DNA of 64,000 nt from Candidatus Gugararchaeum adminiculabundum (GTDB taxonomy: Archaea > Micrarchaeota > Micrarchaeia > Burarchaeales > Gugararchaeaceae). The translations under genes and the position numbers were made by a program. This document shows, one piece after another, positions 1-64,000 of this stretch. Below the pieces are notes generated by a model. It ran no database searches. It was not told the DNA's origin and saw only the letters and a program-made list of their open reading frames with translations. Every line of letters begins with the position of its first letter. Within the stretch, counting starts at the first letter, position 1. Location of the stretch: positions 79,429 to 143,428 of the forward strand of contig CABMDC010000001.1 in the NCBI GenBank assembly GCA_902384795.1. Reading direction: 5' to 3'.

Positions 1-531
1 GAGGAAAACATAAACCAGGCAATCCAGACAGCTGCCGAGGCAATTCCAACTGCTCCCAGCGCTGGAAGAAAGAAAATAATGCCAGAGCCAATGCCCGAGG
101 AAGAAGTAGCACAGGAAAAGAAGCCCGCAAAGCCGGCTCCAAAAGCCAAGCCAGCAGTTGGCAAGAAGAAACCACTGGCTCCTGCTCCAACAGAGGAAGA
201 GGCGGCTCCAGCGGCCGAAGCAGAGGAAGCAGCCCCTGCAAAGGCGCCGCCAACCTCGAGCGTTGGCAAGGATTTCCTGGAAGCCCGCTACGGAGTTTTG
301 AAAGCCAATATCGAGGAATTTGAAAAGCTTTCCAACAATGCAACCAGCCTGGGAGTGGACGTGATGAAGGAGAGCCAGCAGCTGTTCGCCATTTCGCTTG
401 ATGACGTTGACAACAAGATCACCGAGCAGGATTATGACGAGGCCTGGCGCCTGATTGAGGATGCGATTAAAATTTCCGAGGACTGCGTCACAAGAATTAA
501 TGTGAAACTGAGAAAGGCAAGGGGTATCTGA
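1..531 (+). CDS. Hypothetical protein, probably 5'-partial. It has a K/A/P/E-rich low-complexity N-terminal region and a structured C-terminal half.
   Basis: Frame 1 is open from base 1 through the listed ATG at 79 to the stop at 531. Composition is protein-like. I recognise no motif. Confidence 0.4.
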   Translation, partial: EENINQAIQTAAEAIPTAPSAGRKKIMPEPMPEEEVAQEKKPAKPAPKAKPAVGKKKPLAPAPTEEEAAPAAEAEEAAPAKAPPTSSVGKDFLEARYGVLKANIEEFEKLSNNATSLGVDVMKESQQLFAISLDDVDNKITEQDYDEAWRLIEDAIKISEDCVTRINVKLRKARGI

Positions 532-568
532 TTATAATTAAAAGGCATCCCGACAAACTATTTCTCCT

Positions 569-1591
569 ATGGTCAAATGCATCAAGGTAAAGAAAACAGA
601 GTGCGAGCCCCTGCGCAAAAAGCTAATCTCACAAGGAGCCCTGGACCTAAACTACTCCCTGAAGCAGGATGGCGATTTCATCCTTCTCCCAGTGGTGCGC
701 GCAATCCCCGGCCAGAAATTGGTTGAAGCAAAACTGGAGAAAAGAAAGCTTGAGCCGCACTCGCTCAGCCAAGCGCTTGCTGGCAAACTGACTGAAAAAG
801 AGCTCAAGCAACTGGTCACCTCATTCGACATGATCGGCTCAATCGCGGTTGTTGAAATCCCTGTTTCCCTCCTGAAAAAGGAGAAGATGATTGCAGATGC
901 AATAATGAAAGTCAATAGGAGAATCAAGACAGTGGCAAAGAAAACAAGCCCAATGCAGGGCAAATTCCGCGTTCGGAAAATGAAAGTGATTGGCGGAAAA
1001 AAATCCCTGGAAACAATTTACAGGGAAAGCGGATGCTCGTTCAAACTAGATGTTTCCAAGGTTTATTTCTCCCCTAGATTGGCAACTGAGCGCGAAAGAA
1101 TTGCAAACCAGGTGAAGAAAGGAGAAAGAGTTTTGGCGCTCTTCGCAGGAGTAGCCCCATTCCCAATCGTTATTGCAAGCAAAGTTCCAAATTGCGAAAT
1201 AGCCGCCATTGAACTCAACCCTGCTGCGACAAAATACGCCAAGGAAAACGTCAAGCTCAACAAGTTTGAAAAGCAGATTCAGATTTTCACAGGTGATGTG
1301 CGCAAAATAGTCCCTCAAAAATTCAAGGGCTGGGCAGACCGCGTTCTCATGCCGCTTCCCAAATCCGCCGAGCAATTCCTGGACATCGCCCTGATGGGGG
1401 CAAAGAAAGGGGCAACAATTCATTTCTACTCATTTGGCAATGTGGAAAGCCCTTTCAGCAATGCCAGGGATTTCATCTCCCAGGCGGCCCTTTCCTCAGG
1501 CAGGTCGGTCAGGATAGTCAACGAGCACATTGTCCGCCCCTATGCCCCGCGCGTGGTGCAGGTGACCGTGGACTTCATCACCCTCAACTGA
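569..1591 (+). CDS. trm5: tRNA (guanine37-N1)-methyltransferase of the Trm5/Taw2 (Met-10+) family
   Basis: 340 aa. Class I SAM-MTase core (LALFAGVAPFPIVIA, ELNPAA, TGDVRKI) with the N-terminal D1-like domain typical of archaeal Trm5. Confidence 0.6.
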   Translation: MVKCIKVKKTECEPLRKKLISQGALDLNYSLKQDGDFILLPVVRAIPGQKLVEAKLEKRKLEPHSLSQALAGKLTEKELKQLVTSFDMIGSIAVVEIPVSLLKKEKMIADAIMKVNRRIKTVAKKTSPMQGKFRVRKMKVIGGKKSLETIYRESGCSFKLDVSKVYFSPRLATERERIANQVKKGERVLALFAGVAPFPIVIASKVPNCEIAAIELNPAATKYAKENVKLNKFEKQIQIFTGDVRKIVPQKFKGWADRVLMPLPKSAEQFLDIALMGAKKGATIHFYSFGNVESPFSNARDFISQAALSSGRSVRIVNEHIVRPYAPRVVQVTVDFITLN

Positions 1592-1652
1592 ATGGCGAAT
1601 GCCCGGATCACAACTAATTACTATTATATACTCCAAAACCCAATATTTTTGC

Positions 1653-2522
1653 ATGCCTCCCAAAAAGAAGATCAGCGAAGCGGACGAGGAAGCCAATTCG
1701 CATCTCACTGACGAAGAGTTCGGCGACGAGGAGGAAAGGGAAAAGGAGCAGCAGAAGAACGAATTTCTAAGTGAAGGAGCGTACGGCGGGCAAAAGGAGC
1801 TAAATTTAGAAAAGTTAGTTTCGCTTCCCACCTGGCGCGAAATGATCCTTGATTTGGTTGAAAGCGAGAAATTAGATCCCTGGAACATAGACATGGCAGA
1901 GGTCACTGACAAATACATCCAGCGCGTGCGCAAAATGCAGACCCTTGATTTGCGTGTTCCTGCCAACCTAATATTAGCAGCCGCAATTCTTTTGAAATTC
2001 AAGAGCGATGCGCTCAAATTCGAGGAACAGGAGCAGGTCGCAGAGGACAATGTTTTCATTGACGAGGGGGCGGCAGGAGATGTGGAAGAAGTTCCAGTTC
2101 TAGAGCTGCGCACAAGAATTCCCCCGAAAACAAAAGTCACCCTTGAAGAATTGATGACAGCAATGGAGGAAGTTTTCGAGGATCAGAGGAAGCGCGAAAT
2201 GAAACTGCTGGATGCGGTTCCCGAGTCGGGCTCCCCGCTTCAGATTAATGTCCCCAAATACGACATGGAGGACAGGATGAAGGAAATGCTCACGCGCATA
2301 GAAGAGACAACCGATTCAGAAGGGCTTGTGCTCTTTTCCTCCCTGCTCACGGAGAAAACCTCGGAGCAGCTGATAATGACATTGCTCCCGTTGCTCCACC
2401 TGGCGCAAAACAATAAAATATCCCTTAAGCAGGAAAAGATGTTCGGCGAAATTATAATTAGGCTCCTAAGCCTAAAGAACGATGATATAAATGGTTCGGA
2501 AACAAAAGAAGCAGCAGAGTAA
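1653..2522 (+). CDS. scpA: Segregation and condensation protein A (ScpA kleisin)-like
   Basis: The core LDLVESEKLDPWNIDMAEVTDKYIQ...LRVPANLILAAAILLKFKS matches the ScpA N-terminal winged-helix region. The likely start is ATG 1653 (MPPKKK), with TATA ttatata at 1624-1630 about 26 bp upstream, so the transcript is probably leaderless. Confidence 0.6.
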   Translation: MPPKKKISEADEEANSHLTDEEFGDEEEREKEQQKNEFLSEGAYGGQKELNLEKLVSLPTWREMILDLVESEKLDPWNIDMAEVTDKYIQRVRKMQTLDLRVPANLILAAAILLKFKSDALKFEEQEQVAEDNVFIDEGAAGDVEEVPVLELRTRIPPKTKVTLEELMTAMEEVFEDQRKREMKLLDAVPESGSPLQINVPKYDMEDRMKEMLTRIEETTDSEGLVLFSSLLTEKTSEQLIMTLLPLLHLAQNNKISLKQEKMFGEIIIRLLSLKNDDINGSETKEAAE

Positions 2523-3441
2523 ACCAGTTGAAAAGGCGACGAAGATGAAATCAGCCCTTTCTCTTTTGCGAAAAGAGAAAGCCCCGAATGGGAAAGAGAA
2601 AACCGTTGAAAAGGCGACAAAAATGAAAAGTAAAAAACCGACTAAGGCTACTGTGCAGAAAGCTGCCAAAAAGAAATCCGCTCCTCGAGTTTCACCGGAT
2701 TCAGATCCATCCCTGGAGGTAGTTGACATTCAGCACGATTTGCAGTCAGCGGAAATCCCGGACGAATCCGCCCTTGATTTACAGGAAGAGGAGCCGGACC
2801 TGGAAAAAACCGGAATACGGGCAGAAGAACCCGCCCCGGCAAGCGAAGTCGAGCAGATAGCCGAACAAATACAGGAGCCAAAGCAGGAAGAAAAAAAAGA
2901 AATAGCAGCCATCGTATCCTCGGAACCGGTTCAGGCAATTCTCGCTCCAGAGCAGCCGGCGGCAATTATAATACCAAAAACAGTCGGCAATCCCGATGCA
3001 CGCAGGGTGATTGAGGCATCGCTTTTCACGGCTTCAGCGCACCTTACAATTGAAGAGTTGGCAAAAGTCGTTGGCACGCGCTCCATTCCTTTCGTACAAA
3101 GTGAAATCGCAATTCTCCAGAAGGAATACGACGACAGGCAGAGCGCCATTTCCATCAACCAGGAGGATGGCAAATACATCATGCGCGTGAAATCCAACTA
3201 TGCGCCAAAAGTAAAACCACTTACAAAAGAAACCGAAATTTCCAAGGGCGCTCTCAAAGTATTAGGCTTCATTTACAAGAGCGATGGAATCACCAAGAAC
3301 TCGCTCGTCAGAAAACTGGGCTCAACCGTCTACCAATACGTGGCCGAGCTGACGGAAAACGAGTTCATAGTCCAAAAGCCGAAAGGAAGGACAAAATCGC
3401 TCCATACGACGCAGAAGTTCAAGGGATACTTCGGGGTTTGA
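2491..3441 (+). CDS. scpB: Segregation and condensation protein B (ScpB)-like with a Lys-rich repetitive N-terminus
   Basis: The C-terminal 170 aa (RRVIEASLFTASAHLTIEELAKVV...KGALKVLGFIYKSDGITK...GRTKSLHTTQKFKGYFGV) match the ScpB tandem winged-helix. It overlaps the scpA 3' end by 32 nt and carries the SD-like GATGATATAAATGG context. The N-terminus repeats VEKATKMKS twice. Confidence 0.6.
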   Translation: MVRKQKKQQSKPVEKATKMKSALSLLRKEKAPNGKEKTVEKATKMKSKKPTKATVQKAAKKKSAPRVSPDSDPSLEVVDIQHDLQSAEIPDESALDLQEEEPDLEKTGIRAEEPAPASEVEQIAEQIQEPKQEEKKEIAAIVSSEPVQAILAPEQPAAIIIPKTVGNPDARRVIEASLFTASAHLTIEELAKVVGTRSIPFVQSEIAILQKEYDDRQSAISINQEDGKYIMRVKSNYAPKVKPLTKETEISKGALKVLGFIYKSDGITKNSLVRKLGSTVYQYVAELTENEFIVQKPKGRTKSLHTTQKFKGYFGV

Positions 3442-3685
3442 GACGGTTCCCTTGCCCACAATCTATATAAACCATTTCTCCCATATCAATACAGAGCTTT
3501 AAGTGATGGCAAACCCGGCCAATAATTGGGCCTCATTGATTTAAAGCATAAAGACAGTTCGCTGGCCCTTTTTTGCTTGAGGCAAAAAAGCCCCAGGGGA
3601 AAAGGGAAAACGGAGTTTTTCTGTTAGCACTGCTCGCAGAAATTTTTTCGTCAAGTTAACTTTCGTCATAAATACGTGATGCCAC

Positions 3686-4666
3686 ATGGCAATGAAAAAC
3701 AGGCACCGACACGGATCATTGGCTTTCAGGCCAAGAGTGCGCGCATGGAAACAGGTACCGCGCGTGAATAGCTGGGCACCCAGCGAGCACACCGGCCTCC
3801 TGGGTTTCGCAGGCTATAAGGCAGGCATGACTCACATTCAAATGACCGAAGACGAGGAATCCCCGGCAAAAGGCCAGGAAGTCTCGGTCCCGGTCACGAT
3901 TTTAGAGGCGCCCGCAATCACCATCTATGGTGTGCGCGCCTACAAAGGAACCTATGACAAGTGCGTTTCCTTTGACATTATTTCGGACGATGAAAAAATC
4001 CTGAAAGCGATCGGCGTTAACACCTCGAAAAAGAAAAAAGTCGAACCTCCTTCTGATGTTGATAAAAAGCTCGCATCCGTGCGCTCCATTTTTGTTCTCT
4101 GCTATGTTTCCTCTTCAGCCACAGGCATTGGCAAGAAAATAAACGAGAAAATGGAAATCGCGGTTGGCGGAAAAAGCGTGAAGGAACAATTTGAATTCGC
4201 AAAAACACTCCTTGGCAAGACAGTGAAGGCAAGCGAAGTTTTCAAGCCAGGGGAATACGTTGACGCAATCGGAGTCACAAAAGGAAAGGGCTGGCAGGGC
4301 GCAGTGAAAAGATTCGGCGTTGCCCAGCAAAGGCCCAAGGCCACGAGCAAGAGAAGGCACGTGGGCACTCTCGGCCCCTGGACTCCCTCCTACGTTATGT
4401 ACACAACCCCCATGGCAGGGCAGATGGGTTATCACAGCAGGACCGAATTGAACAAAAGAATTTTGAAAATCGGCGCTGGAACCGAGGTAAACCCCAAGGG
4501 CGGTTTCCTCCAATACGGAATTGTGAAGAACGATTACATTATGGTAAAAGGCTCGGTCGCAGGCCCGAGAAAAAGATTAATCCGCCTGAGAAAATCAGTG
4601 AGAAAAATCGGCGATGTGAAGGCGCCCGATGTGAGTTACATTTCAGTTGAATCAAAACAGCAGTAA
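3686..4666 (+). CDS. rpl3: 50S ribosomal protein L3 (uL3)
   Basis: GSLAFRPRVRA N-terminus and the QMGYHSRTE motif, at the canonical first position of the archaeal cluster. GTGAT SD lies 5 nt upstream. Confidence 0.92.
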   Translation: MAMKNRHRHGSLAFRPRVRAWKQVPRVNSWAPSEHTGLLGFAGYKAGMTHIQMTEDEESPAKGQEVSVPVTILEAPAITIYGVRAYKGTYDKCVSFDIISDDEKILKAIGVNTSKKKKVEPPSDVDKKLASVRSIFVLCYVSSSATGIGKKINEKMEIAVGGKSVKEQFEFAKTLLGKTVKASEVFKPGEYVDAIGVTKGKGWQGAVKRFGVAQQRPKATSKRRHVGTLGPWTPSYVMYTTPMAGQMGYHSRTELNKRILKIGAGTEVNPKGGFLQYGIVKNDYIMVKGSVAGPRKRLIRLRKSVRKIGDVKAPDVSYISVESKQQ

Positions 4667-4695
4667 TGATAGAATGAAAATAATTTGTGATGTTC

Positions 4696-5490
4696 ATGAA
4701 AGCAGATGTTTTATCCATTGAAGGAAAAGTCCTGAAGCAGGTAGAACTGCCGGCGCAGTTCGGGAACTTTGTGCGCGTAGAGCTAATCAGGCGCGCGGTT
4801 CTTTCCGAGCAGAGCGAGCGCTACCAGCCAAAAGGCCCTTACAAATACGCAGGATTGGAAACATCCGCAAAATACAGGGGAAGAAAAGAGGCCTATGCTT
4901 CCAACAAAAATAAAGGAGAATCCATGCTCCCGCACGAGGTTTTGCCCAAGGGCAGGTACGGAAAAGTCAAGAGGATTCCCAGCGCCGTAAAAGGAAGGCG
5001 CGCACATCCGCCCAAGCCAGAGCACATCATAGTTGAAAGAATCAATGCCAAGGAACACGAAAAAGCGATTGCATCGGCAATTGCGGCAACCGCGAGCGCA
5101 CAATACGTGAAAGCACGCGGCCATGTTTTCGACGCAAAAATAAAGCTTCCATTAATACTCGAAACAAAAGTCGAAGAAATCGCAAAGGCAAAGGACTTTG
5201 CTTCGCTCATTGAAAAGCTCGGCATCGCATCCGATGTGGAGCGCGCCAAGGACAGGGCGAAGAAGAGAAGCGGAGTAAGGAAGAGGAAAGCAGGCAGGGT
5301 AATGCCCCGCTCTATATTAGTAGTGGCAGGCGATGCGAACGCGGCAATCCTAAAGGCAGCGCGCAACATCGCAGGCGTTGACGTTGCAAGCATAGATGAA
5401 TTGGACGCGGAAATGCTCGCGCCAGGCTCAAACCCAGGGAGATTGACACTCTGGACCGAGAGTGCGATTGAGAAGTTAAGGGGCGCATAA
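4696..5490 (+). CDS. rpl4: 50S ribosomal protein L4 (uL4)
   Basis: Cluster position. Start placed at ATG 4696 after GTGATGTTCATG (MKADVL). Archaeal L4 length. Confidence 0.88.
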   Translation: MKADVLSIEGKVLKQVELPAQFGNFVRVELIRRAVLSEQSERYQPKGPYKYAGLETSAKYRGRKEAYASNKNKGESMLPHEVLPKGRYGKVKRIPSAVKGRRAHPPKPEHIIVERINAKEHEKAIASAIAATASAQYVKARGHVFDAKIKLPLILETKVEEIAKAKDFASLIEKLGIASDVERAKDRAKKRSGVRKRKAGRVMPRSILVVAGDANAAILKAARNIAGVDVASIDELDAEMLAPGSNPGRLTLWTESAIEKLRGA

Positions 5491-5492
5491 AC

Positions 5493-5744
5493 ATGGCATT
5501 AATCAAATACCCAATAACAACGGAAAAGGCAATCGGAATGATTGAGCTGCAGAACAAGATAGTGTTCGTAGTTGACAAGAGCGCAACCAAGCCCGGAGTA
5601 AAAGAGGAAGTCGAGAAAACATTCGGGGTCAAGGTCGCGCAGGTCAACATCCTCATAACCCCCAAGGGGCAGAAGCGCGCCTATGTCAAGCTGGCAAAAG
5701 GATTCTCAGCCGACGAGGTCGCTGCGAAGATGGGCGTCGCGTAG
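5493..5744 (+). CDS. rpl23: 50S ribosomal protein L23 (uL23)
   Basis: 83 aa at the expected cluster position, with a typical L23 fold signature (KIVFVVDKSATKPGVKEEVEKTFGVKV). Confidence 0.9.
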   Translation: MALIKYPITTEKAIGMIELQNKIVFVVDKSATKPGVKEEVEKTFGVKVAQVNILITPKGQKRAYVKLAKGFSADEVAAKMGVA

Positions 5745-5787
5745 GGCAGTTAACGTTGAATGTAGATGACAATTAATCGGTGAACAA

Positions 5788-6537
5788 ATGGGAAAGAGAC
5801 TAAGACCACAACGAAGAGGAAAAGGAACTTTCGCTTACAGCGCGCCTAGCCACAAGTACAAGGCAAACGTGCGCTTCAGGAAATTAGACGAGCTCGAGGA
5901 GCTAAACGTAATCGGAGCATCGGTCATGGAATTCATCGATGACCCGGGGAGATCAAGTTTACTAATGATGCTCAAATTGGACAATGGCGAGAAGCTCATG
6001 CTCATTGCGCCCGAGGGAATACAAGTGGGCGACCGAGTTGAAATCGGCGCAGGCGCAGGAGTAAGTCTGGGAAATGTTCTCCCGCTTTCAAGCATTCCGG
6101 ACGGCGCTCCAGTATTTAATTTGGAGCTCGCACCCGGAGACGGCGGAAAATTCGTCCGCGCATCCGGCACCAGCGCCACGGTAGTTTCGCGCGAAGGTGC
6201 AAACGTGATAATCAAGCTTCCTTCCAAGAGGATGTTGACATTCGGCGCCCAATGCCGCGCGCAGCTCGGAGTAGTTGCAGGCGGAGGGGCACTGGAAAAA
6301 CCGCTGATGACAGCAGGCAAGAGCCACTACAAGCACCACGCCCAGAACAGGACGTGGCCGTATGTGAGAGGAGTTGCCATGAACGCAGTCGCCCACCCGC
6401 ACGGAGGCAAGCAGCACCATGTCGGAAAGGGAACCGCGGTCAGCAGGAACGCACCGCCGGGACAGAAGGTCGGGCACATTGCGGCAAGAAGCACGGGAAG
6501 GAGAAAGGGAAAGAAAATCATGAATGAGCAGGAATGA
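5788..6537 (+). CDS. rpl2: 50S ribosomal protein L2 (uL2)
   Basis: Highly conserved C-terminal motif (GVAMNAVAHPHGGKQHHVGKGTAVSRNAPPGQKVG). Confidence 0.95.
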   Translation: MGKRLRPQRRGKGTFAYSAPSHKYKANVRFRKLDELEELNVIGASVMEFIDDPGRSSLLMMLKLDNGEKLMLIAPEGIQVGDRVEIGAGAGVSLGNVLPLSSIPDGAPVFNLELAPGDGGKFVRASGTSATVVSREGANVIIKLPSKRMLTFGAQCRAQLGVVAGGGALEKPLMTAGKSHYKHHAQNRTWPYVRGVAMNAVAHPHGGKQHHVGKGTAVSRNAPPGQKVGHIAARSTGRRKGKKIMNEQE

Positions 6538-6563
6538 GCAGCGAGTAATTTTGAGTGATGTTT

Positions 6564-6968
6564 ATGGCACGTGAAGAAACAACTTTCAAAGGAAAATCCA
6601 AGGAGGAATTGCTGAGCATGCCTCTTGACCAGGCACTGAAGCTGCTGAACTCCCGCTCGCGCCGCGCGGTCAAGCGCACATCAAAGCAGAATTACCGGTT
6701 CAAGGATCTGATGAAACACGTTGCACAAATTCGCAAAGCAGGGCAGAAGAAACCCATCCGGACACAGGTGCGCGATGCGGTGATAATGCCCGACTGGCTC
6801 GGAATGCAGTTCGCGGTGCACAATGGAAAGGATTACAAATTGGTTGATATTACCGTCGAGAAAATCGGCTACAGGCTCGGGGATTTCGCGCACACAACCG
6901 GCAGGGTTTTGCACTCTGGCCCAGGAGTTGGCGCAACCAGGAGCTCCAAGTTTATCCCGCTCAAGTAA
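6564..6968 (+). CDS. rps19: 30S ribosomal protein S19 (uS19)
   Basis: GKDYKLVDITVEKIGYRLGDFAHTTGRVLHSGPGVGAT. Start at ATG 6564 after GTGATGTTTATG. Confidence 0.93.
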   Translation: MAREETTFKGKSKEELLSMPLDQALKLLNSRSRRAVKRTSKQNYRFKDLMKHVAQIRKAGQKKPIRTQVRDAVIMPDWLGMQFAVHNGKDYKLVDITVEKIGYRLGDFAHTTGRVLHSGPGVGATRSSKFIPLK

Positions 6969-6981
6969 GCATGTGATAATT

Positions 6982-7560
6982 ATGCCAAATTTCGGATATG
7001 GATTCAAGGAAGAAAAAGGAAGGCAGTACGCCTATGCCCAGCGCTACGATGTGAACGCGAGCTACAAGGATTTGGCATGCGTGTGCGACAATGTGCGCTA
7101 CAGAAGGATTGAGGATGCCATCGGCTATTTGGAACTCGCGGCCGAGGGAAAGCAGGCAGTGCGCTTCAGGCATTACAACAAGAGGCTCGCGCACCGGAAG
7201 GAGCTCGGCGGAAGGAAAGGAAAATTCCCCATGCTCGCCTCCAGCTATGTGCTTGACCTGGTGAGAAATCTCGGGGCAAACGCCGAGGCAAAGGGACTCA
7301 TGGAACCGGTTATCGCTCACATCTCTGCGAACAAGCAGCAGATTTACCCGCGCACAGCTCCGCGCGGAAGATGGAGGAGAAACAATTACGAGACCGCAAG
7401 GCTCGAGGCCGTTGCCTGCGAGGCAAAGGGATTCGAGAAGGCAAGGCTTGTGGGCAAGGTAAAGACAGACCTGAAGGTTATGAAAAAGGAAAAAGTAAAA
7501 ATCAAAAAAGAAGTGAAACAGGAGCAAAAAGTCCATGAGAAAGTCGCGATACCCGCGTAA
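6982..7560 (+). CDS. rpl22: 50S ribosomal protein L22 (uL22)
   Basis: YAYAQRYDVNASYKDLACV...ISANKQQIYPR is L22-like. ATG 6982 follows GTGATAATTATG immediately after the rps19 stop. Confidence 0.85.
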   Translation: MPNFGYGFKEEKGRQYAYAQRYDVNASYKDLACVCDNVRYRRIEDAIGYLELAAEGKQAVRFRHYNKRLAHRKELGGRKGKFPMLASSYVLDLVRNLGANAEAKGLMEPVIAHISANKQQIYPRTAPRGRWRRNNYETARLEAVACEAKGFEKARLVGKVKTDLKVMKKEKVKIKKEVKQEQKVHEKVAIPA

Positions 7561-7581
7561 AGTTTATACCGAGGTTGTTGA

Positions 7582-8355
7582 ATGGTAGTTGAAAGGAAAT
7601 TTATTGAAGATGCGATTGCGCGCTACAATGTTAGCAAATTCCTAGAGGGAGAACTGGACAGGGCGGGCTTTTCGAAAGTCGACATCCAGAGGACCCCCAT
7701 GGTCACGCGCATCAGCGTTTCAGTAACCACCCCCGGTAGAGTAATCGGCCGCAAGGGCAAGAGCATTCGCGATTTGACAGAGGCAATTGAAAAGGAATTT
7801 GACATCAGCAACCCGCAGATTTCCGTTGCCAGCGTTTCCGAGCCTTCGCTTGACCCGAGATTAATGGCTAAGAAGGCAGTGAAAGGAATTGAAATGGGCA
7901 AGAACCTGCGCAGAATTTTGCAATTTTTACTCAAGGAAATCATGGACGCAGGAGCGCTGGGCGCAGAAATTGTCGCCAGTGGAAAAATCGTTGCCAAGGG
8001 AGGCCGCGCAAAAACCAAGAGAGTGTTCGCAGGCTATATCCCAAAGGCAGGTGAGCCCGCACGTTTGGTTCACGAGGCCCATGTTACCGCTTACCCGAAA
8101 TCCGGAGCAATCGGAGTGCTGGTGAGAATCGTAATGCCAGGCACGGAATTCCCGGACAAGAAGATACTCAAGCCGCTCGCATTGCCCAGGGTAATCGCAG
8201 CCGCAACCGAGGATGAAATCAATTCCAGCAGGGAAGAAACCGAGGCGGCCGATGCGGAGAAGAAGAAGCTCGCAGCAGCGGCCCAGGACGCCCGCAGAAG
8301 GATGCCCGCCCAGAAGAGGTCGGCTCCGCGCAGGCACCCGCAAAAGAGGCGTTAA
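7582..8355 (+). CDS. rps3: 30S ribosomal protein S3 (uS3) with a C-terminal K/A/R-rich tail
   Basis: KH-domain N-terminus (RISVSVTTPGRVIGRKGKSIRDL) and conserved S3 core. Confidence 0.93.
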   Translation: MVVERKFIEDAIARYNVSKFLEGELDRAGFSKVDIQRTPMVTRISVSVTTPGRVIGRKGKSIRDLTEAIEKEFDISNPQISVASVSEPSLDPRLMAKKAVKGIEMGKNLRRILQFLLKEIMDAGALGAEIVASGKIVAKGGRAKTKRVFAGYIPKAGEPARLVHEAHVTAYPKSGAIGVLVRIVMPGTEFPDKKILKPLALPRVIAAATEDEINSSREETEAADAEKKKLAAAAQDARRRMPAQKRSAPRRHPQKRR

Positions 8356-8397
8356 GCGATTAGCAGAATGAAAATGCAAAATTGAAGTGTGAAGTTT

Positions 8398-8790
8398 ATG
8401 GCAATAATAAGAAGCGAAGAAGCGCGGGAACTGAATCCCAATGAAATACAGCACAGGCTCGTGGAGCTGGAGAAGGAGTACAACTCAGAGCTTGGAAAAA
8501 TCGCGGGAGGAGGCAGGCCCGAGAACCCGGGAAGAGTGCGCGAAATAAAAAAGACAATCGCACGCCTGCTCACCATAATCAAGGAGGCAGGAACGAAGAA
8601 AAGAAAATCCACGGGAAAGCGCGCCGAAAGGATTGCCCGCGGAAAAAAGCAGGCAGCTGCGAAAGCCGAGGCAAAAATAAAAGAGGCAAAGGAAAAGAAA
8701 GCCGCAGCAAAGAAGGAAAGCGAGGATGCGGCTGCGAAGTCCGAAAAATCTGACGATAACAAATCAAAGAAATTAGAAGGTGATGACTAG
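8398..8790 (+). CDS. rpl29: 50S ribosomal protein L29 (uL29) with a roughly 65-aa Lys/Ala-rich C-terminal extension
   Basis: The N-terminal 65 aa form the L29 helical hairpin (ELNPNEIQHRLVELEKEYNSEL). ATG 8398 follows GTGAAGTTTATG. Confidence 0.85.
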   Translation: MAIIRSEEARELNPNEIQHRLVELEKEYNSELGKIAGGGRPENPGRVREIKKTIARLLTIIKEAGTKKRKSTGKRAERIARGKKQAAAKAEAKIKEAKEKKAAAKKESEDAAAKSEKSDDNKSKKLEGDD

Positions 8791-8791
8791 A

Positions 8792-9097
8792 ATGGTTGAG
8801 ACATGCCCGAAATGTGGACTGATGAAGGATATCTGCGCTTGTGATGTGCTCGAAAAGGAGGACACCCTCAAGATCAAGATATACACGACCAAGAAAAAAT
8901 TTGGAAAGCTCGTGACAATCGTCGAGGGGCTTGAGGGGGAAAAGCTGGAAAAGACAGCCAAGGAACTCAAGCACAAGCTCGCAACAGGCGGCACGGCCAA
9001 AGACGGCGTGATAGTCCTTCAGGGGAATCTCAGGGACAAGGCCTTCAAGGCATTGGTGGCGCTTGGCTATGCTGAAAACAGCATCGCCCTGAGATAA
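8792..9097 (+). CDS. sui1: Translation initiation factor aIF1 / SUI1
   Basis: N-terminal zinc-ribbon-like CPKCGL...CAC followed by the SUI1 fold (KIKIYTTKKKFGKLVTIVEGL...DGVIVLQGNLRDKAFKALVALGY). Conserved position between L29 and Rpp29. Confidence 0.85.
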   Translation: MVETCPKCGLMKDICACDVLEKEDTLKIKIYTTKKKFGKLVTIVEGLEGEKLEKTAKELKHKLATGGTAKDGVIVLQGNLRDKAFKALVALGYAENSIALR

Positions 9098-9115
9098 TTG
9101 TGAATTGAACGGCAG

Positions 9116-9424
9116 GTGTTTGGATTCATAAACAAGCAAAACATTTCAGTGCATGAGTTCATCGGGCTCAGGTGCACAGTGGTGAAATCAACTTCGCTCG
9201 CGCACACAAACCTTTCGGGGATTGTGGTCGATGAGACGAAGAACACGCTGGTGCTTGGGGCGGATGGCGGCAAAGGGGGGAAAAAGGATCTGGTGGTTCC
9301 GAAAAAAACCAGCACATTCCGCTTCACCCTTCCAACCAAAGAAACCATTGATGTGGACGGCGCGAAAATTTGTTTTGCGCCCGAGGACAGGCCCAAGAAG
9401 CTGTTCGAGAGATTGAAGTTATGA
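9116..9424 (+). CDS. rnp1: RNase P protein component 1 (Rpp29/Pop4-like)
   Basis: Conserved archaeal position between aIF1 and S17. Sm-like barrel signature (EFIGLRCTVVKSTSLAHTNLSGIVVDETKNTLVL). Confidence 0.65.
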   Translation: MFGFINKQNISVHEFIGLRCTVVKSTSLAHTNLSGIVVDETKNTLVLGADGGKGGKKDLVVPKKTSTFRFTLPTKETIDVDGAKICFAPEDRPKKLFERLKL

Positions 9425-9458
9425 TTGAAGTTTGAAAATTTGAATTTGGTGTATGATC

Positions 9459-9809
9459 ATGGCAAAGAAAAAAGAAGCAAAAAAAGAAGGCGCTGATGAA
9501 GGCTCCTGCGGAGACATCAACTGCTTCAGGCACGGCGAGCTGCCAACGCGCGGCGCGGTGCTCGAAGGGGAAGTGGTGAGCGACAAGGGAAAGCGCACGG
9601 TCATAGTTGAAAGGGAACTCGTGCAGTACGTTCCGAAATACGAGCGCAGTGCAAGGACCCATTCGCGCATTCCGGCTCACAACCCGGACTGCATCGGGGC
9701 AAAGCTCGGTGATCTCGTGCACATCGCCGAGACCAGGAAAATCAGCAGTACCAAGGCATGGACCGTGGTCGACATCGTAAAGCGAAACACTGAAGGTGCG
9801 AAGAAATGA
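9459..9809 (+). CDS. rps17: 30S ribosomal protein S17 (uS17)
   Basis: GEVVSDKGKRTVIVERELVQYVPKYERSARTHSRIPAHNPD...GDLVHIAETRKISSTKAWTVV. Confidence 0.92.
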   Translation: MAKKKEAKKEGADEGSCGDINCFRHGELPTRGAVLEGEVVSDKGKRTVIVERELVQYVPKYERSARTHSRIPAHNPDCIGAKLGDLVHIAETRKISSTKAWTVVDIVKRNTEGAKK

Positions 9810-10204
9810 AAGGACTTCCGACAAACGTAACCAAGGGTTTGACAACCAGCTCACGATTGGTGTGCGATGACAACAGCGGCGCAAAGCTGCTCATGATTAT
9901 CGGGGCAATCGGAACCAAGGGAAAGCTCGCCAGAAACCCAAGCGTTGGAGTCGGCGACATTGTGATCGTTTCAGTGAAAAAAGGAGACCCAAAAATCAGG
10001 AAGAAAGTGGAACGCGCCGTTATCACAAGGCAGCGAAAAGAATTCAGGCGCGCGAACGGAGTGCGCATCATGTTCGAGGACAATGCAGGTGTTTTGGTTG
10101 ATGACCAGAACCTGCCCAAGGGAACGGAAATCAAGGGCGCAATCGCCCGCGAGGTTGCGGAAAGATACCCTAAGGTCGCGGCTATCGCAGCAGCAGTAAT
10201 ATAG
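9806..10204 (+). CDS. rpl14: 50S ribosomal protein L14 (uL14)
   Basis: SRLVCDDNSGAK...GDIVIVSVKKG. Overlaps the rps17 stop by 4 nt. Confidence 0.93.
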   Translation: MKGLPTNVTKGLTTSSRLVCDDNSGAKLLMIIGAIGTKGKLARNPSVGVGDIVIVSVKKGDPKIRKKVERAVITRQRKEFRRANGVRIMFEDNAGVLVDDQNLPKGTEIKGAIAREVAERYPKVAAIAAAVI

Positions 10205-10213
10205 ATGATGTTT

Positions 10214-10585
10214 ATGGCAATGACAAAAACAAGGAAGAAAAGGCAACAGCACAAGTACCGTGCGCAGGCAGGCCTGCATCTCAAGCAGAGGTTCGTGCAC
10301 TGCCACCTGTCCAAGGAATTGCGCGCCAAGCTCGCGACCAAGAAGCGGGCGGTGCAGCTGCGCAAGGGCGACAAGGTGAAGGTTCTTGTGGGCGAGAAAA
10401 AGGGCACAACCGGAAAAGTGAGCGAGGTTGACCTGAACAATTCAAAGGTTTACATTGAAGGAATCACATCCAAGAAGGCAAAGGGAAACGAGGTCCTTGC
10501 GCCGGTTGACCCGAGCAACCTGGAAATAATCGAGGGGGATTTCTCGGACGCGGACAGGAAGAGGGTGCTTGAAAGAAGCAAGTAG
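10214..10585 (+). CDS. rpl24: 50S ribosomal protein L24 (uL24)
   Basis: KOW motif (LRKGDKVKVLVGEKKGTTGKVSEVD). ATG 10214 follows GATGATGTTTATG. Confidence 0.9.
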   Translation: MAMTKTRKKRQQHKYRAQAGLHLKQRFVHCHLSKELRAKLATKKRAVQLRKGDKVKVLVGEKKGTTGKVSEVDLNNSKVYIEGITSKKAKGNEVLAPVDPSNLEIIEGDFSDADRKRVLERSK

Positions 10586-10605
10586 AAATTTCGTTGGTGA
10601 AGCTT

Positions 10606-11331
10606 ATGGCAAGAAAAGGAAGATCAAATCATCTGGCTCTTTTGAGCTCGCCCGTTGCGTGGAATCTGCCGCGCAAGGGAAGGATGTGGGCCCAGAAGCC
10701 GGTCCCAGGGCCGCACGGGCTAGAGGACTCCATTCCGCTCACAGTGCTGCTGCGCGATGTGCTCAAATACGTCGAGTCGGCGCACGAGGCAAAGAAAGTT
10801 TTGCAAAAGGGATTGCTCGTTGACGGGAGAAAAATCACGGACCTGCGCTTCCCCATCGGATTGATGGACGTTCTTTCCATTCCTTCGGAAGGCAAATCCT
10901 ACAGGATCCTGATTGATTCCAAGGGAAGGTTGATGCCCGTTGAAATCAGCGAAAAGGATGCCAAGGTGAAACTCTGCAAAGTAAAAAAGAAAGTGACCAT
11001 CGCAGGCAAGAAAATCCAGATCGGCCTGCATGATGGCAGGACATTCCTCGGTGACAATCATTACAAGGTCGGTGACAGCGTGAAGTTCGATTTGCACGCG
11101 AAAAAAGTTTCCGAGAAACTCGAGCTCAAGAACGGCGCAAGATGCCTGGTGACCCAGGGAAGGCACGCCGGCAAGGTTGCCAAGCTCGAGGAAATCATCG
11201 AGAGGGCCGGAAGCATGGACGCGCAGGTGCGCATGAAGTCCAAGCACGCCGAGTTCACAACGCTCAAGAATTATGTGTTTGTGATTGATGATTCGATAAA
11301 GGAGCACGAAAGCAAGGAAGAGGGAAAATAA
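10606..11331 (+). CDS. rps4e: 30S ribosomal protein S4e
   Basis: Archaea/eukaryote-specific S4e (RKGRSNHLALLS...PLTVLLRDVLKYV...). Confidence 0.9.
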   Translation: MARKGRSNHLALLSSPVAWNLPRKGRMWAQKPVPGPHGLEDSIPLTVLLRDVLKYVESAHEAKKVLQKGLLVDGRKITDLRFPIGLMDVLSIPSEGKSYRILIDSKGRLMPVEISEKDAKVKLCKVKKKVTIAGKKIQIGLHDGRTFLGDNHYKVGDSVKFDLHAKKVSEKLELKNGARCLVTQGRHAGKVAKLEEIIERAGSMDAQVRMKSKHAEFTTLKNYVFVIDDSIKEHESKEEGK

Positions 11332-11359
11332 ATTTTGAAATTATATTTCGGTGAATTAA

Positions 11360-11869
11360 ATGGCAGGACCCATGAACGAAATCATTGTAGAAAAAGTCAC
11401 AGTCAACGTCGGCGTTGGCGAGTCGGGGCAGAAGCTGGAAAGCATCCGCACCCTGATCGGCACCATGACCGGCGCAAAGACAGTGGCAACAATATGCAAA
11501 GTCCGCAACCCTGTCTGGTCCATCAAGCTGGGAGACAAAATCGGCGTGAAATCCACGCTGAGGAAAACCCAGGCGCTGGAATTCCTGAAGAAGGCATTGC
11601 ATGCCAAGGACAACAGGGTGAGCGAAAGGAGCTTTGACAAGAAGGGCAACTTTTCGTTTGGCGTTCCCGAGTACATCGATTTCCCAGGAGTGAAATACGA
11701 TGCAAAAATCGGAATCATCGGCTTTGACGTGTGCGTGACACTCGCAAAGAAAGGAAACAGGATAACCAAGAGGAAGCGCGCAGCGGCAATTTTGGGAACC
11801 CGCGCCCGCGTGACCACCGAAGAGGGAATCGAGTTTGCAAAAAGCAAGCTGGGAATTGAAGTTTATTAG
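11360..11869 (+). CDS. rpl5: 50S ribosomal protein L5 (uL5)
   Basis: NEIIVEKVTVNVGVGESG...GIIGFDVCVTL. Confidence 0.92.
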   Translation: MAGPMNEIIVEKVTVNVGVGESGQKLESIRTLIGTMTGAKTVATICKVRNPVWSIKLGDKIGVKSTLRKTQALEFLKKALHAKDNRVSERSFDKKGNFSFGVPEYIDFPGVKYDAKIGIIGFDVCVTLAKKGNRITKRKRAAAILGTRARVTTEEGIEFAKSKLGIEVY

Positions 11870-11910
11870 AAATCAAAATGAATTGAAATGAAATTTGAAA
11901 GATGGTTTGA

Positions 11911-12099
11911 ATGGAACAAAAAGAAAAAAAGAAACTGAACCCGATTGAGCGCGAACTCATGCACAAGTTCAAGGGAAAGAACGCACGCAAGTGCAGGTTC
12001 TGCGGAACTGCCCGCGGATTAATCCGCAAGTACAAGCTGCAGATTTGCAGGCGGTGCTTCCGCGAGGTTGGCGAGAAAATCGGATTCAGGAAATATTAG
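11911..12099 (+). CDS. rps14: 30S ribosomal protein S14 type Z (zinc-binding, uS14)
   Basis: 62 aa with CRFCG...CRRC zinc ribbon. Confidence 0.92.
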
Positions 12100-12107
12100 G
12101 TGAACCC

Positions 12108-12497
12108 ATGGCAAATGATCCTCTAAGCGACGCAATGAACGTAATCAAGACGCACGAAATGGCTGGCAGGGAGCAGTGCATAGTCAAGCCCGCGAGCAAA
12201 GTGATAATGCGCGTGCTGGAAATTTTCAAGGAGCGCGGCTACATTTCCGGATTCGAGTTCAACGACAACGGAAAGAGCGGCTCGATCACAGTCAAGCTTC
12301 TGGGAAGAATCAACAAGTGCGGAACCATCAAGCCCCGCTTCGCCATCGGCTATGCGGAATGGGCCAAATGGGAGCAGAGATACATCCCCGGAAAGGGCTT
12401 CGGAGTAATTATAGTGAGCACGCCCCAGGGCATGACCACCAACGAGGACGCCCAGAAGAAGAAAATCGGAGGAAGGCTGATTGCCTATGTCTATTAG
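12108..12497 (+). CDS. rps8: 30S ribosomal protein S8 (uS8)
   Basis: MANDPLSDAMNVIKTHEMAGR...IIVSTPQGMTTNEDAQKKKIGGRLIAYVY. SD GGTGAACCCATG. Confidence 0.92.
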   Translation: MANDPLSDAMNVIKTHEMAGREQCIVKPASKVIMRVLEIFKERGYISGFEFNDNGKSGSITVKLLGRINKCGTIKPRFAIGYAEWAKWEQRYIPGKGFGVIIVSTPQGMTTNEDAQKKKIGGRLIAYVY

Positions 12498-12975
12498 CAT
12501 ACCTGAAGGAATCACAGTAACTGCCGATGCAGGCAAGGTTTCAGTCAAGGGACCCAAGGGCTCCCTGTCTGATTCGTTCAAGGACGTTTCGCTGAAAATC
12601 GAGGGAAAAGACGTCGTTGCGACCACCAAGGACCCGGTGATGGTCGGCACAGTGGAGGCGCATTTGCGCAACATGTTCATCGGAGTGACCCAGGGCTACA
12701 CGGTCAACATGAAAATAATCTACTCGCACTTTCCGCTCACGCTTGAAATAAAAGGAAAGGAAATCCTGATCAAGAATTTCGGCGGTGAAAAAATTCCGCG
12801 CAAATGCAAAATTGTCGGCGAGACAAAAGTGCAGGTCGCTGCGCAGAATGTCACGGTTACAGGAATCAGCAAATATGATGTGGGCCAGACAGTGGCAAAC
12901 CTGAGGCAGGCAACAAGGACAAAGAAAAAGGACTCAAGGGTTTTCCAGGACGGCGTTTACATCAGCGAAGAGTAA
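12487..12975 (+). CDS. rpl6: 50S ribosomal protein L6 (uL6)
   Basis: IPEGITVTADAGKVSVKGPKGSL... Confidence 0.92.
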   Translation: MSISIPEGITVTADAGKVSVKGPKGSLSDSFKDVSLKIEGKDVVATTKDPVMVGTVEAHLRNMFIGVTQGYTVNMKIIYSHFPLTLEIKGKEILIKNFGGEKIPRKCKIVGETKVQVAAQNVTVTGISKYDVGQTVANLRQATRTKKKDSRVFQDGVYISEE

Positions 12976-13023
12976 GTGAAATGGCAAGTTGAATGAATCA
13001 AATGAAAATTCGGTGAAATATTT

Positions 13024-13401
13024 ATGGCAAAAGAACAGGCAAAAACGCAGGCAGTCAAGCGCGCCAAAAAGAAATGGCACCCGAAGTTCGCAAGAATGAA
13101 CCTCGGAAGGAGCTCGCGCTCAAGAGTGGGCGAGAGCTGGAGAAGGCCGCGCGGCATTGACAACAAGCAGAAGCGCAGATGCGCCTATGTGCCAAGCCGC
13201 CCGCGCATCGGCTACGGGAACCCGAAGGAAATCAAGCACCTGCACCCCTGCGGATTGCACGAGGCATTGGTTGAAAATCCCGGACAGGTTGCCAAGCTCC
13301 AGGGCGTTGTTGTAAGAATCGCCTCCGGAGTCGGCGGAAAAAAGAGAAAAGTGATCATCGACGCATGCGTGAAGAAAAACCTCCGCGTGCTGAACGCGTA
13401 G
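13024..13401 (+). CDS. rpl32e: 50S ribosomal protein L32e
   Basis: Archaea/eukaryote-specific L32e (KKWHPKFARMNLGRSS...GYGNPKEIKHLHPCGLHEALV). Confidence 0.9.
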   Translation: MAKEQAKTQAVKRAKKKWHPKFARMNLGRSSRSRVGESWRRPRGIDNKQKRRCAYVPSRPRIGYGNPKEIKHLHPCGLHEALVENPGQVAKLQGVVVRIASGVGGKKRKVIIDACVKKNLRVLNA

Positions 13402-13440
13402 AATGATTGAAGATTCATTTGCATTTAGGAGATTGATGAA

Positions 13441-14118
13441 ATGTCATTGACAACCGTAAAAAGAATCGCATCCGATTTGCTCGGAATCGGCGAGAGCAGG
13501 ATTAGGATTTCGCCAGAACCTGAGCAGACCAAGCGCGCAGCCGAGGCGCTCACGCGCGACGACATCCGCGGGCTCATAGACGAGGGAATCGTTTACACCC
13601 TTCCGACCCAGGGAGTTTCCCGAGGGCGCGCAAGGCACAGGCACTTGCAGCAAAAGAAAGGAAGGCAGCGCGGGCATGGCACTCACAAGGGAGAGAAATA
13701 TTCCATTGTTTCCAAGAAGCAGCACTGGATGCAGAAGGTCCGCTCCCAGAGAAGCATCCTTTTCAGGCTCAAGGAGCAGGGGCTTCTTGCGGACGGAATT
13801 TACAGGATTGCATACCTGATGATCAAGGGCGCGGCATTCAAGTCCAAGGGCGCAATGCTCGTGCACTTCAAGGAAAAGAAATGGCTGACACGGGACATTA
13901 CCGCGGCTGAAATACAGAATCCGCTTGCAGCAGAGCACGCAGCGAAAAAGGCAAAGCTGGAAAAGCCAAGGAACCCTGCGAAGCCGAAGCAGACGGCGAA
14001 AAAGCCGAAAGAGGCCGGCGCGAAAAAAGAGCACGCGCACGTGAAAAAAGAGGCCGAAGAGGAAAAGAAGCACGCCAAGAAAGACGAGGCAAAGCACGAG
14101 GAAAAACATAAGAAGTGA
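13441..14118 (+). CDS. rpl19e: 50S ribosomal protein L19e with a Lys-rich C-terminal tail
   Basis: N-terminal L19e core (KRIASDLLGIGESRIRISPE...). The C-terminus KKAKLEKPRNPAKPKQTAKKPKEAGAKKEHAHVKKEAEEEKKHAKKDEAKHEEKHKK is low complexity. Confidence 0.9.
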   Translation: MSLTTVKRIASDLLGIGESRIRISPEPEQTKRAAEALTRDDIRGLIDEGIVYTLPTQGVSRGRARHRHLQQKKGRQRGHGTHKGEKYSIVSKKQHWMQKVRSQRSILFRLKEQGLLADGIYRIAYLMIKGAAFKSKGAMLVHFKEKKWLTRDITAAEIQNPLAAEHAAKKAKLEKPRNPAKPKQTAKKPKEAGAKKEHAHVKKEAEEEKKHAKKDEAKHEEKHKK

Positions 14119-14123
14119 TGATT

Positions 14124-14621
14124 ATGGGCAGAGCACGAGGACCAACTTACAGTGTAAAATTCCGCAGAAGGAGGGAGAGCCTTACCAATTACAGCAAGAG
14201 GCTCGCGCTAGTGCAATCTGAGACTCCAAGGCTGGTTGTGAGAAAGAGCAACCGCGGAGTGCGCGTTCAATTCATCGAGTACGATGCGCCTGGCGACAAG
14301 ACCATCGCAGCAGCCGATTCCAAGGCATTGGTAAAAATGGGCTGGCCTGCGAAGTGCAACTCGCCAACGGCATACTTGACCGCAATGCTCGCAGCAGTGC
14401 GCGCAAAGAAAAAAGGAATCAGCAAATTCGTGCTTGACATCGGCCTCAACTCCCCGAGCAAGGGCTCGGTGGTTTTCGCGGCACTGAAGGGCGCGCTGGA
14501 CGCTGGGCTTCAGGCAAATGCCGGCGAAGGGCTGTTTGACGAGAAAAGAATCAGGGGCGAGCACCTGAAGACAGACGCTGCATTGTTTGACAAGACAAAG
14601 GCGCACGTGCTCAAGCAGTAA
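14124..14621 (+). CDS. rpl18: 50S ribosomal protein L18 (uL18)
   Basis: GPTYSVKFRRRRESLTNYSKRLALV...PRLVVRKSNR. ATG follows GTGATGATTATG. Confidence 0.9.
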   Translation: MGRARGPTYSVKFRRRRESLTNYSKRLALVQSETPRLVVRKSNRGVRVQFIEYDAPGDKTIAAADSKALVKMGWPAKCNSPTAYLTAMLAAVRAKKKGISKFVLDIGLNSPSKGSVVFAALKGALDAGLQANAGEGLFDEKRIRGEHLKTDAALFDKTKAHVLKQ

Positions 14622-14681
14622 TGAAATTTGAATTTAATAAAAATTGACGAAACGAATGAAATGAATTTAACGGTGATTTGA

Positions 14682-15326
14682 TTGGAAGGAATGGATGACG
14701 AAGCTGAATGGATCCCGAAAACCGAAGTCGGCGCAAAAGTGAAGAGCAAGGAAATAATTTCGCTCAGGGAAATTCTTGAGCAGGGAAAGCCGATTCTCGA
14801 GTACCAGATAGTGGACTTCCTGCTTCCGGAACTCAAGGAAGAGGTCCTTGGGATTTCATCCACCCAGAGAATGACCGCGAACGGAAGGAAAATGCAGTAC
14901 CGCGCAATCGTGGTTATCGGCGACACGCACGGCTATGTCGGGTTCGCTTCAGGAAAAGCGGACGAGGCAAGGCCTGCGATTGAAACCGCATTGAGGAACG
15001 CGAAGAAGGCCATCGCCTACATCCCGTTCGGCTGCGGCTCCTGGGAATGCGGCTGCGGCGCGCCCCACAGCATCCCGATTAAATTGGAAGGAAAAAGCGG
15101 AAGTGTAAAAGTCACGCTCAAGCCGGCACCACGTGGAGTCGGCATCGCAGGGAACGACATTGTGAAAAAAGTTCTCGGCCTCGCAGGAGTGAAGGATGTG
15201 TGGAGCCAGTGCAGGGGAAAAACAGCCACAGTTTACAATAACACGCGCGCGACTTTCAATGCGCTCAATTCGCTCAATAGGATGAGATACCACGGCGAAT
15301 TCGGGGCAAAGAAGGAAAGCGTTTGA
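14682..15326 (+). CDS. rps5: 30S ribosomal protein S5 (uS5)
   Basis: AIVVIGDTHGYVGFASGKA...CGSWECGCGAPHSIPIKL...GVKDVW. Confidence 0.93.
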   Translation: MEGMDDEAEWIPKTEVGAKVKSKEIISLREILEQGKPILEYQIVDFLLPELKEEVLGISSTQRMTANGRKMQYRAIVVIGDTHGYVGFASGKADEARPAIETALRNAKKAIAYIPFGCGSWECGCGAPHSIPIKLEGKSGSVKVTLKPAPRGVGIAGNDIVKKVLGLAGVKDVWSQCRGKTATVYNNTRATFNALNSLNRMRYHGEFGAKKESV

Positions 15327-15336
15327 GGAGATTTGA

Positions 15337-15765
15337 ATGAAGTTATTTGCAATTGTACGGGTAAGGGGGCCGGTAAAGGTCAACTACGAAATCAATGACA
15401 CGCTCGAAATGCTGCGCATCACCAGAGTCAATCATGCGACGCTGGTTGATGACAGGCCGCAATATCTGGGAATGCTCCAGAAGGTCAAGGACTATGTCGC
15501 ATTCGGAGAAATTTCCAAGGAAACGCTCGTAAAACTTCTCACCAAGCGCGGAGTGATCGTTGGCGAGCAGCCGGTGAAAAATCCCAAAGACCTTGCTGAA
15601 AAATTATTCAGCGGCCAGGTGAAGCTGAACGACCCGAGCTTTGAAAATGTTTTCCGGCTCAGGCCTCCAAGCCAGGGCTACAAGTCCACGAAATCCTCGC
15701 AGCCATTCGGCCAGCTCGGTGACATCGGTGCAGACATCAATGACCTGCTTTCAAGAATGCTGTAG
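15337..15765 (+). CDS. rpl30: 50S ribosomal protein L30 (uL30)
   Basis: Archaeal long L30 (FAIVRVRGPVKVNYEINDTLEMLRITRVNHATLV). Confidence 0.9.
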   Translation: MKLFAIVRVRGPVKVNYEINDTLEMLRITRVNHATLVDDRPQYLGMLQKVKDYVAFGEISKETLVKLLTKRGVIVGEQPVKNPKDLAEKLFSGQVKLNDPSFENVFRLRPPSQGYKSTKSSQPFGQLGDIGADINDLLSRML

Positions 15766-15844
15766 AAAATTATTGAGAAAATTAAAATGAAAAAATAAGA
15801 ATGAAAAAAATGAAAATGAAATTTATGATTGATTGGTGAAGCCT

Positions 15845-16468
15845 ATGACCAGACGATTCAAAAGAGCGCACAGGAAAAGACTCGGACGCGGAAGGGTCCA
15901 CGGAAGAGGCAATGCCAAGCACGGAAGAGGAGGCGGAGAGCGCGGAGGAGTAGGTCTCGGAGGAGGCCAGAAGCAGAGATGGACATGGATGATCCGCTAC
16001 ATGCCGGGCCACTTCGGTGTGCATGGATTCCAGCCCCCGCAGAACAATGATGTTGCTACCACTAATTTGTATGATATAGACCAGCTGGCTCTTGCAGGAA
16101 AGCTCAAGAAAGAGGGCGACAAGCTCCTGTTTGAATTCAAGGGCAAGGTGCTCGGAACAGGCGCACTGCATTTCCCGATTGCGGCAACCGCGGACAGCTT
16201 TTCCAAGCATGCGATTGAGAAAATCCAGAAGGCAGGGGGAAGCGCAACAGCAACCAAGCCTCCTAAAATGAAAAAGGAAAAGCCAGCGCCCGGAGCAAAA
16301 CCAGCACAGGCACAAGCACCGAAGCAATCCGCGCCAAAGCCAGCGCAAACAGCAAAACCCGCTGCCCCCGTTCAAGCGCCAAAGCCGTCACAGGCTCAGA
16401 AACCAGCAGCACCCGCGCACACTCACGCTCCAAAGCCAGCTCCTGCGCAGGCCCCGAAGAAAGAATAA
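15845..16468 (+). CDS. rpl15: 50S ribosomal protein L15 (uL15) with a roughly 70-aa Pro/Ala/Lys/Gln-rich C-terminal tail
   Basis: Gly/Arg-rich N-terminus and L15 core. The tail APGAKPAQAQAPKQSAPKPAQTAKPAAPVQAPKPSQAQKPAAPAHTHAPKPAPAQAPKKE is unusual. ATG follows GGTGAAGCCTATG. Confidence 0.88.
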   Translation: MTRRFKRAHRKRLGRGRVHGRGNAKHGRGGGERGGVGLGGGQKQRWTWMIRYMPGHFGVHGFQPPQNNDVATTNLYDIDQLALAGKLKKEGDKLLFEFKGKVLGTGALHFPIAATADSFSKHAIEKIQKAGGSATATKPPKMKKEKPAPGAKPAQAQAPKQSAPKPAQTAKPAAPVQAPKPSQAQKPAAPAHTHAPKPAPAQAPKKE

Positions 16469-16555
16469 TTCCCGTCGTTTGCGCCAAACTTAAAAACACT
16501 CTTTAAATAGTTTGCTAACTGAATATTTCGCAAACAGCCATCCACTGGTTTTACT

Positions 16556-18019
16556 ATGAAACTTGACGCACTCAGGCCCATTGTCTCGCTTTTGCCAGAA
16601 GTAAAGGCGCCAAAACAGGCCCCTTCAATAATGCAAAAGCTCCAGTGGACAACAATCGCGCTCATCATCTTCTTTGTGATGTACCACATCTTCCCCATTG
16701 GGGTGGTGCAGAAAGTGGGCGGAGAATTCGAATTCCTGCAGGTCATCACGGCAAGCAGGATCGGCTCATTAATCACTACCGGTATCGGCCCGATAATTCT
16801 CGCATCAATTTTCCTCCAGCTTTTCAAGGGCGCGAAAATAATCGACATCGACCTCCACGACCCCGAGGGAAAGGCGCTTTTCCAGGGAACGCAGAAGCTC
16901 CTTGCAATCCTTCTCTGTTTCTTTGAAGCAGGCATCTACATCATGACCGGAAGCATTCTCACCTATGGAATGGAGGGCTCTGGCTTTAATCCGCTCCTCG
17001 GAAGTTTCACCTTCACACAAATTTTAGTCATCACCCAGATCGCCCTTGGTTCCATCATCCTTATGTACCTGGACGAGGTGGTTTCCAAGTACGGAATCGG
17101 AAGCGGGATTAGTTTATTCATTGCAGCAGGAGTTTCGCTTTCAGTGGTTCTTGGGACAGTGCAGCTGATTGTGGGCCAGGGCGGAGTTATCTCCATGCTC
17201 ACCGGCTCGGGCGCAGGCGCAAGCGCGCTTTCGGACGCGCTCATAGTCATGCTCCCGGTTTTCTTCACCGCTGTTGTTTTCCTTATAGTCGTCTACGCAG
17301 AGGGGATTAAGGTTGAAATCCCGCTCGCGCTCGGCACAGCCCGCGGCTTCGGCGCGCGCTACCCGATCAAGTTCATGTATGTTTCCAATATCCCGGTGAT
17401 TCTTGCCAGCGCTCTTACGCTCAACATACAGATCATGGCGCGGGCCCTTGCAGGGAAAGTTTTCATGCTTGGCAATACAAACATCGTCCCGCTCATAGGA
17501 ATGGTGCGGACCGACGGCTACCTGACCGACGGGTTCCTTTATTTCGTCACTCCGATCCGCGCGAACCTGCTGACCATGCGCTCGCTCACGGCATACTTCG
17601 GATACCTCGGGACCCCTACTCCCGTGACCGGGCTTCCCGAGTGGTTCCACCTGCTCACCTACACAGTTTCACTCGTGATTTTGTGCGTGATTTTCGGAAA
17701 GTTCTGGATTGAGACAACGGGCATGGGCTCCAAGGATGTGGCAGAGCAATTGCAGCAGCAGGGATTGCAGATCCCCGGATACAGAAGGGACCCGCGCGTG
17801 ATTGAAGGCGTGCTTGACCGCTACATCCCGACCATCACAATCTTAGGAAGCATTTTCGTAGGACTGCTCGCGGCATTCGCGGACATTGCGGGCGCGCTGG
17901 GAACAGGCACGGGAATTCTGCTCACCGTCGGAATATTGCGCAAGATGTACGAAGACCTGGAGGCGCAGCAGATGTTTGACCTGCACCCGGGCCTGAAGAA
18001 TATCGTGGGCGGGGACTAG
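16556..18019 (+). CDS. secY: Preprotein translocase subunit SecY
   Basis: 487 aa with 10 TM segments, at the canonical position after L15. Confidence 0.95.
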   Translation: MKLDALRPIVSLLPEVKAPKQAPSIMQKLQWTTIALIIFFVMYHIFPIGVVQKVGGEFEFLQVITASRIGSLITTGIGPIILASIFLQLFKGAKIIDIDLHDPEGKALFQGTQKLLAILLCFFEAGIYIMTGSILTYGMEGSGFNPLLGSFTFTQILVITQIALGSIILMYLDEVVSKYGIGSGISLFIAAGVSLSVVLGTVQLIVGQGGVISMLTGSGAGASALSDALIVMLPVFFTAVVFLIVVYAEGIKVEIPLALGTARGFGARYPIKFMYVSNIPVILASALTLNIQIMARALAGKVFMLGNTNIVPLIGMVRTDGYLTDGFLYFVTPIRANLLTMRSLTAYFGYLGTPTPVTGLPEWFHLLTYTVSLVILCVIFGKFWIETTGMGSKDVAEQLQQQGLQIPGYRRDPRVIEGVLDRYIPTITILGSIFVGLLAAFADIAGALGTGTGILLTVGILRKMYEDLEAQQMFDLHPGLKNIVGGD

Positions 18020-18054
18020 TCGCATATTTAAAAGTAAACTGAAAAGGTGAACAT

Positions 18055-18600
18055 ATGATAATTGTAACCGGTTTGCCTGGCGCTGGAAAAAGCACTGTTC
18101 TCAATGGTGCGAGTTCCGGCTGGAAGATGCTGAATTACGGCGACCTGATGTTCGAAATCGCCCAGAAGGAAAAACTGGTTTCAGACCGCGACGAGATGCG
18201 CAAGCTGGCCGTGGACAAGCAGAAAAAAATCCAGGCAGCTGTCGCCAAATCGCTTTCCAAGGAGACAGGAAAAATAATCCTTGACACTCATGCCGCAATC
18301 AAAACCAAGCGCGGCTATTTGCCCGGCCTTCCATTTTCGCTTCTCAAGGACCTCAAGGTTGAGGGGCTGGTTTTCATCCAGGCTCCTGTTGAGCAGATCC
18401 TGCGCCGGCGCTCGGCCGACAAGTCGCGCGTGCGCGAGCTCGAGTCCCGCGAAGAAATCGAGGAGCATCTTTCCATTTGCAAGGCATACATTGCCGCCTA
18501 TTCTGCATTTTGCGGGGTGCCTGCAGTGATCATAAGCAACGAGGATAACGGGCTGGAAAAGGCAGTGCAGAAGCTCAGGGATTTCCTCGCAGGCGCGTGA
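18055..18600 (+). CDS. adkA: Archaeal-type adenylate kinase (AdkA)
   Basis: P-loop GLPGAGKST. Archaeal Adk length and position after secY. Confidence 0.85.
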   Translation: MIIVTGLPGAGKSTVLNGASSGWKMLNYGDLMFEIAQKEKLVSDRDEMRKLAVDKQKKIQAAVAKSLSKETGKIILDTHAAIKTKRGYLPGLPFSLLKDLKVEGLVFIQAPVEQILRRRSADKSRVRELESREEIEEHLSICKAYIAAYSAFCGVPAVIISNEDNGLEKAVQKLRDFLAGA

Positions 18601-18639
18601 ATAAAAGCGCAGAATTGCGCACAAACTTTTGGTGCATAA

Positions 18640-19140
18640 ATGGCTTACATGTTCGGAATGGATTACGAAGTTTTCGCTTTTTGCGCGGTAACGCTAGTGG
18701 CAATCCTCTACGCGATTTTCTCGCACTTCATCACCCTCAAGCTGGGCAACCGGCAGCGCGTGAAGGAAATCCAGGCGCGCGTTAACCAGATCACCAAGGA
18801 GGTGCAGGAGGCCAGCAAGCGCGGCGATTCCAAAACAGCGGAAAAACTGCAGGGCGAAATGTCCCCTCTTCTCATGGAATCAATGAAGCACCAGTTCAAG
18901 CCCCTGCTCGTGATTTTTCCGCTGCTGTTCATTTTACCCGGAATGCTCCGGAGCTACTTTCCGTTCTATTCGATAAAATTGGGCTTCGCGCTTCCCGTTT
19001 TCATACAGAATTTCGACCGCTTCCCCAACTGGCGCGATTTCTTCGGGCCGGTGGGCTGGTTCTGGGTGTTCGTCCTTTTCTTCTCGCTTTTCCTGCAGCT
19101 CGTCTTTTCCATGAAAGACAGGTTCGCCAAAAAGAAATAG
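18640..19140 (+). CDS. DUF106 membrane protein (archaeal YidC/Oxa1/EMC3-like insertase)
   Basis: 3 TM segments with an amphipathic coiled-coil loop (NRQRVKEIQARVNQITKEVQEASKRGD). Conserved secY-adk-DUF106-cmk order. Confidence 0.7.
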   Translation: MAYMFGMDYEVFAFCAVTLVAILYAIFSHFITLKLGNRQRVKEIQARVNQITKEVQEASKRGDSKTAEKLQGEMSPLLMESMKHQFKPLLVIFPLLFILPGMLRSYFPFYSIKLGFALPVFIQNFDRFPNWRDFFGPVGWFWVFVLFFSLFLQLVFSMKDRFAKKK

Positions 19141-19200
19141 GAATAAAAAGCAAATGCTCCCCAATGTTTAGCCCAACTTACAGCATGTGGTCGATGTTAT

Positions 19201-19722
19201 ATGATAATCTGCATTTCAGGATTGGCAGGAAGCGGCAAGTCAGCCATCGGAGACATAGTGGCGAAAAGGCTCGGGCTCAGGCACATTAATTTCACGTTCA
19301 AGGACATCGCCAAGCAGGAGGGGGTGGACCTGATGAAAATGCAGGACAACGCCCGCGCAGACAAGAAAATCGACCTTGACCTGGATGCGAAAATCGCCGA
19401 GGAGGCGCGCAAGGGCAACTGCGTTGTCACCACCTGGCTCGCGCCCTGGACAATAAAAAATGCCGATTTGAAAATCTGGCTGGACGCAACCCAGGAAGTG
19501 CGCGCAAAAAGGGTCGCGCCCCGCGACGGGATGACCTACGGCGGAGCGCTCAGCCACATAAAAAAGAGGGACGAGGACAATCACAGGCGCTACATTTCGC
19601 TCTACAAGATTGACATTTACGATCACAAGAATTTCGACCTGATTTTGGATACCAACAATCTTCCTCTTGACCGCGTTGCCGAGGAAATTATAAAACTCGC
19701 GAACACTAAAAAAAAGAAATAG
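19201..19722 (+). CDS. cmk: Cytidylate kinase
   Basis: P-loop ISGLAGSGKS. Archaeal Cmk length. Confidence 0.85.
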   Translation: MIICISGLAGSGKSAIGDIVAKRLGLRHINFTFKDIAKQEGVDLMKMQDNARADKKIDLDLDAKIAEEARKGNCVVTTWLAPWTIKNADLKIWLDATQEVRAKRVAPRDGMTYGGALSHIKKRDEDNHRRYISLYKIDIYDHKNFDLILDTNNLPLDRVAEEIIKLANTKKKK

Positions 19723-19755
19723 AACAGAAGTAAGCACCATAAGTAGTCGGTCTCT

Positions 19756-20715
19756 ATGAAAATTCGAAAAGAGTTCACCACTAATCCTGCGTTCGGGACT
19801 CAGCCCGAAAAGCGTTCTATCGAGCAGCTGCTCCGCTCGGGCATAGTGCTGATCAACAAGCCCTGCGGCCCTTCTTCGCACGAGGTTTCCGCATTTGTTG
19901 CAAAAATTCTGGGCATAGAAAAATCAGGCCACACCGGTACTCTTGACCCGCAGGTTTCCGGAGTCCTGCCGGTGATGCTCGGCAGCGCGACAAAAATTTC
20001 CCGCTTCATCACAGCGAAAGACAAGGAGTACGTTGGCATCATGAAACTGCACAAGGACATTTCCACTGAGAAAATTCTCGCAGGAATGAAATCATTTGTT
20101 GGCGAAATAACCCAGCTGCCCCCGTTGAAAAGCGCGGTTGCGCGCAGGTTCCGCCAGAGAAAAATTTATGATTTCAAGTTCATTGAAAAAAATGGCCCGC
20201 AGGTTTTATTTTCCTGCAGATGCGAGGCAGGCACCTACATCCGGACTCTTTGCGCTGACCTGGGAAAGAAACTTGGGACCGGTGCGCACATGATTGAACT
20301 CAGGAGGACAGCGGTTGGCAGGCTTTCGGAAAAAGACTGTTTCACGCTCCAGGAGCTGAGCGATGCCTTTTGGCTCCACAAGCACAAGGGCGAGGAGGGG
20401 GAAATCCGCAAAATCCTCAGGCCCGTGGAATCCCTCATAGACCTCAAAAAAGTGGTTATAGACGACCTTGCCGCCGGAGCGGTCTGCGCAGGCGCCCAGC
20501 TCGCCGTACCCGGCGTCGTGGCTACCGACGAAAACATTAATAAAGGTGAGCTGATAAATATTTTGACCCTGAAGAATGAGCTTGTCTCAATTTCTCAGGC
20601 TGAAATGAGCACTGAACAGATGTTAAGTGAAGAGCGAGGAATAGTTGCGAGAACAGTGCGAGTAGTCATGCCGCGGGGTGTTTACCCCGAGAAACGGCCG
20701 ACTGCGGATAGCTAA
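19756..20715 (+). CDS. cbf5: tRNA/rRNA pseudouridine synthase Cbf5 (H/ACA RNP catalytic subunit)
   Basis: TruB catalytic motif (GHTGTLDPQVSGVLPVMLG) and C-terminal PUA domain. Confidence 0.9.
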   Translation: MKIRKEFTTNPAFGTQPEKRSIEQLLRSGIVLINKPCGPSSHEVSAFVAKILGIEKSGHTGTLDPQVSGVLPVMLGSATKISRFITAKDKEYVGIMKLHKDISTEKILAGMKSFVGEITQLPPLKSAVARRFRQRKIYDFKFIEKNGPQVLFSCRCEAGTYIRTLCADLGKKLGTGAHMIELRRTAVGRLSEKDCFTLQELSDAFWLHKHKGEEGEIRKILRPVESLIDLKKVVIDDLAAGAVCAGAQLAVPGVVATDENINKGELINILTLKNELVSISQAEMSTEQMLSEERGIVARTVRVVMPRGVYPEKRPTADS

Positions 20716-20727
20716 TGTTCTCCACAT

Positions 20728-20750
20728 CCGCCTTTTTACAAAAAAGGCGG
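20728..20750 (+). terminator. Perfect 10-bp stem hairpin ccgccttttt-aca-aaaaaggcgg immediately after cbf5, terminator-like
   Basis: Inverted repeat seen directly. Sits at the operon end before the tRNA-Ser promoter. Confidence 0.5.
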
Positions 20751-20841
20751 AAGCGAAAAACTTCTCTGAAGCCCCCAAAACTCTGCTCCTCAGCAAAATC
20801 AAAGGTAAATAATATTTGCCCTGTGAATTTTTGCATATCAT

Positions 20842-20925
20842 GCCGAGGTGGCAGAACCTGGTAACGCGCTAGACTGGAAATCTAGTGCCCTTTCGGGCTT
20901 AGGAGTTCAAATCTCCTCCTCGGCG
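20842..20925 (+). tRNA. tRNA-Ser (anticodon GGA) with a long variable arm
   Basis: Acceptor GCCGAGG/CCTCGGC. Anticodon loop CTGGAAA within stem CTAGA/TCTAG. Variable arm TGCCCTTTCGGGCTTAGG. T-arm GGAGTTCAAATCTCC. Confidence 0.85.
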
Positions 20926-21036
20926 TTGCGCTTTTTAGAAAAAAGCGCCCAAAAACCGAAGGTACGGGGCTTTGCCCCGAAACCCCGTTCATGCTCGTTA
21001 TTCGCGAGAGAAAAGTTGCATTTGCAGTTGATTGTA

Positions 21037-21813
21037 ATGGCTGTTGGAAAAACAAAAAAGAAATTCAAGAACAAGGAGCCCCCGCGGGCCCATGGCGCAA
21101 AGCAGGAAGAGAGGAAAATAGACGAGAACAAGAAGCTTGCGTCGGGAGTAATGTTCAAGGACATCCGCGGTATCGTCCGCCTAAGCGGCAAAGATGTTCC
21201 GGGTGAAACAGACCTGAAGCACGCGCTCGCAAAAGTAAAAGGCATAGGCGAAAGGCTCGCCCAAATTTTACACCCGGTCATTATTTCCGAATTGCACTTG
21301 CACGAAAAGGCTGTAATCGGCGAACTGAACGACGAACAGCTCGACCACATGGAAAAAATTCTTTCTAATCCTTTGCAATACAAGATTCCTGCATTTCTGG
21401 TAAACCGGCAGGGCGATGCCCAGGCAGCCGGGGAAACCAGGCACCTGATCGGCAATGATCTTTCATTCGCCACCAGGCAGGATATTGAGCGCGAGAAAAA
21501 CCTATTTACCTGGAAAGGCTACAGGCATGCCTATGGCCAGAAAGTAAGAGGACAGCACACCCGCACCAGCGGAAGACAGGGAATGACGGTCGGAGTCATG
21601 AGGTCTGCGCTCAAGGCAGCGGCAGGAGCCGGAGTGCCCGACGCAGCAGCGGCCCAGAAGGCGGCAATAGACGCAGCAACCGGGGCAGCACCCAAGGCAG
21701 GGCCTGCACCCAAAGGGGCAGCAAAAGGAGCAGCACCGGCAGCCGGAAAAGCGCCGGCAGCAGGAGCGGCACCGGCAGCAAAACCAGCGGCCAAGCCAGC
21801 TGAGAAAAAGTAA
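21037..21813 (+). CDS. rps13: 30S ribosomal protein S13 (uS13) with a roughly 100-aa Ala/Pro/Lys/Gly-rich C-terminal tail
   Basis: FKDIRGIVRLSGKDVPG...GIGERLAQ core. The tail AAAGAGVPDAAAAQKAAIDAATGAAPKAGPAPKGAAKGAAPAAGKAPAAGAAPAAKPAAKPAEKK is low complexity. Confidence 0.85.
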   Translation: MAVGKTKKKFKNKEPPRAHGAKQEERKIDENKKLASGVMFKDIRGIVRLSGKDVPGETDLKHALAKVKGIGERLAQILHPVIISELHLHEKAVIGELNDEQLDHMEKILSNPLQYKIPAFLVNRQGDAQAAGETRHLIGNDLSFATRQDIEREKNLFTWKGYRHAYGQKVRGQHTRTSGRQGMTVGVMRSALKAAAGAGVPDAAAAQKAAIDAATGAAPKAGPAPKGAAKGAAPAAGKAPAAGAAPAAKPAAKPAEKK

Positions 21814-21844
21814 TTTTATTGTCAATTGATTTTTAGGTGAACAA

Positions 21845-22510
21845 ATGGGAGACCCACGAAGATTAACCAACAAATACGAGACCCCAAGAAAAGTCTGGGA
21901 CGTGCAGAGGCTGGAAGAGGAATCAGCACTCCTAAAGGAATACGGCCTCAAGAACATGCGCGAGTTGTGGGTAATTTCCAAGGAGCTGAAGCGCATAAGG
22001 CGTGAGGCAAGGAAAATGCTTTCATTGGGAGAAGAGGGCGCGAAGAAAGCAGAGCCCCTGCTCACAAAAGTCAAAAAGTTAGGATATCTTTCAGGAGACA
22101 TCACACTAGACAGTTTGCTTTCGCTTGATATCAAATCACTTCTTGAGCGCAGATTGCAAACCCAGGTTGTAAGGCGCGGCTTGGCCCGCACATTCAAGCA
22201 GTCACGCCAGCTCGTGACCCACGGATTCGTAATGATAAACGGCAGAAAAGTCAATGTTCCAAGCTACATTGTTCCAATCAGCGAGGAAAGCACACTTTCC
22301 TATTACAAGGCAATCGACATCGGCGCAGCCCCGGTCGGCGGCACTGAAAAACCAGGAAGATCTGAAGAGCACGGAAGGTTTGACCGGCGCGGCGGAAGAG
22401 GCGGCGGGCGTGGCGGTGGCCGCGGCGGATTCAGGCAGCAGAGGCATTCTTCGCCAGCAGCCCCGGCAGCACCTACAGCAGCGCCAAAGCCAGCGGAAAA
22501 ATCCGAATAA
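21845..22510 (+). CDS. rps4: 30S ribosomal protein S4 (uS4) with a C-terminal RGG-repeat tail
   Basis: S4 domain (QVVRRGLARTFKQSRQLVTHGFVMINGRKVNVPSYIV). The tail DRRGGRGGGRGGGRGGFRQQRHSSPAAPAAPTAAPKPAEKSE is unusual. Confidence 0.88.
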   Translation: MGDPRRLTNKYETPRKVWDVQRLEEESALLKEYGLKNMRELWVISKELKRIRREARKMLSLGEEGAKKAEPLLTKVKKLGYLSGDITLDSLLSLDIKSLLERRLQTQVVRRGLARTFKQSRQLVTHGFVMINGRKVNVPSYIVPISEESTLSYYKAIDIGAAPVGGTEKPGRSEEHGRFDRRGGRGGGRGGGRGGFRQQRHSSPAAPAAPTAAPKPAEKSE

Positions 22511-22541
22511 ACATTTATGATTCAATTTTCACGGTGAACTC

Positions 22542-23129
22542 ATGAGCGAAAAAGAAAAACCCAAGGAAGAAAAAAAGCACGAGAAGGATGCCGAGAAGCC
22601 CAAGGCCGAGAAGAAGCACGAGCACACCGAGCCCAAGAAAGAGGGAAAGCCCGAGGAGAAAAAATCCGAAGCCAAGGGCGATGAAAAAGCACCCGCAGCA
22701 TCCGAAGCTCCGGCGCCAATAGTGGTTGATGAAAGAAAGCCCATGAAAAGAAGGTGGGCGATCGCACACGTTTTCTCATCCAAGAACGACACCATAATCA
22801 CGATCACAGATGTAAGCGGCGCAGAAACAATTGCGCGTGTTTCAGGTGGAATGATAGTGAAAGCTGACAGGGAAGAGGGTTCACCCTATGCCGCAATGCA
22901 GGCCGCGATCCAGGCCGCAACGCAGGCGAAAAACAAAGGAATCACCGGAGTGCACATCCGCATCCGCGCACCAGGAGGCTCGGGAAGTTTCAACCCGGGG
23001 CCAGGAGCGCAGGCGGTTGTCCGTGCCCTTGCAAGGTCAGGACTGAGAATCGGAAAGATTGAAGACGTCACTCCGATTCCGACCGACTCGACCAAGAGGC
23101 CTGGAGGAAGGAGGGGAAGAAGGGTATGA
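22542..23129 (+). CDS. rps11: 30S ribosomal protein S11 (uS11) with a roughly 65-aa K/E-rich N-terminal extension
   Basis: Core [50 protein letters not shown]... Confidence 0.9.
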
Positions 23130-23695
23130 AAATCGAAATCCATAAGGATGAAGATCACGTGCTCGAGTTCACGCTCAAGGATGCCACCACGGCTTTTGCC
23201 AACGGGATTCGCCGCTGCTGCATGGGACAGGTTCCCACGTTCGCAATCCAGAAGGTCACGATTTACGAGAATACGAGCGCCATGTTTGACGAGTATGTCA
23301 CCAACAGGCTTGGCATGATTCCGCTCAAGAGCGAGTCCAAGCACACGGACAAGGATGAGATAATGTTCACCCTTGACGCCGAGGGCCCGTGCACCGTGAC
23401 GAGCAAGGACCTGAAGAGCAGCGACTCGAAAATCAAGGTCGCGAACCAGAATCTTCCGATCATGAAACTGCTGGACAAGCAGAAGCTCAGGCTCGAAGCG
23501 ACCGCAATCCTCGGAAAAGGGAGGGTCCATGGGAAATTCCAGCCGGGAATCGCATCCTACAAAATGGACAAGTCCGGCGCATTCAAGTTCAAGGTTGAAT
23601 CATTCGGGCAGTTAAATGCAAAACACATCGTTTTGCAGGCGACCCGCATTTTGGAAGAGAAATGCGAGGAGCTCGAGAAATTATTGAAGGAGTAA
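23126..23695 (+). CDS. rpoD: DNA-directed RNA polymerase subunit D (Rpo3), short form
   Basis: Dimerisation domain ([60 protein letters not shown]). Conserved position after S11. Confidence 0.75.
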
Positions 23696-23725
23696 GGAGT
23701 GAATTTCAGCGCCCCTCAATCAGCT

Positions 23726-23810
23726 GCGGGGGTGGCAGAGCCTGGTCAAATGCGCAAGGTTGAGGGCCTTGTGACTTAGGTCTACAAGGGTTCAAATCCC
23801 TTCTCCCGCA
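23726..23810 (+). tRNA. tRNA-Leu (anticodon GAG) with a long variable arm
   Basis: Acceptor GCGGGGG/CTCCCGC. Anticodon loop TTGAGGG in stem CAAGG/CCTTG. Variable arm TGACTTAGGTCTACA. T-arm AGGGTTCAAATCCCT. Confidence 0.85.
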
Positions 23811-23860
23811 TTGCGTTCACAGAGAGAAAATCAAAACAAAAAAAAAGAAAAGTGACAATT

Positions 23861-24220
23861 ATGAAATCAGGACCGGAAAACGAGCACATCATCGATCTCG
23901 CGCGCTTCCTGCGCAAACAATCAGTGGAGCACAAGGCTCCCATATGGCGCAGGATTGCCGACGACCTCACAGCCCCGCGCAGGAACAAGATTGAAGTGAA
24001 CATCAGCAAGCTCGCGCGCCTTTCCCAGGACGGAAAAGTCATCCTGGTGGCTGGAAAGGTTCTGGGCTCTGGAAGGATTGACAAGAAGGTTGAAGTGGCC
24101 GCGGTTGCATTCTCAAAAACCGCCCGCGAAATGATTACAAAGGCAGGCGGAAAATGCCTGGAGATTAAGCAGGTAGTTGAAAGCAAGCCAACAGGAAACG
24201 GCGTGCATTTAGTAAAATAG
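23861..24220 (+). CDS. rpl18e: 50S ribosomal protein L18e
   Basis: Archaeal L18e (HIIDLARFLRKQSVEHKAPIWRRIADDL...RRNKIEVNISKL). ATG follows GTGACAATTATG. Confidence 0.85.
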   Translation: MKSGPENEHIIDLARFLRKQSVEHKAPIWRRIADDLTAPRRNKIEVNISKLARLSQDGKVILVAGKVLGSGRIDKKVEVAAVAFSKTAREMITKAGGKCLEIKQVVESKPTGNGVHLVK

Positions 24221-24255
24221 AATTTATTTGAAAATAAAATTTACAGATGATATTT

Positions 24256-24699
24256 ATGGCAAAACAGCTTGTAATTGACGCGAACAATGGCGTACTGGGC
24301 AGGATCGCAGCCAGGGTTGCAAAGCACCTGCTGGGCGGCGATTCCATAGTCCTGGTCAATGCAGAAAAGCTGGTAATCTCCGGGGATCCGGCAGTGACCG
24401 CCGAGAAATACCTCGCGCGCAGAAGGGTGAAGAACAAGGCAAACCCCGAGCACTCGCCCAAGTGGCCGCGCAGGCCTGACTTCCTGGTGCGCAGGGTAAT
24501 CCGCGGAATGCTCCCATTCTATTCCAGACGGGGAAGGAATGCATTCAAGAACCTGAGAGTTTACATTGGTATTCCTGAAGAGTTCGCAAACGCAAAGCTG
24601 ATGGAATTCGAGCAGGCGAGCGCAAACCTTCTTGATTCAAAGAAAAGATGCACGGTCGAGCAATTGTGCACAAGAATGGGCTTCAGATTAGAGAAATAG
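24256..24699 (+). CDS. rpl13: 50S ribosomal protein L13 (uL13)
   Basis: VIDANNGVLGRIAARVAKHLLGGDSIVLVNAEKLVISG. ATG follows GATGATATTTATG. Confidence 0.9.
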   Translation: MAKQLVIDANNGVLGRIAARVAKHLLGGDSIVLVNAEKLVISGDPAVTAEKYLARRRVKNKANPEHSPKWPRRPDFLVRRVIRGMLPFYSRRGRNAFKNLRVYIGIPEEFANAKLMEFEQASANLLDSKKRCTVEQLCTRMGFRLEK

Positions 24700-24751
24700 A
24701 TGAAATAAAATTGAACGATGAAAAAGAAACGCGAAAATTAATGTGATATTT

Positions 24752-25201
24752 ATGGACGCAACCGCAACACCGAAACCAAAGAAAAAGAAGGCAGCAGCGA
24801 AATCCAAATCAATAACTGAGAGAGGAAAGCGCAAGGAGAGCGTTGCGCGCGCATCCATCAAAAAAGGAAAGGGAACGGTCCGCGTGAACAGGTTCAATGT
24901 GAACGCGCTCCCTGACAAATATTTGAAGGCAGTAATCACCCAGCCGCTCGCCATCGCAGGCGCCGCGGTGAATGATGTTGACATCGATGTCACTGTTTAC
25001 GGCGGAGGCCCCATGGGCCAGGCCCAGGCAGTGGCGAATGCGATCACAAAAGCGATTCTCGCCTACACCAAGGACGATTCCCTCAGGCACAGGTTCCTGG
25101 AGATCGACAAGTTCCTGGTGGTTGAGGATTCAAGAAGGGTTGAGCCCAAGAAATACAAGGGACCCAAGGCAAGGGCCAGGTTCCAGAAGAGTTACCGTTA
25201 A
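24752..25201 (+). CDS. rps9: 30S ribosomal protein S9 (uS9)
   Basis: GKRKESVARASIKKGKGTVRVN...GGGPMGQAQAVANAITKAIL...RFQKSYR. Confidence 0.92.
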   Translation: MDATATPKPKKKKAAAKSKSITERGKRKESVARASIKKGKGTVRVNRFNVNALPDKYLKAVITQPLAIAGAAVNDVDIDVTVYGGGPMGQAQAVANAITKAILAYTKDDSLRHRFLEIDKFLVVEDSRRVEPKKYKGPKARARFQKSYR

Positions 25202-25233
25202 ACAAACAGCCATTGGCTGGATTGGTGGTATGA

Positions 25234-25431
25234 ATGTTATTCCCCATAAGATGTTTCACCTGCGGCGCAGTGATTGCTGACAAGTACGAGGATTTCGTTG
25301 AAAAGACGCGCGAAGGCGAGGACAAGGGCAAGGTATTGGACAAGCTCGGAGTGGAGAGATACTGCTGCCGAAGGATGTTCCTCACGCACGTGAATGTAAT
25401 AGACGACATATCGCTTTGCGATAGGTTCTAG
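25234..25431 (+). CDS. rpoN: DNA-directed RNA polymerase subunit N (Rpo10)
   Basis: 65 aa. [13 protein letters not shown]...CCRRM zinc-binding motif. Confidence 0.88.
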
Positions 25432-25456
25432 GTCCATAAAATTCATAAAATCGGAA

Positions 25457-25529
25457 GGGGCTGTGGGCTAACCTGGCATGCTTCCAGCTTGGGGTGCTGG
25501 CGATCTGAGTTCAAATCTCGGCAGCCCCA
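25457..25529 (+). tRNA. tRNA-Pro (anticodon GGG)
   Basis: Acceptor GGGGCTG/CAGCCCC. Anticodon loop TTGGGGT in stem CCAGC/GCTGG. T-arm GAGTTCAAATCTC. The overlapping minus-strand ORF is spurious. Confidence 0.85.
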
Positions 25530-25537
25530 TTGCCCAT

Positions 25538-25562
25538 CCTTTTCTTTTGCGAAAAGAAAAGG
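25538..25562 (+). terminator. Perfect 11-bp stem hairpin ccttttctttt-gcg-aaaagaaaagg just downstream of tRNA-Pro
   Basis: Inverted repeat seen directly. Terminator or processing hairpin. Confidence 0.45.
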
Positions 25563-25769
25563 CTGGTCGAATCCAAAAGAAAAAATGAGTGACAAGCAAG
25601 AACTCGAAAACGCGCGGATGAAAAGCTCGCGATAACTCGCTCGCTTTTCCTCCCAACATTATATTTGCGCAAGTTCTCCCGAAGAAGTGGATGAAAGCGC
25701 CGGTTGCCATCGGCTGCCGGCAGGGTGCTTTCGCGCCTATTGCCTGCGGGGCTCTTGTACGGTGATTAA

Positions 25770-26600
25770 ATGAGTGATTTGTTAATACAGCAGGAAAAAT
25801 ATCTTGAGGCAGGAGTGCACATCGGCACAAAAATAAAATGCGCCGACATGATCCGCTTCATCTACAAGGAGCGCGAAGACCGCCTTTTCGTTTTAGACCT
25901 TAGAAAAATTGACGAGAGGATCAAATACGCCGCAAAAGTAATTGCCAATTACAAGCCCGAGGATGTCGCCGTTGTCGCTTCCCGTTTGTACGCTGAAAAC
26001 GCGGCAAGAAAATTCTGCGAGCTCACCGGAGCAAAACTGATTTCCGGAAGATTCGTTCCGGGAATGTTTACCAACACAATCAGGCCCAACTTCGCAGAGC
26101 CGAAGCTGGTTCTCATCTGCGATCCAAGAGGCGAGAGGCAGGCTGCAATTGAGGCCGGCCAGCGCGGAGTTGCGGTGATCGGATTGTGCGACACTGACAA
26201 CCGCACCTCATTCATAGACTTCGTAATCCCCTGCAACAACAAGGGGCGAAAGTCGCTTGCACTTATTTTCTACCTTCTGGCGCGCGAGCTCCTGAAGGCA
26301 AAGGGAGTGATCTCCGACTATTCGGACTTCGCGGCCAAGCTCGAGGAATTCGAGGAATTCAAGGACGAGCCGGTCGAAGGCGAAGGGGCGGAAGGAGAAG
26401 GCGCGGCTGGAGCAGAGAAATCCGAAGAGGCTGCGGACTCCAAGCAGGTCCTTGAAGTGGAAAAAACCATTGAAGAGGCAAAAAAGCCCTCAAAACCAAG
26501 GAAAAAGAAAGAGCCTGCTGAAGGCGAAGCGACCGAAGCTGCGGCAAAGGACGAGTCTGCATCAGCCAAAGCTCCGGCTGAAGAAAAACCCGACGAATAA
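25770..26600 (+). CDS. rps2: 30S ribosomal protein S2 (uS2) with a roughly 75-aa acidic/Ala-rich C-terminal tail
   Basis: YLEAGVHIGTKIKCADMIRFIYKEREDRLFVLDL...LICDPRGERQAAIEA. TATA cattatattt at 25657-25666 and SD GGTGATTAAATG. Confidence 0.9.
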   Translation: MSDLLIQQEKYLEAGVHIGTKIKCADMIRFIYKEREDRLFVLDLRKIDERIKYAAKVIANYKPEDVAVVASRLYAENAARKFCELTGAKLISGRFVPGMFTNTIRPNFAEPKLVLICDPRGERQAAIEAGQRGVAVIGLCDTDNRTSFIDFVIPCNNKGRKSLALIFYLLARELLKAKGVISDYSDFAAKLEEFEEFKDEPVEGEGAEGEGAAGAEKSEEAADSKQVLEVEKTIEEAKKPSKPRKKKEPAEGEATEAAAKDESASAKAPAEEKPDE

Positions 26601-26659
26601 GGAATACGGGAAAATCGCGGCCGCAGTCCAGCGAGCCAATTGAACACACGTTATTCGAT

Positions 26660-27955
26660 CTAGCCAATGCTATTGTACAGGTAGCCGTCATCCGCTGGCG
26701 GCGCCGCAGTCTTTCCTATCTTGTTGCACTCGTTTATCATGTATTGGTTCGATGCGGTCGGAGCAATCTCGCCGCACAATGCCGTATTATTCTGCGCCAC
26801 CGCCACGTTGTAGAAGCAGTTTGCCTGGCACGAATCGTCAAAGTTTATATTTCTGCATCCCTGTGCTGAAAGTCTTGAGGTGTAATCTGGATTGGTGGAA
26901 ATCTGCAAGCAGCAGACATACAATCTCTGGTAGTCATTCTCCGCAGAGGCGCAGTCGCCCGGGTTTGCAGTCGCCTTTGCAACTGCAATAACACAGCCGT
27001 CCCTGTTCATAATGGTGAGGACGTTCTTGCAAACACTTACGTCCTGCAGCAGGAGCGCCATTTTTGTGTAGCAGTCATTCCTTGCCGGCTCGGTGTACAA
27101 ACTCTTGCAAAGCGTGGCATCCTTCTTCCGTTCAGCCATTGTCTGGTAGCAGTCATTGATGTAAAATTCCTTGGTGGTGGAAGCGCATGCGTTCGCGTCA
27201 TTCTTATTGAACGCATAGAGCTCGTAGCACAAGTCCCGCGAAACGGTTATCTCAGGGTTTGCGCAGTAGGACCAGTCGCTCGAAACAATGGCCTTGCAGG
27301 CATAGCCATAGGCTGAATTTGTTATCACGCTGCAGGCCGCAAAATCGTTCCTTTGTATCGCATACTGGAGCATGCAGTCATTGGGCGCAGGCGAATCAGT
27401 GCACCTGGTCACATCGTTCTTGTCCAGTGCACGACACAATGTCTTGTTGGAAAGGTCGTCTATCCCCGCGCAGGGCGCGTTGGTTTTGCCCAGGCACTCG
27501 GCCTTTAGCGTTTCGTTTTCAATCGCATTGCAATAGGCGCTGGAATTTTTGGTTTGCGCGGCAAGCAAAAGGCAGGTGTCGCGCTTCATTTCGCTCGTTA
27601 TCTGGCTGCACAACTTGGTGTCTTTCAATGCCTGCGAGTAGAAGCAGTCATCCCTGATATTCATGTTTGTAATCCGCCCGCACATGGCGGAATCTCCTTT
27701 TGAAAGGCTCTCCTGGAAATAGCAGTTGTCCATATCGTTTATATCGGTCATCTCCTGGCATCCTTTCAGCGCCACATCTGTGGAGTCGTTCACTACCGTT
27801 CCTCCCCCGTTGTCCGAACCGTTTCCAATCGTTCCATTCCCTGTCCCAGGCTTCACCACCGGCTGGGGCGTGCCAGTGCATCCTGCGAGCAAAAGCATGG
27901 ACGCGACAATAACAATAAGCAATGCAATCCTCGAATCAGTGTTTTTCATAGCCAT
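26660..27955 (-). CDS. Secreted lipoprotein built from about 17 tandem Cys-rich repeats of roughly 22 aa
   Basis: Signal peptide with lipobox LLLAGC. Recurring unit C-x(8-9)-(R/N)D-x-C-(Y/F/L)-x3-A-x(5-8). About 36 Cys. The 7-nt gap to the upstream KaiC-like gene suggests co-transcription. Confidence 0.7.
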   Translation of the reverse strand: MAMKNTDSRIALLIVIVASMLLLAGCTGTPQPVVKPGTGNGTIGNGSDNGGGTVVNDSTDVALKGCQEMTDINDMDNCYFQESLSKGDSAMCGRITNMNIRDDCFYSQALKDTKLCSQITSEMKRDTCLLLAAQTKNSSAYCNAIENETLKAECLGKTNAPCAGIDDLSNKTLCRALDKNDVTRCTDSPAPNDCMLQYAIQRNDFAACSVITNSAYGYACKAIVSSDWSYCANPEITVSRDLCYELYAFNKNDANACASTTKEFYINDCYQTMAERKKDATLCKSLYTEPARNDCYTKMALLLQDVSVCKNVLTIMNRDGCVIAVAKATANPGDCASAENDYQRLYVCCLQISTNPDYTSRLSAQGCRNINFDDSCQANCFYNVAVAQNNTALCGEIAPTASNQYMINECNKIGKTAAPPADDGYLYNSIG

Positions 27956-27961
27956 GGAATT

Positions 27962-28708
27962 TCACGCCCTTTTTTTTGTTATACTTACTCCGCCTTTCCC
28001 AATTATAAAAACATAGGGTGAGTCATCAATGTGCGTCAGGCGCATTTTCAGCACTTCAATCATGCGCGTCCGCTTTCCCTCTATATTGGCGTGCATCATG
28101 CGCACGACCCCGTCGCACACATACTCGCTCACCGTGTCGCGCGAAAGGAAATGGGTGGATTCCGGAAGCTCGGAAATGACCAATGACGTGGCCCCGATTC
28201 CCTTGAGCTTTCCCACAAGCCCCATAATGGCCCCGCGCCGGACAGCCTCGCTCTGGGGAATCTCCCGGTGCTCGCTCCTTACGCCCATCATCTGCAAAAG
28301 CTCCACCCCGGCAAGCACTTCGCTGTATACTCCGAGCACAGTAATGGAATCAATGACAATCCGCTTGGCCTTCAGCCTCTTTGCCTCTGCCTCAATGGAG
28401 TTGATTATATTGACCGGGTGTGTGGCAGACATGTTGAAATTCAGCAGCCTGAGAAATCCCCTTTTCTCGCATCCCTCCAAATCCCAGCCAAACTGCCTTG
28501 CCTGCTCAAGCACCAATGGCCGGTTCTCCTCGAAAGTCACATAAAGCGCAGGCTCGCCTGTGGCAATTCCCGCATAAACATACTGGAGGCCCATGATGGA
28601 CTTGCCGCATCCCGGAGAGCCGCTCACCAATACGGTCGAGCCCTCTGGAATCCCGCCGTCCATCAGCTCGTCAAGCCCTGGCACTCCTGTCTTGACTAGA
28701 GGAATCAT
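27962..28708 (-). CDS. KaiC/RadA/ArlH-like single-domain RecA-superfamily ATPase
   Basis: TGVPGLDELMDGGIPEGSTVLVSGSPGCGKS (Walker A) and KRIVIDSITVL (Walker B). 248 aa. Confidence 0.8.
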   Translation of the reverse strand: MIPLVKTGVPGLDELMDGGIPEGSTVLVSGSPGCGKSIMGLQYVYAGIATGEPALYVTFEENRPLVLEQARQFGWDLEGCEKRGFLRLLNFNMSATHPVNIINSIEAEAKRLKAKRIVIDSITVLGVYSEVLAGVELLQMMGVRSEHREIPQSEAVRRGAIMGLVGKLKGIGATSLVISELPESTHFLSRDTVSEYVCDGVVRMMHANIEGKRTRMIEVLKMRLTHIDDSPYVFIIGKGGVSITKKRA

Positions 28709-28773
28709 AGTATCGGGTAATAGAATGAATAGATACTATATAAATATTGGGTAAAGATTAGGAAAAATCGGGT

Positions 28774-30849
28774 TTGCATACAACTCAGTTTTCCCAAGTA
28801 CTCCGCACCGTAAGATTTAAGGCAATAGCTAGTTTAACTAGAATTATGACTGAGAAGAAACCAGATTATCTCGGCGAGTATAGAATACATGGCGATAACA
28901 TTGTTGAATGCGAGCGAACATTAGATTTGATTTCAGAAGCTTTCGAGCTAGAAATTAGTTATGATCGCGGTCCAATGTATGCGCCTATCTACAACCTCGA
29001 CAAAGACGGAACGAACGTCGCTTCTGTCCAGCTATTCCCAGGATATGATAGATGGGGCGTGAATATCCAAAAGATACTAAAGCAAAATGGCGCCCCTCTG
29101 CGCGAAGCCGCCGATGCGATACTTACGAGGTTGACATCTAAGAATAAAGAGGAGATAATCTTTTCAATCGAATTCTGTAATGCGTTGCCTGCAGGAAATA
29201 ATGCGTGGCAGAGAACTGGCCGAGCTCTGGCTACTGCATCTGCAGGAATACCGTATTTGTATTATGCAGACTTGGGTGGTGTTGAACTCGACGAAGAAAG
29301 AGGGACAAAAGCACACAGATACCCAAACCCTCTAGTTCCATTCTCGTATATCACTCTTGGTTTGAATTATGGAGCTCTTTCGATTCCAGTTTACGCTCCG
29401 AGCCCATCAAGTCCTGAGGATGTTCGATTGCAGTTTAGAGAAACGTTCGGTCTTAGGGAAGGAAAGGAACTTGTGAAGTGTTTAATATCGGGAGTATCCA
29501 CCGATGCAGTCAAGAAAACGCTTACAGAACGAACGCTGATATTAGTAGAGCTGCTAGCAAGCCTTCGCAGACAAGATGATACGTTCAAAGGTTCTGATTG
29601 GAGAAAGTTTTTAGGACTGAAAAAAACAGAAGAGAAGATTAAGTGGCTGGAGAGTAAAGGGATGCGTTGGTCAAAGAAAAATGCCTCCAAGGTCAGAACA
29701 ACAAATACATTTCAGAAATTGATTTCTCTTGTAACTGGCGCGGGCAGTATCTCTGTTGGTGCGAGCGACATCCCAATATGTTTGATACCTGCCACGAAAA
29801 GAGGCAACTTAGCTAAGAGAATAAGTGAGTTATATGGTTCTTCGAAGCGTGATAAGTTTTATGAATGGTTTACCTCTAAAAAGTCCGCGCTTTTGATTGT
29901 CTGGATAACAGGATTTAAACCGCACGGGGACGATTCCCGGCCGGATCGGGGCTTGGTTCCACTCGCCCGTATGCTATTTGGCCAGGATATAGATGTATTG
30001 AGTATAGTTTACGGGCCAGCACCATCGAGTACGTGGAGTAAATTGAAAGCATCCCCCGCTGAGTTGGCTGAAGATAACGGCTTATGGGAATCAATCATAA
30101 ATCTTAGCGATGGATTGTTGGTCGATAGTGCAACTCTGCCTCAACGCCCGCTCACCATGTTATTGAGCAGTAAACGTATCCCCGCTAGTCGCAATCATTC
30201 GTTCTCTATGGCTAGCGCAGTTACAAAATTTTCAGAACAAGATGTCGATTCAGTTATACACTTTTTATTCTCAAAAAGTAACCTAACGGATATATTCGAA
30301 TGTATGTGTAACCCTCCAGGTGGTGATTGGAGTGGTCTATCTTTCCTAGATTTTAAAACAAAAATTCAGTATAGATGGACATCTCTGCCGCGGGTTTCGA
30401 AAAGTAACGGAAAAAGACCAGACCATGTAATAGAGATAAAACTAGGCGATGGTCGTGTTGCCGCTTTATCTATAGAATCAAAAGAAAAGGCAGTTGCTTT
30501 TGAAGACGGCATGGGTCTTCGCCTTGATAGATACATTTCTGATTTGATTAAAATGCCACCAAACGTCTATAGAAAAGATTCTGCTGACTGGGTCTTTGAT
30601 GTCAATCCAATTCAACTCAAAGAAAAGATAGTCTATCTTTCCGGTGCTGCTTATTGCTGGCGCGACGCTACAGAGTTAAAAAAAGTATTCAAAAGAGGTA
30701 AATTCGATTTTGTTTTTGCCTTTGAATTTTTTGAAAAAGAAGAACGAATAGTATTGCACGTTAAAGCCAGCGATAGCACTAAATCTATCCTAGAAAAAAT
30801 CTTAGCTAAAATGAACAAGACGGACGCGCTAGAAATCCAAGTACACTGA
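28774..30849 (+). CDS. Large hypothetical protein, candidate restriction endonuclease partner of the adjacent MTases (PD-(D/E)xK-like motif in the C-terminal third)
   Basis: 691 aa with protein-like composition. The C-terminal region has RPDHVIEIKLGDGRVAALSIESKEK, giving PD-x19-ExK spacing. It is convergent with the Dam-like MTase and their 3' ends overlap by about 20 bp. The start is uncertain: TTG at 28774 or ATG at 28846. TATA ctatataaat lies at about 28733. Confidence 0.4.
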   Translation: MHTTQFSQVLRTVRFKAIASLTRIMTEKKPDYLGEYRIHGDNIVECERTLDLISEAFELEISYDRGPMYAPIYNLDKDGTNVASVQLFPGYDRWGVNIQKILKQNGAPLREAADAILTRLTSKNKEEIIFSIEFCNALPAGNNAWQRTGRALATASAGIPYLYYADLGGVELDEERGTKAHRYPNPLVPFSYITLGLNYGALSIPVYAPSPSSPEDVRLQFRETFGLREGKELVKCLISGVSTDAVKKTLTERTLILVELLASLRRQDDTFKGSDWRKFLGLKKTEEKIKWLESKGMRWSKKNASKVRTTNTFQKLISLVTGAGSISVGASDIPICLIPATKRGNLAKRISELYGSSKRDKFYEWFTSKKSALLIVWITGFKPHGDDSRPDRGLVPLARMLFGQDIDVLSIVYGPAPSSTWSKLKASPAELAEDNGLWESIINLSDGLLVDSATLPQRPLTMLLSSKRIPASRNHSFSMASAVTKFSEQDVDSVIHFLFSKSNLTDIFECMCNPPGGDWSGLSFLDFKTKIQYRWTSLPRVSKSNGKRPDHVIEIKLGDGRVAALSIESKEKAVAFEDGMGLRLDRYISDLIKMPPNVYRKDSADWVFDVNPIQLKEKIVYLSGAAYCWRDATELKKVFKRGKFDFVFAFEFFEKEERIVLHVKASDSTKSILEKILAKMNKTDALEIQVH

Positions 30850-31641
30850 CTCGAAAACCGACTGGTTCATTTTGTCCATGACTTTTTTAAATGAGGAATT
30901 ACCAGACTTCAAAAGCAGATGGCGTTCATACACCTCTTCAGGCAGTTTAGTTGGGTAGACGATATCTCCTCTCATTCCGTCATAGGACAAAACATAGTGA
31001 ACGCCTTTATTGTTCAAATCATGAAGTGCTGAAACAAATTCCTCATAGTCTATTTTTCCATAGTACCTACCGCGCGTGTTGAAATACGGGGGATCCAAAT
31101 AAGCAAAATCGGAGCTCGTTGCCATTTTAAGAATCTCCTTATAATCTCCATGTATAAACTCCACCTTCTTGATAACCTTCGACCAATCCTTGATTATTTT
31201 TTCAATTCGCGAAGGTTGAATCCCGCGCCTAGTGTAGTGGAGTGAATTGTTAAACTCGCCATTGCTGTTGAAGCGTATGAGGCCATTTACGCAAGTTCGA
31301 CTTAAGAAAAACAGATCTTCTGGGTTTTGGTTTTCATTGAATCGGTCTCTTATTTCATAAAAGATAGTATGACCCTGGCTCTGTAATCTTTCCCAATCTT
31401 TTGTATACGCCCTTACCAAAGTCTCCGGGTCTTGCTGAATAAGTCTCCATAAGTCGATCAAAGGTTTACAAATGTCACTAGCTACCGCGAAGTCAGGTTT
31501 GCGTTTCTCCAAAACGGCATACAAAACTGATCCTCCACCGAGAAATGGTTCGTAATAGGTTTCGAACTCTGGGAATAGCTCTACCAAAGCATCTGCTTGG
31601 CTTCTTTTACTACCGCTCCATTTTATGACGGGATCAATCAC
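30829..31641 (-). CDS. N6-adenine DNA methyltransferase, alpha class (Dam/DpnM/MboIA-like, D12 family)
   Basis: N-terminal KWSGSKR and FxGxG-like EPFLGGGSV. C-terminal catalytic DPPY (AYLDPPYFN). 270 aa. Confidence 0.85.
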   Translation of the reverse strand: MIDPVIKWSGSKRSQADALVELFPEFETYYEPFLGGGSVLYAVLEKRKPDFAVASDICKPLIDLWRLIQQDPETLVRAYTKDWERLQSQGHTIFYEIRDRFNENQNPEDLFFLSRTCVNGLIRFNSNGEFNNSLHYTRRGIQPSRIEKIIKDWSKVIKKVEFIHGDYKEILKMATSSDFAYLDPPYFNTRGRYYGKIDYEEFVSALHDLNNKGVHYVLSYDGMRGDIVYPTKLPEEVYERHLLLKSGNSSFKKVMDKMNQSVFESVYLDF

Positions 31642-32500
31642 CAGATAACCTCGTTTGTTTCTTATTCTGCTTTTCGTAATCTAGACGTTTATTTGTTAGT
31701 TCTATATATTGCTTTTCAATTTCGAAACCGATAAATCTTCTTCCAAGTTTAAACGCAGCAAGACACTCACTACCAGATCCACAAAATGGCACTAGAACTA
31801 GGTCATTGGGGCGAGAAGTTGCTAAAATAATCCTTTCACATATTCGCAATGGTTTTTGAGTCGGATGTTTACCAAACCGCAACTCTTCCGGTTTTTTATT
31901 GTTTGGGATATCCCATACCGTTCTCATCTGTTTCCCCCGCTTTTTAAGGAGATCTTCTTTACAGTCCATCTCTTTTGTGTCTTGGTAATTAAACGTGTAT
32001 CTACGCCTACCCCCCCCGGTGTGCCCCCATAAAAGAGTCTCATGGCTTGCAGTAAATCTCCTCCCTGCAAGGTTTGGGAAAGAATTCCGTTTGTACCAGA
32101 TGATTTCGTTAATTATCTCTATACCCAGTTTTTGGAATAAAACATTAGTGACTCCTATATTGTGGTATGTCCCATAAACCCATATCGAACCAGTCGGTTT
32201 TAAGACCCTCTTTGCTTCGTTCAACCATATTTGGGTAAAATCCCAGTAATTTTGAAACGTCATATTGTCCCAATCGACTATTACCTTGTCCCAGTTGCCC
32301 CCCATACCATTTAGTTTTACGCTATTGTTCCATCTAAGTGGTTTGCCTTTCGAAAGGTTATATGGCGGGTCAGCAATAATGAGGTCAACAGACTCAGCAG
32401 GCAATTTCTTCATGCCTTCTATACAATCCCCGTTGATAATCCTATTAACGAAAGATGTCAGTTGGGAATCATTAGTGGCACTTTCATTTTTCATCTTCAC
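31634..32500 (-). CDS. N6-adenine/N4-cytosine DNA methyltransferase, beta class (DpnA/MboIB/HinfI-like)
   Basis: N-terminal catalytic IIADPPYN and C-terminal SAM motif VLVPFCGSGSECLAAF. The circularly permuted beta order. Overlaps the downstream MTase by 8 nt, so they form an operon. Confidence 0.85.
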   Translation of the reverse strand: MKMKNESATNDSQLTSFVNRIINGDCIEGMKKLPAESVDLIIADPPYNLSKGKPLRWNNSVKLNGMGGNWDKVIVDWDNMTFQNYWDFTQIWLNEAKRVLKPTGSIWVYGTYHNIGVTNVLFQKLGIEIINEIIWYKRNSFPNLAGRRFTASHETLLWGHTGGGRRRYTFNYQDTKEMDCKEDLLKKRGKQMRTVWDIPNNKKPEELRFGKHPTQKPLRICERIILATSRPNDLVLVPFCGSGSECLAAFKLGRRFIGFEIEKQYIELTNKRLDYEKQNKKQTRLSGD

Positions 32501-32685
32501 ACACCGACCGGACCATATATACGCTATAACTTAATCTTCTAATATAACTTCTTTAAATATCCCCCGAAGCCCGTCATTGCCACTGAAACCTTAATCGTTC
32601 GTCTCGTTTACTCCTCTGCTGCACAGTCCAAAAAAGTCAGGGCTTGGTCTCGCGCTTGTTTCCTCGCCCAGCGTTCGTCAATTAC

Positions 32686-35463
32686 CTATTCAATAAATAT
32701 GCTCGGCTTATTGGGCTGGGAAAACTCCGCCTTCTTTTTGTGCGCCTCTCCCATTTTCGCGGCATCCTCTTCCTTCATCACTGAAAATTCGCAGGAAAAC
32801 TCTTTTCCCAAAAATTCCGCAGCCCCTTCCAGCACTTTCACTTCTTCCTTCTGGCTCATCAACTTCGAACTCAGTCCCGCAACGTTTTTCACATACTGCT
32901 CCACTGCCTTGGCCACCATCTTTGCATAGGGCTTGACTTCAGGCAGAGCCATTGCCTTTTTCATGCTCGTATCAAATCTTTTCTCAGCATAAACAATTTC
33001 ATACACTTTTCTCTTCCAGTCGCTTGCGCAGTAGATTGAAATCTTCTTTGGCGGCTCGGTCCTCTTTATCATCTTCAGGATATTCTCAGTATCCTCAAGC
33101 AATGAAATCACGAGCTGCTCAGCCCTTTCCGCATTCTCATCGTACTTGGCAGACGCCTTTGGAAGCTTCTGCTCCACCACCATTCCTTTCTTCGTTCCTT
33201 CCAGTTTCTCCCAAAGCTCCTCAGCCAGGTGCGGCATGAAAGGTGAAACAAGTAAAACCCATTCTTCCAGAAGCTTCCGCAAATTCTGCTTCCCGTTCCC
33301 GATCCTCTTCTGGTACCACCTAATGTCATTAATCGTATTGTAAAAAATCTCCTGAGCCACTTCTCTTAGCTGCAATTGCTCAAACAATTCCTCGGCGTGG
33401 GCAACTCTTTTCCCCCAGCGTGAGGCAAGCCACTTGTCCGCATCGCTCTTTCCCCACTCCGCTTTGTCCTTGTTTTTCACGCTCTGCTCAATCAAATCAT
33501 TTATGATTTTTATCCTGGCATCAATCCCCTCGGCAAGCGTCTGGTTGAAATCGCTGTCAGCCCCAAGCTCAGCCCCGCTCACCACCGAGAACCGAACAAC
33601 ATCCGCTCCAAACTTTTTGACCGCACTTCTCAGCGAAAGAATATTCCCCAGCGATTTGCTCATTTTCCCGCCGTCCATGAGCACGAACCCATTGGTCACA
33701 ATTTGCCTGGGCCAAAGCTCGTGCGGGAAAATCGCCACATGGTTGAAGATGAAAAATGTCAGGTGATTGTGAATCAGGTCAGCGCCCGAGTGCCTGGAAT
33801 CCAGCGGATACCAATAGAGGAATTCTTTTCTCAGCGCGTCCATTTTCGCATTCCCCTTCCCCTCGCCAAGCAAAACATAGTCAAAGAATTTCTCATCCAA
33901 TTCCTCTGGCTTGAGTTCTGCCAATTTGTGCGCAATAGTATAATATGCCATGTAAATCGTTGAATCAGAAAGCGACTCAATCATTTTTTTCTCATCAAAC
34001 GGGAATTTCGTTCCCAGCCCGCTCGCGCGTGCGCAAGCTTTTTCTTTCAGCCAATTAATCGTATATTCATATTCAGCAATCGCTTTTTTCGGAATAATGC
34101 TCATTTTCGCAAAATGCCCGCGCACCTTTTCTTTCCACTCCTCATTCCCATAATCAATGAACCACTGGTCCTCAACTGTTTTCACTCCGCACAGCGCCCC
34201 GCACCTGCAGAAAACAGGCCCATTGATTATCTCATTCATAATTAGCGCTTTCTTTTCTGCAATCATATCTCCCTTGATTTTCTCCTTTGCTTCCAGTACA
34301 GGCTCTCCCTTGTATTTGCCCACAACCATGGTTCCCCCATGCGCCTCCTTCCTATAAACTTCCTTGGTCGCCTCTTCTGCCTTCGGATCATTCTGATCCT
34401 TTACCTGCATCTTCTCAACAACTTCCTTGGCAGGGAATTCCCCGAACCCCTCGATTTTCAGCACTTGAATAATCCCCTGCGCCTTTCCCAAATCCCTTAG
34501 CGCCAAATAGTCATAGGGCGCATGGGCAGGAACGCTCATCACAATTCCTGAGCCGTTTTTTGAATCAACAAAACTCGCTGGGTAAAGCGGCACTTTCTTT
34601 CCGCCCATGGGATTTTCGCATTCTTCCCCGCTTGCAATCTTCACATTCTTTTCTTCAACTGTCAAATCAGAATGCCGCATTTTCAATTTCTCAGCAGCCT
34701 CGGCCGAGACCACAAATTTCTCCCCGTTGAATTTCACTTTCACATAATTCGCTTTCGGGTTGAACCAGACATTGGTCACTCCGTAAATAGTTTCAGGCCT
34801 GAATGTGGCAGCCACAAGGAAGCCATCCTTATACTTGAATTTTATGAGCACATATTCGCCAAGCTCAGGGTCCACATCTCCCTTGGTATCATGGGAGCCG
34901 ACCGCATTATTGTCGCGCGGGCACCAGGGAACCGGATGCGAGCCCTTGGTAATAAATCCAAGCCGCTTCAATTTTCTAAATTGCCACTCAATGAATTTGT
35001 TGAACCGGGGATCAAAGGTGTAGAACTTCCTTCTCCAGTCAATGGAAAATCCCATCTCCTGCATTCCCTGCTCGATCTCCTTGGAGAAATAGGTCACCAA
35101 TTCCTTTGGGTCAGTCAATTCCGCAGCTTTCCCCCTCGGGATTCCATAAATGGTCTCAAAAATTTTCAGCAGCTCCTCATCCTTTTCGGCAATCCGTTTC
35201 GCCATTGCCAAAATTGGAGTTCCTGTTACGTGAAAAGCCATGGGCAGGAGCACGTTCTTCCCCTGCATCCTCTTGAATCTTGCATAAACGTCAGTAGTGG
35301 TGTAGGTTCTCGCATGGCCGATATGCTGGGGCGAATTCGGGTAGGGGAACGCGGCGGTCAGATAGAATTTTTCCCTTTTATCCGGGTTGCTCTCGTAGGC
35401 TTTCTTTTCGCGCCATTTTTTCTGCCATTTCGATTCAATTAGCTGGTAATCCATCTCTCCCAT
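32686..35463 (-). CDS. leuS: Leucyl-tRNA synthetase (archaeal/eukaryal type)
   Basis: 925 aa. HIGH motif (PYPNSPQHIGHARTY) and KMSKS (GGKMSKSLGN). Confidence 0.95.
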   Translation of the reverse strand: MGEMDYQLIESKWQKKWREKKAYESNPDKREKFYLTAAFPYPNSPQHIGHARTYTTTDVYARFKRMQGKNVLLPMAFHVTGTPILAMAKRIAEKDEELLKIFETIYGIPRGKAAELTDPKELVTYFSKEIEQGMQEMGFSIDWRRKFYTFDPRFNKFIEWQFRKLKRLGFITKGSHPVPWCPRDNNAVGSHDTKGDVDPELGEYVLIKFKYKDGFLVAATFRPETIYGVTNVWFNPKANYVKVKFNGEKFVVSAEAAEKLKMRHSDLTVEEKNVKIASGEECENPMGGKKVPLYPASFVDSKNGSGIVMSVPAHAPYDYLALRDLGKAQGIIQVLKIEGFGEFPAKEVVEKMQVKDQNDPKAEEATKEVYRKEAHGGTMVVGKYKGEPVLEAKEKIKGDMIAEKKALIMNEIINGPVFCRCGALCGVKTVEDQWFIDYGNEEWKEKVRGHFAKMSIIPKKAIAEYEYTINWLKEKACARASGLGTKFPFDEKKMIESLSDSTIYMAYYTIAHKLAELKPEELDEKFFDYVLLGEGKGNAKMDALRKEFLYWYPLDSRHSGADLIHNHLTFFIFNHVAIFPHELWPRQIVTNGFVLMDGGKMSKSLGNILSLRSAVKKFGADVVRFSVVSGAELGADSDFNQTLAEGIDARIKIINDLIEQSVKNKDKAEWGKSDADKWLASRWGKRVAHAEELFEQLQLREVAQEIFYNTINDIRWYQKRIGNGKQNLRKLLEEWVLLVSPFMPHLAEELWEKLEGTKKGMVVEQKLPKASAKYDENAERAEQLVISLLEDTENILKMIKRTEPPKKISIYCASDWKRKVYEIVYAEKRFDTSMKKAMALPEVKPYAKMVAKAVEQYVKNVAGLSSKLMSQKEEVKVLEGAAEFLGKEFSCEFSVMKEEDAAKMGEAHKKKAEFSQPNKPSIFIE

Positions 35464-35527
35464 GGGCTATTCTTTGCGCCGACAACTATTTTTAACTAAC
35501 CCCGCGGATTGGAGGCAGGCAATGAGC

Positions 35528-36691
35528 CTAGCCCCCCTCAATGCCCTCAACAAGCAGGCCTTTTGCAAAAGCAGTTTGGATTTCAGTCCAATTTTGGCCC
35601 AGTTCGCTCCTGTACCTTCCGTCGCTCGAACCTTGCACCAGCTCTTTTATGTGTTTTTCATCCCTGGCTTCAATGGATCCCTTCAATTCCTTGAGCAGAT
35701 CGATTCTTTTCGCGATTTCAGGAAATTTCGCCCTGAGTTCTTCGTCTTTTACTCTGATCACTTTTTCAAGCGTGCCCATTTCCTTTTCCATGGCAATGCG
35801 CGCATCGTCCCATCTCACATCCCATTTGCCTTTCGCGCCCATTGCATTGTTTATTTCCCTCTGGGTAACCTGCATTGCGGAGAAAACTTTCCTGGCGCTT
35901 GCCCTGCTTCCGGTCTCCCCCCGCACCTCGTCTCTTACTTCGATTATCGGCCTGGGCGCATCGCCCTCTCTCAGGTCCTCTTCCACATACCTTCTTTGTA
36001 TCGCGCTGACATCTTTTCCATCCAGGCGGGTTCCATCCGGCCTTTCATAGAGCCGGGCCGACTGGTTGTAAACATATCTCCTGCCATCCTCTGTTTCAAT
36101 GTAGGATTTCCCGTCATCCGTTGCCCCCATTGTCCAGTTCTGAATTTTTTTCTCCTCTTCCTTTGTTATCCCCAGCGCAGGCCCCAGGGGCGAGGCCGCG
36201 GTCACATCCGGCGTTTCCGCTTTGGTCTTACCCTGAACCATCACAATCTGTTCCTGCGTTCTCTTGACCGCCTCTTCCAGTTGAATTCCATCAGCCATAA
36301 AATTTTCAAAAAGCGCGAATTTTCCTTCCACATACAGTTTCCAGCTGTGCTCATCCATAAAATTTTGCGGAGCCGTGTCCTTGACCATGTTCGCGCTCCT
36401 GCTGCTCTCAACCTGCTGCTGGCGCGCATTATTCAGGGTCTGCATAACCGCCGCCTGGCCCAGCAACATCCTCGCATCCATCTCCAGTTTTGTGGATTTT
36501 GCGAGATTCTCGAGAATCGTTTGCCAGCCGGGCTTATTCACGCCCAGGGCTCTGAAAAGAAGATTCTGGTCATTCTTGAAAGTTTCCCTGATAAACCGGC
36601 TATTGTTCCAAACATTATTGATTGCCTGCAGCACTTGCGCGGGAATTTCGTTTTTCAGCTGCGAAGATTGCGCCCCATCAGATCCCGCCAA
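35528..36691 (-). CDS. Hypothetical soluble protein (387 aa, charged, no TM or signal peptide), divergently transcribed from the paralog array
   Basis: Protein-like composition. The antisense ORFs on + (35462-36872) have garbage-like composition. Confidence 0.6.
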   Translation of the reverse strand: MAGSDGAQSSQLKNEIPAQVLQAINNVWNNSRFIRETFKNDQNLLFRALGVNKPGWQTILENLAKSTKLEMDARMLLGQAAVMQTLNNARQQQVESSRSANMVKDTAPQNFMDEHSWKLYVEGKFALFENFMADGIQLEEAVKRTQEQIVMVQGKTKAETPDVTAASPLGPALGITKEEEKKIQNWTMGATDDGKSYIETEDGRRYVYNQSARLYERPDGTRLDGKDVSAIQRRYVEEDLREGDAPRPIIEVRDEVRGETGSRASARKVFSAMQVTQREINNAMGAKGKWDVRWDDARIAMEKEMGTLEKVIRVKDEELRAKFPEIAKRIDLLKELKGSIEARDEKHIKELVQGSSDGRYRSELGQNWTEIQTAFAKGLLVEGIEGG

Positions 36692-36807
36692 GGCATCACC
36701 GCTAATTCACGCTCATCCGTCATTTATATTCCTTGTTCTTCCCCTTTGCCAAGCAGGTTTGCCGATGGCAATAATTTTTAAGCTGGAACCAGCAAATTCC
36801 CCCTTGC

Positions 36808-38106
36808 ATGATGCTCGAATCGCTAGCCTTACTAGCCCTGGACCCGGCTGCCATAGCCTACAACTTTGCTAACGGCTGGGGGCCTATAGCGCTAATCGCC
36901 TTAGCAGTCTCCTTCATCACCACCGCCCTGTCATTCATGTTCTCCGACGTCCTGAACTCCCCTGAGCTGAAGGCCTGGGCGAAAAACGAGCTGAACGAGG
37001 CGCTGATTTCCGGCTTCCTGGTGATTTCCCTCCTGACCCTTCTCACCATCTCAAGCAGCCTGATCCAGGGAATGACCGGCTCCAACGATCATTTTGCGCT
37101 CGGCAGGGAATACCTGGAATTCATGCACACCCGCCTGCGCACCCTCTACTATTCCATGCTCTGGAAGGATTTCTACATCGGCATCATCTCCTCCATGGGA
37201 ATGTCGGTTCCTGTGCCCGAGCCGGGAATACTGAACATAGGAATGCAGCTCCAGCCCCTGCTCGGGCTGATGCAGATAAACAACGCGCTCACGCTCCTGC
37301 TCGATTCGGTTGCGGTAATGGAAGTTTCCATCGTCGCGCAGCAGGCGATACTGGATTTCGTGCGAGACTACGCACTCCTGGTTTTCCTGCCCATAGGGCT
37401 CACCCTGCGCGCGTTCGTGCTCACGCGCAAGGTCGGCTCGACCCTTATCGCCGTCGCAGTGGCCATGGCGCTGGTCTATCCCCTTGCGCTCTACCTGAAC
37501 CTGCAAATAATCGAGAATACCAGCATGGCGCCGCACCAGGTGAACCCCTATTTCTACAACGAGTCCTACAAAAAAGGCTCGGTCCTGACCGATACGCAGA
37601 AAGGCGTTTTCGGAGGGCTCAACCTGGAGCTTTCCCAGTCGGACAGCATTCTCAAGCCCAGCGATAGCTGCCCTGACGGGACCTCGCCGGTTTCCACCTC
37701 CGATTCCATCGCAGGCCTGCGCTCGTGCTTTGTGAAACAGGTCGTTGAATACGACCCGTACAACAAGAATAGCGGGGTCAACTGCGACCCTTCGTTCTAC
37801 TCGTGCAAGCTGGCGGCCGCCTACAGCAACGCGAAAATGTTCATGAAAAACATTTATGTGAAATCAGTCACCTTCTTCAAGACAATGTACACGTTCATCT
37901 CGAATTTCATGTTCTTCTCGCCAGCGGATTACGCGAACATGGCCTATGCGAGCCTGATGACAGACCTCGACCCGGTAATGCAATTGATGGTCGCGGCAGT
38001 CCTTCTCCCGTTCCTGGACATCATAATCGTTGTGACATTTTTCCGGAGCATCTCGCTCACGCTTGGCGGAGAGGCGCAGCTGTTCGGAATGCAGAAATAC
38101 GTTTAG
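36808..38106 (+). CDS. Polytopic membrane protein, paralog 1 of 6 of a novel family (AWAKNE / LPxGxxLRxFxxTR motifs)
   Basis: 432 aa with about 5-6 TM segments. AWAKNE at 36973-36990. FLPIGLTLRAFVLTRKVGSTLIAVAVAMALVYP. A large Cys-containing extracytoplasmic loop. TATA aataattttta about 30 bp upstream. Confidence 0.8.
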   Translation: MMLESLALLALDPAAIAYNFANGWGPIALIALAVSFITTALSFMFSDVLNSPELKAWAKNELNEALISGFLVISLLTLLTISSSLIQGMTGSNDHFALGREYLEFMHTRLRTLYYSMLWKDFYIGIISSMGMSVPVPEPGILNIGMQLQPLLGLMQINNALTLLLDSVAVMEVSIVAQQAILDFVRDYALLVFLPIGLTLRAFVLTRKVGSTLIAVAVAMALVYPLALYLNLQIIENTSMAPHQVNPYFYNESYKKGSVLTDTQKGVFGGLNLELSQSDSILKPSDSCPDGTSPVSTSDSIAGLRSCFVKQVVEYDPYNKNSGVNCDPSFYSCKLAAAYSNAKMFMKNIYVKSVTFFKTMYTFISNFMFFSPADYANMAYASLMTDLDPVMQLMVAAVLLPFLDIIIVVTFFRSISLTLGGEAQLFGMQKYV

Positions 38107-38214
38107 TGGTTAAAATAAAAAATGAAACAGAAAATGGGATGAAGAATGGAAACAAAAAACGAAAGATGAAAAATAAACTGAAATAAAAAGAATCGAAGCA
38201 TGGGATGAAGCAAA
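38107..38214 (+). repeat. Purine-only (A/G) spacer with reiterated ATGAAA/ATGGAA units between paralogs 1 and 2
   Basis: The + strand is almost entirely A and G. Contains a K-rich mini-ORF (MKNGNKKRKMKNKLK). Confidence 0.6.
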
Positions 38215-39102
38215 ATGGTCTGTGACATAAACGTGGGATTCAACCTGGACGTGGGCATTGCGCTAATGCTCATGCTGCTATTGGTCTCCATAGCCTACAT
38301 GCTTTCCCAGGCTTTCAAGCGCCAGGACTGGGAGCTTTGGGCGCGCATGGAACTGGTGCAGGTCGGAGTCTCATTCCTTATCGTGATTTTCATAGGCGGC
38401 TTTGCCTATTCCATGTGCAGCGCGTCTGTTTTCCTGGCAGGCGGCGACCCTTTTGAAATCAGCGAGCAGTACATCTCAAACATCAACTGGCACTACCTGT
38501 TCCCCGCACATTACCAGCTCCAGGTTTTGAGCTTCCAGTCAAGCGCGCTTTCAACGCTTTACACAAAATTTGGCACTGGCAACTGGAATTTCCAATTCCC
38601 CGTTTTCCCCGGAGTGGGGGGAATTTCCCAGGTGAGCACAACGCTCATGGTCATGCTGAGCCCCATAAGCCTGAGCATGGTTTCGCAGCTGGTGCTACTC
38701 CAGTTCATACAGACCATCGCCCTGCAGGCGATCCTTCCGGTCGGGCTCATACTGCGGATTTTCCCGGTCACGCGCGATGCCGGCTCGTTCCTGATCGCGA
38801 GCGCAATCGCGTTCTACATAATTTTCCCCTGGACCTATGTGGTGAATGCCAAGGCGTTCGAATCGATCTGGGGCAATGACCCGATTGCAAAAATGACCGA
38901 AAGCGTAAATGCCCATTTCTCCATGGCGAATTTCATGCCGGGATTTTTCACAGGTTTCATGAACCCCGAACGATTCATGCTCCTCTACGCGACGCTCGCG
39001 CGCACAATCCCCCAGGCGCTTTTCCTGCCCGCGCTTTCCATGGTGATCACGGTCACGTTCATCAAGGCGTTCACCAAAGTGATGATTCGGAAATTGAATT
39101 GA
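38215..39102 (+). CDS. Polytopic membrane protein, paralog 2 of 6 (shortest, 295 aa)
   Basis: YMLSQAFKRQDWELWARMEL and ILPVGLILRIFPVTRDAGSFLIASAIAFYIIFP. Lacks the C-terminal LTxLI tail. Confidence 0.75.
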   Translation: MVCDINVGFNLDVGIALMLMLLLVSIAYMLSQAFKRQDWELWARMELVQVGVSFLIVIFIGGFAYSMCSASVFLAGGDPFEISEQYISNINWHYLFPAHYQLQVLSFQSSALSTLYTKFGTGNWNFQFPVFPGVGGISQVSTTLMVMLSPISLSMVSQLVLLQFIQTIALQAILPVGLILRIFPVTRDAGSFLIASAIAFYIIFPWTYVVNAKAFESIWGNDPIAKMTESVNAHFSMANFMPGFFTGFMNPERFMLLYATLARTIPQALFLPALSMVITVTFIKAFTKVMIRKLN

Positions 39103-39121
39103 CATTATTAGGTTGGTTGAA

Positions 39122-40357
39122 ATGACGGCATTGCTCGCAATTTCGGTATTCGGGCTATGGAGCTCGTGGTTTGCGGTAGCCATGCTCGCGGTCGTCATTT
39201 CCTTTTTCGTTGTCGCGTTTGTTTACATGGTAAGCCGGATTCTTTCGAGCCCGCAGCTGCTGGCCTGGGCAAAGCAGGAGCTGGGGCAGGCAATCGCGTC
39301 CGCGGCGATAGTTGCCGGCCTGCTGGCGTTCCTTTTCCTGTTCAACCAGGTGATCGTAGGGGTGGTGAATTCCGAAGTCCAGGGCGGCGGCCCGCTTTCG
39401 GCAAGCGGTGTCATATGCAACGACCAGCACATCGACACCTGCCACGTCGACCTCGCGCTCTATTACGTCGACCTCATGTTCCTGAATGTGGAGGCCATGA
39501 GCAATTCAATCCTAAGGATGCACTCGCTCGCCATGATGTGGGGCAACACCATCGTCTATTCCGAACAATTAATAGAGCCCTGGGGCAGCTTCACCATCCA
39601 GCCGTTTGCCAGCGTGACCATTATCGCCGAAACCCTGGGGGTCGCGTTTGACATCCTTATGAAATCCATGTTCATCATCCGCATCCAATACTACCTCCTG
39701 TGGTATTTGCGCGAGGCCATTTTCCCGGTGCTCCTGGTGTTCGGGGTGATCCTGCGCACATTCTTTTTCACGCGCAGGCTCGGGGGCCTGCTCATCGCCA
39801 TCGCCATCTGCTCCTACATAATAATGCCCATGATGTACATCGCCGGCTTCATGCTCCTCAGCCAGAATACGGACGGCAATTACGTGGCGTTCCTGGACAC
39901 CTCCAAGCTCGAGGCAATCTCCTCGCCCACCTTTGACATAACCACGGACCCGAACTATGCCCAGGGCATGAGCCTGGATGCCGCGGGCCAGAGCAAGTTC
40001 AACCTGATGATCAAGCGGATCAAGCAGTTCACCCAATCAGGGCTGGTCAAGTCATTCGGGAACAGCATTGCGCCTGATTTGTCTGACGCCAACAAAATTG
40101 CCAAAGACCCCTATAACCCAACTGTGCTCAGGCCCGAATGCCTTTTGACCCGGCCCGAGCCGGAGCGCGACACGGTAATCTGCGACAACACCTGGCTGCT
40201 TTCCAAGAACGGGGTGCTCGGCTCGGTCGCGCTGCTGCTGATCTATGCCTCAGTCATCCCATTCATCGCAATGCTCGCAACCATCACCGGAATAAAGAGC
40301 CTGTCACCGCTGCTCGGAGGGGACGTGGAAATAGCAGGCCTGACCCATTTGATTTAA
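39122..40357 (+). CDS. Polytopic membrane protein, paralog 3 of 6
   Basis: YMVSRILSSPQLLAWAKQEL. LLVFGVILRTFFFTRRLGGLLIAIAICSYIIMP. C-terminal GDVEIAGLTHLI. SD AGGTTGG lies 6 nt before ATG 39122. Confidence 0.8.
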   Translation: MTALLAISVFGLWSSWFAVAMLAVVISFFVVAFVYMVSRILSSPQLLAWAKQELGQAIASAAIVAGLLAFLFLFNQVIVGVVNSEVQGGGPLSASGVICNDQHIDTCHVDLALYYVDLMFLNVEAMSNSILRMHSLAMMWGNTIVYSEQLIEPWGSFTIQPFASVTIIAETLGVAFDILMKSMFIIRIQYYLLWYLREAIFPVLLVFGVILRTFFFTRRLGGLLIAIAICSYIIMPMMYIAGFMLLSQNTDGNYVAFLDTSKLEAISSPTFDITTDPNYAQGMSLDAAGQSKFNLMIKRIKQFTQSGLVKSFGNSIAPDLSDANKIAKDPYNPTVLRPECLLTRPEPERDTVICDNTWLLSKNGVLGSVALLLIYASVIPFIAMLATITGIKSLSPLLGGDVEIAGLTHLI

Positions 40358-40428
40358 TTTGAATAAAATAAAACGAAGTGAAATAAAATGGAAAAAGTAA
40401 GAAAACGGAAAAGATAAAGTGAAATGAA
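40358..40428 (+). repeat. Purine-only spacer between paralogs 3 and 4
   Basis: gaataaaataaaacgaagtgaaataaaatggaaaaagtaagaaaacggaaaagataaagtgaaatgaaatgg. A/G-only with ATG-initiated K/R-rich mini-ORFs. Confidence 0.6.
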
Positions 40429-41721
40429 ATGGAAGAAAAAATAGAAAACAAAAAAACAAACGCGCGCGCAAGGATTCCCGAGCTCGTGCTTCTTTCGCTA
40501 TTGGTGATCGCATCCTTCTACGTTCCGTTCGCGCTCGCGCTTCCGGCAATTCCCACCGCTTCTCTCCAAATAGTCCCCTCCGGAACAATAACCGCGCTGC
40601 CCGAGGACACAACCTCTGTTCCAAAAACCGATTTGGGAAGCGGGTTCGGCCAGGCGCTCAGCTGCGACGCTTCCTCCATTTTCAGCTTCAGCTGGCTTCC
40701 CATGGCGCTGGTGGCAATACTTGCGGTCATACTGATGCTCGCGCTGGCCTACATGATGTCCGTGATTTTCGCGCTCCAGCCCCTGGCGGTGTGGGCAAAG
40801 AACGAGGCAAGCCAAATCGCGGTCACAACCCTGCTAATCATACTGCTTCTCCCCTCAACGCAAGTTTTCTCCAATCTCGGTTGCGCCATACACAAGGAAA
40901 ACACCTTTGACCGCGCCATCGGCTATGTGAAATCAGTGAGGATGAAACTGCTGGTCGATTTCGGGGCCCTCACATCGCTCAATGTTTTCATAGGCCTGAT
41001 CTCCTCGGTGCAGATCAACCTCACCCCGCTGCGTATGGGCGTGTTCTTCAGCTTCGGCTCTGCGTTCAAGCCGATACTTGACTGGATCGGAATCGGCTCC
41101 CAGGCGATGCTTCTGGGAATAGGCGAAATGACCGTGCACGAGCTCGCGCTCTATTTCGTGCGCGACCAGATGTTCGCGCTCTTCCTGCCCCTGGGAATTT
41201 TCCTGCGCAGCACGCCTTTCACGCGCAGGACAGGCAGCGCGCTCATTGCCATTGCCATCGGGCTTTACTTCGTTCTCCCAATCACGCTCCTGGTGAACCA
41301 GGTCATCTACGACGACCACTATGGAAGATATGCGGATGATTTCGCGGCCTATGCCAAGGCCTATGGGCTCGGGGACGTCTGCGCTCCCACCCAGACCTCA
41401 TCCCTGGCCGCCCCCTGCCTTTCGCGCAGCATCGCATCCCCTATTTTGATTTACGTCCATAATTTCATGACGCACTTCGGGCTTCTCACAATCATGGGCC
41501 TAGCCTTCGGCGTGCTCGCCCAGGCGGCCACTGCCCCGCTCATAGTCGCCGGCATGGTCACGCTGGTGTTCTCGGTTGCCAATGATTTGATTTTCATGCT
41601 GGTGATATTCTGCATACTGCTGCCGATCATAAACATCACGCTCACGCTTTCATTCATAGCATCGCTTGCCAAGGCGCTGGACAGCGACATAAATCTGAGC
41701 GCGCTGACAAAATTGATTTGA
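40429..41721 (+). CDS. Polytopic membrane protein, paralog 4 of 6 (extra N-terminal signal/TM segment)
   Basis: YMMSVIFALQPLAVWAKNE. FLPLGIFLRSTPFTRRTGSALIAIAIGLYFVLP. C-terminal DINLSALTKLI. Confidence 0.8.
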   Translation: MEEKIENKKTNARARIPELVLLSLLVIASFYVPFALALPAIPTASLQIVPSGTITALPEDTTSVPKTDLGSGFGQALSCDASSIFSFSWLPMALVAILAVILMLALAYMMSVIFALQPLAVWAKNEASQIAVTTLLIILLLPSTQVFSNLGCAIHKENTFDRAIGYVKSVRMKLLVDFGALTSLNVFIGLISSVQINLTPLRMGVFFSFGSAFKPILDWIGIGSQAMLLGIGEMTVHELALYFVRDQMFALFLPLGIFLRSTPFTRRTGSALIAIAIGLYFVLPITLLVNQVIYDDHYGRYADDFAAYAKAYGLGDVCAPTQTSSLAAPCLSRSIASPILIYVHNFMTHFGLLTIMGLAFGVLAQAATAPLIVAGMVTLVFSVANDLIFMLVIFCILLPIINITLTLSFIASLAKALDSDINLSALTKLI

Positions 41722-41840
41722 AAAATAAAAATGGAAAGAATGGAAATGAAAAAATGGAAGAAAAAAAGAAAATAAAAAGAAAATGAAAAACAGAAAATAG
41801 AATTTAAATGAAAAAATGAAAATAAGAAGAGGAATAGATT
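41722..41840 (+). repeat. Purine-only spacer between paralogs 4 and 5
   Basis: 119 nt of A/G with repeated (a)atggaa / atgaaaa units. Contains the mini-ORF MERMEMKKWKKKRK. Confidence 0.6.
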
Positions 41841-43208
41841 ATGATTGAAATATTGGCTCTGCAAGGAATACAAAAATTCACGACCCTCCTAGACGCACTC
41901 CCGCTTCCAGGCCAGTTCCTTCCCACTAGCAATGCACCGGATCTCGCCTGCACGCTTGCGAAGCCGGTTGCAACCGCCTGGGATTCCGTGAGCCAGGGCA
42001 TCCCCTGCATGTGCCACTCCTCCTGGGTCAGCAATTCGTGGCAGGTAAACTGGTTCGCCTGGCAGGGCATAGGCCTCCTGGCGATCATGATCGGCGCGTT
42101 CCTAATTGCGGTCGTTTACATGCTAAGCGAAATCCTCGGGGGCATGAACCTCCTTGCCTGGCACAGGATGGAAGTAACCCCTCCGCCATCGGGCAATGCC
42201 GGAATGAAGGCCTGGGCAAAAAATGAGATGTTCCAGGTTTTCACCACTGCGATAATCTTCCTCAGCATAGTGGGGCTTGTGAATTTCGCCTGCGCAGTGA
42301 ACACCACTTCCATCTTCTTTTCAGGATACAAATATACCGCGCTGGATACGAACAATAACATAGTCCAGGTGCCCCCCTACCAGAACATGTTTGACGAGGC
42401 GATCCGCTACCTGGATTCGCTCTCCTTTTACTCGGGCTTTGCATTCCTCTATTCGTTTTTCAGCAATCTGGGAATCTCGTTCGTCCAGGGCTTCATCTGG
42501 ACAAGCAGGCCCGGAGGACTTGGCGTGATGGCCCAGCCCCTGGCAGGCCTTTCGCCGCTCATGAGTTCCTCGGGAATGGTGATGTCCACAACCATGATCG
42601 CCTTCCTGACCGCGGCAGTGCAAGTCCAGGTTCTCAGGTTTGTGCAGGCCACCATGCTCAGCGTTTTCCTTCCCATCGGTCTTCTCTGCCGGTGCATCGA
42701 GCCCCTGCGCGGGTTTGGCGGAATGCTCATCGGCCTTGCGCTGGTGATGTTCATCCTCTATCCTGCGCTGCTGGTGATGAACGAGGCGGTTGTCGCGCCA
42801 TCGCTTGCCTCCTACCAGTGGAGCGCGAATTTCTATTTCGAAAAAACAATCCCGGCCGAACCAGACCCAAACGACCCCACCAAGGAGATCCCGACCACCA
42901 TGTACGGAGTTGGCGGATTCGCCAACAAGTTTGCAGCCTCTGACCCTAACGACCCGAACAGCGGGGCAAGTTTCTTCTCAAGCCCTACGGCCTACTCCGC
43001 CAGCGCGCTTCCGAAAACAATGTTTGACAAACTGGTCTCCCCATTCAGCTACCTATACTCGGCAATAATCCGCCTTGTTGCGGTAATTTTCGTAGGAGTC
43101 TTCGCGCTCACGGCCCTGAATTTCGTGATACTCACCGCAGCCGTGCGCGAGCTTACAAAGCTTCTCGGAGAAGAAGCCGACATAACCAACCTGACAAGGA
43201 TGATATGA
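41841..43208 (+). CDS. Polytopic membrane protein, paralog 5 of 6 (extra Cys-containing N-terminal domain)
   Basis: YMLSEILGG...KAWAKNEM. FLPIGLLCRCIEPLRGFGGMLIGLALVMFILYP. C-terminal EADITNLTRMI. Confidence 0.8.
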   Translation: MIEILALQGIQKFTTLLDALPLPGQFLPTSNAPDLACTLAKPVATAWDSVSQGIPCMCHSSWVSNSWQVNWFAWQGIGLLAIMIGAFLIAVVYMLSEILGGMNLLAWHRMEVTPPPSGNAGMKAWAKNEMFQVFTTAIIFLSIVGLVNFACAVNTTSIFFSGYKYTALDTNNNIVQVPPYQNMFDEAIRYLDSLSFYSGFAFLYSFFSNLGISFVQGFIWTSRPGGLGVMAQPLAGLSPLMSSSGMVMSTTMIAFLTAAVQVQVLRFVQATMLSVFLPIGLLCRCIEPLRGFGGMLIGLALVMFILYPALLVMNEAVVAPSLASYQWSANFYFEKTIPAEPDPNDPTKEIPTTMYGVGGFANKFAASDPNDPNSGASFFSSPTAYSASALPKTMFDKLVSPFSYLYSAIIRLVAVIFVGVFALTALNFVILTAAVRELTKLLGEEADITNLTRMI

Positions 43209-44341
43209 TGCCCATGAATCTGATTCCATCTGCCATTGGCGGAATTCCCGCGCTGCTCCAGGGCGCCTCATTCATCGAGACCGGGCAGCCGGTGCAGGGC
43301 GGATTCCGCGACGTGTGGACAGGAAGCCTGGCCGGCGGCCAGAGCTGGGAATGGTACGCATTGGCGGCAATCATGCTCACATTTTTCGCAGCCCTGCTCA
43401 TGTACATGTTCTCCATCATCATGCAGTCGGACAGCATGAAGAAATGGGCGCAGAGGAATTTCATCGAAGTGCTCGCCTCGGTCCTCATAGTGGTTCTTCT
43501 CATGGGAATCGTTTCCGGAGTAATTGCCAGCGTCGGGGTACTTACCGAGACCATGGCGCACGACTACCATTTCGACCTGACCGTGATCGCCATGGGGAAA
43601 AATCCGCAAAGCCCGTTCGACCTGACCTACGCGTTCCTTTCAAAGCAGATAGGGTGCGAGAAGAAATACTTCATGTATTCCTACTGGGCGAACTATGCGG
43701 TCGAGTTCGTTGAGAAATCCACCATCGGCACCGTCTGGGGAGAGCCGATTTCCGGCTGGCCGCTCGCCCCGAGCACAAACCTGTTCCATTCCATCAACCA
43801 TTCCATCTCCTACCTGCTGATTGGGCAGTACCTCATGTGGCACCTGCTCTGGTTCTGCGAGCACACCATGTTCGTGTTCTTCCTCCCGCTCGGAATAGTC
43901 CTCAGGACCTTCCCGCTCACGCGCGGGGTCGGCGCATTTCTCATGGCGCTTGCCATCGGCATGTTCCTTATTCTTCCGCTCACTTTCTCCCTGCAGATCG
44001 TGCTCTATACTAGGGGGCTTCCGCAGACCGCGAGCAGCACGAGTTCTGTGACCGGCTGCGCGATCCAGCCGGTTTCCGCGGACATGAGCGCCCTGGTGCA
44101 GGAGCAGTGCAACAACGGGGAGGCAAGCACCGTGGGCGCGCAGGTTTACGAATACCTGAAAAACAGGGACAAGTCCATCGGCATGGGCGAGCGCCTGAAA
44201 GCCGAATTGACTATGCTCACATTCATCCCCTTCTGGTTCGCGCTCGCGGCGGTAATGACCCTGACCGCGGTGCGCGCCATGGCGCAGCTTTTCGGGACAG
44301 ACACGCAGGAGCTGGGCAGGGGAATGTTCAAATTGCTGTAG
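43205..44341 (+). CDS. Polytopic membrane protein, paralog 6 of 6
   Basis: YMFSIIMQSDSMKKWAQRNF. FLPLGIVLRTFPLTRGVGAFLMALAIGMFLILP. Overlaps paralog 5 by 4 nt (ATGA), indicating translational coupling. Confidence 0.8.
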   Translation: MMPMNLIPSAIGGIPALLQGASFIETGQPVQGGFRDVWTGSLAGGQSWEWYALAAIMLTFFAALLMYMFSIIMQSDSMKKWAQRNFIEVLASVLIVVLLMGIVSGVIASVGVLTETMAHDYHFDLTVIAMGKNPQSPFDLTYAFLSKQIGCEKKYFMYSYWANYAVEFVEKSTIGTVWGEPISGWPLAPSTNLFHSINHSISYLLIGQYLMWHLLWFCEHTMFVFFLPLGIVLRTFPLTRGVGAFLMALAIGMFLILPLTFSLQIVLYTRGLPQTASSTSSVTGCAIQPVSADMSALVQEQCNNGEASTVGAQVYEYLKNRDKSIGMGERLKAELTMLTFIPFWFALAAVMTLTAVRAMAQLFGTDTQELGRGMFKLL

Positions 44342-44404
44342 AGCGCACAGTGTACGAACAGAACCGCTCTACCCTTTCAATATCCAGAGCGAAACCATAA
44401 CTCC

Positions 44405-44448
44405 GCGAAGCAAGACTCCGAAGGCGCAGCTTCGTCGCTTGCTTCGCT
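44405..44448 (+). terminator. Nested inverted repeat gcgaagcaag ... cttgcttcgc downstream of the paralog array
   Basis: 10-bp arms separated by a roughly 24-nt loop that itself contains cgaagg...cttcg. Followed by an A-rich tract. Confidence 0.4.
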
Positions 44449-44515
44449 CTCTTGCCGTTCACTAAAAATAGAAAATAAAAAAAGAAGAAAAAAATAAAAA
44501 AAGAAATTCAGCCGC

Positions 44516-44920
44516 TTATTTCGCAGCTTCAAAATATTCCTTCACTGATTTGTCCACCCACAATATGTAGATGTAAATCAAGCCAATTATCGTTCCTACC
44601 GGAACTGCAGTGAGGTTCAGAACTGCGCCCACTGTGACAAGAATTCTTGCCCAGCTCTTTCCTTTCAAAAGCTGCAATGCGACGAAAATTCCAACGGCCC
44701 CGGCAACTATCATGAGCACTCCGAAGATCCCGAGCATTCCGGCTATCGCGGCAGCCATGCTTCCCATTCCCGCCTGTTCCAGCGCCTGGGTTATCGCCCC
44801 GGTCACCAGTCCTGCCGCGACTATGAGCAGCAATCCTGCTAGCGCCGCAACTGCGGATTCAATCGCAACGAGCGCTCCTATTATTGTCAATAATGTCGGC
44901 CTTTCCGCCACTAAAACCAC
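44516..44920 (-). CDS. Small membrane protein (134 aa, about 4 TM segments). GTG start.
   Basis: Hydrophobic Gly/Ala-rich TM segments. Shares a duplicated leader/promoter with the next gene. SD GAGGTGG lies 5 nt before GTG. Confidence 0.6.
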   Translation of the reverse strand: MVLVAERPTLLTIIGALVAIESAVAALAGLLLIVAAGLVTGAITQALEQAGMGSMAAAIAGMLGIFGVLMIVAGAVGIFVALQLLKGKSWARILVTVGAVLNLTAVPVGTIIGLIYIYILWVDKSVKEYFEAAK

Positions 44921-44972
44921 CTCTGGAATAAGTAGTCTCGTTACTTCCTATATTAATCTTTTCATCTGTGTT
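44908..44972 (-). promoter_or_regulatory. Promoter/leader copy 1 (TATA ttaatatagg plus SD GAGGTGG) for the 134-aa membrane protein gene
   Basis: A 25-nt core identical to that at 45315-45339, plus a conserved TATA element. Confidence 0.5.
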
Positions 44973-45033
44973 TCGATTAAGCAAAAGAGAAAAAAAAGAA
45001 AAAAAATATAAAGTAAAAAAGAAAAAGCCAGCT

Positions 45034-45327
45034 TCACCGGTCTTCCAGGCTTATGGGCGGCCTTTCATCCGTCAAAAGATAGTGGTACGATACGAACTCG
45101 AACATTTTCTTGACATAGCGCGCGCTCCACTTGTGGAAGCTTTCGCTTCTCTTTTTGGCGAACAATATGTGGAACCATTGCAGGAAAATGCAAAAAGCTC
45201 CAATGAACCCGACAATCATGAGCACCAGGTAAATCGGAATCCAGTAGACGCATCTCACCAGCAGTTCCATTCTGCTAGCGTTTTCCTCATAGCCGATATC
45301 GATTTTCACGCTTTCCACTAAAACCAC
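45034..45327 (-). CDS. Small membrane protein (97 aa, 2 TM segments). GTG start.
   Basis: The same leader CCACTAAAACCACCTCTGGAATAAG and TATA as the upstream gene. N-terminus MVLVE like its neighbour. Confidence 0.55.
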   Translation of the reverse strand: MVLVESVKIDIGYEENASRMELLVRCVYWIPIYLVLMIVGFIGAFCIFLQWFHILFAKKRSESFHKWSARYVKKMFEFVSYHYLLTDERPPISLEDR

Positions 45328-45380
45328 CTCTGGAATAAGAACTCGCTTTGCGCCCTATATTAATGTTTTCTTCCTTCGCA
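45315..45380 (-). promoter_or_regulatory. Promoter/leader copy 2 for the 97-aa membrane protein gene
   Basis: Duplicate of 44908-44972. Confidence 0.5.
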
Positions 45381-45527
45381 GTTCCGATCGGTTTCATTGC
45401 ATGGCCAACTTCGCTTTCCAGCATAGGCCCTGCAACCCTCATGATACGGTAAAAACAAGAAACCTTCGAAAAGCGGCTCGCGATCACTCGCTCGCAGTTT
45501 TTCTCAGCATTAGAGAAATAATTTTTC

Positions 45528-46958
45528 TTAACCTTTCGCAGTCCCGATTGGTTTCATCCTTGCCAATATTTTTGACAGTCCCGCAAGCTCAACGGATTTC
45601 ACAACCTCGTCCACATCCTTGTACGCACCCGGTGCCTCTTCAGAAATCAGTTCGTACTCAGTCGCCTTAACATAAATTCCCTTGTCCGCCAGTTCCTTTT
45701 GGATGTCCGCGCCTTTCCAGCTCCTGATCGCAGCCGCCCTGCTCATTATTCTCCCTGCCCCATGGCAGGTTGAGCCAAAAGTTTCCTTTAACGAGCCCTG
45801 GGCTCCAATCAAAACATAGCTCGCCGTTCCCATGCTTCCTGGAATCAGCACCGGCTGGCCGACATCCCTGTAAGCTTTAGGAATCTCGCTTCTCCCTGCT
45901 GGCAATGCGCGGGTCGCGCCTTTCCTGTGCACCAGTACGCGCTTCCTCTGCCCCTCCACTTCATGCTCCTCGTATTTCGCAATATTGTGGCAGACATCAT
46001 AGATAACTTTCATGCTCTCGCTCGTTCCCTTTCCAAAAACTTTGTCAAACGCCTCGCGCACCCAGTGCGTCATCACCTGTCGATTAGTAAATGCATAATT
46101 CACAGCGCAGTTCATTGCCTTCAAATACCTGTCAGCTTCAGGCGTGTGCAGCGGCACGCAGCACAATTCCCTTTCAGGCAAATCAATCTTGTACTTATTT
46201 ATTGCCGCATCATACATCTCCCTGACATTATCATCGCAAATCTGGTGCCCGAACCCCCTGCTTCCGCAGTGGAGCATCACGGCAACGTTCCCTTTTTGCA
46301 GCCCGATTTTCGCAGCAAGTTTCTCATCCGCCACTTCCGAGATTTCCTGCATTTCCAAAAAGTGATTTCCAGCGCCAAGGGTTCCAAACTGCGGCATTCC
46401 CCTTTTCTTTGCCTTGTCTGTCACAGCAGCGGGATCAGCGCCAGCTATCCCCCCGTTCTCCTCAGTGTGCTCCAAATCCTCGCTCCAGCCATAGCCTTTT
46501 TTTACTGCCCAGCCAGCCCCTTCACTAATCGCTTTATCCAACTCGCGTGCGTCAATTCTCAGCCTTCCTTTTGCGCCAACCCCTGAAGGAACGGCAGTGA
46601 AAAGCTCGTTCACCAATTGTTTTATCTTCTCCTTCACTTCAGCCAAGCTCAATTCAGTTCTGATCAAACGGACGCCGCAATTTATGTCGTAGCCGACTCC
46701 GCCCGGAGAAACAACCCCCTCATTCTCATCAAAAGCGGCAACTCCTCCAATCGGGAACCCGTACCCCTCATGGCCGTCGCTCATCACGCTCGCATGGCTC
46801 ACGATTCCCGGCAGGCTGGCGACATTTTTCAATTGCCCCATGGTCCTGTCCTTTTGCATCACTTCAAACAATTTTTTTGTAGCGTACACCCTGGCCGGGA
46901 CGCGCATTTTTCCCTGTTTTTCAAATTCCCAAATAGCTTCGCCGATTTGTTTTACCAT
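45528..46958 (-). CDS. rtcB: RNA-splicing ligase RtcB (3'-phosphate/5'-hydroxyl tRNA ligase)
   Basis: 476 aa with conserved RtcB metal-binding His/Cys and GTP-binding motifs (GHEGYGFPIGGVAAFD, NHF...HCGSRG, HNIA). Confidence 0.95.
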   Translation of the reverse strand: MVKQIGEAIWEFEKQGKMRVPARVYATKKLFEVMQKDRTMGQLKNVASLPGIVSHASVMSDGHEGYGFPIGGVAAFDENEGVVSPGGVGYDINCGVRLIRTELSLAEVKEKIKQLVNELFTAVPSGVGAKGRLRIDARELDKAISEGAGWAVKKGYGWSEDLEHTEENGGIAGADPAAVTDKAKKRGMPQFGTLGAGNHFLEMQEISEVADEKLAAKIGLQKGNVAVMLHCGSRGFGHQICDDNVREMYDAAINKYKIDLPERELCCVPLHTPEADRYLKAMNCAVNYAFTNRQVMTHWVREAFDKVFGKGTSESMKVIYDVCHNIAKYEEHEVEGQRKRVLVHRKGATRALPAGRSEIPKAYRDVGQPVLIPGSMGTASYVLIGAQGSLKETFGSTCHGAGRIMSRAAAIRSWKGADIQKELADKGIYVKATEYELISEEAPGAYKDVDEVVKSVELAGLSKILARMKPIGTAKG

Positions 46959-47029
46959 GGAAAACTACCAATCTGCTTTTGCAGTTTTTATTTACTTCAG
47001 CTGCTTCATGAGTATTTAGGCTAAATGAT

Positions 47030-47929
47030 TTAAATAAGCGAACTAATCAGCCCCATCGCCTTTGCTATTTCGTTTACGTTCTCCCTTTCCTGCTCGTGTG
47101 CCATAAGCACTGCAACCCAAAGAATAGTCAGGGACGTTCCCACCGCCCCTTCTTCGCTCATTTCAGCCGGAGTCTTATCCGTTTTCCTGGCTTCTTGCTC
47201 GTAAACTTTTCTTCCCAGAGCCAGCGCGCTGTCCGCTATTTTTTTCGGGTCATCCATTTCAAGAATTTCATTTATTTTCCTGCCAATCCACCCGCTGCCT
47301 GCAGGCCCCTCGTCCTGCGGTTCGAGCAGCCGCATTTTGCTGAAAAGGAGACAGCTTGCTTCTTCAAATGTCTCCTTCACGAGTTTATTCTCCTCTTCAT
47401 CTCCCTTGCCTTCCTGGCTAGCTGGCGGGTATTTGGCAAAAAAATCGCATATGTGCCTGGCAAATTCTGCGCAAGACATCTTTATCGGGTCCCCGGCTAT
47501 GGTTCTTATTTCCGCAGGGCCTTTTACCACGCCCATAATCTTTTCTGCCATCAGTTCTACTTCCATCGCAATCCCGATCTCCCAATTCTCGCGCGCATAG
47601 CCCCAGATCCTGTCCACCACAGCGCCGTCCATGGCCGGGACGCAAAATCTTTCCCACAGCATAAGCCTGACATACTCGAGCAGGCTTTCCTCCTCCAGTG
47701 TCATCGTTATGCAAAGGGTTACAACGCAGAGCCCTTTCTCCTGTTTAGTCGCTTTCAATTGTACGTCATTCAGGAGTTTTGCCACCCTATCCTCTATGCT
47801 GTCAGCAAAAGCATTGAATTCTTTTCTTTCCACCGGACCTTTGCCGGCATTCCTCTGGGCAAATTCTCTGGCAAACTGCTCAATCTGCTTGACTTGAAGA
47901 AGGGCCATTCCTACGCATTTTTCAGGCAC
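47030..47929 (-). CDS. Hypothetical cytoplasmic protein (299 aa) upstream of rtcB
   Basis: Protein-like composition. The overlapping + strand ORF 47096-48019 is F/H/C/R-rich antisense noise. Confidence 0.55.
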   Translation of the reverse strand: MPEKCVGMALLQVKQIEQFAREFAQRNAGKGPVERKEFNAFADSIEDRVAKLLNDVQLKATKQEKGLCVVTLCITMTLEEESLLEYVRLMLWERFCVPAMDGAVVDRIWGYARENWEIGIAMEVELMAEKIMGVVKGPAEIRTIAGDPIKMSCAEFARHICDFFAKYPPASQEGKGDEEENKLVKETFEEASCLLFSKMRLLEPQDEGPAGSGWIGRKINEILEMDDPKKIADSALALGRKVYEQEARKTDKTPAEMSEEGAVGTSLTILWVAVLMAHEQERENVNEIAKAMGLISSLI

Positions 47930-48130
47930 GCCGATCTTCCTCAGCGCTTCAGCATAGGACCTAGCGCCCTCTCCCCCCGGACCTCAAACTTCGGTATCAT
48001 GCTTAAAATTCTGCCGTGATAAGAATAAAAAACAAGTGGTAATAAGCGAAAGGAAATGCTTACGTAGAATTTCACTTCCACAGCGCCGCCAGCGCAATAC
48101 TAATATAGTATAGCGCCACAATTTTCCCCT

Positions 48131-51100
48131 ATGAAGCGTGCGGGAGTCAGGTTTGAGCTAATATTAGCATCATTGCTCATTCTCATTTCAGCGGTTTTCG
48201 TCTACGCGCAAAGCGCTCCCTCGCCCGGCTCGCTCACTATCACTGACTTTGACGGAAATGCGGTCGCTTTCCAGGCGCAGTTTTTCCTGCCAGGCACCCA
48301 GGTGCAGAAATCCCCGAACGACGGCGGAGCCTATGATGTGCAGATCACGGTGAACAATTTCCCTGCAACCATTCACCTCAACCGCACAATCTATTCCGGC
48401 CAGACCCTAATCAAAGTTTCCCAGCCCGCTCCAACAAACCCGCCAGCCCGCTACACCCTTTCCAGCTCGCTCCGCGTAGTCGTCCAATCCGATTCCTCGT
48501 TTGAAACAATCGAAGTGCGCAAGCCGGCTTCTTCCCCTGTGATTTTCGAATGCAATAATTTCAATGAAAACAAGAACGAATGCCCCTCCTGGTCCCGCGC
48601 CAAGGCGCTGAACCCAAAAATCGGGGACGAATACCGCTATTCAACGCGCACTTCGCAAATAGTCCTTGCAGAAGGGACGCTTGACCCGAATGCAAAAACG
48701 CTCACAGGAAAAGTGAAGGTGCGCGACCGGGCGGGCACTGAAATAATCCTGGGCCAGGCGGAGCTTTTCGAGCCGGGCACCACGCTCGCCGCTGAATCCG
48801 ATTCCCAGGTCGCGGACGCGAACGTGAACATTTACGGAAAAAAAGTAAGGAGCATAAGATTCCACGGCCTTGACCTGAACCGGACAACCATCGACCTGAG
48901 CGTTGATAATGCGCCCAATGCAATAATAAACGGAAAAACATACCTCAAGTCGTTTTCCATTGACACGACCGGATTGAATTTCACCTCGGCCACTGTCACC
49001 TATGACAGCACAGGCGGCCCGCTTTACAAATGCAAGGATTGGAATTTCGCCACTTCCAAATGCCTGGGCGAATGGGTTACGGTGCCCACGGCCTCGTCTG
49101 ATATCCTTGGTTACATGACCTTTGAAATATTCCCCGGCGACCCGCTCTACACCCAGGGCTATACCTACAACTTCACGTTGAACTATTCCTCGGTGACTTC
49201 CTCCACCTGGACCAATGCGGCCTATGTCAATGCCAGCGACACGGGCTATGCGACCTGCACCGCAAAGACAAAGCGAATGATACTCGCGCTAACTCCCCTT
49301 ACCGTAGGGGGAACCGGCGATCGAATTACCAGCGTGGTAATGGCAACCCGGTGGAAAGCAAGCTCCACCGATGCCACGGACGGTATAACATTGACTCCCT
49401 ATTTCAGCGGAGTTGCCGGCACCGCATCAAGCTACTTCGGCTGCTCGACCACCGAAGCATACAAGCAATTCGACATCACCTCCCAAAAATCACCCTGGAC
49501 CTGGGCCGATGTAAACTCACTCTCCTATGCAGTTGACTCGGTTGCCTCGGGAAGCTATGGCTGCGGCACCATAAGCGACAACTACATTTACATAAATGTC
49601 TCATTTGTCCCGGACGCCACAGGGCCGACAGTCCAGCTCACCTCTCCTGCGAACATCACCATATACTCCGGAGGGTCTGTCAATTTCACCTACAATGTGA
49701 CCGATGCCTCGACCATTGCCAACTGCACCCTATGGGTCGACAATGTGGCGGTGATCAACGACACCACCTCCACCTTCACCATGAACACCACATTGAATTT
49801 CACCTACACTCCCACGGGCACATCAACACACACCTGGAATATCCAGTGCACCGACACCTCGTTCAACAAGAATGTTGCAAATGCCACGAGGAATTACACC
49901 CTTATTCCAGACACCACTGCGCCGGTTGTCACGCTCCTAGGCCCCGCCACTTCCGCTTCCTATAACGCCTCCAATGTCACGTTCTATTATAGCGTGACAG
50001 ACCTTTCGGGCATTCAAACATGCTCCCTGTTTTTGCAGGGAAACGCGGTTTTGAACAGGTCGATGTTAATCACCAACCAGTCCTCCACTAACTTCACGCA
50101 ATACAACCTGCCGGTCGGCACCTACAATTGGAGCGTCAAGTGCACTGACAATTCGACATTCCAGACAAACAGCGCGACCGCAGCAAACAATTCCATCACC
50201 ATCACTACTTCCACTGCATCGCTAACCGTGTCCGACAATGAAATGGACAACGAGTCAATGGGCATTCCTCCTGGCTATTCGGCAGTAAACGGAATCGGTT
50301 CCAGCACTGACGCCTTTTTCTTCGCAAACTACACCGATGCCGGAGGCAATGAAATCCCCCCGAAGTGGCACGATTCAGTGTTTAGCATGGCTTACACCAC
50401 CCTGGGGAACATAACCATGATGCGCAACCCGAACGAACTGCTCTGGGTCACGGCACCAGGTGCTGCTACCATAACATCTATTAAGGCAGACCTGCGTCAC
50501 ACCGGAGTGAAATCCGATGTAATCGTAGTGGTGATGAGCCTAGGTCTATACGCCTATGACCAGTTCGGGAATCTTCTGTGGACCTTTCCAATTGCAACTA
50601 CAAACACCAACTCCCCCCTGGCAATAGGCGACTTTGACAAGGACGGATATGAGGACGATACCATTTTCAGTGACGGCATGTATGTCTATATATTCAATGA
50701 GAGCGGCGACGTGCTCGCAAACTCCTCATTGTTTTACGGCCATCATTCCATAGCATCAGTGGCTGTAGCAGACTTTGACGGGGACGGCTACAGGGCAGAG
50801 GCAGCAGTGGCGGCCTATTCCAACGACACTAGCGGTGCAAATCCGGACGTGGTCGCTTTCATGAACGGTTCGCTCGGAAATTACCAGAACTTCACTTTTG
50901 CCTCGCTTGCCCGCGGCCTTGGGACTCCGCGCCACAATTACTTGGCACTAGGCGACTTTGACAGCGACGGATATGAGGATGATTTGGCCGTTGCGACCTA
51001 TTCCACCAGCACCTATGCCATCAAGAATGACTCAACGCTCATCTGGAACTATACTACGCCAGCAAACCAGAATTCCACGCGCGTGGCTGCTATAGACTAC

Positions 51101-53884
51101 TCCCGCTCCGGGATTAAAAACGGGGTCGTGGCAGTTCAGTATTTCAATACCACCATAGGCTACATCGCTGTTCTTAATTCCAGCGGCCAGGCTTCTTGCA
51201 TTATAAATACAACCACCTGGGATTCATCTCCAAACGATATCGTAGCAACGGACTTTGACTCCAGCGGTTATCAGGATGATTTCTACGCTTCTATCTACGC
51301 CAAAAACGTGTCTGCCTACAACAGCTCCTGCGGTCCAATTTGGAATTATCCCGCAGGCAGCACGGTAGCATACTACTACCTGGCCATTGGCAATCTGGAT
51401 GAGAACGGTTATGTCCAGGATGACGTCCTGTCTTCTGGTACCTTGGCATCGAGTATTGTCGCATTGACTGCGCTTAAAAATGACGGCACCTATCTCTGGA
51501 ACTTCACGCAAGCATCCATTATCGGGGATGTTGCAGTGGGCAACTTTGAAAACTCCTACCGCGGCTGTACCATTTACTTCGCTGACCGAAAAACTCCAGA
51601 GCAGATGAGCTACAACTCTACTGGCAAATATTACTATTACGAGCGCCGCTTCTATTCCAACGGCACCAAGACCTACAACATCGACTGCCAGGGAAGGGAT
51701 TATGATACGAAAAATGCGAGCGGCACAACCTATGTCGGCCCGCCAGCTGCCCTGACAATTGCGAACCTGAGCATTTACACCGGCACCGAGTTCAGCACAC
51801 TCGGCTCAGGCACCCAGGTCTGCAGCATCACCTCATCTTTCGGAGATAACATTTCCACAGGCTCCTGCGCGAATAATTTAATGCAGGGCACACGCTACCG
51901 CGCGGAAATTCTCGTATGCAATGACGGCGGGTACAACGCAAGCAATGCGCGTTTCAACACGCTGAAGTTCAGCAACCTTTCCACCAGCATGATAAGCACG
52001 CTGGGAACCGGCTGTGGCTATGGCGATTATGGCGGGGCAATCACAGCAATTTCCAGCGGCTGCTCCTATTCCAGCGGAACGCTGACCATCACTTCCAATT
52101 ACGGGGTCAGCCTTCCAACCGGCACCGCGCGCTCCACAACCAATTGCAAAACATTCGCATTCAATTTCACGGCAGGCACGCCAAGCGCAGCATATATTCA
52201 CAACACATCGCTCAGCATTACCGGAGCCGATTTCGGAGTAAACCCAGACACCAACACAATAACAGTGAACACCAGCTCGCCTCCTGCGCTCCACGTTGCG
52301 CAGCTGCGCATTTTCCAGAGCTCTGATTTCAGCACGCTCGGCTCGGGCACTACCAAATGCAACGTGAAATCGCTTTGCAGCAATGTGGCCGGAATGGACG
52401 ATTTCCTGGGAACCACAATCGACATTGGTTACTGGGCTTCATCTGCTGCTGCGGATCTGCCCATAACCCAGAACAACAGAATAGTGATGAACGGCACATC
52501 CACTTCCGCCGACCCGCAGATGTCAAGTTTATTTTCCACCACGTTCCTCCCCTACAATGTAACGGCTGACATGGCAATTGACGGGACCACCTTTGACATC
52601 ACTGCCCCAAGCCCATCCCCGGTTGCCCTCGGGTTCCTGTCAATTGACGACCAGTCTTCAGCCACGCATTTCTACGCGCAGCTTGCCATCTCTCCAGCGG
52701 ATAACGCCGGCACCAAATCAGCGGTAGTCATCGCTCTCTTTTCAAACGAGAGCGGGGAATCCCCTGAAGGGCCAGTTATTCTCGGCACTGTCGGGCTGAA
52801 CGAAACCCTAACCGGCTATATACTATATAACTATACGAACAAGAGCGTGATAGTCGGATACAACGGGACCTCCTCCGGCTCCACCCAGTTTACTGGAATG
52901 GATTTCACTCCCGCAAGCACCGTCAATCTGCTGGGAGTGCTGAATGCGCAGGGCGGGTCCATAAATTTCACGGCCGACAATTTCATTGCATTTACAAATT
53001 CCACCTGGGGCACGTGCGGAAACATTACCACCGCGAATTGCGCGGGGCAGCTCTCATCGAATTCCAACTACCGCACGGAAATAAGATTATGCAATGATGT
53101 TGATGCAAACGGCAACACCAACGCCACTTTCACGACCCTGAAGCACAGCAACCTCACGGACAATTTAATATACGGGATCGGAACCGGCTGCGGCTATGGG
53201 GACACATCCATTTCCGCGCTCGGAGGCGGCTGCGCCTATTCGACAGGGACAGTGACCCTCACCGACAACAATGCGCTCGGCATCCCGCCAGCGGATACGC
53301 GCTCGGACTCCAATTGCGAATGGTTCGCGTACAATTTCACAACCGGCGCGCCAACAAATGATTACATCCACAATTCGTCCATCAGCACTACGGGCGTGAA
53401 TCTCGGCACCAATCCGGACACCAACACGATACAGATAAATCTCACCGGGCTCGTGGCAATAAGCTTCACGGTTTCCTATCCATCCTCAGGCTGCTCCAAT
53501 GGCAAGGGCTGCGCAACAGGCGGATGCAGCGCGTGCACAAGATGCTGGTTCGAAACCACTGACCTCACCGGCCTCGCGACCGAATCAAACGTGAATTGCG
53601 AAGGCCAGAGTTCAGGCACCGCTTTCTTCAGGTTCACGAACACCGGCAGCTCAACTTTGAAATGGCAGGTGAAGCTTGAAAGCGCGCTCCCGGCAACTTT
53701 CGCCTACAAGATGGCGAATGACACCCCGGCCCCTGCCTATGCGCAAACAATCGGCACAAGTTTCGCCACCATAAAAAGCGGCATAGCCGCTTCGGCCTAT
53801 GCCGATGCCTGGGCCTACGGGGATTTCAACACTGCTCCGGGAGGCTCGGCCTCAAGCACACTGACTGTAAATGGAACTACCTGA
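48131..53884 (+). CDS. Giant secreted surface protein (1917 aa) with an FG-GAP/integrin-alpha-like repeat region and an internal roughly 165-aa duplication. Heavily sequon-rich (N-x-S/T).
   Basis: N-terminal signal peptide. Five D-F-D-x-D-G-Y-x-D-D calcium-binding-like repeats between about 50630 and 51425. Duplicated Cys-containing modules at about 51765-52280 and 52980-53450. Dozens of N-x-S/T sites. No C-terminal TM. TATA taatatag at 48101-48108, so probably leaderless. Confidence 0.85.
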   Translation: MKRAGVRFELILASLLILISAVFVYAQSAPSPGSLTITDFDGNAVAFQAQFFLPGTQVQKSPNDGGAYDVQITVNNFPATIHLNRTIYSGQTLIKVSQPAPTNPPARYTLSSSLRVVVQSDSSFETIEVRKPASSPVIFECNNFNENKNECPSWSRAKALNPKIGDEYRYSTRTSQIVLAEGTLDPNAKTLTGKVKVRDRAGTEIILGQAELFEPGTTLAAESDSQVADANVNIYGKKVRSIRFHGLDLNRTTIDLSVDNAPNAIINGKTYLKSFSIDTTGLNFTSATVTYDSTGGPLYKCKDWNFATSKCLGEWVTVPTASSDILGYMTFEIFPGDPLYTQGYTYNFTLNYSSVTSSTWTNAAYVNASDTGYATCTAKTKRMILALTPLTVGGTGDRITSVVMATRWKASSTDATDGITLTPYFSGVAGTASSYFGCSTTEAYKQFDITSQKSPWTWADVNSLSYAVDSVASGSYGCGTISDNYIYINVSFVPDATGPTVQLTSPANITIYSGGSVNFTYNVTDASTIANCTLWVDNVAVINDTTSTFTMNTTLNFTYTPTGTSTHTWNIQCTDTSFNKNVANATRNYTLIPDTTAPVVTLLGPATSASYNASNVTFYYSVTDLSGIQTCSLFLQGNAVLNRSMLITNQSSTNFTQYNLPVGTYNWSVKCTDNSTFQTNSATAANNSITITTSTASLTVSDNEMDNESMGIPPGYSAVNGIGSSTDAFFFANYTDAGGNEIPPKWHDSVFSMAYTTLGNITMMRNPNELLWVTAPGAATITSIKADLRHTGVKSDVIVVVMSLGLYAYDQFGNLLWTFPIATTNTNSPLAIGDFDKDGYEDDTIFSDGMYVYIFNESGDVLANSSLFYGHHSIASVAVADFDGDGYRAEAAVAAYSNDTSGANPDVVAFMNGSLGNYQNFTFASLARGLGTPRHNYLALGDFDSDGYEDDLAVATYSTSTYAIKNDSTLIWNYTTPANQNSTRVAAIDYSRSGIKNGVVAVQYFNTTIGYIAVLNSSGQASCIINTTTWDSSPNDIVATDFDSSGYQDDFYASIYAKNVSAYNSSCGPIWNYPAGSTVAYYYLAIGNLDENGYVQDDVLSSGTLASSIVALTALKNDGTYLWNFTQASIIGDVAVGNFENSYRGCTIYFADRKTPEQMSYNSTGKYYYYERRFYSNGTKTYNIDCQGRDYDTKNASGTTYVGPPAALTIANLSIYTGTEFSTLGSGTQVCSITSSFGDNISTGSCANNLMQGTRYRAEILVCNDGGYNASNARFNTLKFSNLSTSMISTLGTGCGYGDYGGAITAISSGCSYSSGTLTITSNYGVSLPTGTARSTTNCKTFAFNFTAGTPSAAYIHNTSLSITGADFGVNPDTNTITVNTSSPPALHVAQLRIFQSSDFSTLGSGTTKCNVKSLCSNVAGMDDFLGTTIDIGYWASSAAADLPITQNNRIVMNGTSTSADPQMSSLFSTTFLPYNVTADMAIDGTTFDITAPSPSPVALGFLSIDDQSSATHFYAQLAISPADNAGTKSAVVIALFSNESGESPEGPVILGTVGLNETLTGYILYNYTNKSVIVGYNGTSSGSTQFTGMDFTPASTVNLLGVLNAQGGSINFTADNFIAFTNSTWGTCGNITTANCAGQLSSNSNYRTEIRLCNDVDANGNTNATFTTLKHSNLTDNLIYGIGTGCGYGDTSISALGGGCAYSTGTVTLTDNNALGIPPADTRSDSNCEWFAYNFTTGAPTNDYIHNSSISTTGVNLGTNPDTNTIQINLTGLVAISFTVSYPSSGCSNGKGCATGGCSACTRCWFETTDLTGLATESNVNCEGQSSGTAFFRFTNTGSSTLKWQVKLESALPATFAYKMANDTPAPAYAQTIGTSFATIKSGIAASAYADAWAYGDFNTAPGGSASSTLTVNGTT

Positions 53885-53981
53885 TGCAGCAGATTCATAT
53901 TTTTCCAGTTGTTTATTCCTTCTTGGAATTTTTCGAAACCTATTTATACCCCGCCCTACAATCTTTAGTTAATAATCTGAG

Positions 53982-54545
53982 GTGATTTGTTTGAATAAAA
54001 TGCCGTTTTTAGCACTATTCATGGTGACCATGTTCGTGGGGTTCGCTTTTGCCGACACCATCTCCACAACAGTTCACTTTAACGTGCAGACCCAAACTTC
54101 GTTCACTGTGACGCTTCCGGGCGGGAGTGCCGTTGCCTCTGGCACAACTTCAGACATTGAATTCAACTCAACATCAGGCACCCAGGTCAAGGTGAATGCA
54201 AGCGTTGTGGGCGCACCTTCAAACGTGCAGACCAGCTCCATCCCGATATTCGTTTACTCGAACACCGGAAACGTGGACATCAATGTCAATCTTACACTTG
54301 ATTCCACCTACACTGGAATCACGGTAAAGGCGGCAAATGCCAATGCTGACTGGGAATCAAGCTGTTCCTCCACTGCAATGCCCGATTCGGGCAAGTGCGT
54401 GGCTGTTTCAACTGCCTCACGGAGAGTTGCAGGCACTTTGGCAGCAGGCGGGACCCAGAATGTTTGGATGTGGGCTGACTTCTCATCCGTTGCAGGAGGG
54501 ACTTCGGTTTCGAAAACACTGACGCATACCAGTGCTGCAAGTTAA
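53982..54545 (+). CDS. Secreted Thr/Ser-rich beta-rich protein (187 aa)
   Basis: Signal peptide MPFLALFMVTMFVGFAFA, then alternating beta-strand-like segments with N-x-S/T sequons. Start is ambiguous among GTG 53982, TTG 53991 and ATG 54000. Confidence 0.6.
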   Translation: MICLNKMPFLALFMVTMFVGFAFADTISTTVHFNVQTQTSFTVTLPGGSAVASGTTSDIEFNSTSGTQVKVNASVVGAPSNVQTSSIPIFVYSNTGNVDINVNLTLDSTYTGITVKAANANADWESSCSSTAMPDSGKCVAVSTASRRVAGTLAAGGTQNVWMWADFSSVAGGTSVSKTLTHTSAAS

Positions 54546-54563
54546 AATTAATGGGGCTGATTT

Positions 54564-55493
54564 ATGATGAAAAATACAAAAATTTTGTTTGGATTGCTTG
54601 TGGCGCTGATGCTTTTGTTCGGCTGCACAGGCGGAGCGGGCGAGCAGCCTGCGGCTGGGACTGGCAATAATACGGTAGCTCCGGTGAAAAATGACACCGT
54701 GGCCCCAGAACCCACGGCATTGGAAAAAAGGATTGCCGAAGACCTGGCTGTTGCAGAGAAACTGAAAACAAGGCCTGACTATGGATTTGGAATCACGGGC
54801 GCATCAGTCCTGTTCCAGAAGCTTCCGGCATTTCCAACGGACTTTTACAAAATGAGGGTCCAGGTGAGATACAACCGGATAACCGACCTCACTAATTTGG
54901 ATGCGAAATACTACAAGCAGCCCGAGTTCTACCCCGGATTTGACGACGGCTTCCAGGCTGCGGGACAGGGCGCAAAGCTCTATGCAGCACCTCCTGAAGG
55001 AAGGTGGGGAGCATTCGGCTATGGCACCTACCCTGCCGATGCACAGGTGACAACCGCAGCGGGACAGGAATTCAAGCTGACGACTTTCTTCCACACTGGC
55101 TGGCTTGTCGAATCCTACCAGGGAACAAGGCTGACCGCATCCTACCCTGAAACGGCCTCACTCCCAAACCAGGAAATGACCGGCGCAAACAGCATGGTGC
55201 AGGACCCGGTGAAAACCGCCGGATACTTCGATGTAACGGTGACTCCGAACGTATTCCTGCTTGATCCCGCATTCCCGCAATTCGGCGAGAACTGGGCGCA
55301 GAAAGTGATTGTTGACGTTAAGGTAAAGGAAGGCACGCCCAAGGGAGTTTATGTGATCGGAATCAACCCGAGCGCGCCGCCTGCAGAACAGAATGATGCC
55401 TGGGCAACTCAATACACCACTGCCTACACAACTGCGGGAGCAGCAACATCGCTTGACAGGCCGTTCTACCAGATTGCGGTAGACGTGAAGTAA
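54564..55493 (+). CDS. Lipoprotein (309 aa), predicted extracellular
   Basis: Signal peptide with lipobox LLFGC. Confidence 0.65.
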   Translation: MMKNTKILFGLLVALMLLFGCTGGAGEQPAAGTGNNTVAPVKNDTVAPEPTALEKRIAEDLAVAEKLKTRPDYGFGITGASVLFQKLPAFPTDFYKMRVQVRYNRITDLTNLDAKYYKQPEFYPGFDDGFQAAGQGAKLYAAPPEGRWGAFGYGTYPADAQVTTAAGQEFKLTTFFHTGWLVESYQGTRLTASYPETASLPNQEMTGANSMVQDPVKTAGYFDVTVTPNVFLLDPAFPQFGENWAQKVIVDVKVKEGTPKGVYVIGINPSAPPAEQNDAWATQYTTAYTTAGAATSLDRPFYQIAVDVK

Positions 55494-55496
55494 GCG

Positions 55497-57299
55497 TTGA
55501 TTAGCGTGCAAACGCGCAAACTTCTTTTCTTTTCTTTTTTCTTTCTATTTTTCCTAGCCCAATTTTCATCAACCGAATCAGTTTCAACTCAGACCTATTT
55601 CCGCTCCGTTGACCTCCACCCGCGCATTTCAATCATCGCTTTCACCGTAATCCCTTCCAGCATTAACAAGGGCGGCAGCGGAGACCTGGCAGTGACCTTC
55701 AGGAACACGGGAGGCTCGGTTGCCGCCGCAACCGCAACAGCGCAGATTTTTGACGGCTCGGGCAATCTTCTGCAGACACTGGAATTCTCGGAAATAGAAG
55801 TTCCTCCCGGCCCATCCATAGTGGCAATGAAATCATTTTCTGTAGGCAGTTCGCCTGTGGGCATTTACCGCGTGTTTGTGAACGCAACCTATGGCGAGGA
55901 AAACATTACCAACACCCCGGACACTTCATTTACAGTGGTCACCCCTGTTTCAGAAATAGTGCCCCCTGAATCCACCACCGGCCTTCCAACTCCCATCGTC
56001 CCGCCCGGCTCGCTTCCGCCTGCAATCACTCCCATCAAGGGTGACATCAGCATGGTGAAAAGCATAGTGCGCAGCGACATTGTGCTGGGCCAGGGAACGG
56101 TTTCCAGCATCTCCATGAAAAACGTGGGCGATTCGGCTGCGAGGATCTCATTTGAAATTTCAGGTATAAGCAGCAGCTGGCTTGTGGAAAAGCCCAAGGA
56201 CACAATTGTCCTTCCGCAGGAAACGCGCGTGGTCAACCTCCCGTTTTCCATTCCGGCGAACGCTCCAACCGGGGATTATCTGGTGAAAATAAAAGTCACC
56301 TCCAAGCCCACAACAACCTCCGTTTCAGGAAGCAATGGAAACGGAGTCAAGGGAAATGGCGGCCCGTCAATTCTTTTGCTTGACAGCGCAGGCGCAGCGC
56401 AGTCCGAAAGCACCGACTACATCCTGCTGCGCGTGAAGAACGCGCCGGCCCCTACTGACAAGCCCTATGTGCTCCGCACCCTGAGCACCGATTCGGTCAC
56501 CGGCAAAACCACGGTCACGCTCATCATCCGAAACCCGTCAGCTTCGGTTTACAAAAACCTGCTCGTTTCAGAATTAATCCCGCGCGAACTCGCCCTGGAC
56601 TCATCAAAAATTTCCTTCAGCGACAAGCAGGGCGTTGTTTCAGACACCGGCAAGGGAGTCGAGGTAAACTGGCTCATTGACCTGAATGCCAACGATGAAT
56701 TGAGAATCACCTACTCCATTTCCAGCGTGCTTTCGGAATATTCGGTCTACTATGACTGGCAGCTGAACACCCTTGCCACGGAACAGAAAACCGCGCTCGA
56801 GGATTTGCTTTCCGTTGTGCAGATTGAGAGCGAGCAAATTTCCGCAGGGGGCGTTGGAAAAATCCATGCAGTGGTCCTTTACACTGGCGACACTCCTGTG
56901 CCCATAACCGCGTTCCTGGAAGTTCCCAGCGGGTTCGGCTCCAAGCCCCAGTCCCTTGTGCGCACGCTCCCCGCGCGCAGCTACAGCGACCTGGATTTTG
57001 AAATCCAGACTCCTGAGAATTCCGGCGGCTCGTCTTCGGTGAACCTGGTAATCCTGAGCGGAAGCACGCAATTGCGCGCAACCACCCCGGTGATAATCTC
57101 CTCCCCGCACCCGGCCACTGGCGGAATCGACATTTCAAAAATCGGAGTGATCATCGCGGCAGTCATCGCTGCCATAGTCCTGTTTTTCGGCCTGAAATTC
57201 GTGCGCTCAAGCCTCGACCGCTCGCGCTACAGCAATGATAGGGTTAAAAATCTCATGCAGTTTAAACGCATGATAGACATTGATACCGAGAAAAAATAG
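55497..57299 (+). CDS. Cell-surface protein with CARDB-like beta-sandwich repeats, a Pro/Thr linker and a C-terminal TM anchor (600 aa)
   Basis: N-terminal signal. Ig-like repeats. PPESTTGLPTPIVPPGSLPP linker. C-terminal TM segment IGVIIAAVIAAIVLFFGLKFV followed by a basic tail. Confidence 0.7.
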   Translation: MISVQTRKLLFFSFFFLFFLAQFSSTESVSTQTYFRSVDLHPRISIIAFTVIPSSINKGGSGDLAVTFRNTGGSVAAATATAQIFDGSGNLLQTLEFSEIEVPPGPSIVAMKSFSVGSSPVGIYRVFVNATYGEENITNTPDTSFTVVTPVSEIVPPESTTGLPTPIVPPGSLPPAITPIKGDISMVKSIVRSDIVLGQGTVSSISMKNVGDSAARISFEISGISSSWLVEKPKDTIVLPQETRVVNLPFSIPANAPTGDYLVKIKVTSKPTTTSVSGSNGNGVKGNGGPSILLLDSAGAAQSESTDYILLRVKNAPAPTDKPYVLRTLSTDSVTGKTTVTLIIRNPSASVYKNLLVSELIPRELALDSSKISFSDKQGVVSDTGKGVEVNWLIDLNANDELRITYSISSVLSEYSVYYDWQLNTLATEQKTALEDLLSVVQIESEQISAGGVGKIHAVVLYTGDTPVPITAFLEVPSGFGSKPQSLVRTLPARSYSDLDFEIQTPENSGGSSSVNLVILSGSTQLRATTPVIISSPHPATGGIDISKIGVIIAAVIAAIVLFFGLKFVRSSLDRSRYSNDRVKNLMQFKRMIDIDTEKK

Positions 57300-57323
57300 C
57301 GAATACTGCGCGGGCGTGTTAAG

Positions 57324-58106
57324 ATGCGTGAAAAGAGGGTTGTCGGAATAGTTTCAGGCAAGGGCGGGGTAGGCAAGAGCACCATTTCCGTGAATCTCAG
57401 CGCCCTGATGAGCGAGCACAATTTGAGCATCCTTCTCATAGACTCGGACATCGGCAACCCCTGCGTGGGCGTGCACCTGGGAATCTGGCAGCACACCGCA
57501 GGCCTGCAGGACGCGCTCGCAGGAAAGGCGAAGCCCGAGCAGCTGATAATCTCACACCCGGCCACGGGCATCCGCGTTCTTCCCGCTTCATTGCAATACA
57601 AGCATGCGAGCATGGATAACCTCAAGGACATAGTTTCCAAAATAGAGGGATTTGAAATCATAGTCATAGATTCGCCGCCCGGGATCACCGAGGAGGTGGA
57701 AGCCATAATCGACGCCTGCACAGACCTGGTGGTTGTCACCACCGCGGACCTGCCCAGCGTTTCCTCGGCCACCAAGATTGTGGAGCTCGCGCGCGGAAAG
57801 AACAAGCATGTAATCGGCATCGCGCTCAACCGCGTGATAAGCAAGAAATACGAGCTTCATCCGCGCGAAATAGAGGCCATGACCGACTGCCGCCTGCTGA
57901 CCATAATCCCCGAGGACCGCGCGGTCCCTGAAAGCATAGGCGCCGGCATCCCCCTGGTCCTCTACCGGAGAAGCAGCGACGCATCCCTGAAAATGGTCGA
58001 GCTGGCGGGCCAGGTTTCAGCCTATTGCGGCATCCGCGAGGGCTATTCCCAGATGGGCATAATCCAGCGCCTGCTCCTCGCCATCCGGAGAATCCTACCG
58101 ATTTAA
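57324..58106 (+). CDS. MinD/ParA-family ATPase
   Basis: Deviant Walker A GKGGVGKST. DSPPG Walker B. 260 aa, typical archaeal MinD-like. Confidence 0.85.
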   Translation: MREKRVVGIVSGKGGVGKSTISVNLSALMSEHNLSILLIDSDIGNPCVGVHLGIWQHTAGLQDALAGKAKPEQLIISHPATGIRVLPASLQYKHASMDNLKDIVSKIEGFEIIVIDSPPGITEEVEAIIDACTDLVVVTTADLPSVSSATKIVELARGKNKHVIGIALNRVISKKYELHPREIEAMTDCRLLTIIPEDRAVPESIGAGIPLVLYRRSSDASLKMVELAGQVSAYCGIREGYSQMGIIQRLLLAIRRILPI

Positions 58107-58138
58107 ATATATCAAGTGCGCAATAGTAGTACTAGTAA

Positions 58139-58516
58139 TTGGAAAGTTGTGGTTTTATGGTTTCGTTCGAGGATGTCAAACTGTATTCCTTTGCAGCGCT
58201 GCTGGCGCTCGAAGCAATGGTGATCACCTGCGCGGCATTCCTGGCAATCCTTTCGCTCACATCCCCGGCTGATTTTGCGTCCGTTTCCTCGTCCCTTAAA
58301 TTCTCGGCCCTGGGAATCCAGCCCTCGGTTTCAGGGCAGGAGGCGCCTCCGGAAACTTTCCTGGCAGAAACCAAAATCATAACCAAGGATCAAAACGGCA
58401 CCGACCAGCTCTCGCTCAGGAACGACATTTACTGCAAAACCGGCCCCTCGGCCTATTCCCTGTGCGGCTACGACTGCCCGAGTGCGGACCTCGCCTCCTG
58501 CTCCGAGAGAAAATAA
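58139..58516 (+). CDS. Small membrane/secreted protein (125 aa) with a Cys-containing C-terminus
   Basis: Hydrophobic N-terminal segment. Weak evidence. Confidence 0.4.
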   Translation: MESCGFMVSFEDVKLYSFAALLALEAMVITCAAFLAILSLTSPADFASVSSSLKFSALGIQPSVSGQEAPPETFLAETKIITKDQNGTDQLSLRNDIYCKTGPSAYSLCGYDCPSADLASCSERK

Positions 58517-58627
58517 GGGGCAAAATAGGCACAATTCTCCATTTTACGCACTAACTCTCAATCAATAACTTTTATATACACCCCCATCATAAATAACACA
58601 GTTCTAAATAATGTTTTACACTGGGAG

Positions 58628-60325
58628 GTGTATCCAATGAAATTTTTTGCAGCCCGAACTCCGAATACTACCAATCAAAATGCCGCAACCGCGCAGCAAA
58701 GGAACAAATTCCTCACCGTAGCATTGCTTAGCGCATCCATTGTTGCAACATCCGCCACCTCCGCCTTTGCAGCAAACGTATACAAGAAGTTCAAGCAGGC
58801 AAAGAACGGGGATGAAATAGTTTTGACTTACAAGGGCGCAAACAACAAAACCCGAACCCGCAGGGGCATCATTGAAAACATGTATGAAAAGAAAGGCAAG
58901 GACGGGAAGCCTTATTTTGGATGCTATCTCACAGTGGCAGAAGGGAAAATCGAAGTGACCGGTTCCAAGATGCAAAACCTCAAGATTATCCCCAATGTAA
59001 TCCCTTCCAAGCCAATATTTGTCAAGCTGCCAGGGGCAAAATCCAAGGACTGCCCCTGCCCGAAATCAAAGGCAAAGCCGAAGCAGGCGCACAAGAAAGT
59101 GCAGCCCAAGGCAAAACCCAAGGAACAACCAAAGCAACTGGCAAAAGCGAAACCAAAAGAGCCGGAAAAAAAGGACAAGCCCAAGGACAAGGAACCCAAG
59201 CTAGGAAAAACATTCGGGCCTGAGCTGCCGAAAGAGCCGGCGCCAGAAGCAAAGCAGAAGCAAAAACCTGCAAAGGAAAAATCAAAAGTTAAACCAGTCG
59301 AAAAACCCCCTGAAGAAGAAAAGGGATTGCCACTAAAACTCTCCCCCGCCCCTGAGGAAGAAAAACAATCAAAGGACAAGCCCAAGGGCAAGGAAAAGAA
59401 AGTGGCGCAAAAACCAACAAAGGAAAAGCCTGCGCACAAAAAAGGCCCGGTTGCCGCAATTGACATACGGGCCGATTCTTCCGAAAGCAACGGCGTTGGC
59501 GGAAGAGTGAACTTCAGCACCAAGAACTTTATCGGCGGACTCTCCGCCAGGGTGGCGCGAAGTTTTGACGTAATGTTCTCGCACCGCGTGCGCAAGACCA
59601 CGGGCACAGGAATAGACGGCGTGAATCCACGTCCGGTTGAAACAGAGGCGGCCGATACCACTATCGGGGGCGTTAGATGGTTCAATGAAAGATTCGCCTG
59701 GCTCAAAGTCGGCCTAAGAGACACCGTGACCACTGTCAGCGGAAAAGGGCGCTCAGAAACAGCGCAATCCACCTATTTCGAAGCAGGCGCGGAAACGCCC
59801 AAGCACAAAGTTAGGGTCAACAACAAGGGTGAAAGTGAAATAGAAATCAGCGGGCAAAGGAAGAGCTACACCGCCGTAGCCGGCGCATCCACCGAGGAAG
59901 ACAAATTCGAGCCGGTAGACCTGGGCAAAAAAGTCAATCCTGACAACGCATCCAAACGCAAGGCGAAATCAAGGTATTTTGGAGTTTCCAAGCGAGTGAC
60001 CAAAAAAACAGAAATCGGCATGAGGGGCGAGCAAGGGGTAGACAAAGTATCCAACTGGCCCAAGACAAAGGAAATAAGGACCAAGACCCGCTCCCTGGTC
60101 GCCACGGTGCGCAGGACCTTTGGAAGAACCACTGTTACGGCCGAAGTCGGCAGGGTCCACGGAGAGGACAGCATTGGCAATGGCCCGGGAGAAAAATTTG
60201 GCTACCAGAAAGCCGGAGTTGGCATAAGCAGGGAAATCGGAAACAAGGGCGCTTCCCTTGAGTTCCAGTACAACAAAAGCGGCCAGGACGAATATATCTA
60301 CGGTGGCGTAAAGTTCGTCAAATAA
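58628..60325 (+). CDS. Secreted protein with a long Lys/Pro-rich (KPK/EPK) spacer and a C-terminal beta-strand-rich domain of about 260 aa (565 aa)
   Basis: Hydrophobic segment LTVALLSASIVATSATSAFA. About 120 aa of KPKxxPK repeats. A C-terminal domain with alternating hydrophobic pattern ending YIYGGVKFVK. Confidence 0.65.
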   Translation: MYPMKFFAARTPNTTNQNAATAQQRNKFLTVALLSASIVATSATSAFAANVYKKFKQAKNGDEIVLTYKGANNKTRTRRGIIENMYEKKGKDGKPYFGCYLTVAEGKIEVTGSKMQNLKIIPNVIPSKPIFVKLPGAKSKDCPCPKSKAKPKQAHKKVQPKAKPKEQPKQLAKAKPKEPEKKDKPKDKEPKLGKTFGPELPKEPAPEAKQKQKPAKEKSKVKPVEKPPEEEKGLPLKLSPAPEEEKQSKDKPKGKEKKVAQKPTKEKPAHKKGPVAAIDIRADSSESNGVGGRVNFSTKNFIGGLSARVARSFDVMFSHRVRKTTGTGIDGVNPRPVETEAADTTIGGVRWFNERFAWLKVGLRDTVTTVSGKGRSETAQSTYFEAGAETPKHKVRVNNKGESEIEISGQRKSYTAVAGASTEEDKFEPVDLGKKVNPDNASKRKAKSRYFGVSKRVTKKTEIGMRGEQGVDKVSNWPKTKEIRTKTRSLVATVRRTFGRTTVTAEVGRVHGEDSIGNGPGEKFGYQKAGVGISREIGNKGASLEFQYNKSGQDEYIYGGVKFVK

Positions 60326-60399
60326 ATCTCCAAACTGGTTGGGCTAGTCAGCTAGCCTTTCTTTTTTCTTTTTCATTTTTTTAGTAAAACGTTCGCGCG

Positions 60400-61045
60400 A
60401 AAACCAGCAACGCAAGCCGCCTTCAGGCGGTGGATGAAGCGCGAACATCTTTTTCTTTTTGAGCCAAATTAGTCTCTAGCGGCGGCGCGGGCGCCTTCGG
60501 CGCCCCATTAGTGTAATCACCGCCACTGGAGATGTAGAATATGTTTAGTGGAAACTTTGCAAATAATAAACATAGCGTTGGAATCAACGCCTTTCACCTT
60601 GAATGGTGCACAAAATACAGGTATAAACTGCTGCATGGAAGCATAGTGAACAGAGTCCTCAGGGAAAGCATCTGTGCGACCAGCCAGCAATACGGGATGC
60701 AAATACTTGCAATGGAGATAGGTTTTGACCACATCCACCTGTTTGTGAGCCTGCCATCAACTATGGCAGTTTCCACCGCCTTGCAACTTTTCAAGGGCAG
60801 AAGCTCAAGGGAAATTTTTGCAGCATGCCGCTCTTTCAGAGGTTTGTACCATAAAGGGCATTTTTGGTCAAGAGGAATTTTCTACCGCTCAGTCAGCAAT
60901 GTTTGTTCCAGTACTGTCTACAACTACATTTCGCAGCACAAAACCAGGGAGCTGCAGAATACAATCTACTCCGCGAAAAGTGAAGCTAGCCAGCTAAGTC
61001 TGTTGAATTTTTTCTAGGCGAAAACCCCCGCCTTTAGGCGGGGGT
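60400..61045 (+). mobile_element. IS200/IS605-family insertion sequence (tnpA only) with subterminal hairpins at both ends
   Basis: Left-end nested palindromes (gttcgcgc...gcgcgaac enclosing gccgcc-ttca-ggcgg, and gggcgcc-ttc-ggcgccc). Right-end hairpin cccccgcc-ttta-ggcggggg at 61025-61044. Encloses the 158-aa HuH transposase gene. About 650 bp, typical IS200 size. Confidence 0.65.
60541..61017 (+). CDS. tnpA: IS200/IS605 transposase TnpA (Y1 HuH)
   Basis: HSVGINAFHLEWCTKYRYKLL (YHxVWxxKYR-like). HuH motif FDHIHLFVSLP. Catalytic Tyr region VYNYISQHK. 158 aa. Confidence 0.8.
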   Translation: MFSGNFANNKHSVGINAFHLEWCTKYRYKLLHGSIVNRVLRESICATSQQYGMQILAMEIGFDHIHLFVSLPSTMAVSTALQLFKGRSSREIFAACRSFRGLYHKGHFWSRGIFYRSVSNVCSSTVYNYISQHKTRELQNTIYSAKSEASQLSLLNFF

Positions 61046-61077
61046 AATTTATATTCTTTTTCTCCTAAAATGATTGC

Positions 61078-62976
61078 ATGCGAATACTGACTGTGCACGC
61101 GGATTTCATCGAATTCGAGCCCCTGAAAAAGGCGGGCAAATTCGCCGAGGAAATCACGCCGGGCAAACGGCGCTTTGAGGAATGCCTAGTCGTATTCATG
61201 GCAGTGGAAAAAGGCGATGAGCAAATCGAAGCATCGGCCAAGCTAGGGGCAGATGAAATAGTCAAGGTATGCGAACAGGTGAAAACCAAAGCAATAGTCC
61301 TCTACCCTCTGGTCCATCTTACCTCCAATCCCTCGTCTATTGATGTGGCGCAAAAGGTCCTATTTGAAACGCAAAAGATTCTCGCCCATGCGGGCTACAA
61401 AACAGAGCACGCGCCCTTTGGCTGGTACAAATCCTATGACCTGAAATGCAAGGGGCACCCGCTTTCCGAGCTTTCTCGCGAACTGCATGCATCCGGAAAA
61501 GAGGAAGCAAAAACAGGCGAGAAAGGAAAAGAGACCACTGAAAAAACCGAAAAAATCATAGTCTCCGAATCTCTGAAAAAAGAATCAGAAATGAAAAGCA
61601 AATTTTATGTTCTTACTCCCTCCGGCGAATTAGTCGAACAGGAGAAATTCAAGTATGGAGATCACAAGGACCTCAAGAAGTTCGTTGACTATGAAGTGAA
61701 GAAGGTGCGCTCCTATTCCAGCGAGCCGCCCCACATCAAGCTGATGAAGGAGCACTCGCTCCTTGACTATGAGCCAGGAAGCGACAGCGGAAATTTCCGC
61801 TGGTATCCCAAGGGCAGGCTCATGAAAAAGCTGCTCGAAAACGCAATTACCAATATGTGCATCAGCTATGGCGCAGTGGAAGTCGAGACTCCGATAATGT
61901 ACGATTATCAGCACCCGGCGCTCAAAAAATACCTCAACCGTTTCCCCGCGCGCCAATACGTGGTTGAAAGCGATGACAAGAATTTCTTCCTAAGATTCTC
62001 GGCCTGCTTCGGCCAATTTTTGATTGCGCACGATGCGGTCATCTCCTACAAAATTCTCCCGCTCAAAATGTTCGAGCTCACCAAATATTCCTTCCGCCGC
62101 GAGCAGTCCGGGGAGCTTGCGGGCTTGAAGCGCCTGCGCGCATTCACCATGCCTGACATGCACACGCTCTGCTCGTCCGTTGATTCTGCGAAAACAGAGT
62201 TCGAGTCCCAGTTCAAGAAATCCATGGAATGGATGGACATGGTGCAGCTCACCTATGAGGCAGGCTTCAGGGTGCAGCGCTCGTTCTTTGATGAGAACCG
62301 CAAATGGTACGAATCACTGGTAAAGAAGCTCGGCAAGCCAATCATGCTCGAGTTATTCGAGGAGCGCTATGCCTATTTCATCACCAAATTCGAGTTCAAT
62401 TATGTTGATAATTTAGACAAGGCAAGCGCGCTTTCCACAGTGCAGATAGACGTGGAAAACTCCGAAACCTTTGACATCAATTATGTGAACGACACTGGCA
62501 GCAAAGTTCGCCCAACAATTTTGCACGCATCATTCTCGGGCAGCATTGAGCGCGTGATTTACGCCCTGCTGGAAAAAGAGGCAATGAAAATAAAGCAGGG
62601 GAAAAAGGCAATGTTCCCAGTCTGGCTCTCGCCCACCCAGATCCGCATAATTCCGATTTCAGATGCGCACACTGACAAGTGTTTAGGGCTCGCAGCCGAG
62701 CTCGGCAAATTCCGCTGTAGGGTTGATGTGGATGACCGGCAGGAGACTTTGCAAAAGAGAATTCGTGATGCAGAGCTCGAATGGATTCCCTTTACCGCGG
62801 TAGTCGGGGATAGGGAAGCCGAGTCAGGCAAGCTCGCAGTCACCATCCGCTCCACTGGCGAAAAGAAGCAATTCTCAGTTGAAGAGCTTAGCAAATTAGT
62901 GGAAAAGGAAAACGCAGGCAAGCCGTTCGAGCCCCTTTCGTTGCCCCAGAAGCTGAGCAAGCGGCCGATAATCTAA
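61078..62976 (+). CDS. thrS: Threonyl-tRNA synthetase, archaeal type with an N-terminal D-aminoacyl-tRNA-deacylase-like editing domain
   Basis: N-terminus MRILTVHADFIEFEP...CKGHPLSELSRE (archaeal ThrRS editing domain). Class II motif 2 FRREQSGELAGLKRLRAFTMPDMH. C-terminal anticodon-binding domain. TATA aatttatatt is 27 bp upstream, so leaderless. Confidence 0.9.
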   Translation: MRILTVHADFIEFEPLKKAGKFAEEITPGKRRFEECLVVFMAVEKGDEQIEASAKLGADEIVKVCEQVKTKAIVLYPLVHLTSNPSSIDVAQKVLFETQKILAHAGYKTEHAPFGWYKSYDLKCKGHPLSELSRELHASGKEEAKTGEKGKETTEKTEKIIVSESLKKESEMKSKFYVLTPSGELVEQEKFKYGDHKDLKKFVDYEVKKVRSYSSEPPHIKLMKEHSLLDYEPGSDSGNFRWYPKGRLMKKLLENAITNMCISYGAVEVETPIMYDYQHPALKKYLNRFPARQYVVESDDKNFFLRFSACFGQFLIAHDAVISYKILPLKMFELTKYSFRREQSGELAGLKRLRAFTMPDMHTLCSSVDSAKTEFESQFKKSMEWMDMVQLTYEAGFRVQRSFFDENRKWYESLVKKLGKPIMLELFEERYAYFITKFEFNYVDNLDKASALSTVQIDVENSETFDINYVNDTGSKVRPTILHASFSGSIERVIYALLEKEAMKIKQGKKAMFPVWLSPTQIRIIPISDAHTDKCLGLAAELGKFRCRVDVDDRQETLQKRIRDAELEWIPFTAVVGDREAESGKLAVTIRSTGEKKQFSVEELSKLVEKENAGKPFEPLSLPQKLSKRPII

Positions 62977-63039
62977 TGCCATCATTCCGTTCAGCCAATC
63001 CTGGCTAATTATATAAACCACCTCTTCCAATAACTCTTT

Positions 63040-64000
63040 GTGGGAGAAAGATCAGCTCTTCTGGCAATAGTTCTGCTCCTGTTTTCAATACCTTTCACGC
63101 TGGCTTCCACCCAGGTTCTTTCCCTGCAAAAATCAGGCGAAAATTACCTTCTTCTAGCCTCTTTTGACTCTTCATCTCCCGCAACCCTGGAGCTCACCAA
63201 TGGCAGCATCTATTCACTCACCCGTGGGAAAACCGGCCTCCTCCGCCCCATCGGTCTCTCCTTTTCGCTCACCAGCTCCTCCTGCTCCAATCAATTATCT
63301 GACTCAGGGCAAAGCGTTTACCAGCTTTCCCGCACCACTGTAAGCAACGATGAATGCTGGTGCGGAAACAAGGATTCCTACTTCTGCGCAAACGTGAATC
63401 ACGCGCGGAGCTCATACGGCGATCCGCTTTCCTGCAATCGCATTTTAGACAGCAGGATCCAGCGCTATACTTACGTGTACATTTTCAGGGCAAGCAGCAA
63501 GGTGTTTTCCATCAAGTCAGCCGCATCCCAAGCCACCCCTACCTATTCACTTTCACTTTCGCTCATGGACACTTCCTCTTCATCCATTCAGCTTAATTCC
63601 ACTGATGCGAAAAGCTTCTCTTCAACTGCGAGCGCCAGGCTGGTTTCCAACCCGAATATTGATTGCAGCAGCCAGAATTTTGGCCCGCTGTTAACCTCGC
63701 CCAATGGCGAAACCGCTGAATACAGCCAGCCTTACCTGCTTGCCTACAATGTTTCCTACAACCAATACCTCTCCTCGCCATCACTCGCTTCGCTCGATTC
63801 AGCAATAACTTCTTTCACGCAGCTCACAGCAACCAAATTAACCAACTCCGGCTATTCCCCAACTTCCATTTCCCGCCCTTCCTCCTCTCCCCCTCAATTC
63901 GACCCGATCGAATTCACCTTCAGCGGCGATCCATTCTACGATATTCCCGCCGCCTCCCGGCCAAGCACCAACCTAACAATTCTAACCCAGGGAAACCTCT
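63040..64000 (+). CDS. Secreted Ser/Thr-rich protein, GTG start, 3'-truncated by the window end. Not in the ORF track.
   Basis: Frame 1 is open from the TAA at 63031-63033 to the window end (over 320 codons). GTG at 63040 gives the signal peptide VGERSALLAIVLLLFSIPFTLAST. TATA ttatataa at 63009-63016 lies 27 bp upstream, the leaderless geometry. Many N-x-S/T sequons and a CWCGNKDSYFC motif. Confidence 0.5.
   Translation, partial: MGERSALLAIVLLLFSIPFTLASTQVLSLQKSGENYLLLASFDSSSPATLELTNGSIYSLTRGKTGLLRPIGLSFSLTSSSCSNQLSDSGQSVYQLSRTTVSNDECWCGNKDSYFCANVNHARSSYGDPLSCNRILDSRIQRYTYVYIFRASSKVFSIKSAASQATPTYSLSLSLMDTSSSSIQLNSTDAKSFSSTASARLVSNPNIDCSSQNFGPLLTSPNGETAEYSQPYLLAYNVSYNQYLSSPSLASLDSAITSFTQLTATKLTNSGYSPTSISRPSSSPPQFDPIEFTFSGDPFYDIPAASRPSTNLTILTQGNL

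Follow-up and report, generated by a model that had tools for sequence, protein, structure and literature searches.

The WxL clusters of Firmicutes encode a small WxL protein, a large WxL protein, and WxLIP, which comprises DUF916, DUF3324, and a transmembrane (TM) helix (PMC10599100). For these clusters, AlphaFold2 predicts strand insertion into the shared domain (PMC10599100). Donor-strand-complemented filaments have been documented in archaea (PMC9715654; 10.1101/2024.12.30.630787; PMC12337348), and small filaments of unknown identity occur at the contact sites between Micrarchaeum and its host (PMC8975820). The locus analyzed here lies in a 64,000-nucleotide stretch (the window) from Candidatus Gugararchaeum adminiculabundum and begins with the gene of a giant protein. 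The best explanation of this protein, to which we assign a probability of about 0.5, is a Sec-exported, probably heavily N-glycosylated, multidomain surface binding protein of the adhesin type, composed of a variable passenger and a conserved C-terminal domain (CTD). An adhesion role had been proposed in the original prediction made from the DNA sequence, and we consider it plausible. In the open-access papers and preprints searched for DPANN or Micrarchaeota together with FG-GAP, adhesin, or integrin, the protein, the CTD, and the gene cluster are undescribed.

The open reading frame of the giant has an ATG start and was confirmed as a real gene (Table 1); NCBI lists its product, at 100% identity, as an "Uncharacterised protein" of Candidatus Gugararchaeum adminiculabundum (Micrarchaeota, DPANN). 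The sole hydrophobic stretch found by the Kyte-Doolittle scan is located at aa 4–28, which agrees with the original prediction of a secreted protein that has no C-terminal membrane anchor. The signal-peptide cleavage site was judged by eye, and an uncleaved signal anchor is also possible. The protein is acidic (147 D+E vs. 90 K+R), contains 35 Cys, and has 68 N-x-S/T sequons, compared with 35.5 ± 5.0 in shuffled sequences. The dozens of sequons and the missing TM anchor noted originally were thus both found, but the S-layer reading drawn from them was not upheld (see below). Within the N-terminal region, paired Cys motifs are present (C141/C151 and C301/C311), and a candidate repeat in the first ~470 aa did not reach significance (z = 2.6). 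The two Big_7 domains that follow are 36% identical to one another. A search of a 5.8-billion-sequence set with the whole giant, in which the word index was probably swamped by T/S/N-rich words, returned only the giant itself and one Big_7-only match. No match was found in a PDB sequence search with the whole giant, or in an NCBIfam search of the giant and its three downstream neighbors.

Table 1. Features of the giant-protein gene and the downstream cluster, in coordinates of the window.
Feature	Position	Strand	Basis
Gene of the giant protein (secreted, multidomain, 1917 aa)	48131..53884	+	
N-terminal signal peptide, aa 1–27, putative cleavage between MKRAGVRFELILASLLILISAVFVYA and QS	48131..48211	+	Kyte-Doolittle scan, sequence pattern
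N-terminal region, aa 28–498, no assignable domain	48212..49624	+	Pfam
Two tandem Big_7 Ig-like domains, aa 499–599 and 602–698	49625..50224	+	Pfam
FG-GAP beta-propeller region, aa ~780–1160	50468..51610	+	Pfam, motif counts, AlphaFold model, Foldseek
Cys-rich beta module copy 1, aa 1205–1380	51743..52270	+	Self-comparison, structure model
Cys-rich module copy 2, N-terminal piece, aa 1384–1414	52280..52372	+	52% identical to aa 1205–1235
216-aa insert within module copy 2, aa 1415–1630	52373..53020	+	Self-comparison
Cys-rich module copy 2, C-terminal piece, aa 1631–1770	53021..53440	+	51% identical to aa 1240–1380
Conserved CTD, aa 1775–1917	53453..53881	+	Homolog alignment, structure model
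Small secreted CTD-only protein, 187 aa, with ATG 54000 as its probable start	53982..54545	+	hmmsearch, E 1.3e-19
Lipoprotein-like protein, 309 aa, lipobox LFGC	54564..55493	+	Sequence pattern, synteny
Ig/TM protein, 600 aa: signal peptide, NPCBM_assoc/CARDB-type Ig-like domains, C-terminal TM helix, basic cytoplasmic tail	55497..57299	+	
ParA/MinD-type P-loop ATPase, 260 aa	57324..58106	+	Syntenic in closer loci

An FG-GAP repeat region of the integrin-alpha type is supported by both sequence and modeling. In Pfam, FG-GAP (PF01839) passes the threshold in two stretches (27.4 bits vs. a cut-off of 22.1 bits), as the original prediction would require, and FG-GAP_3 falls below it (22.9 vs. 26.9 bits). 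The five DxDxDG-type repeats originally described were all found, at aa 832, 879, 940, 1038/1039, and 1086 (nt 50624–51424). Together with further degenerate repeats at aa 784, 986, and 1136, they form part of a series of eight blade-like repeats that start at aa 784, 832, 879, 940, 986, 1039, 1086, and 1136, with a spacing of 46–61 aa. Loops of the DxDxDG type are present in five of these eight repeats, of which those at aa 834 and 942 have the canonical DxDxDGxxD form and those at aa 881, 1041, and 1088 are partly degenerate. Compared with composition shuffles, the strict DxDxDG motif was observed three times (0.03 expected) and the relaxed motif five times (0.07 expected). Loops of the form D-x-[DN]-x-[DN]-G-x-x-D recur across the region and represent putative Ca2+ sites. 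The AlphaFold2 model has repeated four-strand units, with a mean pLDDT of 51 and 10-residue block means mostly of 55–85 for aa ~780–1055. The alignment available for this prediction was shallow because a search with the propeller region gave just five weak FG-GAP/VCBS relatives (25–36% identity). In a Foldseek search of this model against PDB, 816 matches were obtained at E ≤ 1e-3; the top-listed ones are beta-propellers, in line with the fold originally predicted, and the Vibrio cholerae biofilm protein Bap1 is at rank 23. Given the weak model and the eight repeat units in the sequence, the number of blades is put at seven or eight.

Two recent events proposed within the gene were not supported. 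The original prediction described a pair of nearly identical repeat motifs at the nucleotide level, and such a pair does exist, with four mismatches in 36 positions between 50624–50659 and 50948–50983; the coordinates given originally (50632–50664 and 50951–50983) are out of register and have 26 mismatches in 33 positions. Nine of the ten residues shared by the two motifs use the same codon (P ~0.012 under the codon usage of the gene, uncorrected for 10 motif pairs), and the flanks have no nucleotide similarity. Near-identity over 36 nt with dissimilar flanks is weak evidence for gene conversion, and conversion between blades 2 and 4 was rejected on the codon and flank comparison. The internal duplication of a Cys-rich module is real (aa 1240–1380 vs. 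aa 1631–1770: 51% identity, E 8e-43) but not recent, as had been suggested. Across the module copies, identity is 52% at the amino acid level and 61% at the nucleotide level, and the same codon is kept at 39 of 72 conserved residues; this divergence indicates that the duplication is old. Moreover, of the two intervals originally reported for the modules (about 51765–52280 and 52980–53450), the second is incomplete because copy 2 is split by the 216-aa insert, such that its first 31 aa lie 216 aa upstream. The insert has no family match in Pfam, and its model confidence is mostly low. Copy 1 is modeled as all-beta, with pLDDT mostly of 54–79, and the Cys-rich module also precedes the CTD in several homologs.

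The C-terminus of the giant, which the original prediction overlooked, is a lineage-specific domain. The C-terminal 768 aa match 74 representative clusters, 73 of which are other proteins. In the great majority of these relatives, which are 116–1613 aa long, the match covers the last ~140 aa of the giant and invariably falls at the C-terminal end of the relative; more than 60 otherwise unrelated proteins end in this domain. The conserved motif is SFTvxYPSSGCxxGxGCxTGGCxxCxRC...GQT..aF.F.NTG...W.wGDF. According to Pfam, the passengers of the 73 proteins differ and include MG2, Laminin_G_3, Big_7, beta-helix, CBM96, fn3, and others; FG-GAP is found in only one of them. The named members come from Micrarchaeota/Micrarchaeia MAGs, except for one labeled Diapherotrites and one labeled "archaeon". 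A genome may have more than one CTD protein, since one MAG locus-tag prefix is common to P0008 and P0016 and locus L025 holds two clusters. The CTD is modeled as a nine-strand beta-sandwich with block means of pLDDT (10 residues) of 85–98; it is complete and confident by itself, so that an incomplete, strand-accepting fold is hypothetical. The domain has no match in Pfam, NCBIfam, or PDB, and a PDB sequence search with the CTD profile likewise found none. The Pfam WxL domain has no match among the 73 CTD proteins (E ≤ 1e-3) or among 38 small CTD proteins (E ≤ 1). A hydrophobic segment of the kind found in PGF-CTERM/archaeosortase signals is absent from the C-terminus of the giant, and the CTD also occurs in conserved domain-only proteins.

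The genes downstream of the giant form a conserved putative operon (53982–58106), which would place the giant in a multi-component surface system. The small CTD gene is preceded by a TATA-like box of its own and by an SD-like motif. In the lipoprotein, which belongs to a conserved family, the lipobox is followed by a long, flexible, low-complexity linker. Among 38 members of this family, Pfam gave one weak CARDB match and nothing else; a PDB sequence search with the family profile gave no match, and hhalign found no relation to the CTD or to the Ig/TM protein. Among 19 Ig/TM proteins, the dominant Pfam match is NPCBM_assoc, and WxLIP_HBD was found below threshold in two (17.7 vs. 28.9 bits). 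A profile search with the first CTD alignment returned three proteins; with a tighter CTD alignment and a single peptide pattern, five genome loci were returned. The order large CTD, small CTD, lipoprotein, Ig/TM, and ParA is complete in three of these five loci, and in all five a CTD gene is followed downstream by the lipoprotein gene. Among the loci fetched through the lipoprotein (L006–L084), a choice that biases their synteny counts, a CTD gene is located just upstream of 52 of 58 lipoprotein genes. Of 27 evaluable loci, only 10 have an Ig/TM gene immediately behind the lipoprotein gene, and only 7 have ParA within 5 kb. Synteny of the CTD and lipoprotein genes recurs over dozens of divergent loci, and near-universal linkage is limited to this pair.

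The mature N-terminus of the small CTD proteins is conserved (A-D-Y-A-Q-T-x-V-Y-F-N-V-P), and in many Ig/TM orthologs the same motif follows the signal peptide (hhalign probability 85%, E 6.6e-6, for a match that takes in the signal peptide). In an ungapped PSSM scan, the median score of the Ig/TM proteins was 3.7, compared with about -7 in controls, and 12% scored above 12 bits. Because this enrichment is modest, the sharing of the motif by the two families is only suggestive. The copy of the motif at the studied locus is imperfect, with a PSSM score of -4.6. By PSSM, the motif is absent from the large CTD proteins, the lipoprotein, and ParA.

These patterns suggest how the giant may be displayed. 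The passenger, which consists of the N-terminal region, two Ig domains, the FG-GAP propeller with its Ca2+ loops, and two Cys-rich beta modules, would be the ligand-binding portion. The ~140-aa CTD would be the constant part that holds the giant on the cell via the four downstream gene products. The mechanism that we favor is a more specific, strand-linked assembly, a tentative proposal that, taken by itself, is less likely than not. In this assembly, the Ig-rich protein would form the base, held in the membrane by the TM helix at its C-terminus, CTD-only small subunits would form a short stalk or fiber, and the giant would sit at the distal end. At each link, the proximal partner would insert its conserved N-terminal strand into the CTD of the distal partner, in the manner of donor-strand pili that carry a tip adhesin or of the link predicted between WxL and WxLIP. 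The lipoprotein may act as a chaperone or assembly factor, and the ParA/MinD ATPase may position the complex via the cytoplasmic tail of the anchor protein.

The prominence of the CTD-lipoprotein gene pair, the most conserved element in both sets of loci (five of five and 52 of 58), may alternatively be explained by docking without a polymer. In such an arrangement, which we regard as possible but rather unlikely, the CTD would be bound non-covalently and 1:1 by the membrane-tethered lipoprotein, in the style of cohesin-dockerin or WxL, and the CTD-only protein would be a competitor, cap, or regulator. The long linker behind the lipobox is consistent with this explanation, as are loci with two CTD genes, which often have two lipoprotein paralogs (e.g., L043, L048, L058, and L073–L083). 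However, in the studied locus and in L001, L002, L004, and L005, a single lipoprotein gene accompanies two or three CTD genes. Moreover, a conserved and separately promoted CTD-only protein is more simply viewed as a structural subunit, and docking leaves the motif common to the small CTD and Ig/TM proteins unexplained. The position of the CTD raises another question. In bacterial type IX secretion cargo, a C-terminal domain is recognized and removed as an export/sorting signal. If the CTD were treated likewise by a dedicated machinery, the passenger would become attached covalently to a lipid or glycan. Many secreted proteins that are otherwise unrelated end in this beta-sandwich, and more than one such protein is possible per genome (P0008/P0016 MAG; two clusters in L025), which fits this idea. 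Yet proteins composed of a signal peptide and a CTD adjoin the large ones in most loci, which would be odd for a pure tag, the CTD genes keep close to the cluster instead of being scattered, and the cluster has no peptidase or sortase-like domain in Pfam or NCBIfam. We consider a sorting signal very unlikely.

Features of the giant itself could also be read without reference to the cluster. Its size, acidity, abundant sequons, and secretion without a membrane anchor led to its original designation as an S-layer candidate, and how Micrarchaeota anchor their S-layer has yet to be settled (10.1101/2021.04.28.441871; PMC8975820). The Micrarchaeota S-layer protein and 52 homologs are marked by TIGR01564, TIGR01567, and Pfam S-layer N-terminal domains (10.1101/2021.04.28.441871), all of which are absent from the giant (Pfam E ≤ 1, NCBIfam E ≤ 0.1). 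Its Cys content also differs from that of the S-layer proteins in the same study (10.1101/2021.04.28.441871). Furthermore, the passenger is hypervariable among relatives and full-length homologs are almost absent, which makes the giant unlike a lattice-forming protein. The S-layer reading was rejected on the missing domains, and we consider an S-layer protein or component extremely improbable. Being without a membrane anchor, and with ~470 N-terminal aa and a 216-aa insert that have no assigned function, the giant might instead be an enzyme, toxin, or scavenger released to the medium, with only an incidental link to the downstream genes. This is improbable, given that Pfam and NCBIfam found no catalytic family in the giant and that the synteny of CTD and lipoprotein genes spans so many divergent loci.

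If the giant is a surface binding protein of the adhesin type, its target need not be a host cell, because the organism has been proposed to be host-independent (PMC8561730). Finding the cluster in such an organism would either question that proposal or point to attachment to biofilms or particles. It is conceivable, though doubtful, that the cluster represents an unrecognized class of archaeal appendages, found so far only in Micrarchaeota-type DPANN, that is strand-linked, membrane-based, and MinD-positioned and has interchangeable, fast-evolving adhesin tips; the small filaments at Micrarchaeota-host contact sites could then be this appendage.

To our knowledge, how DPANN archaea recognize and hold other cells is largely unknown. 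The locus provides a concrete and testable candidate for attachment, in which a gene for a hypervariable binding protein is followed by genes resembling a display machinery. With the CTD as a simple sequence marker, the surface adhesins encoded by Micrarchaeota-type genomes can be catalogued, and the variable passengers (lectin-like, MG2, propeller, and beta-helix) can be compared with host range. Should the adhesin interpretation be wrong, the giant would still be a well-delimited FG-GAP surface glycoprotein from an archaeon, though one of an ordinary kind.

Compared with integrin alpha and other FG-GAP (VCBS) propeller proteins, including Bap1, the giant has an FG-GAP match above the Pfam threshold, DxDxDGxxD loops ~46–61 aa apart, and a propeller-like model. 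Unlike integrins, it has no C-terminal TM segment, cytoplasmic tail, or integrin-specific domain (Pfam). In addition, its propeller is one passenger domain among several, and FG-GAP is not conserved in the CTD family. As for donor-strand pili with tip adhesins (FimH/FimA; archaeal threads, cannulae, and bundling pili), the Micrarchaeota cluster has no recognizable usher or PapD-type chaperone, known families give no sequence match to the CTD proteins, and the structural neighbors listed include no subunit of a thread, cannula, or bundling pilus. Furthermore, the CTD is modeled as complete and confident, and polymerization is hypothetical here. The resemblance to these pili lies in the small CTD subunits with a conserved N-terminal strand directly behind the signal peptide, and in an adhesin that would carry a C-terminal subunit-like domain and no donor strand.

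The differences from the WxL clusters are that the CTD has no Pfam WxL match, that the Ig/TM partner is not WxLIP (WxLIP_HBD being below threshold in two orthologs), and that a lipoprotein and a ParA/MinD ATPase are additionally encoded in the Micrarchaeota cluster. The peptidoglycan-binding function of WxL cannot apply because the host is an archaeon and the cultivated relative shows no cell-wall polymer synthesis (10.1101/2021.04.28.441871). Nevertheless, both systems have a small secreted protein that, once mature, consists of nothing but the shared domain (here, the CTD) and a large protein with this domain at the C-terminus and variable binding domains in front. Both also have an Ig-like partner that ends in a C-terminal TM helix. 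These parallels concern architecture only. Finally, a strand-type link, as predicted for WxL, may by analogy also connect the components of the Micrarchaeota cluster.

The largest ORF within the window encodes a giant secreted protein. NCBI lists an entry from Candidatus Gugararchaeum adminiculabundum, titled "Uncharacterised protein", that is 100% identical to it over the full length. This Micrarchaeota (DPANN) organism is represented by a MAG from the Little Forest Legacy Site (PMC8561730). The terms integrin, FG-GAP, adhesion, and S-layer are absent from the paper describing this organism (PMC8561730), and no earlier description of the giant, its C-terminal domain (CTD), or the gene cluster was found in open-access papers and preprints. 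A hydropathy scan found one hydrophobic stretch (aa 4–28), which reads, by eye rather than with a predictor, as a Sec signal peptide (VYA/QS). The predicted lack of a TM anchor and richness in N-x-S/T sequons were both borne out, with 68 sequons compared with 35.5 ± 5.0 expected from shuffles.

The remaining window resembles an ordinary archaeal chromosome, with genes for ribosomal proteins L3 and S2, SecY, a TruB-family pseudouridine synthase, RtcB, a class I aminoacyl-tRNA synthetase with a leucyl-type editing domain, and ThrRS with an archaeal editing domain, as well as three tRNAs. The GC content falls to 0.40 at 30–32 kb, and the region 28774–32500 looks like an acquired restriction-modification island. 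The six paralogues, which lie in tandem a few kb upstream of the giant, encode unknown membrane proteins. The 431-aa lipoprotein-like ORF has no match among the unknown ORFs compared with it.

Coordinates and properties of features in the window
Feature	Position (strand)	Length	Observation
ORF	20848-21813 (+)	321 aa	Starts inside tRNA-Ser (20841-20926); annotated GTG start therefore probably wrong
Lipoprotein-like ORF	26660-27955 (-)	431 aa	Lipobox LLLAGC, then Gly/Thr/Asn-rich linker; no Pfam family
ORF	28774-30849	691 aa	Adjoins methyltransferase genes; no family
Two DNA methyltransferase genes	30829-32500 (-)		D12-class N6-adenine and N6_N4_Mtase
ORF	35462-36781		Precedes array; no Pfam match; no similarity to the six paralogues
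Six consecutive paralogues	36808-44341 (+)	295-455 aa	Mostly 22-28% identical to one another, E as low as 1e-20; hydrophobic N-terminal regions; no Pfam family
ORF	47030-47929 (-)		Just upstream of giant; resembles normal soluble protein; no Pfam match
ORF	47096-48019 (+)		Overlaps the preceding ORF on the opposite strand; looks spurious
Giant	48131-53884 (+)	1917 aa	
CTD of giant	53453-53881		aa 1775-1917
Small CTD gene	53982-54545	187 aa	Signal peptide; stand-alone CTD (BLASTP E 3e-5, hmmsearch E 1.3e-19)
Lipoprotein-like protein	54564-55493 (+)	309 aa	First of three closely packed genes after small CTD gene; no assignable fold
Ig/TM protein	55497-57299 (+)	600 aa	Second of three; NPCBM_assoc/CARDB-type Ig domains, C-terminal TM helix
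ParA/MinD ATPase	57324-58106 (+)		Last of three
ORF	58628-60325 (+)	565 aa	Directly downstream of ParA gene; signal-peptide-like start, long Lys/Pro/Glu-rich low-complexity stretch; no Pfam family
IS200-like Y1 transposase	60541-61017 (+)		Pfam E 4e-27; between surface cluster region and ThrRS gene

For the central part of the giant, all five calcium-binding-type motifs of the original prediction were found (aa 832, 879, 940, 1038/1039, and 1086), together with three further degenerate units (aa 784, 986, and 1136), giving eight repeats spaced 46–61 aa apart. Strict DxDxDG motifs occur three times and the relaxed form five times, compared with 0.03 and 0.07 expected from shuffles. FG-GAP exceeds the Pfam gathering score, and FG-GAP_3 is sub-threshold. 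An AlphaFold2 model of aa 700–1200, built on a shallow alignment of only six sequences, consists of repeated four-strand units at modest confidence (mean pLDDT 51; block means mostly 55–85 across aa ~780–1055). When this model was compared with PDB by Foldseek, 816 matches had E ≤ 1e-3, and beta-propellers, including the FG-GAP biofilm protein Bap1, head the listing. These matches are in line with the propeller originally proposed, which would have seven or eight blades. Judged by its sequence, the region qualifies as FG-GAP; an integrin identity was rejected for the giant as a whole. The near-identical nucleotide pair among the repeats is real (4 mismatches in 36), but had been placed out of register and lies at 50624–50659 and 50948–50983. 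Its likeness ends at the motif edges, and the sharing of codons in nine of the ten common residues (P about 0.012, uncorrected for ten motif pairs) is weak evidence for gene conversion.

The duplication of a Cys-rich module is also real, as aa 1240–1380 match aa 1631–1770 (51% identity, E 8e-43) and aa 1205–1235 match aa 1384–1414 (52% identity). However, the second copy is split by a 216-aa insert (aa 1415–1630), and the event is not recent. The copies share 52% amino acid and 61% nucleotide identity and keep the codon in only 39 of 72 conserved residues, which indicates that they are old. Homologues from other genomes contain this module too, at comparable divergence (e.g., 40% in the homologue P0008), so it is a domain family rather than a recent event. 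Two Big_7 Ig domains (aa 499–698) were identified by Pfam, and no family was found for the N-terminal 470 aa or the 216-aa insert by Pfam or PDB sequence searches.

An exhaustive HMMER search with aa 1150–1917 matched 74 representative clusters (37 at E ≤ 1e-10), the large majority of which align to the last ~140 aa of the giant. In family proteins, which are 116–1613 aa long, the CTD sits at the extreme C-terminus and has the signature SFTvxYPSSGCxxGxGCxTGGCxxCxRC...GQT..aF.F.NTG...W.wGDF. Its sequence has no match in Pfam, NCBIfam, or PDB, and its model is a nine-strand beta-sandwich (pLDDT 85–98 as 10-residue block means). The N-terminal parts are diverse (MG2, Laminin_G_3, Big_7, beta-helix, NosD, CBM96, and fn3), with FG-GAP in just one other member. 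Named members belong to Micrarchaeota or Micrarchaeia MAGs, except for one "Diapherotrites" and one labeled only "archaeon". The hmmsearch match of the small CTD protein spans nearly the whole CTD model. In alignments A1 and A9, large-type CTDs have five to six Cys near the start (SSGC-x5-C-x4-C-x2-C-x2-C ... C), whereas small CTD-only proteins lack this cluster, have a different pair of Cys in a later loop, and thus form a separate subtype.

Among the five genome loci fetched with the CTD, all from Micrarchaeota MAGs, the lipoprotein gene lies downstream of a CTD gene in 5/5, the small CTD and Ig/TM genes are each present in 4/5, and ParA is present in 3/5, contig ends limiting these counts. 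A metagenome scan with the lipoprotein added 79 loci without taxonomy. A CTD gene lies just upstream of 52 of the 58 lipoprotein genes with sufficient upstream sequence. For 86 of 89 distinct CTD genes, the gene that follows encodes a lipoprotein or another CTD protein, a figure biased upward by the use of the lipoprotein to fetch these loci. Among 27 evaluable loci, the Ig/TM protein is directly next in 10 and ParA is within 5 kb in 7, these being mostly from closer relatives; some members of the divergent Ig/TM family probably escaped detection. Large CTD proteins of the fetched loci range from 348 to at least 2142 aa, the giant being the second largest. The spacer between the giant and small CTD genes contains oligo-T runs, a TATA-like box, and an SD-like motif ahead of ATG 54000, and therefore, read by eye, the small gene probably has its own promoter. 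Gene order varies: a large CTD gene is sometimes followed by its own lipoprotein paralogue, and in loci L006–L008 it is divergently oriented. Large CTD proteins and clusters can each occur more than once per genome, as locus L025 has two clusters on a single contig and the homologues P0008 and P0016 come from separate contigs of the same MAG.

In small CTD proteins, the residues immediately after the signal peptide are conserved (mature N-terminus A-D-Y-A-Q-T-x-V-Y-F-N-V-P), and many Ig/TM orthologues have a similar motif at this position (e.g., AAQYAQETSYFSV, SDFAYTRIFFNV, and ADYAQGDTFFTY); the version in the window is STESVSTQTYFRSV. An hhalign comparison of the two families gave a probability of 85% (E 6.6e-6), with the signal peptide inside the aligned stretch. 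A rigid PSSM of the motif is enriched in Ig/TM proteins over controls without clean separation, and did not detect it in large CTD proteins, the lipoprotein, or ParA.

Taken together, the domain content, CTD family, synteny, and shared motif suggest that the giant is displayed through its CTD, as a variable binding protein held at the cell by the cluster products (probability about 0.5). A strand-linked chain would be the most economical mechanism, although we propose this specific form only tentatively. The TM-anchored Ig protein would be its base, CTD-only subunits its shaft, and the giant its tip, with the N-terminal strand of each link inserted into the next CTD. The chief alternative is that the CTD docks one-to-one on the lipoprotein, whose gene is its regular neighbor; we regard this as possible but less likely. 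Other explanations are less likely still. The terminal CTD may instead be a sorting tag, or the giant, having no TM anchor, may be a soluble secreted protein. The S-layer role originally suggested is likewise improbable; the giant is rich in sequons but is not a recognized S-layer protein. A WxL identity was rejected, with no WxL or WxLIP match at threshold.

Neither sequence searches nor the listed structural neighbors revealed a recognized member of the known donor-strand filament families. Donor-strand complementation is documented in archaeal filaments (PMC9715654; 10.1101/2024.12.30.630787; PMC12337348). The proposed chain would mirror the arrangement of tip-adhesin pili.

Follow-up and report, generated by a model that had tools for sequence, protein, structure and literature searches.

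The window analysed here, a stretch of 64,000 nucleotides, comes from Candidatus Gugararchaeum adminiculabundum, a DPANN archaeon (Micrarchaeota), and the genes and sequence elements given below with coordinates lie on its forward strand. The six ORFs that the preliminary description had joined into one cluster were all found (6/6) at their coordinates and with the features ascribed to them. The cluster as drawn, however, merges two units: a conserved operon, which runs from the gene of a 187-aa protein to that of a MinD-like ATPase and has a giant gene upstream, and a lineage-specific pair of ORFs of 125 and 565 aa, which lie outside the conserved module.

The giant gene (positions 48131–53884) codes for a secreted surface protein of 1917 aa with variable domains, which Pfam identifies as FG-GAP and Ig (Big_7). 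Its last ~150 aa (53432–53881) form a domain common with the 187-aa protein, as detected by hhalign; the small-protein family and the giant C-termini are homologous (probability 99.7%, E = 6e-27), and the C-terminus of the giant is 35–43% identical to those of the giants in related loci. The 187-aa protein (53982–54545) is secreted and consists of a Sec-type signal peptide and the ~150-aa beta-rich shared domain alone; homologues of ~180 aa hold the same position in related loci. No match to this protein was found in Pfam, NCBIfam, PHROG or PDB, and Pfam does not recognise the shared domain as WxL.

The next gene (54564–55493) encodes a 309-aa lipoprotein of a conserved family, with the lipobox LLFGC and the motif YWKQPE[WF]YP. 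The alignment of this family (A1) has 27 invariant columns, and the lipobox Cys is kept in five of nine homologues; no Pfam model and no PDB match were found for the family. It is followed by the gene of a 600-aa type I membrane protein (55497–57299) with a signal peptide, Ig-like domains, a TM helix at about residues 545–566 (within a hydrophobic segment at 540–574) and a basic cytoplasmic tail. Ig-like domains of the NPCBM_assoc/CARDB type are found by Pfam in 8/8 members of the family (best E = 1.3e-10), one member of which also matches WxLIP_HBD (2.4e-05). The tail (residues 567–600, DNA 57195–57296) is conserved: its motif [FY]xx[ED]R[LV]xY[LAM][KR]x[IL][KR] is seen, with substitutions, in 20 homologues, although their ectodomains are only 25–32% identical to that of the window protein.

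The last gene of the operon (57324–58106) encodes a MinD-like ATPase of 260 aa, assigned by family matches and synteny. Its ATP-binding motifs are intact, namely the deviant Walker A motif SGKGGVGKS (residues 11–19) and DSPPG, and it ends in an amphipathic basic helix, GIIQRLLLAIRRILPI (DNA 58056–58103). An alignment of 16 MinD sequences (A4; 13 orthologues and three more distant paralogues) shows SGKGGVGK[ST] and DSPPG to be invariant and the C-terminal amphipathic basic helix to be conserved. The four genes from the 187-aa protein to MinD are tightly packed, with intergenic gaps of 18, 3, and 24 nt, and a TATA-box-like element read from the sequence upstream of the first of them, TATTTATA (53941–53948), is a candidate promoter of the operon.

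The gene order giant, ~180-aa secreted protein, ~300-aa lipoprotein, ~600-aa Ig-like protein and MinD is seen at about 20 Micrarchaeota loci; MinD identity among them goes down to 38%, and strict colinearity is confined to the last four genes. The loci were reached both from MinD and from the lipoprotein. Starting from MinD orthologues (38–52% identity), 8/8 distinct loci carry homologues of the 187-, 309- and 600-aa proteins, so that in relatives MinD stands beside surface genes and not beside unrelated ones. At seven of these eight the three homologues lie immediately upstream of MinD in the window order, and at the eighth, L002, MinD is separated from the 600-aa homologue by a 502-aa ORF. 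Starting from the lipoprotein, we found 24 GTDB loci with the 309-aa family; the 309-aa, 600-aa and MinD genes are colinear on the same strand at 14 of them, 13 of which have a 187-aa homologue and one of which has no detectable one. These loci support a functional tie between a MinD-family ATPase and surface genes, as had been proposed, but MinD is not embedded among these genes. It closes a surface-protein operon that is conserved across Micrarchaeota, and its place there suggests that it positions an adhesin complex.

The same ATPase could instead be the general division or positioning MinD of the cell, acting for instance with FtsZ or SepF, its adjacency to the surface genes being gene order without a direct physical link. 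Its best family match is TIGR01969 (minD_arch, archaeal MinD; E = 3.8e-47), minD is listed with ftsZ and sepF among the division genes of a Micrarchaeon (Sakai et al.), and locus L003 has two FtsZ genes and SpoIIM just downstream. We nevertheless consider this unlikely. Even where MinD identity falls to 38%, the genes remain adjacent and in the same orientation, with spacing that is near zero or overlapping, and the stop codon of the 600-aa homologue overlaps the MinD start codon in L003 and L009. The module MinD also tracks the 600-aa protein specifically and not the lipoprotein paralogues: at eight loci with only a lipoprotein paralogue and no 600-aa protein, no orthologous MinD adjoins it. 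In L001 and L002, a second MinD paralogue lies next door, as if the module copy had specialised. Moreover, division of Haloferax volcanii is unaffected by deletion of all four of its MinDs, and archaeal MinDs serve to position surface machinery, not the division ring (PMC11588486). The FtsZ genes near one locus, and the TIGR01969 score of 160.6 bits, below the curated family cutoff of 201.75, speak against a module-specific MinD.

A second reading makes the module an accessory of a type IV pilus-like (Epd/Tad-like) machine, in which MinD would act as a localising factor like TadZ/CpaE. Genes of a T2SSE ATPase and two T2SSF platform proteins divergently adjoin the module in L005/L039, L007, L008, L037 and L040 and lie within 10 kb of it in L001–L003, and the CpaE-like Ssd is among the family matches of MinD. 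The window, however, has no T2SSE or T2SSF gene over 48 kb on the upstream side and 6 kb on the downstream side, such genes are also missing from the flanks of most other loci, and the signal peptides of the ~180-aa proteins are of the ordinary Sec type and not of the class III pilin type. A pilus accessory is therefore improbable.

The two ORFs beyond MinD behave differently from the operon. The 125-aa ORF (58139–58516) has a TTG start and one hydrophobic segment; it has no family match and no homologue in any related locus examined. The 565-aa ORF (58628–60325; the source record starts at the ATG at 58637, which gives 562 aa) is a separate unit with, as read from the sequence, its own TATA box, TTTATATA (58571–58578), a Shine-Dalgarno-like GGAGGTG (58624–58630), and a terminator-like hairpin followed by a T-tract (60341–60367). 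An IS200 transposase adjoins this pair.

The 565-aa protein begins with a signal peptide (DNA 58637–58771) that ends in AFA|A and looks cleavable. It continues with a small domain modelled as an SH3-like beta-barrel (58772–59002; pLDDT 62, generic SH3/Sm-like fold matches), a K/P/E-rich spacer of ~130 aa (59048–59443), and a basic beta-rich C-terminal domain (residues 273–565, DNA 59444–60322). The signal-like segment, the K/P-rich stretch and the C-terminal domain ending YIYGGVKFVK are thus present as first described. The KPK/EPK repeats are real as composition (residues 141–272 are 29.7% K, 17.2% P, and 11.7% E); they are low complexity, not a tandem repeat at the DNA level. The protein matches only itself in sets of 5.8e9 proteins and 1.84e9 representative proteins, and it is absent from every related locus examined, including those of the sister order Burarchaeales. 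We regard it as a one-off orphan, an envelope protein confined to this lineage that is secreted, strongly basic and transcribed separately. Composition alone points to a soluble or extended tether or spacer between the membrane and the S-layer, or to a binder of acidic surfaces, as the most likely role.

Its resemblance to TonB/TolA spacers might suggest a TonB/TolA-like energy transducer or an envelope-spanning strut with an uncleaved N-terminal anchor. The likeness is only compositional. An extended Lys/Pro/Glu-rich spacer resembling that of TonB separates a hydrophobic N-terminal segment from a C-terminal domain. At the generic rise of an extended chain, ~0.3 nm per residue, the spacer would reach ~40 nm when fully extended (our own estimate), enough to span the 20–25 nm gap seen in a cultured Micrarchaeon. 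The remaining parts of the comparison fail: profile matches detect no TonB_C or TolA domain, the neighbouring genes are not ExbBD/TolQR-like, the N-terminal segment is only weakly hydrophobic (KD 1.65) and has the ending of a cleaved signal peptide, and an extra folded SH3-like domain stands between this segment and the spacer. Such a role is very improbable.

The preliminary description had also raised the possibility that the C-terminal ~290 aa are a beta-barrel embedded in lipid, within a layer resembling an outer membrane. This domain is indeed Gly/Thr/Ser-rich, Leu-poor and Cys-free, and its ending loosely resembles OMP C-termini. The alternating beta periodicity is present but modest (period-2 hydrophobic moment z = 2.2 against shuffles) and not specific to barrels, since true barrels give 0.6–3.1 and soluble beta proteins 1.9–4.9. 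We therefore compared the domain with seven E. coli barrels (OmpA, OmpX, OmpF, OmpW, OmpT, Tsx, and FimD) by a home-made strand-count statistic, calibrated on these and on about 20 soluble beta proteins. Because the values of the latter reach into the barrel range, only a low score is informative. The score is low: the 293-aa domain has two fully apolar-faced strands as against at least five in every control barrel, and 0.7 apolar-faced 9-mers per 100 aa as against 1.5–4.1. Aromatics are also fewer (7.8% vs. 11–19%), charged residues more frequent (29% vs. 16–23%), and the last residue is Lys, whereas it is Phe in six of the seven barrels. Mean hydropathy lies below the folded/unfolded boundary, and OMP families give no match even at E = 10. 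The AlphaFold model, with a pLDDT of 30.5, favours neither reading. Conservation would be expected of a structural outer-membrane protein, so the absence of any homologue from other organisms and from all related Micrarchaeota loci also counts against a barrel. Two membranes have been proposed for Micrarchaeota, and an inner and an outer membrane are still reported in one paper on a cultured Micrarchaeon (PMC8784108); cultured Ca. Micrarchaeum harzensis, by contrast, has a single membrane and an S-layer, with a gap of 20–25 nm, and not an outer membrane (bioRxiv 10.1101/2021.04.28.441871). A membrane-embedded barrel is accordingly disfavoured and, of all the readings weighed here, the most remote.

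The conserved module can be set beside several known systems. ParA/MinD genes generally adjoin their cargo, and partners engage the ATPase via short charged peptides (PMC10241942). As in MinD-MinE, FlhG, TadZ/CpaE, and the MinD4 and MinD2 of Haloferax volcanii, the window MinD has a deviant Walker A motif with the signature lysine, a Walker B motif and a C-terminal amphipathic helix of the membrane-targeting type; its gene adjoins the presumed cargo, and the short conserved basic peptide of the neighbouring protein is a candidate partner. Unlike in these systems, MinD would here have an extracellular adhesin-type complex as its cargo and reach it via the C-terminal cytoplasmic tail of a single-pass protein, the module locus has no MinC/MinE-like genes, and the MinD falls below the curated archaeal cutoff. 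The partner peptides that have been described lie at the N-terminus, and the C-terminal position of the tail in the 600-aa protein speaks against a link between MinD and the tail.

The surface genes recall the WxL/WxLIP (Csc) clusters of Firmicutes, in which a small protein consisting of WxL alone is encoded with a large protein that ends in a WxL domain and with WxLIP, an Ig-like protein anchored by a TM segment (PMC10599100). Both have a small domain-only protein, a large one that joins variable binding domains to the same domain at its C-terminus, and a conserved Ig-like protein whose TM helix is C-terminal. The archaeal shared domain is, however, not a recognisable WxL domain, archaea have no peptidoglycan to bind, and the archaeal module adds a lipoprotein and MinD and has an anchor protein about twice as long. 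DPANN giant surface proteins such as the Nanohaloarchaeum SPEARE are very large, variable, secreted and multi-domain, and are presumed to serve attachment. The window giant resembles them by description, and it differs in its conserved C-terminal domain, common to a small neighbour, and in its fixed MinD operon context.

On balance, we lean towards a conserved surface module with its own MinD, accompanied by a lineage-specific, probably non-barrel envelope protein of 565 aa. By analogy, the giant, itself probably without a membrane anchor, would be held on the cell through its shared C-terminal domain, docked on a membrane base formed by the 600-aa protein, perhaps together with the lipoprotein, and the 187-aa protein would be a domain-only subunit in this assembly. 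In the cytoplasm, dimers of MinD with bound ATP may sit on the membrane and bind the conserved tail of the 600-aa protein. MinD bound in this way would cluster, place or partition the adhesin complex, possibly at a site of contact with a host or a substrate.

The 64,000-nucleotide window comes from Candidatus Gugararchaeum adminiculabundum, with whose proteins the MinD and the 565-aa protein described below are 100% identical. This Micrarchaeota (DPANN) metagenome-assembled genome is the sole member of its order, and a self-supporting lifestyle has been proposed for the species (PMC8561730). All six open reading frames named in the preliminary description were found where it had placed them. 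Its sequence observations held and its interpretation was half right, in tying MinD to surface genes and not in proposing a porin and an outer membrane.

The single cluster that had been claimed is better described as two transcription units, according to gene spacing and signals. The first begins, behind a TATA-like box, with the gene of a 187-aa protein with a Sec-type signal peptide, followed by a 309-aa lipoprotein (lipobox LLFGC), a 600-aa membrane protein with a signal peptide, NPCBM_assoc/CARDB-type Ig-like domains and a C-terminal TM helix, a 260-aa MinD/ParA ATPase, and a 125-aa ORF with one hydrophobic segment (58139–58516, + strand), with gaps of 18, 3, 24, and 32 nt. The gene of a 565-aa protein (58637–60325, +) is separated from the preceding ORF by a 111-nt gap and has its own TTTATATA box at 58571–58578, a GGAGGTG sequence ahead of ATG 58637, which is the start in the source record, and a hairpin with a T-tract at its end (60341–60367). 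Farther downstream lies a gene of an archaeal-type ThrRS, consistent with the archaeal source. Since an IS200-like Y1 transposase (60541–61017, E = 4e-27) sits between the 565-aa gene and ThrRS, the lineage-specific genes adjoin a mobile element. Behind the transposase lies a strong 9-bp GC hairpin (61024–61045).

Three other regions of the window are worth recording. Six tandem paralogous polytopic membrane proteins of 295–455 aa, with about six hydrophobic segments each, are encoded at 36808–44341 (+), preceded by a 439-aa protein of unassigned family (35462–36781); they share 22–28% pairwise identity over long alignments, and none of the six has a Pfam match. At 28774–32500, two adjacent minus-strand DNA methyltransferase genes, D12-class N6-adenine and N6_N4_Mtase, adjoin a gene for a 691-aa protein without a Pfam match. 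The GC content falls to 0.40 here, at 30–32 kb, and the window has no other low-GC stretch; this is probably a restriction-modification island. At 26660–28708 (−), a 431-aa lipoprotein (LLLAGC, seven N-glycosylation sequons, no Pfam match) is encoded directly downstream of a KaiC-like ATPase.

The association of MinD with surface genes was borne out; the link is real and extends to a phylum-wide module. We examined the flanks of eight distinct orthologous MinD loci. In all eight, BLAST placed homologues of the three surface proteins (187, 309, and 600 aa) on the 5′ side of MinD, in seven of them directly upstream and in the order of the window; in the remaining locus, L002, a 502-aa ORF separates the 600-aa homologue from MinD. 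In two loci, the stop codon of the 600-aa homologue overlaps the MinD start codon. These genes usually follow one for a giant, variable surface protein, which ranges from 690 to more than 2900 aa, and the giants of the related loci carry beta-helix, CBM96, or Laminin_G-type domains. No giant was called in one related locus (L009), where a KaiC-like ATPase lies immediately upstream of the module. The 3′ side of MinD varies by locus, being occupied by a metallo-beta-lactamase-fold protein, SpoIIM, a second MinD with HIT, or ribosomal protein L15e. A MinD kept beside unrelated genes in relatives was looked for as evidence against the link, and this is not what the loci show. Around more distant MinDs (33–36% identity), the module was not found.

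A second survey proceeded from the lipoprotein, with the 309-aa family scanned over GTDB species representatives, and yielded 24 loci. Fifteen are titled as Micrarchaeota lineages, including Burarchaeum (the sister order) and Norongarragalinales, and seven as “uncultured archaeon”, one of which is LFW-281_7, the Burarchaeum australiense type MAG; the remaining labels are one Iainarchaeum and one “Thaumarchaeota”. The lipoprotein, 600-aa protein, and MinD are colinear in 14 of the 24 loci (MinD identity 38–55%), and the 187-aa homologue is also present in 13 of these. In eight loci, the 600-aa protein is missing and a lipoprotein paralogue stands alone; an orthologous MinD is adjacent in none of them, indicating that MinD tracks the 600-aa membrane protein specifically. 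The literature searches that we made found no description of this module.

In the related locus L001/L002, the module MinD is directly followed by a second MinD (10881–11660), a paralogue sharing 43% identity with that of the window, and a second lipoprotein paralogue is encoded upstream (3659–4639), which suggests duplication and specialisation of module parts. One clade only has a further gene between those of the 180-aa protein and the lipoprotein (L003, 7013–7174; L007, 7012–7173; L008, 6994–7155); its 53-aa product (MRQIAIVLETAR...) is highly conserved and lacks a signal peptide. The lipoprotein of this clade has an insertion of about 47 aa.

The ATPase matches Pfam ParA, CbiA, and AAA_31, and its best family match is TIGR01969 (archaeal MinD, E = 3.8e-47). 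Its score of 160.6 bits lies below the curated archaeal MinD cutoff of 201.75, and it belongs to a distinct subfamily to which archaeal MinD is nearest. A homology search with the window protein returned an orthologue group of about 260 aa with 38–52% identity and at least 206 bits; the minority of matches carrying a source name are all labelled Micrarchaeota. The deviant Walker A motif with its signature lysine (SGKGGVGKS in the window) and the Walker B motif are present, and SGKGGVGK[ST] and DSPPG are invariant across a 16-sequence alignment. The protein ends in an amphipathic basic helix, GIIQRLLLAIRRILPI, and its orthologues in this alignment end alike; the helix is predicted to be of the membrane-targeting type. 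BY-kinase identity was rejected, as the protein has this C-terminal helix, lacks a tyrosine cluster at the C-terminus, and matches MinD far more strongly.

The small proteins of about 180 aa are homologous to the last ~150 aa of the giants (hhalign probability 99.7%, E = 6e-27), sharing the motifs FTxTLPG, DIEFN, PIFxFxNTG, and WxWxDF, and this shared domain had no match in Pfam, PDB, or PHROG. The C-terminal end of the window giant has no TM segment. The 309-aa lipoprotein family has 27 invariant positions, including YWKQPE[WF]YP, and no Pfam model; PDB profile searches with the alignments of the 187- and 309-aa families returned nothing. Two protein families without a Pfam model, the shared domain and the lipoprotein, are defined by the module. 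In the 600-aa family, the cytoplasmic tail that follows the TM helix is basic and conserved, and its motif is [FY]xx[ED]R[LV]xY[LAM][KR]x[IL][KR]. With substitutions, this motif occurs in 20 homologues, whose ectodomains are only 25–32% identical to that of the window protein.

A similar arrangement is known from the WxL/WxLIP clusters of Firmicutes (PMC10599100). There, a small protein consists of the WxL domain only, a large one bears this domain at its C-terminus, and the third, WxLIP, is Ig-like and anchored by a TM helix. The module likewise pairs a domain-only small protein with a large protein bearing the same C-terminal domain, and the Ig-like 600-aa family with its C-terminal TM helix matches the WxLIP architecture. 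WxLIP_HBD was matched by only one of eight members of the 600-aa family (2.4e-05), the others matching NPCBM_assoc or CARDB, and Pfam WxL was found in none of 14 members of the shared domain at E up to 1. Since the shared domain is not recognisable as WxL, the parallel is one of analogy and not of membership.

A relation to type IV pili was also considered. Genes for a T2SSE ATPase and two T2SSF platform proteins, an Epd/Tad-like type IV pilus core, are divergent from the module in L005/L039, L007, L008, L037, and L040 and lie within 10 kb of it in L001–L003. These loci represent one Micrarchaeota clade; neither the window nor most of the other loci have T2SSE or T2SSF. As this adjacency is clade-specific, we rejected a universal role of the module as an accessory of type IV pili. 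An Epd/Tad-like pilus locus with a TadZ-like ATPase has adjacent T2SSE, T2SSF, and class III pilin genes, and the window differs from this. Nor are the 180-aa proteins pilins, for which class III signals are required, their own being of the Sec type.

The 565-aa protein is of another kind. Behind a signal peptide that ends AFA|A come a short N-terminal domain, a spacer (residues 141–272) with 29.7% K, 17.2% P, and 11.7% E, and a C-domain of 293 residues (273–565) ending YIYGGVKFVK. A word-indexed homology search among 5.8 billion clustered proteins returned only the full protein itself, and for the C-domain itself or nothing; exhaustive phmmer of the C-domain against 1.84 billion representatives also found only itself. 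Nothing significant was found with PDB phmmer, Pfam (E up to 10, isolated domains), NCBIfam, or PHROGs, the sole matches being a chance-level one in PDB (E = 0.29) and two sub-threshold Pfam matches on the N-terminal domain. AlphaFold2 modelled the latter domain as one helix and five strands (pLDDT 62), for which Foldseek found only generic SH3/Sm-like small barrels, none below E = 0.001. The related loci, including Burarchaeum, contain neither a homologue nor a K/P-rich analogue. A foreign origin of the gene was rejected, its codon usage being broadly native, and the C-domain has no internal repeats or likeness to its neighbours.

Of the comparison with TonB/TolA-type spacers made in the preliminary description, the proline-rich extended spacer stands as a matter of composition. 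TonB and TolA have a C-terminal TonB_C or TolA domain, whereas the 565-aa protein has no Pfam match to either, and their ExbBD/TolQR partners are missing among the neighbouring genes checked. The best reading from composition would be a secreted, strongly basic envelope tether or spacer. Apart from this spacer, just one K/P-rich stretch was found in the window and the related loci, a K/P/A/E-rich one at 1–531 (+), in an ORF running off the left edge of the window; the ORF listed there (79–531, +) has no Pfam match. A 282-aa antisense ORF inside the 565-aa gene (58924–59772, −), with an S/F/G/L-rich translation, is a by-product of the low-complexity K/P-coding region and not a gene.

The C-domain had been described as porin-like, with an outer-membrane-like layer as the consequence. 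The AlphaFold check proposed with that reading had to be run on the single sequence, there being no homologues for an alignment, and gave pLDDT 30.5 and pTM 0.16. As no usable structure model was obtained, we judged the domain by sequence statistics, with seven E. coli barrels as one set of controls and about 20 soluble beta-rich proteins, some of them encoded in this window, as the other. The period-2 hydrophobic moment, 2.2 standard units (z) above shuffles, does not separate barrels (0.6–3.1) from soluble beta proteins (1.9–4.9). A porin has at least eight amphipathic TM strands with an uninterrupted apolar lipid-facing side; by a crude, home-made statistic, the 293-aa C-domain has only two stretches of nine residues in which one alternate face is apolar throughout (0.7 per 100 aa, compared with 1.5–4.1 in the E. 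coli barrels). The soluble controls overlap the barrel range, and therefore only a low score is informative. Aromatic girdles and a C-terminal beta-signal with a terminal aromatic residue are also characteristic of porins, whereas the C-domain contains 7.8% aromatic residues (11–19% in the barrels) and ends in Lys (...KFVK), the last residue being Phe in six of the seven barrels. Charged residues make up 29% (16–23% in the barrels), the mean hydropathy of 0.422 lies under the charge-hydropathy boundary of 0.434, and no OMP family match was found with Pfam (E up to 10 on the isolated domain), NCBIfam, or PDB phmmer. All these lines agree that the C-domain does not look like a lipid-embedded barrel, and the porin reading is not supported.

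The envelope literature is itself in live disagreement over one membrane or two. Two membranes were once proposed for Micrarchaeota; one membrane and an S-layer with a 20–25 nm gap were then shown for Ca. Micrarchaeum harzensis (bioRxiv 10.1101/2021.04.28.441871), and inner and outer membranes are still described in ARM-1 by Sakai et al. (PMC8784108). The 565-aa protein cannot carry an argument on this point, because it is a singleton absent from relatives with un-porin-like sequence statistics. We regard it as very improbable that the C-domain is a membrane beta-barrel of a new and unusually polar kind, lodged in an outer lipid layer of Gugararchaeales; if true, no outer-membrane beta-barrel would have been known in archaea before, and the question of membrane number in Micrarchaeota would be reopened. 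A MinD-positioned adhesin complex would be less radical and is a much likelier novelty.

Genes of ParA/MinD ATPases typically stand beside their cargo; these proteins bind a matrix, which for the MinD type is the membrane, via a C-terminal targeting helix, and their partners engage through short charged peptides (PMC10241942). The MinD homologues of Haloferax volcanii position archaella and chemosensory arrays, and deletion of all four leaves division unaffected (PMC11588486). Based on this proximity to cargo, on the binding of short charged peptides, and on the positioning of surface machinery in Haloferax, we propose the following mechanism. A MinD dimer on the membrane would bind the conserved tail of the 600-aa protein, its candidate partner, and this contact would cluster, place, or partition the surface complex. 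On the outer side, the giant, which has no anchor of its own, may be held by its shared C-terminal domain docking on the membrane-anchored base, with the small ~180-aa protein serving as a domain-only subunit of the complex. That MinD acts on the cytoplasmic tail of a single-pass membrane protein and so positions an adhesin complex outside the cell is a tentative proposal, plausible though somewhat doubtful.

We rate the module as a putative ParA/MinD system whose cargo would be of a new type. Attachment to other cells is the typical way of life of DPANN archaea, Micrarchaeota among them. An operon found across the phylum that couples a variable giant adhesin, a docking base, and a MinD positioning ATPase provides a concrete hypothesis for the building and placing of attachment surfaces, testable in the two cultured Micrarchaeota. 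If it is true, the cargo of ParA/MinD would extend to an extracellular complex reached across the membrane.
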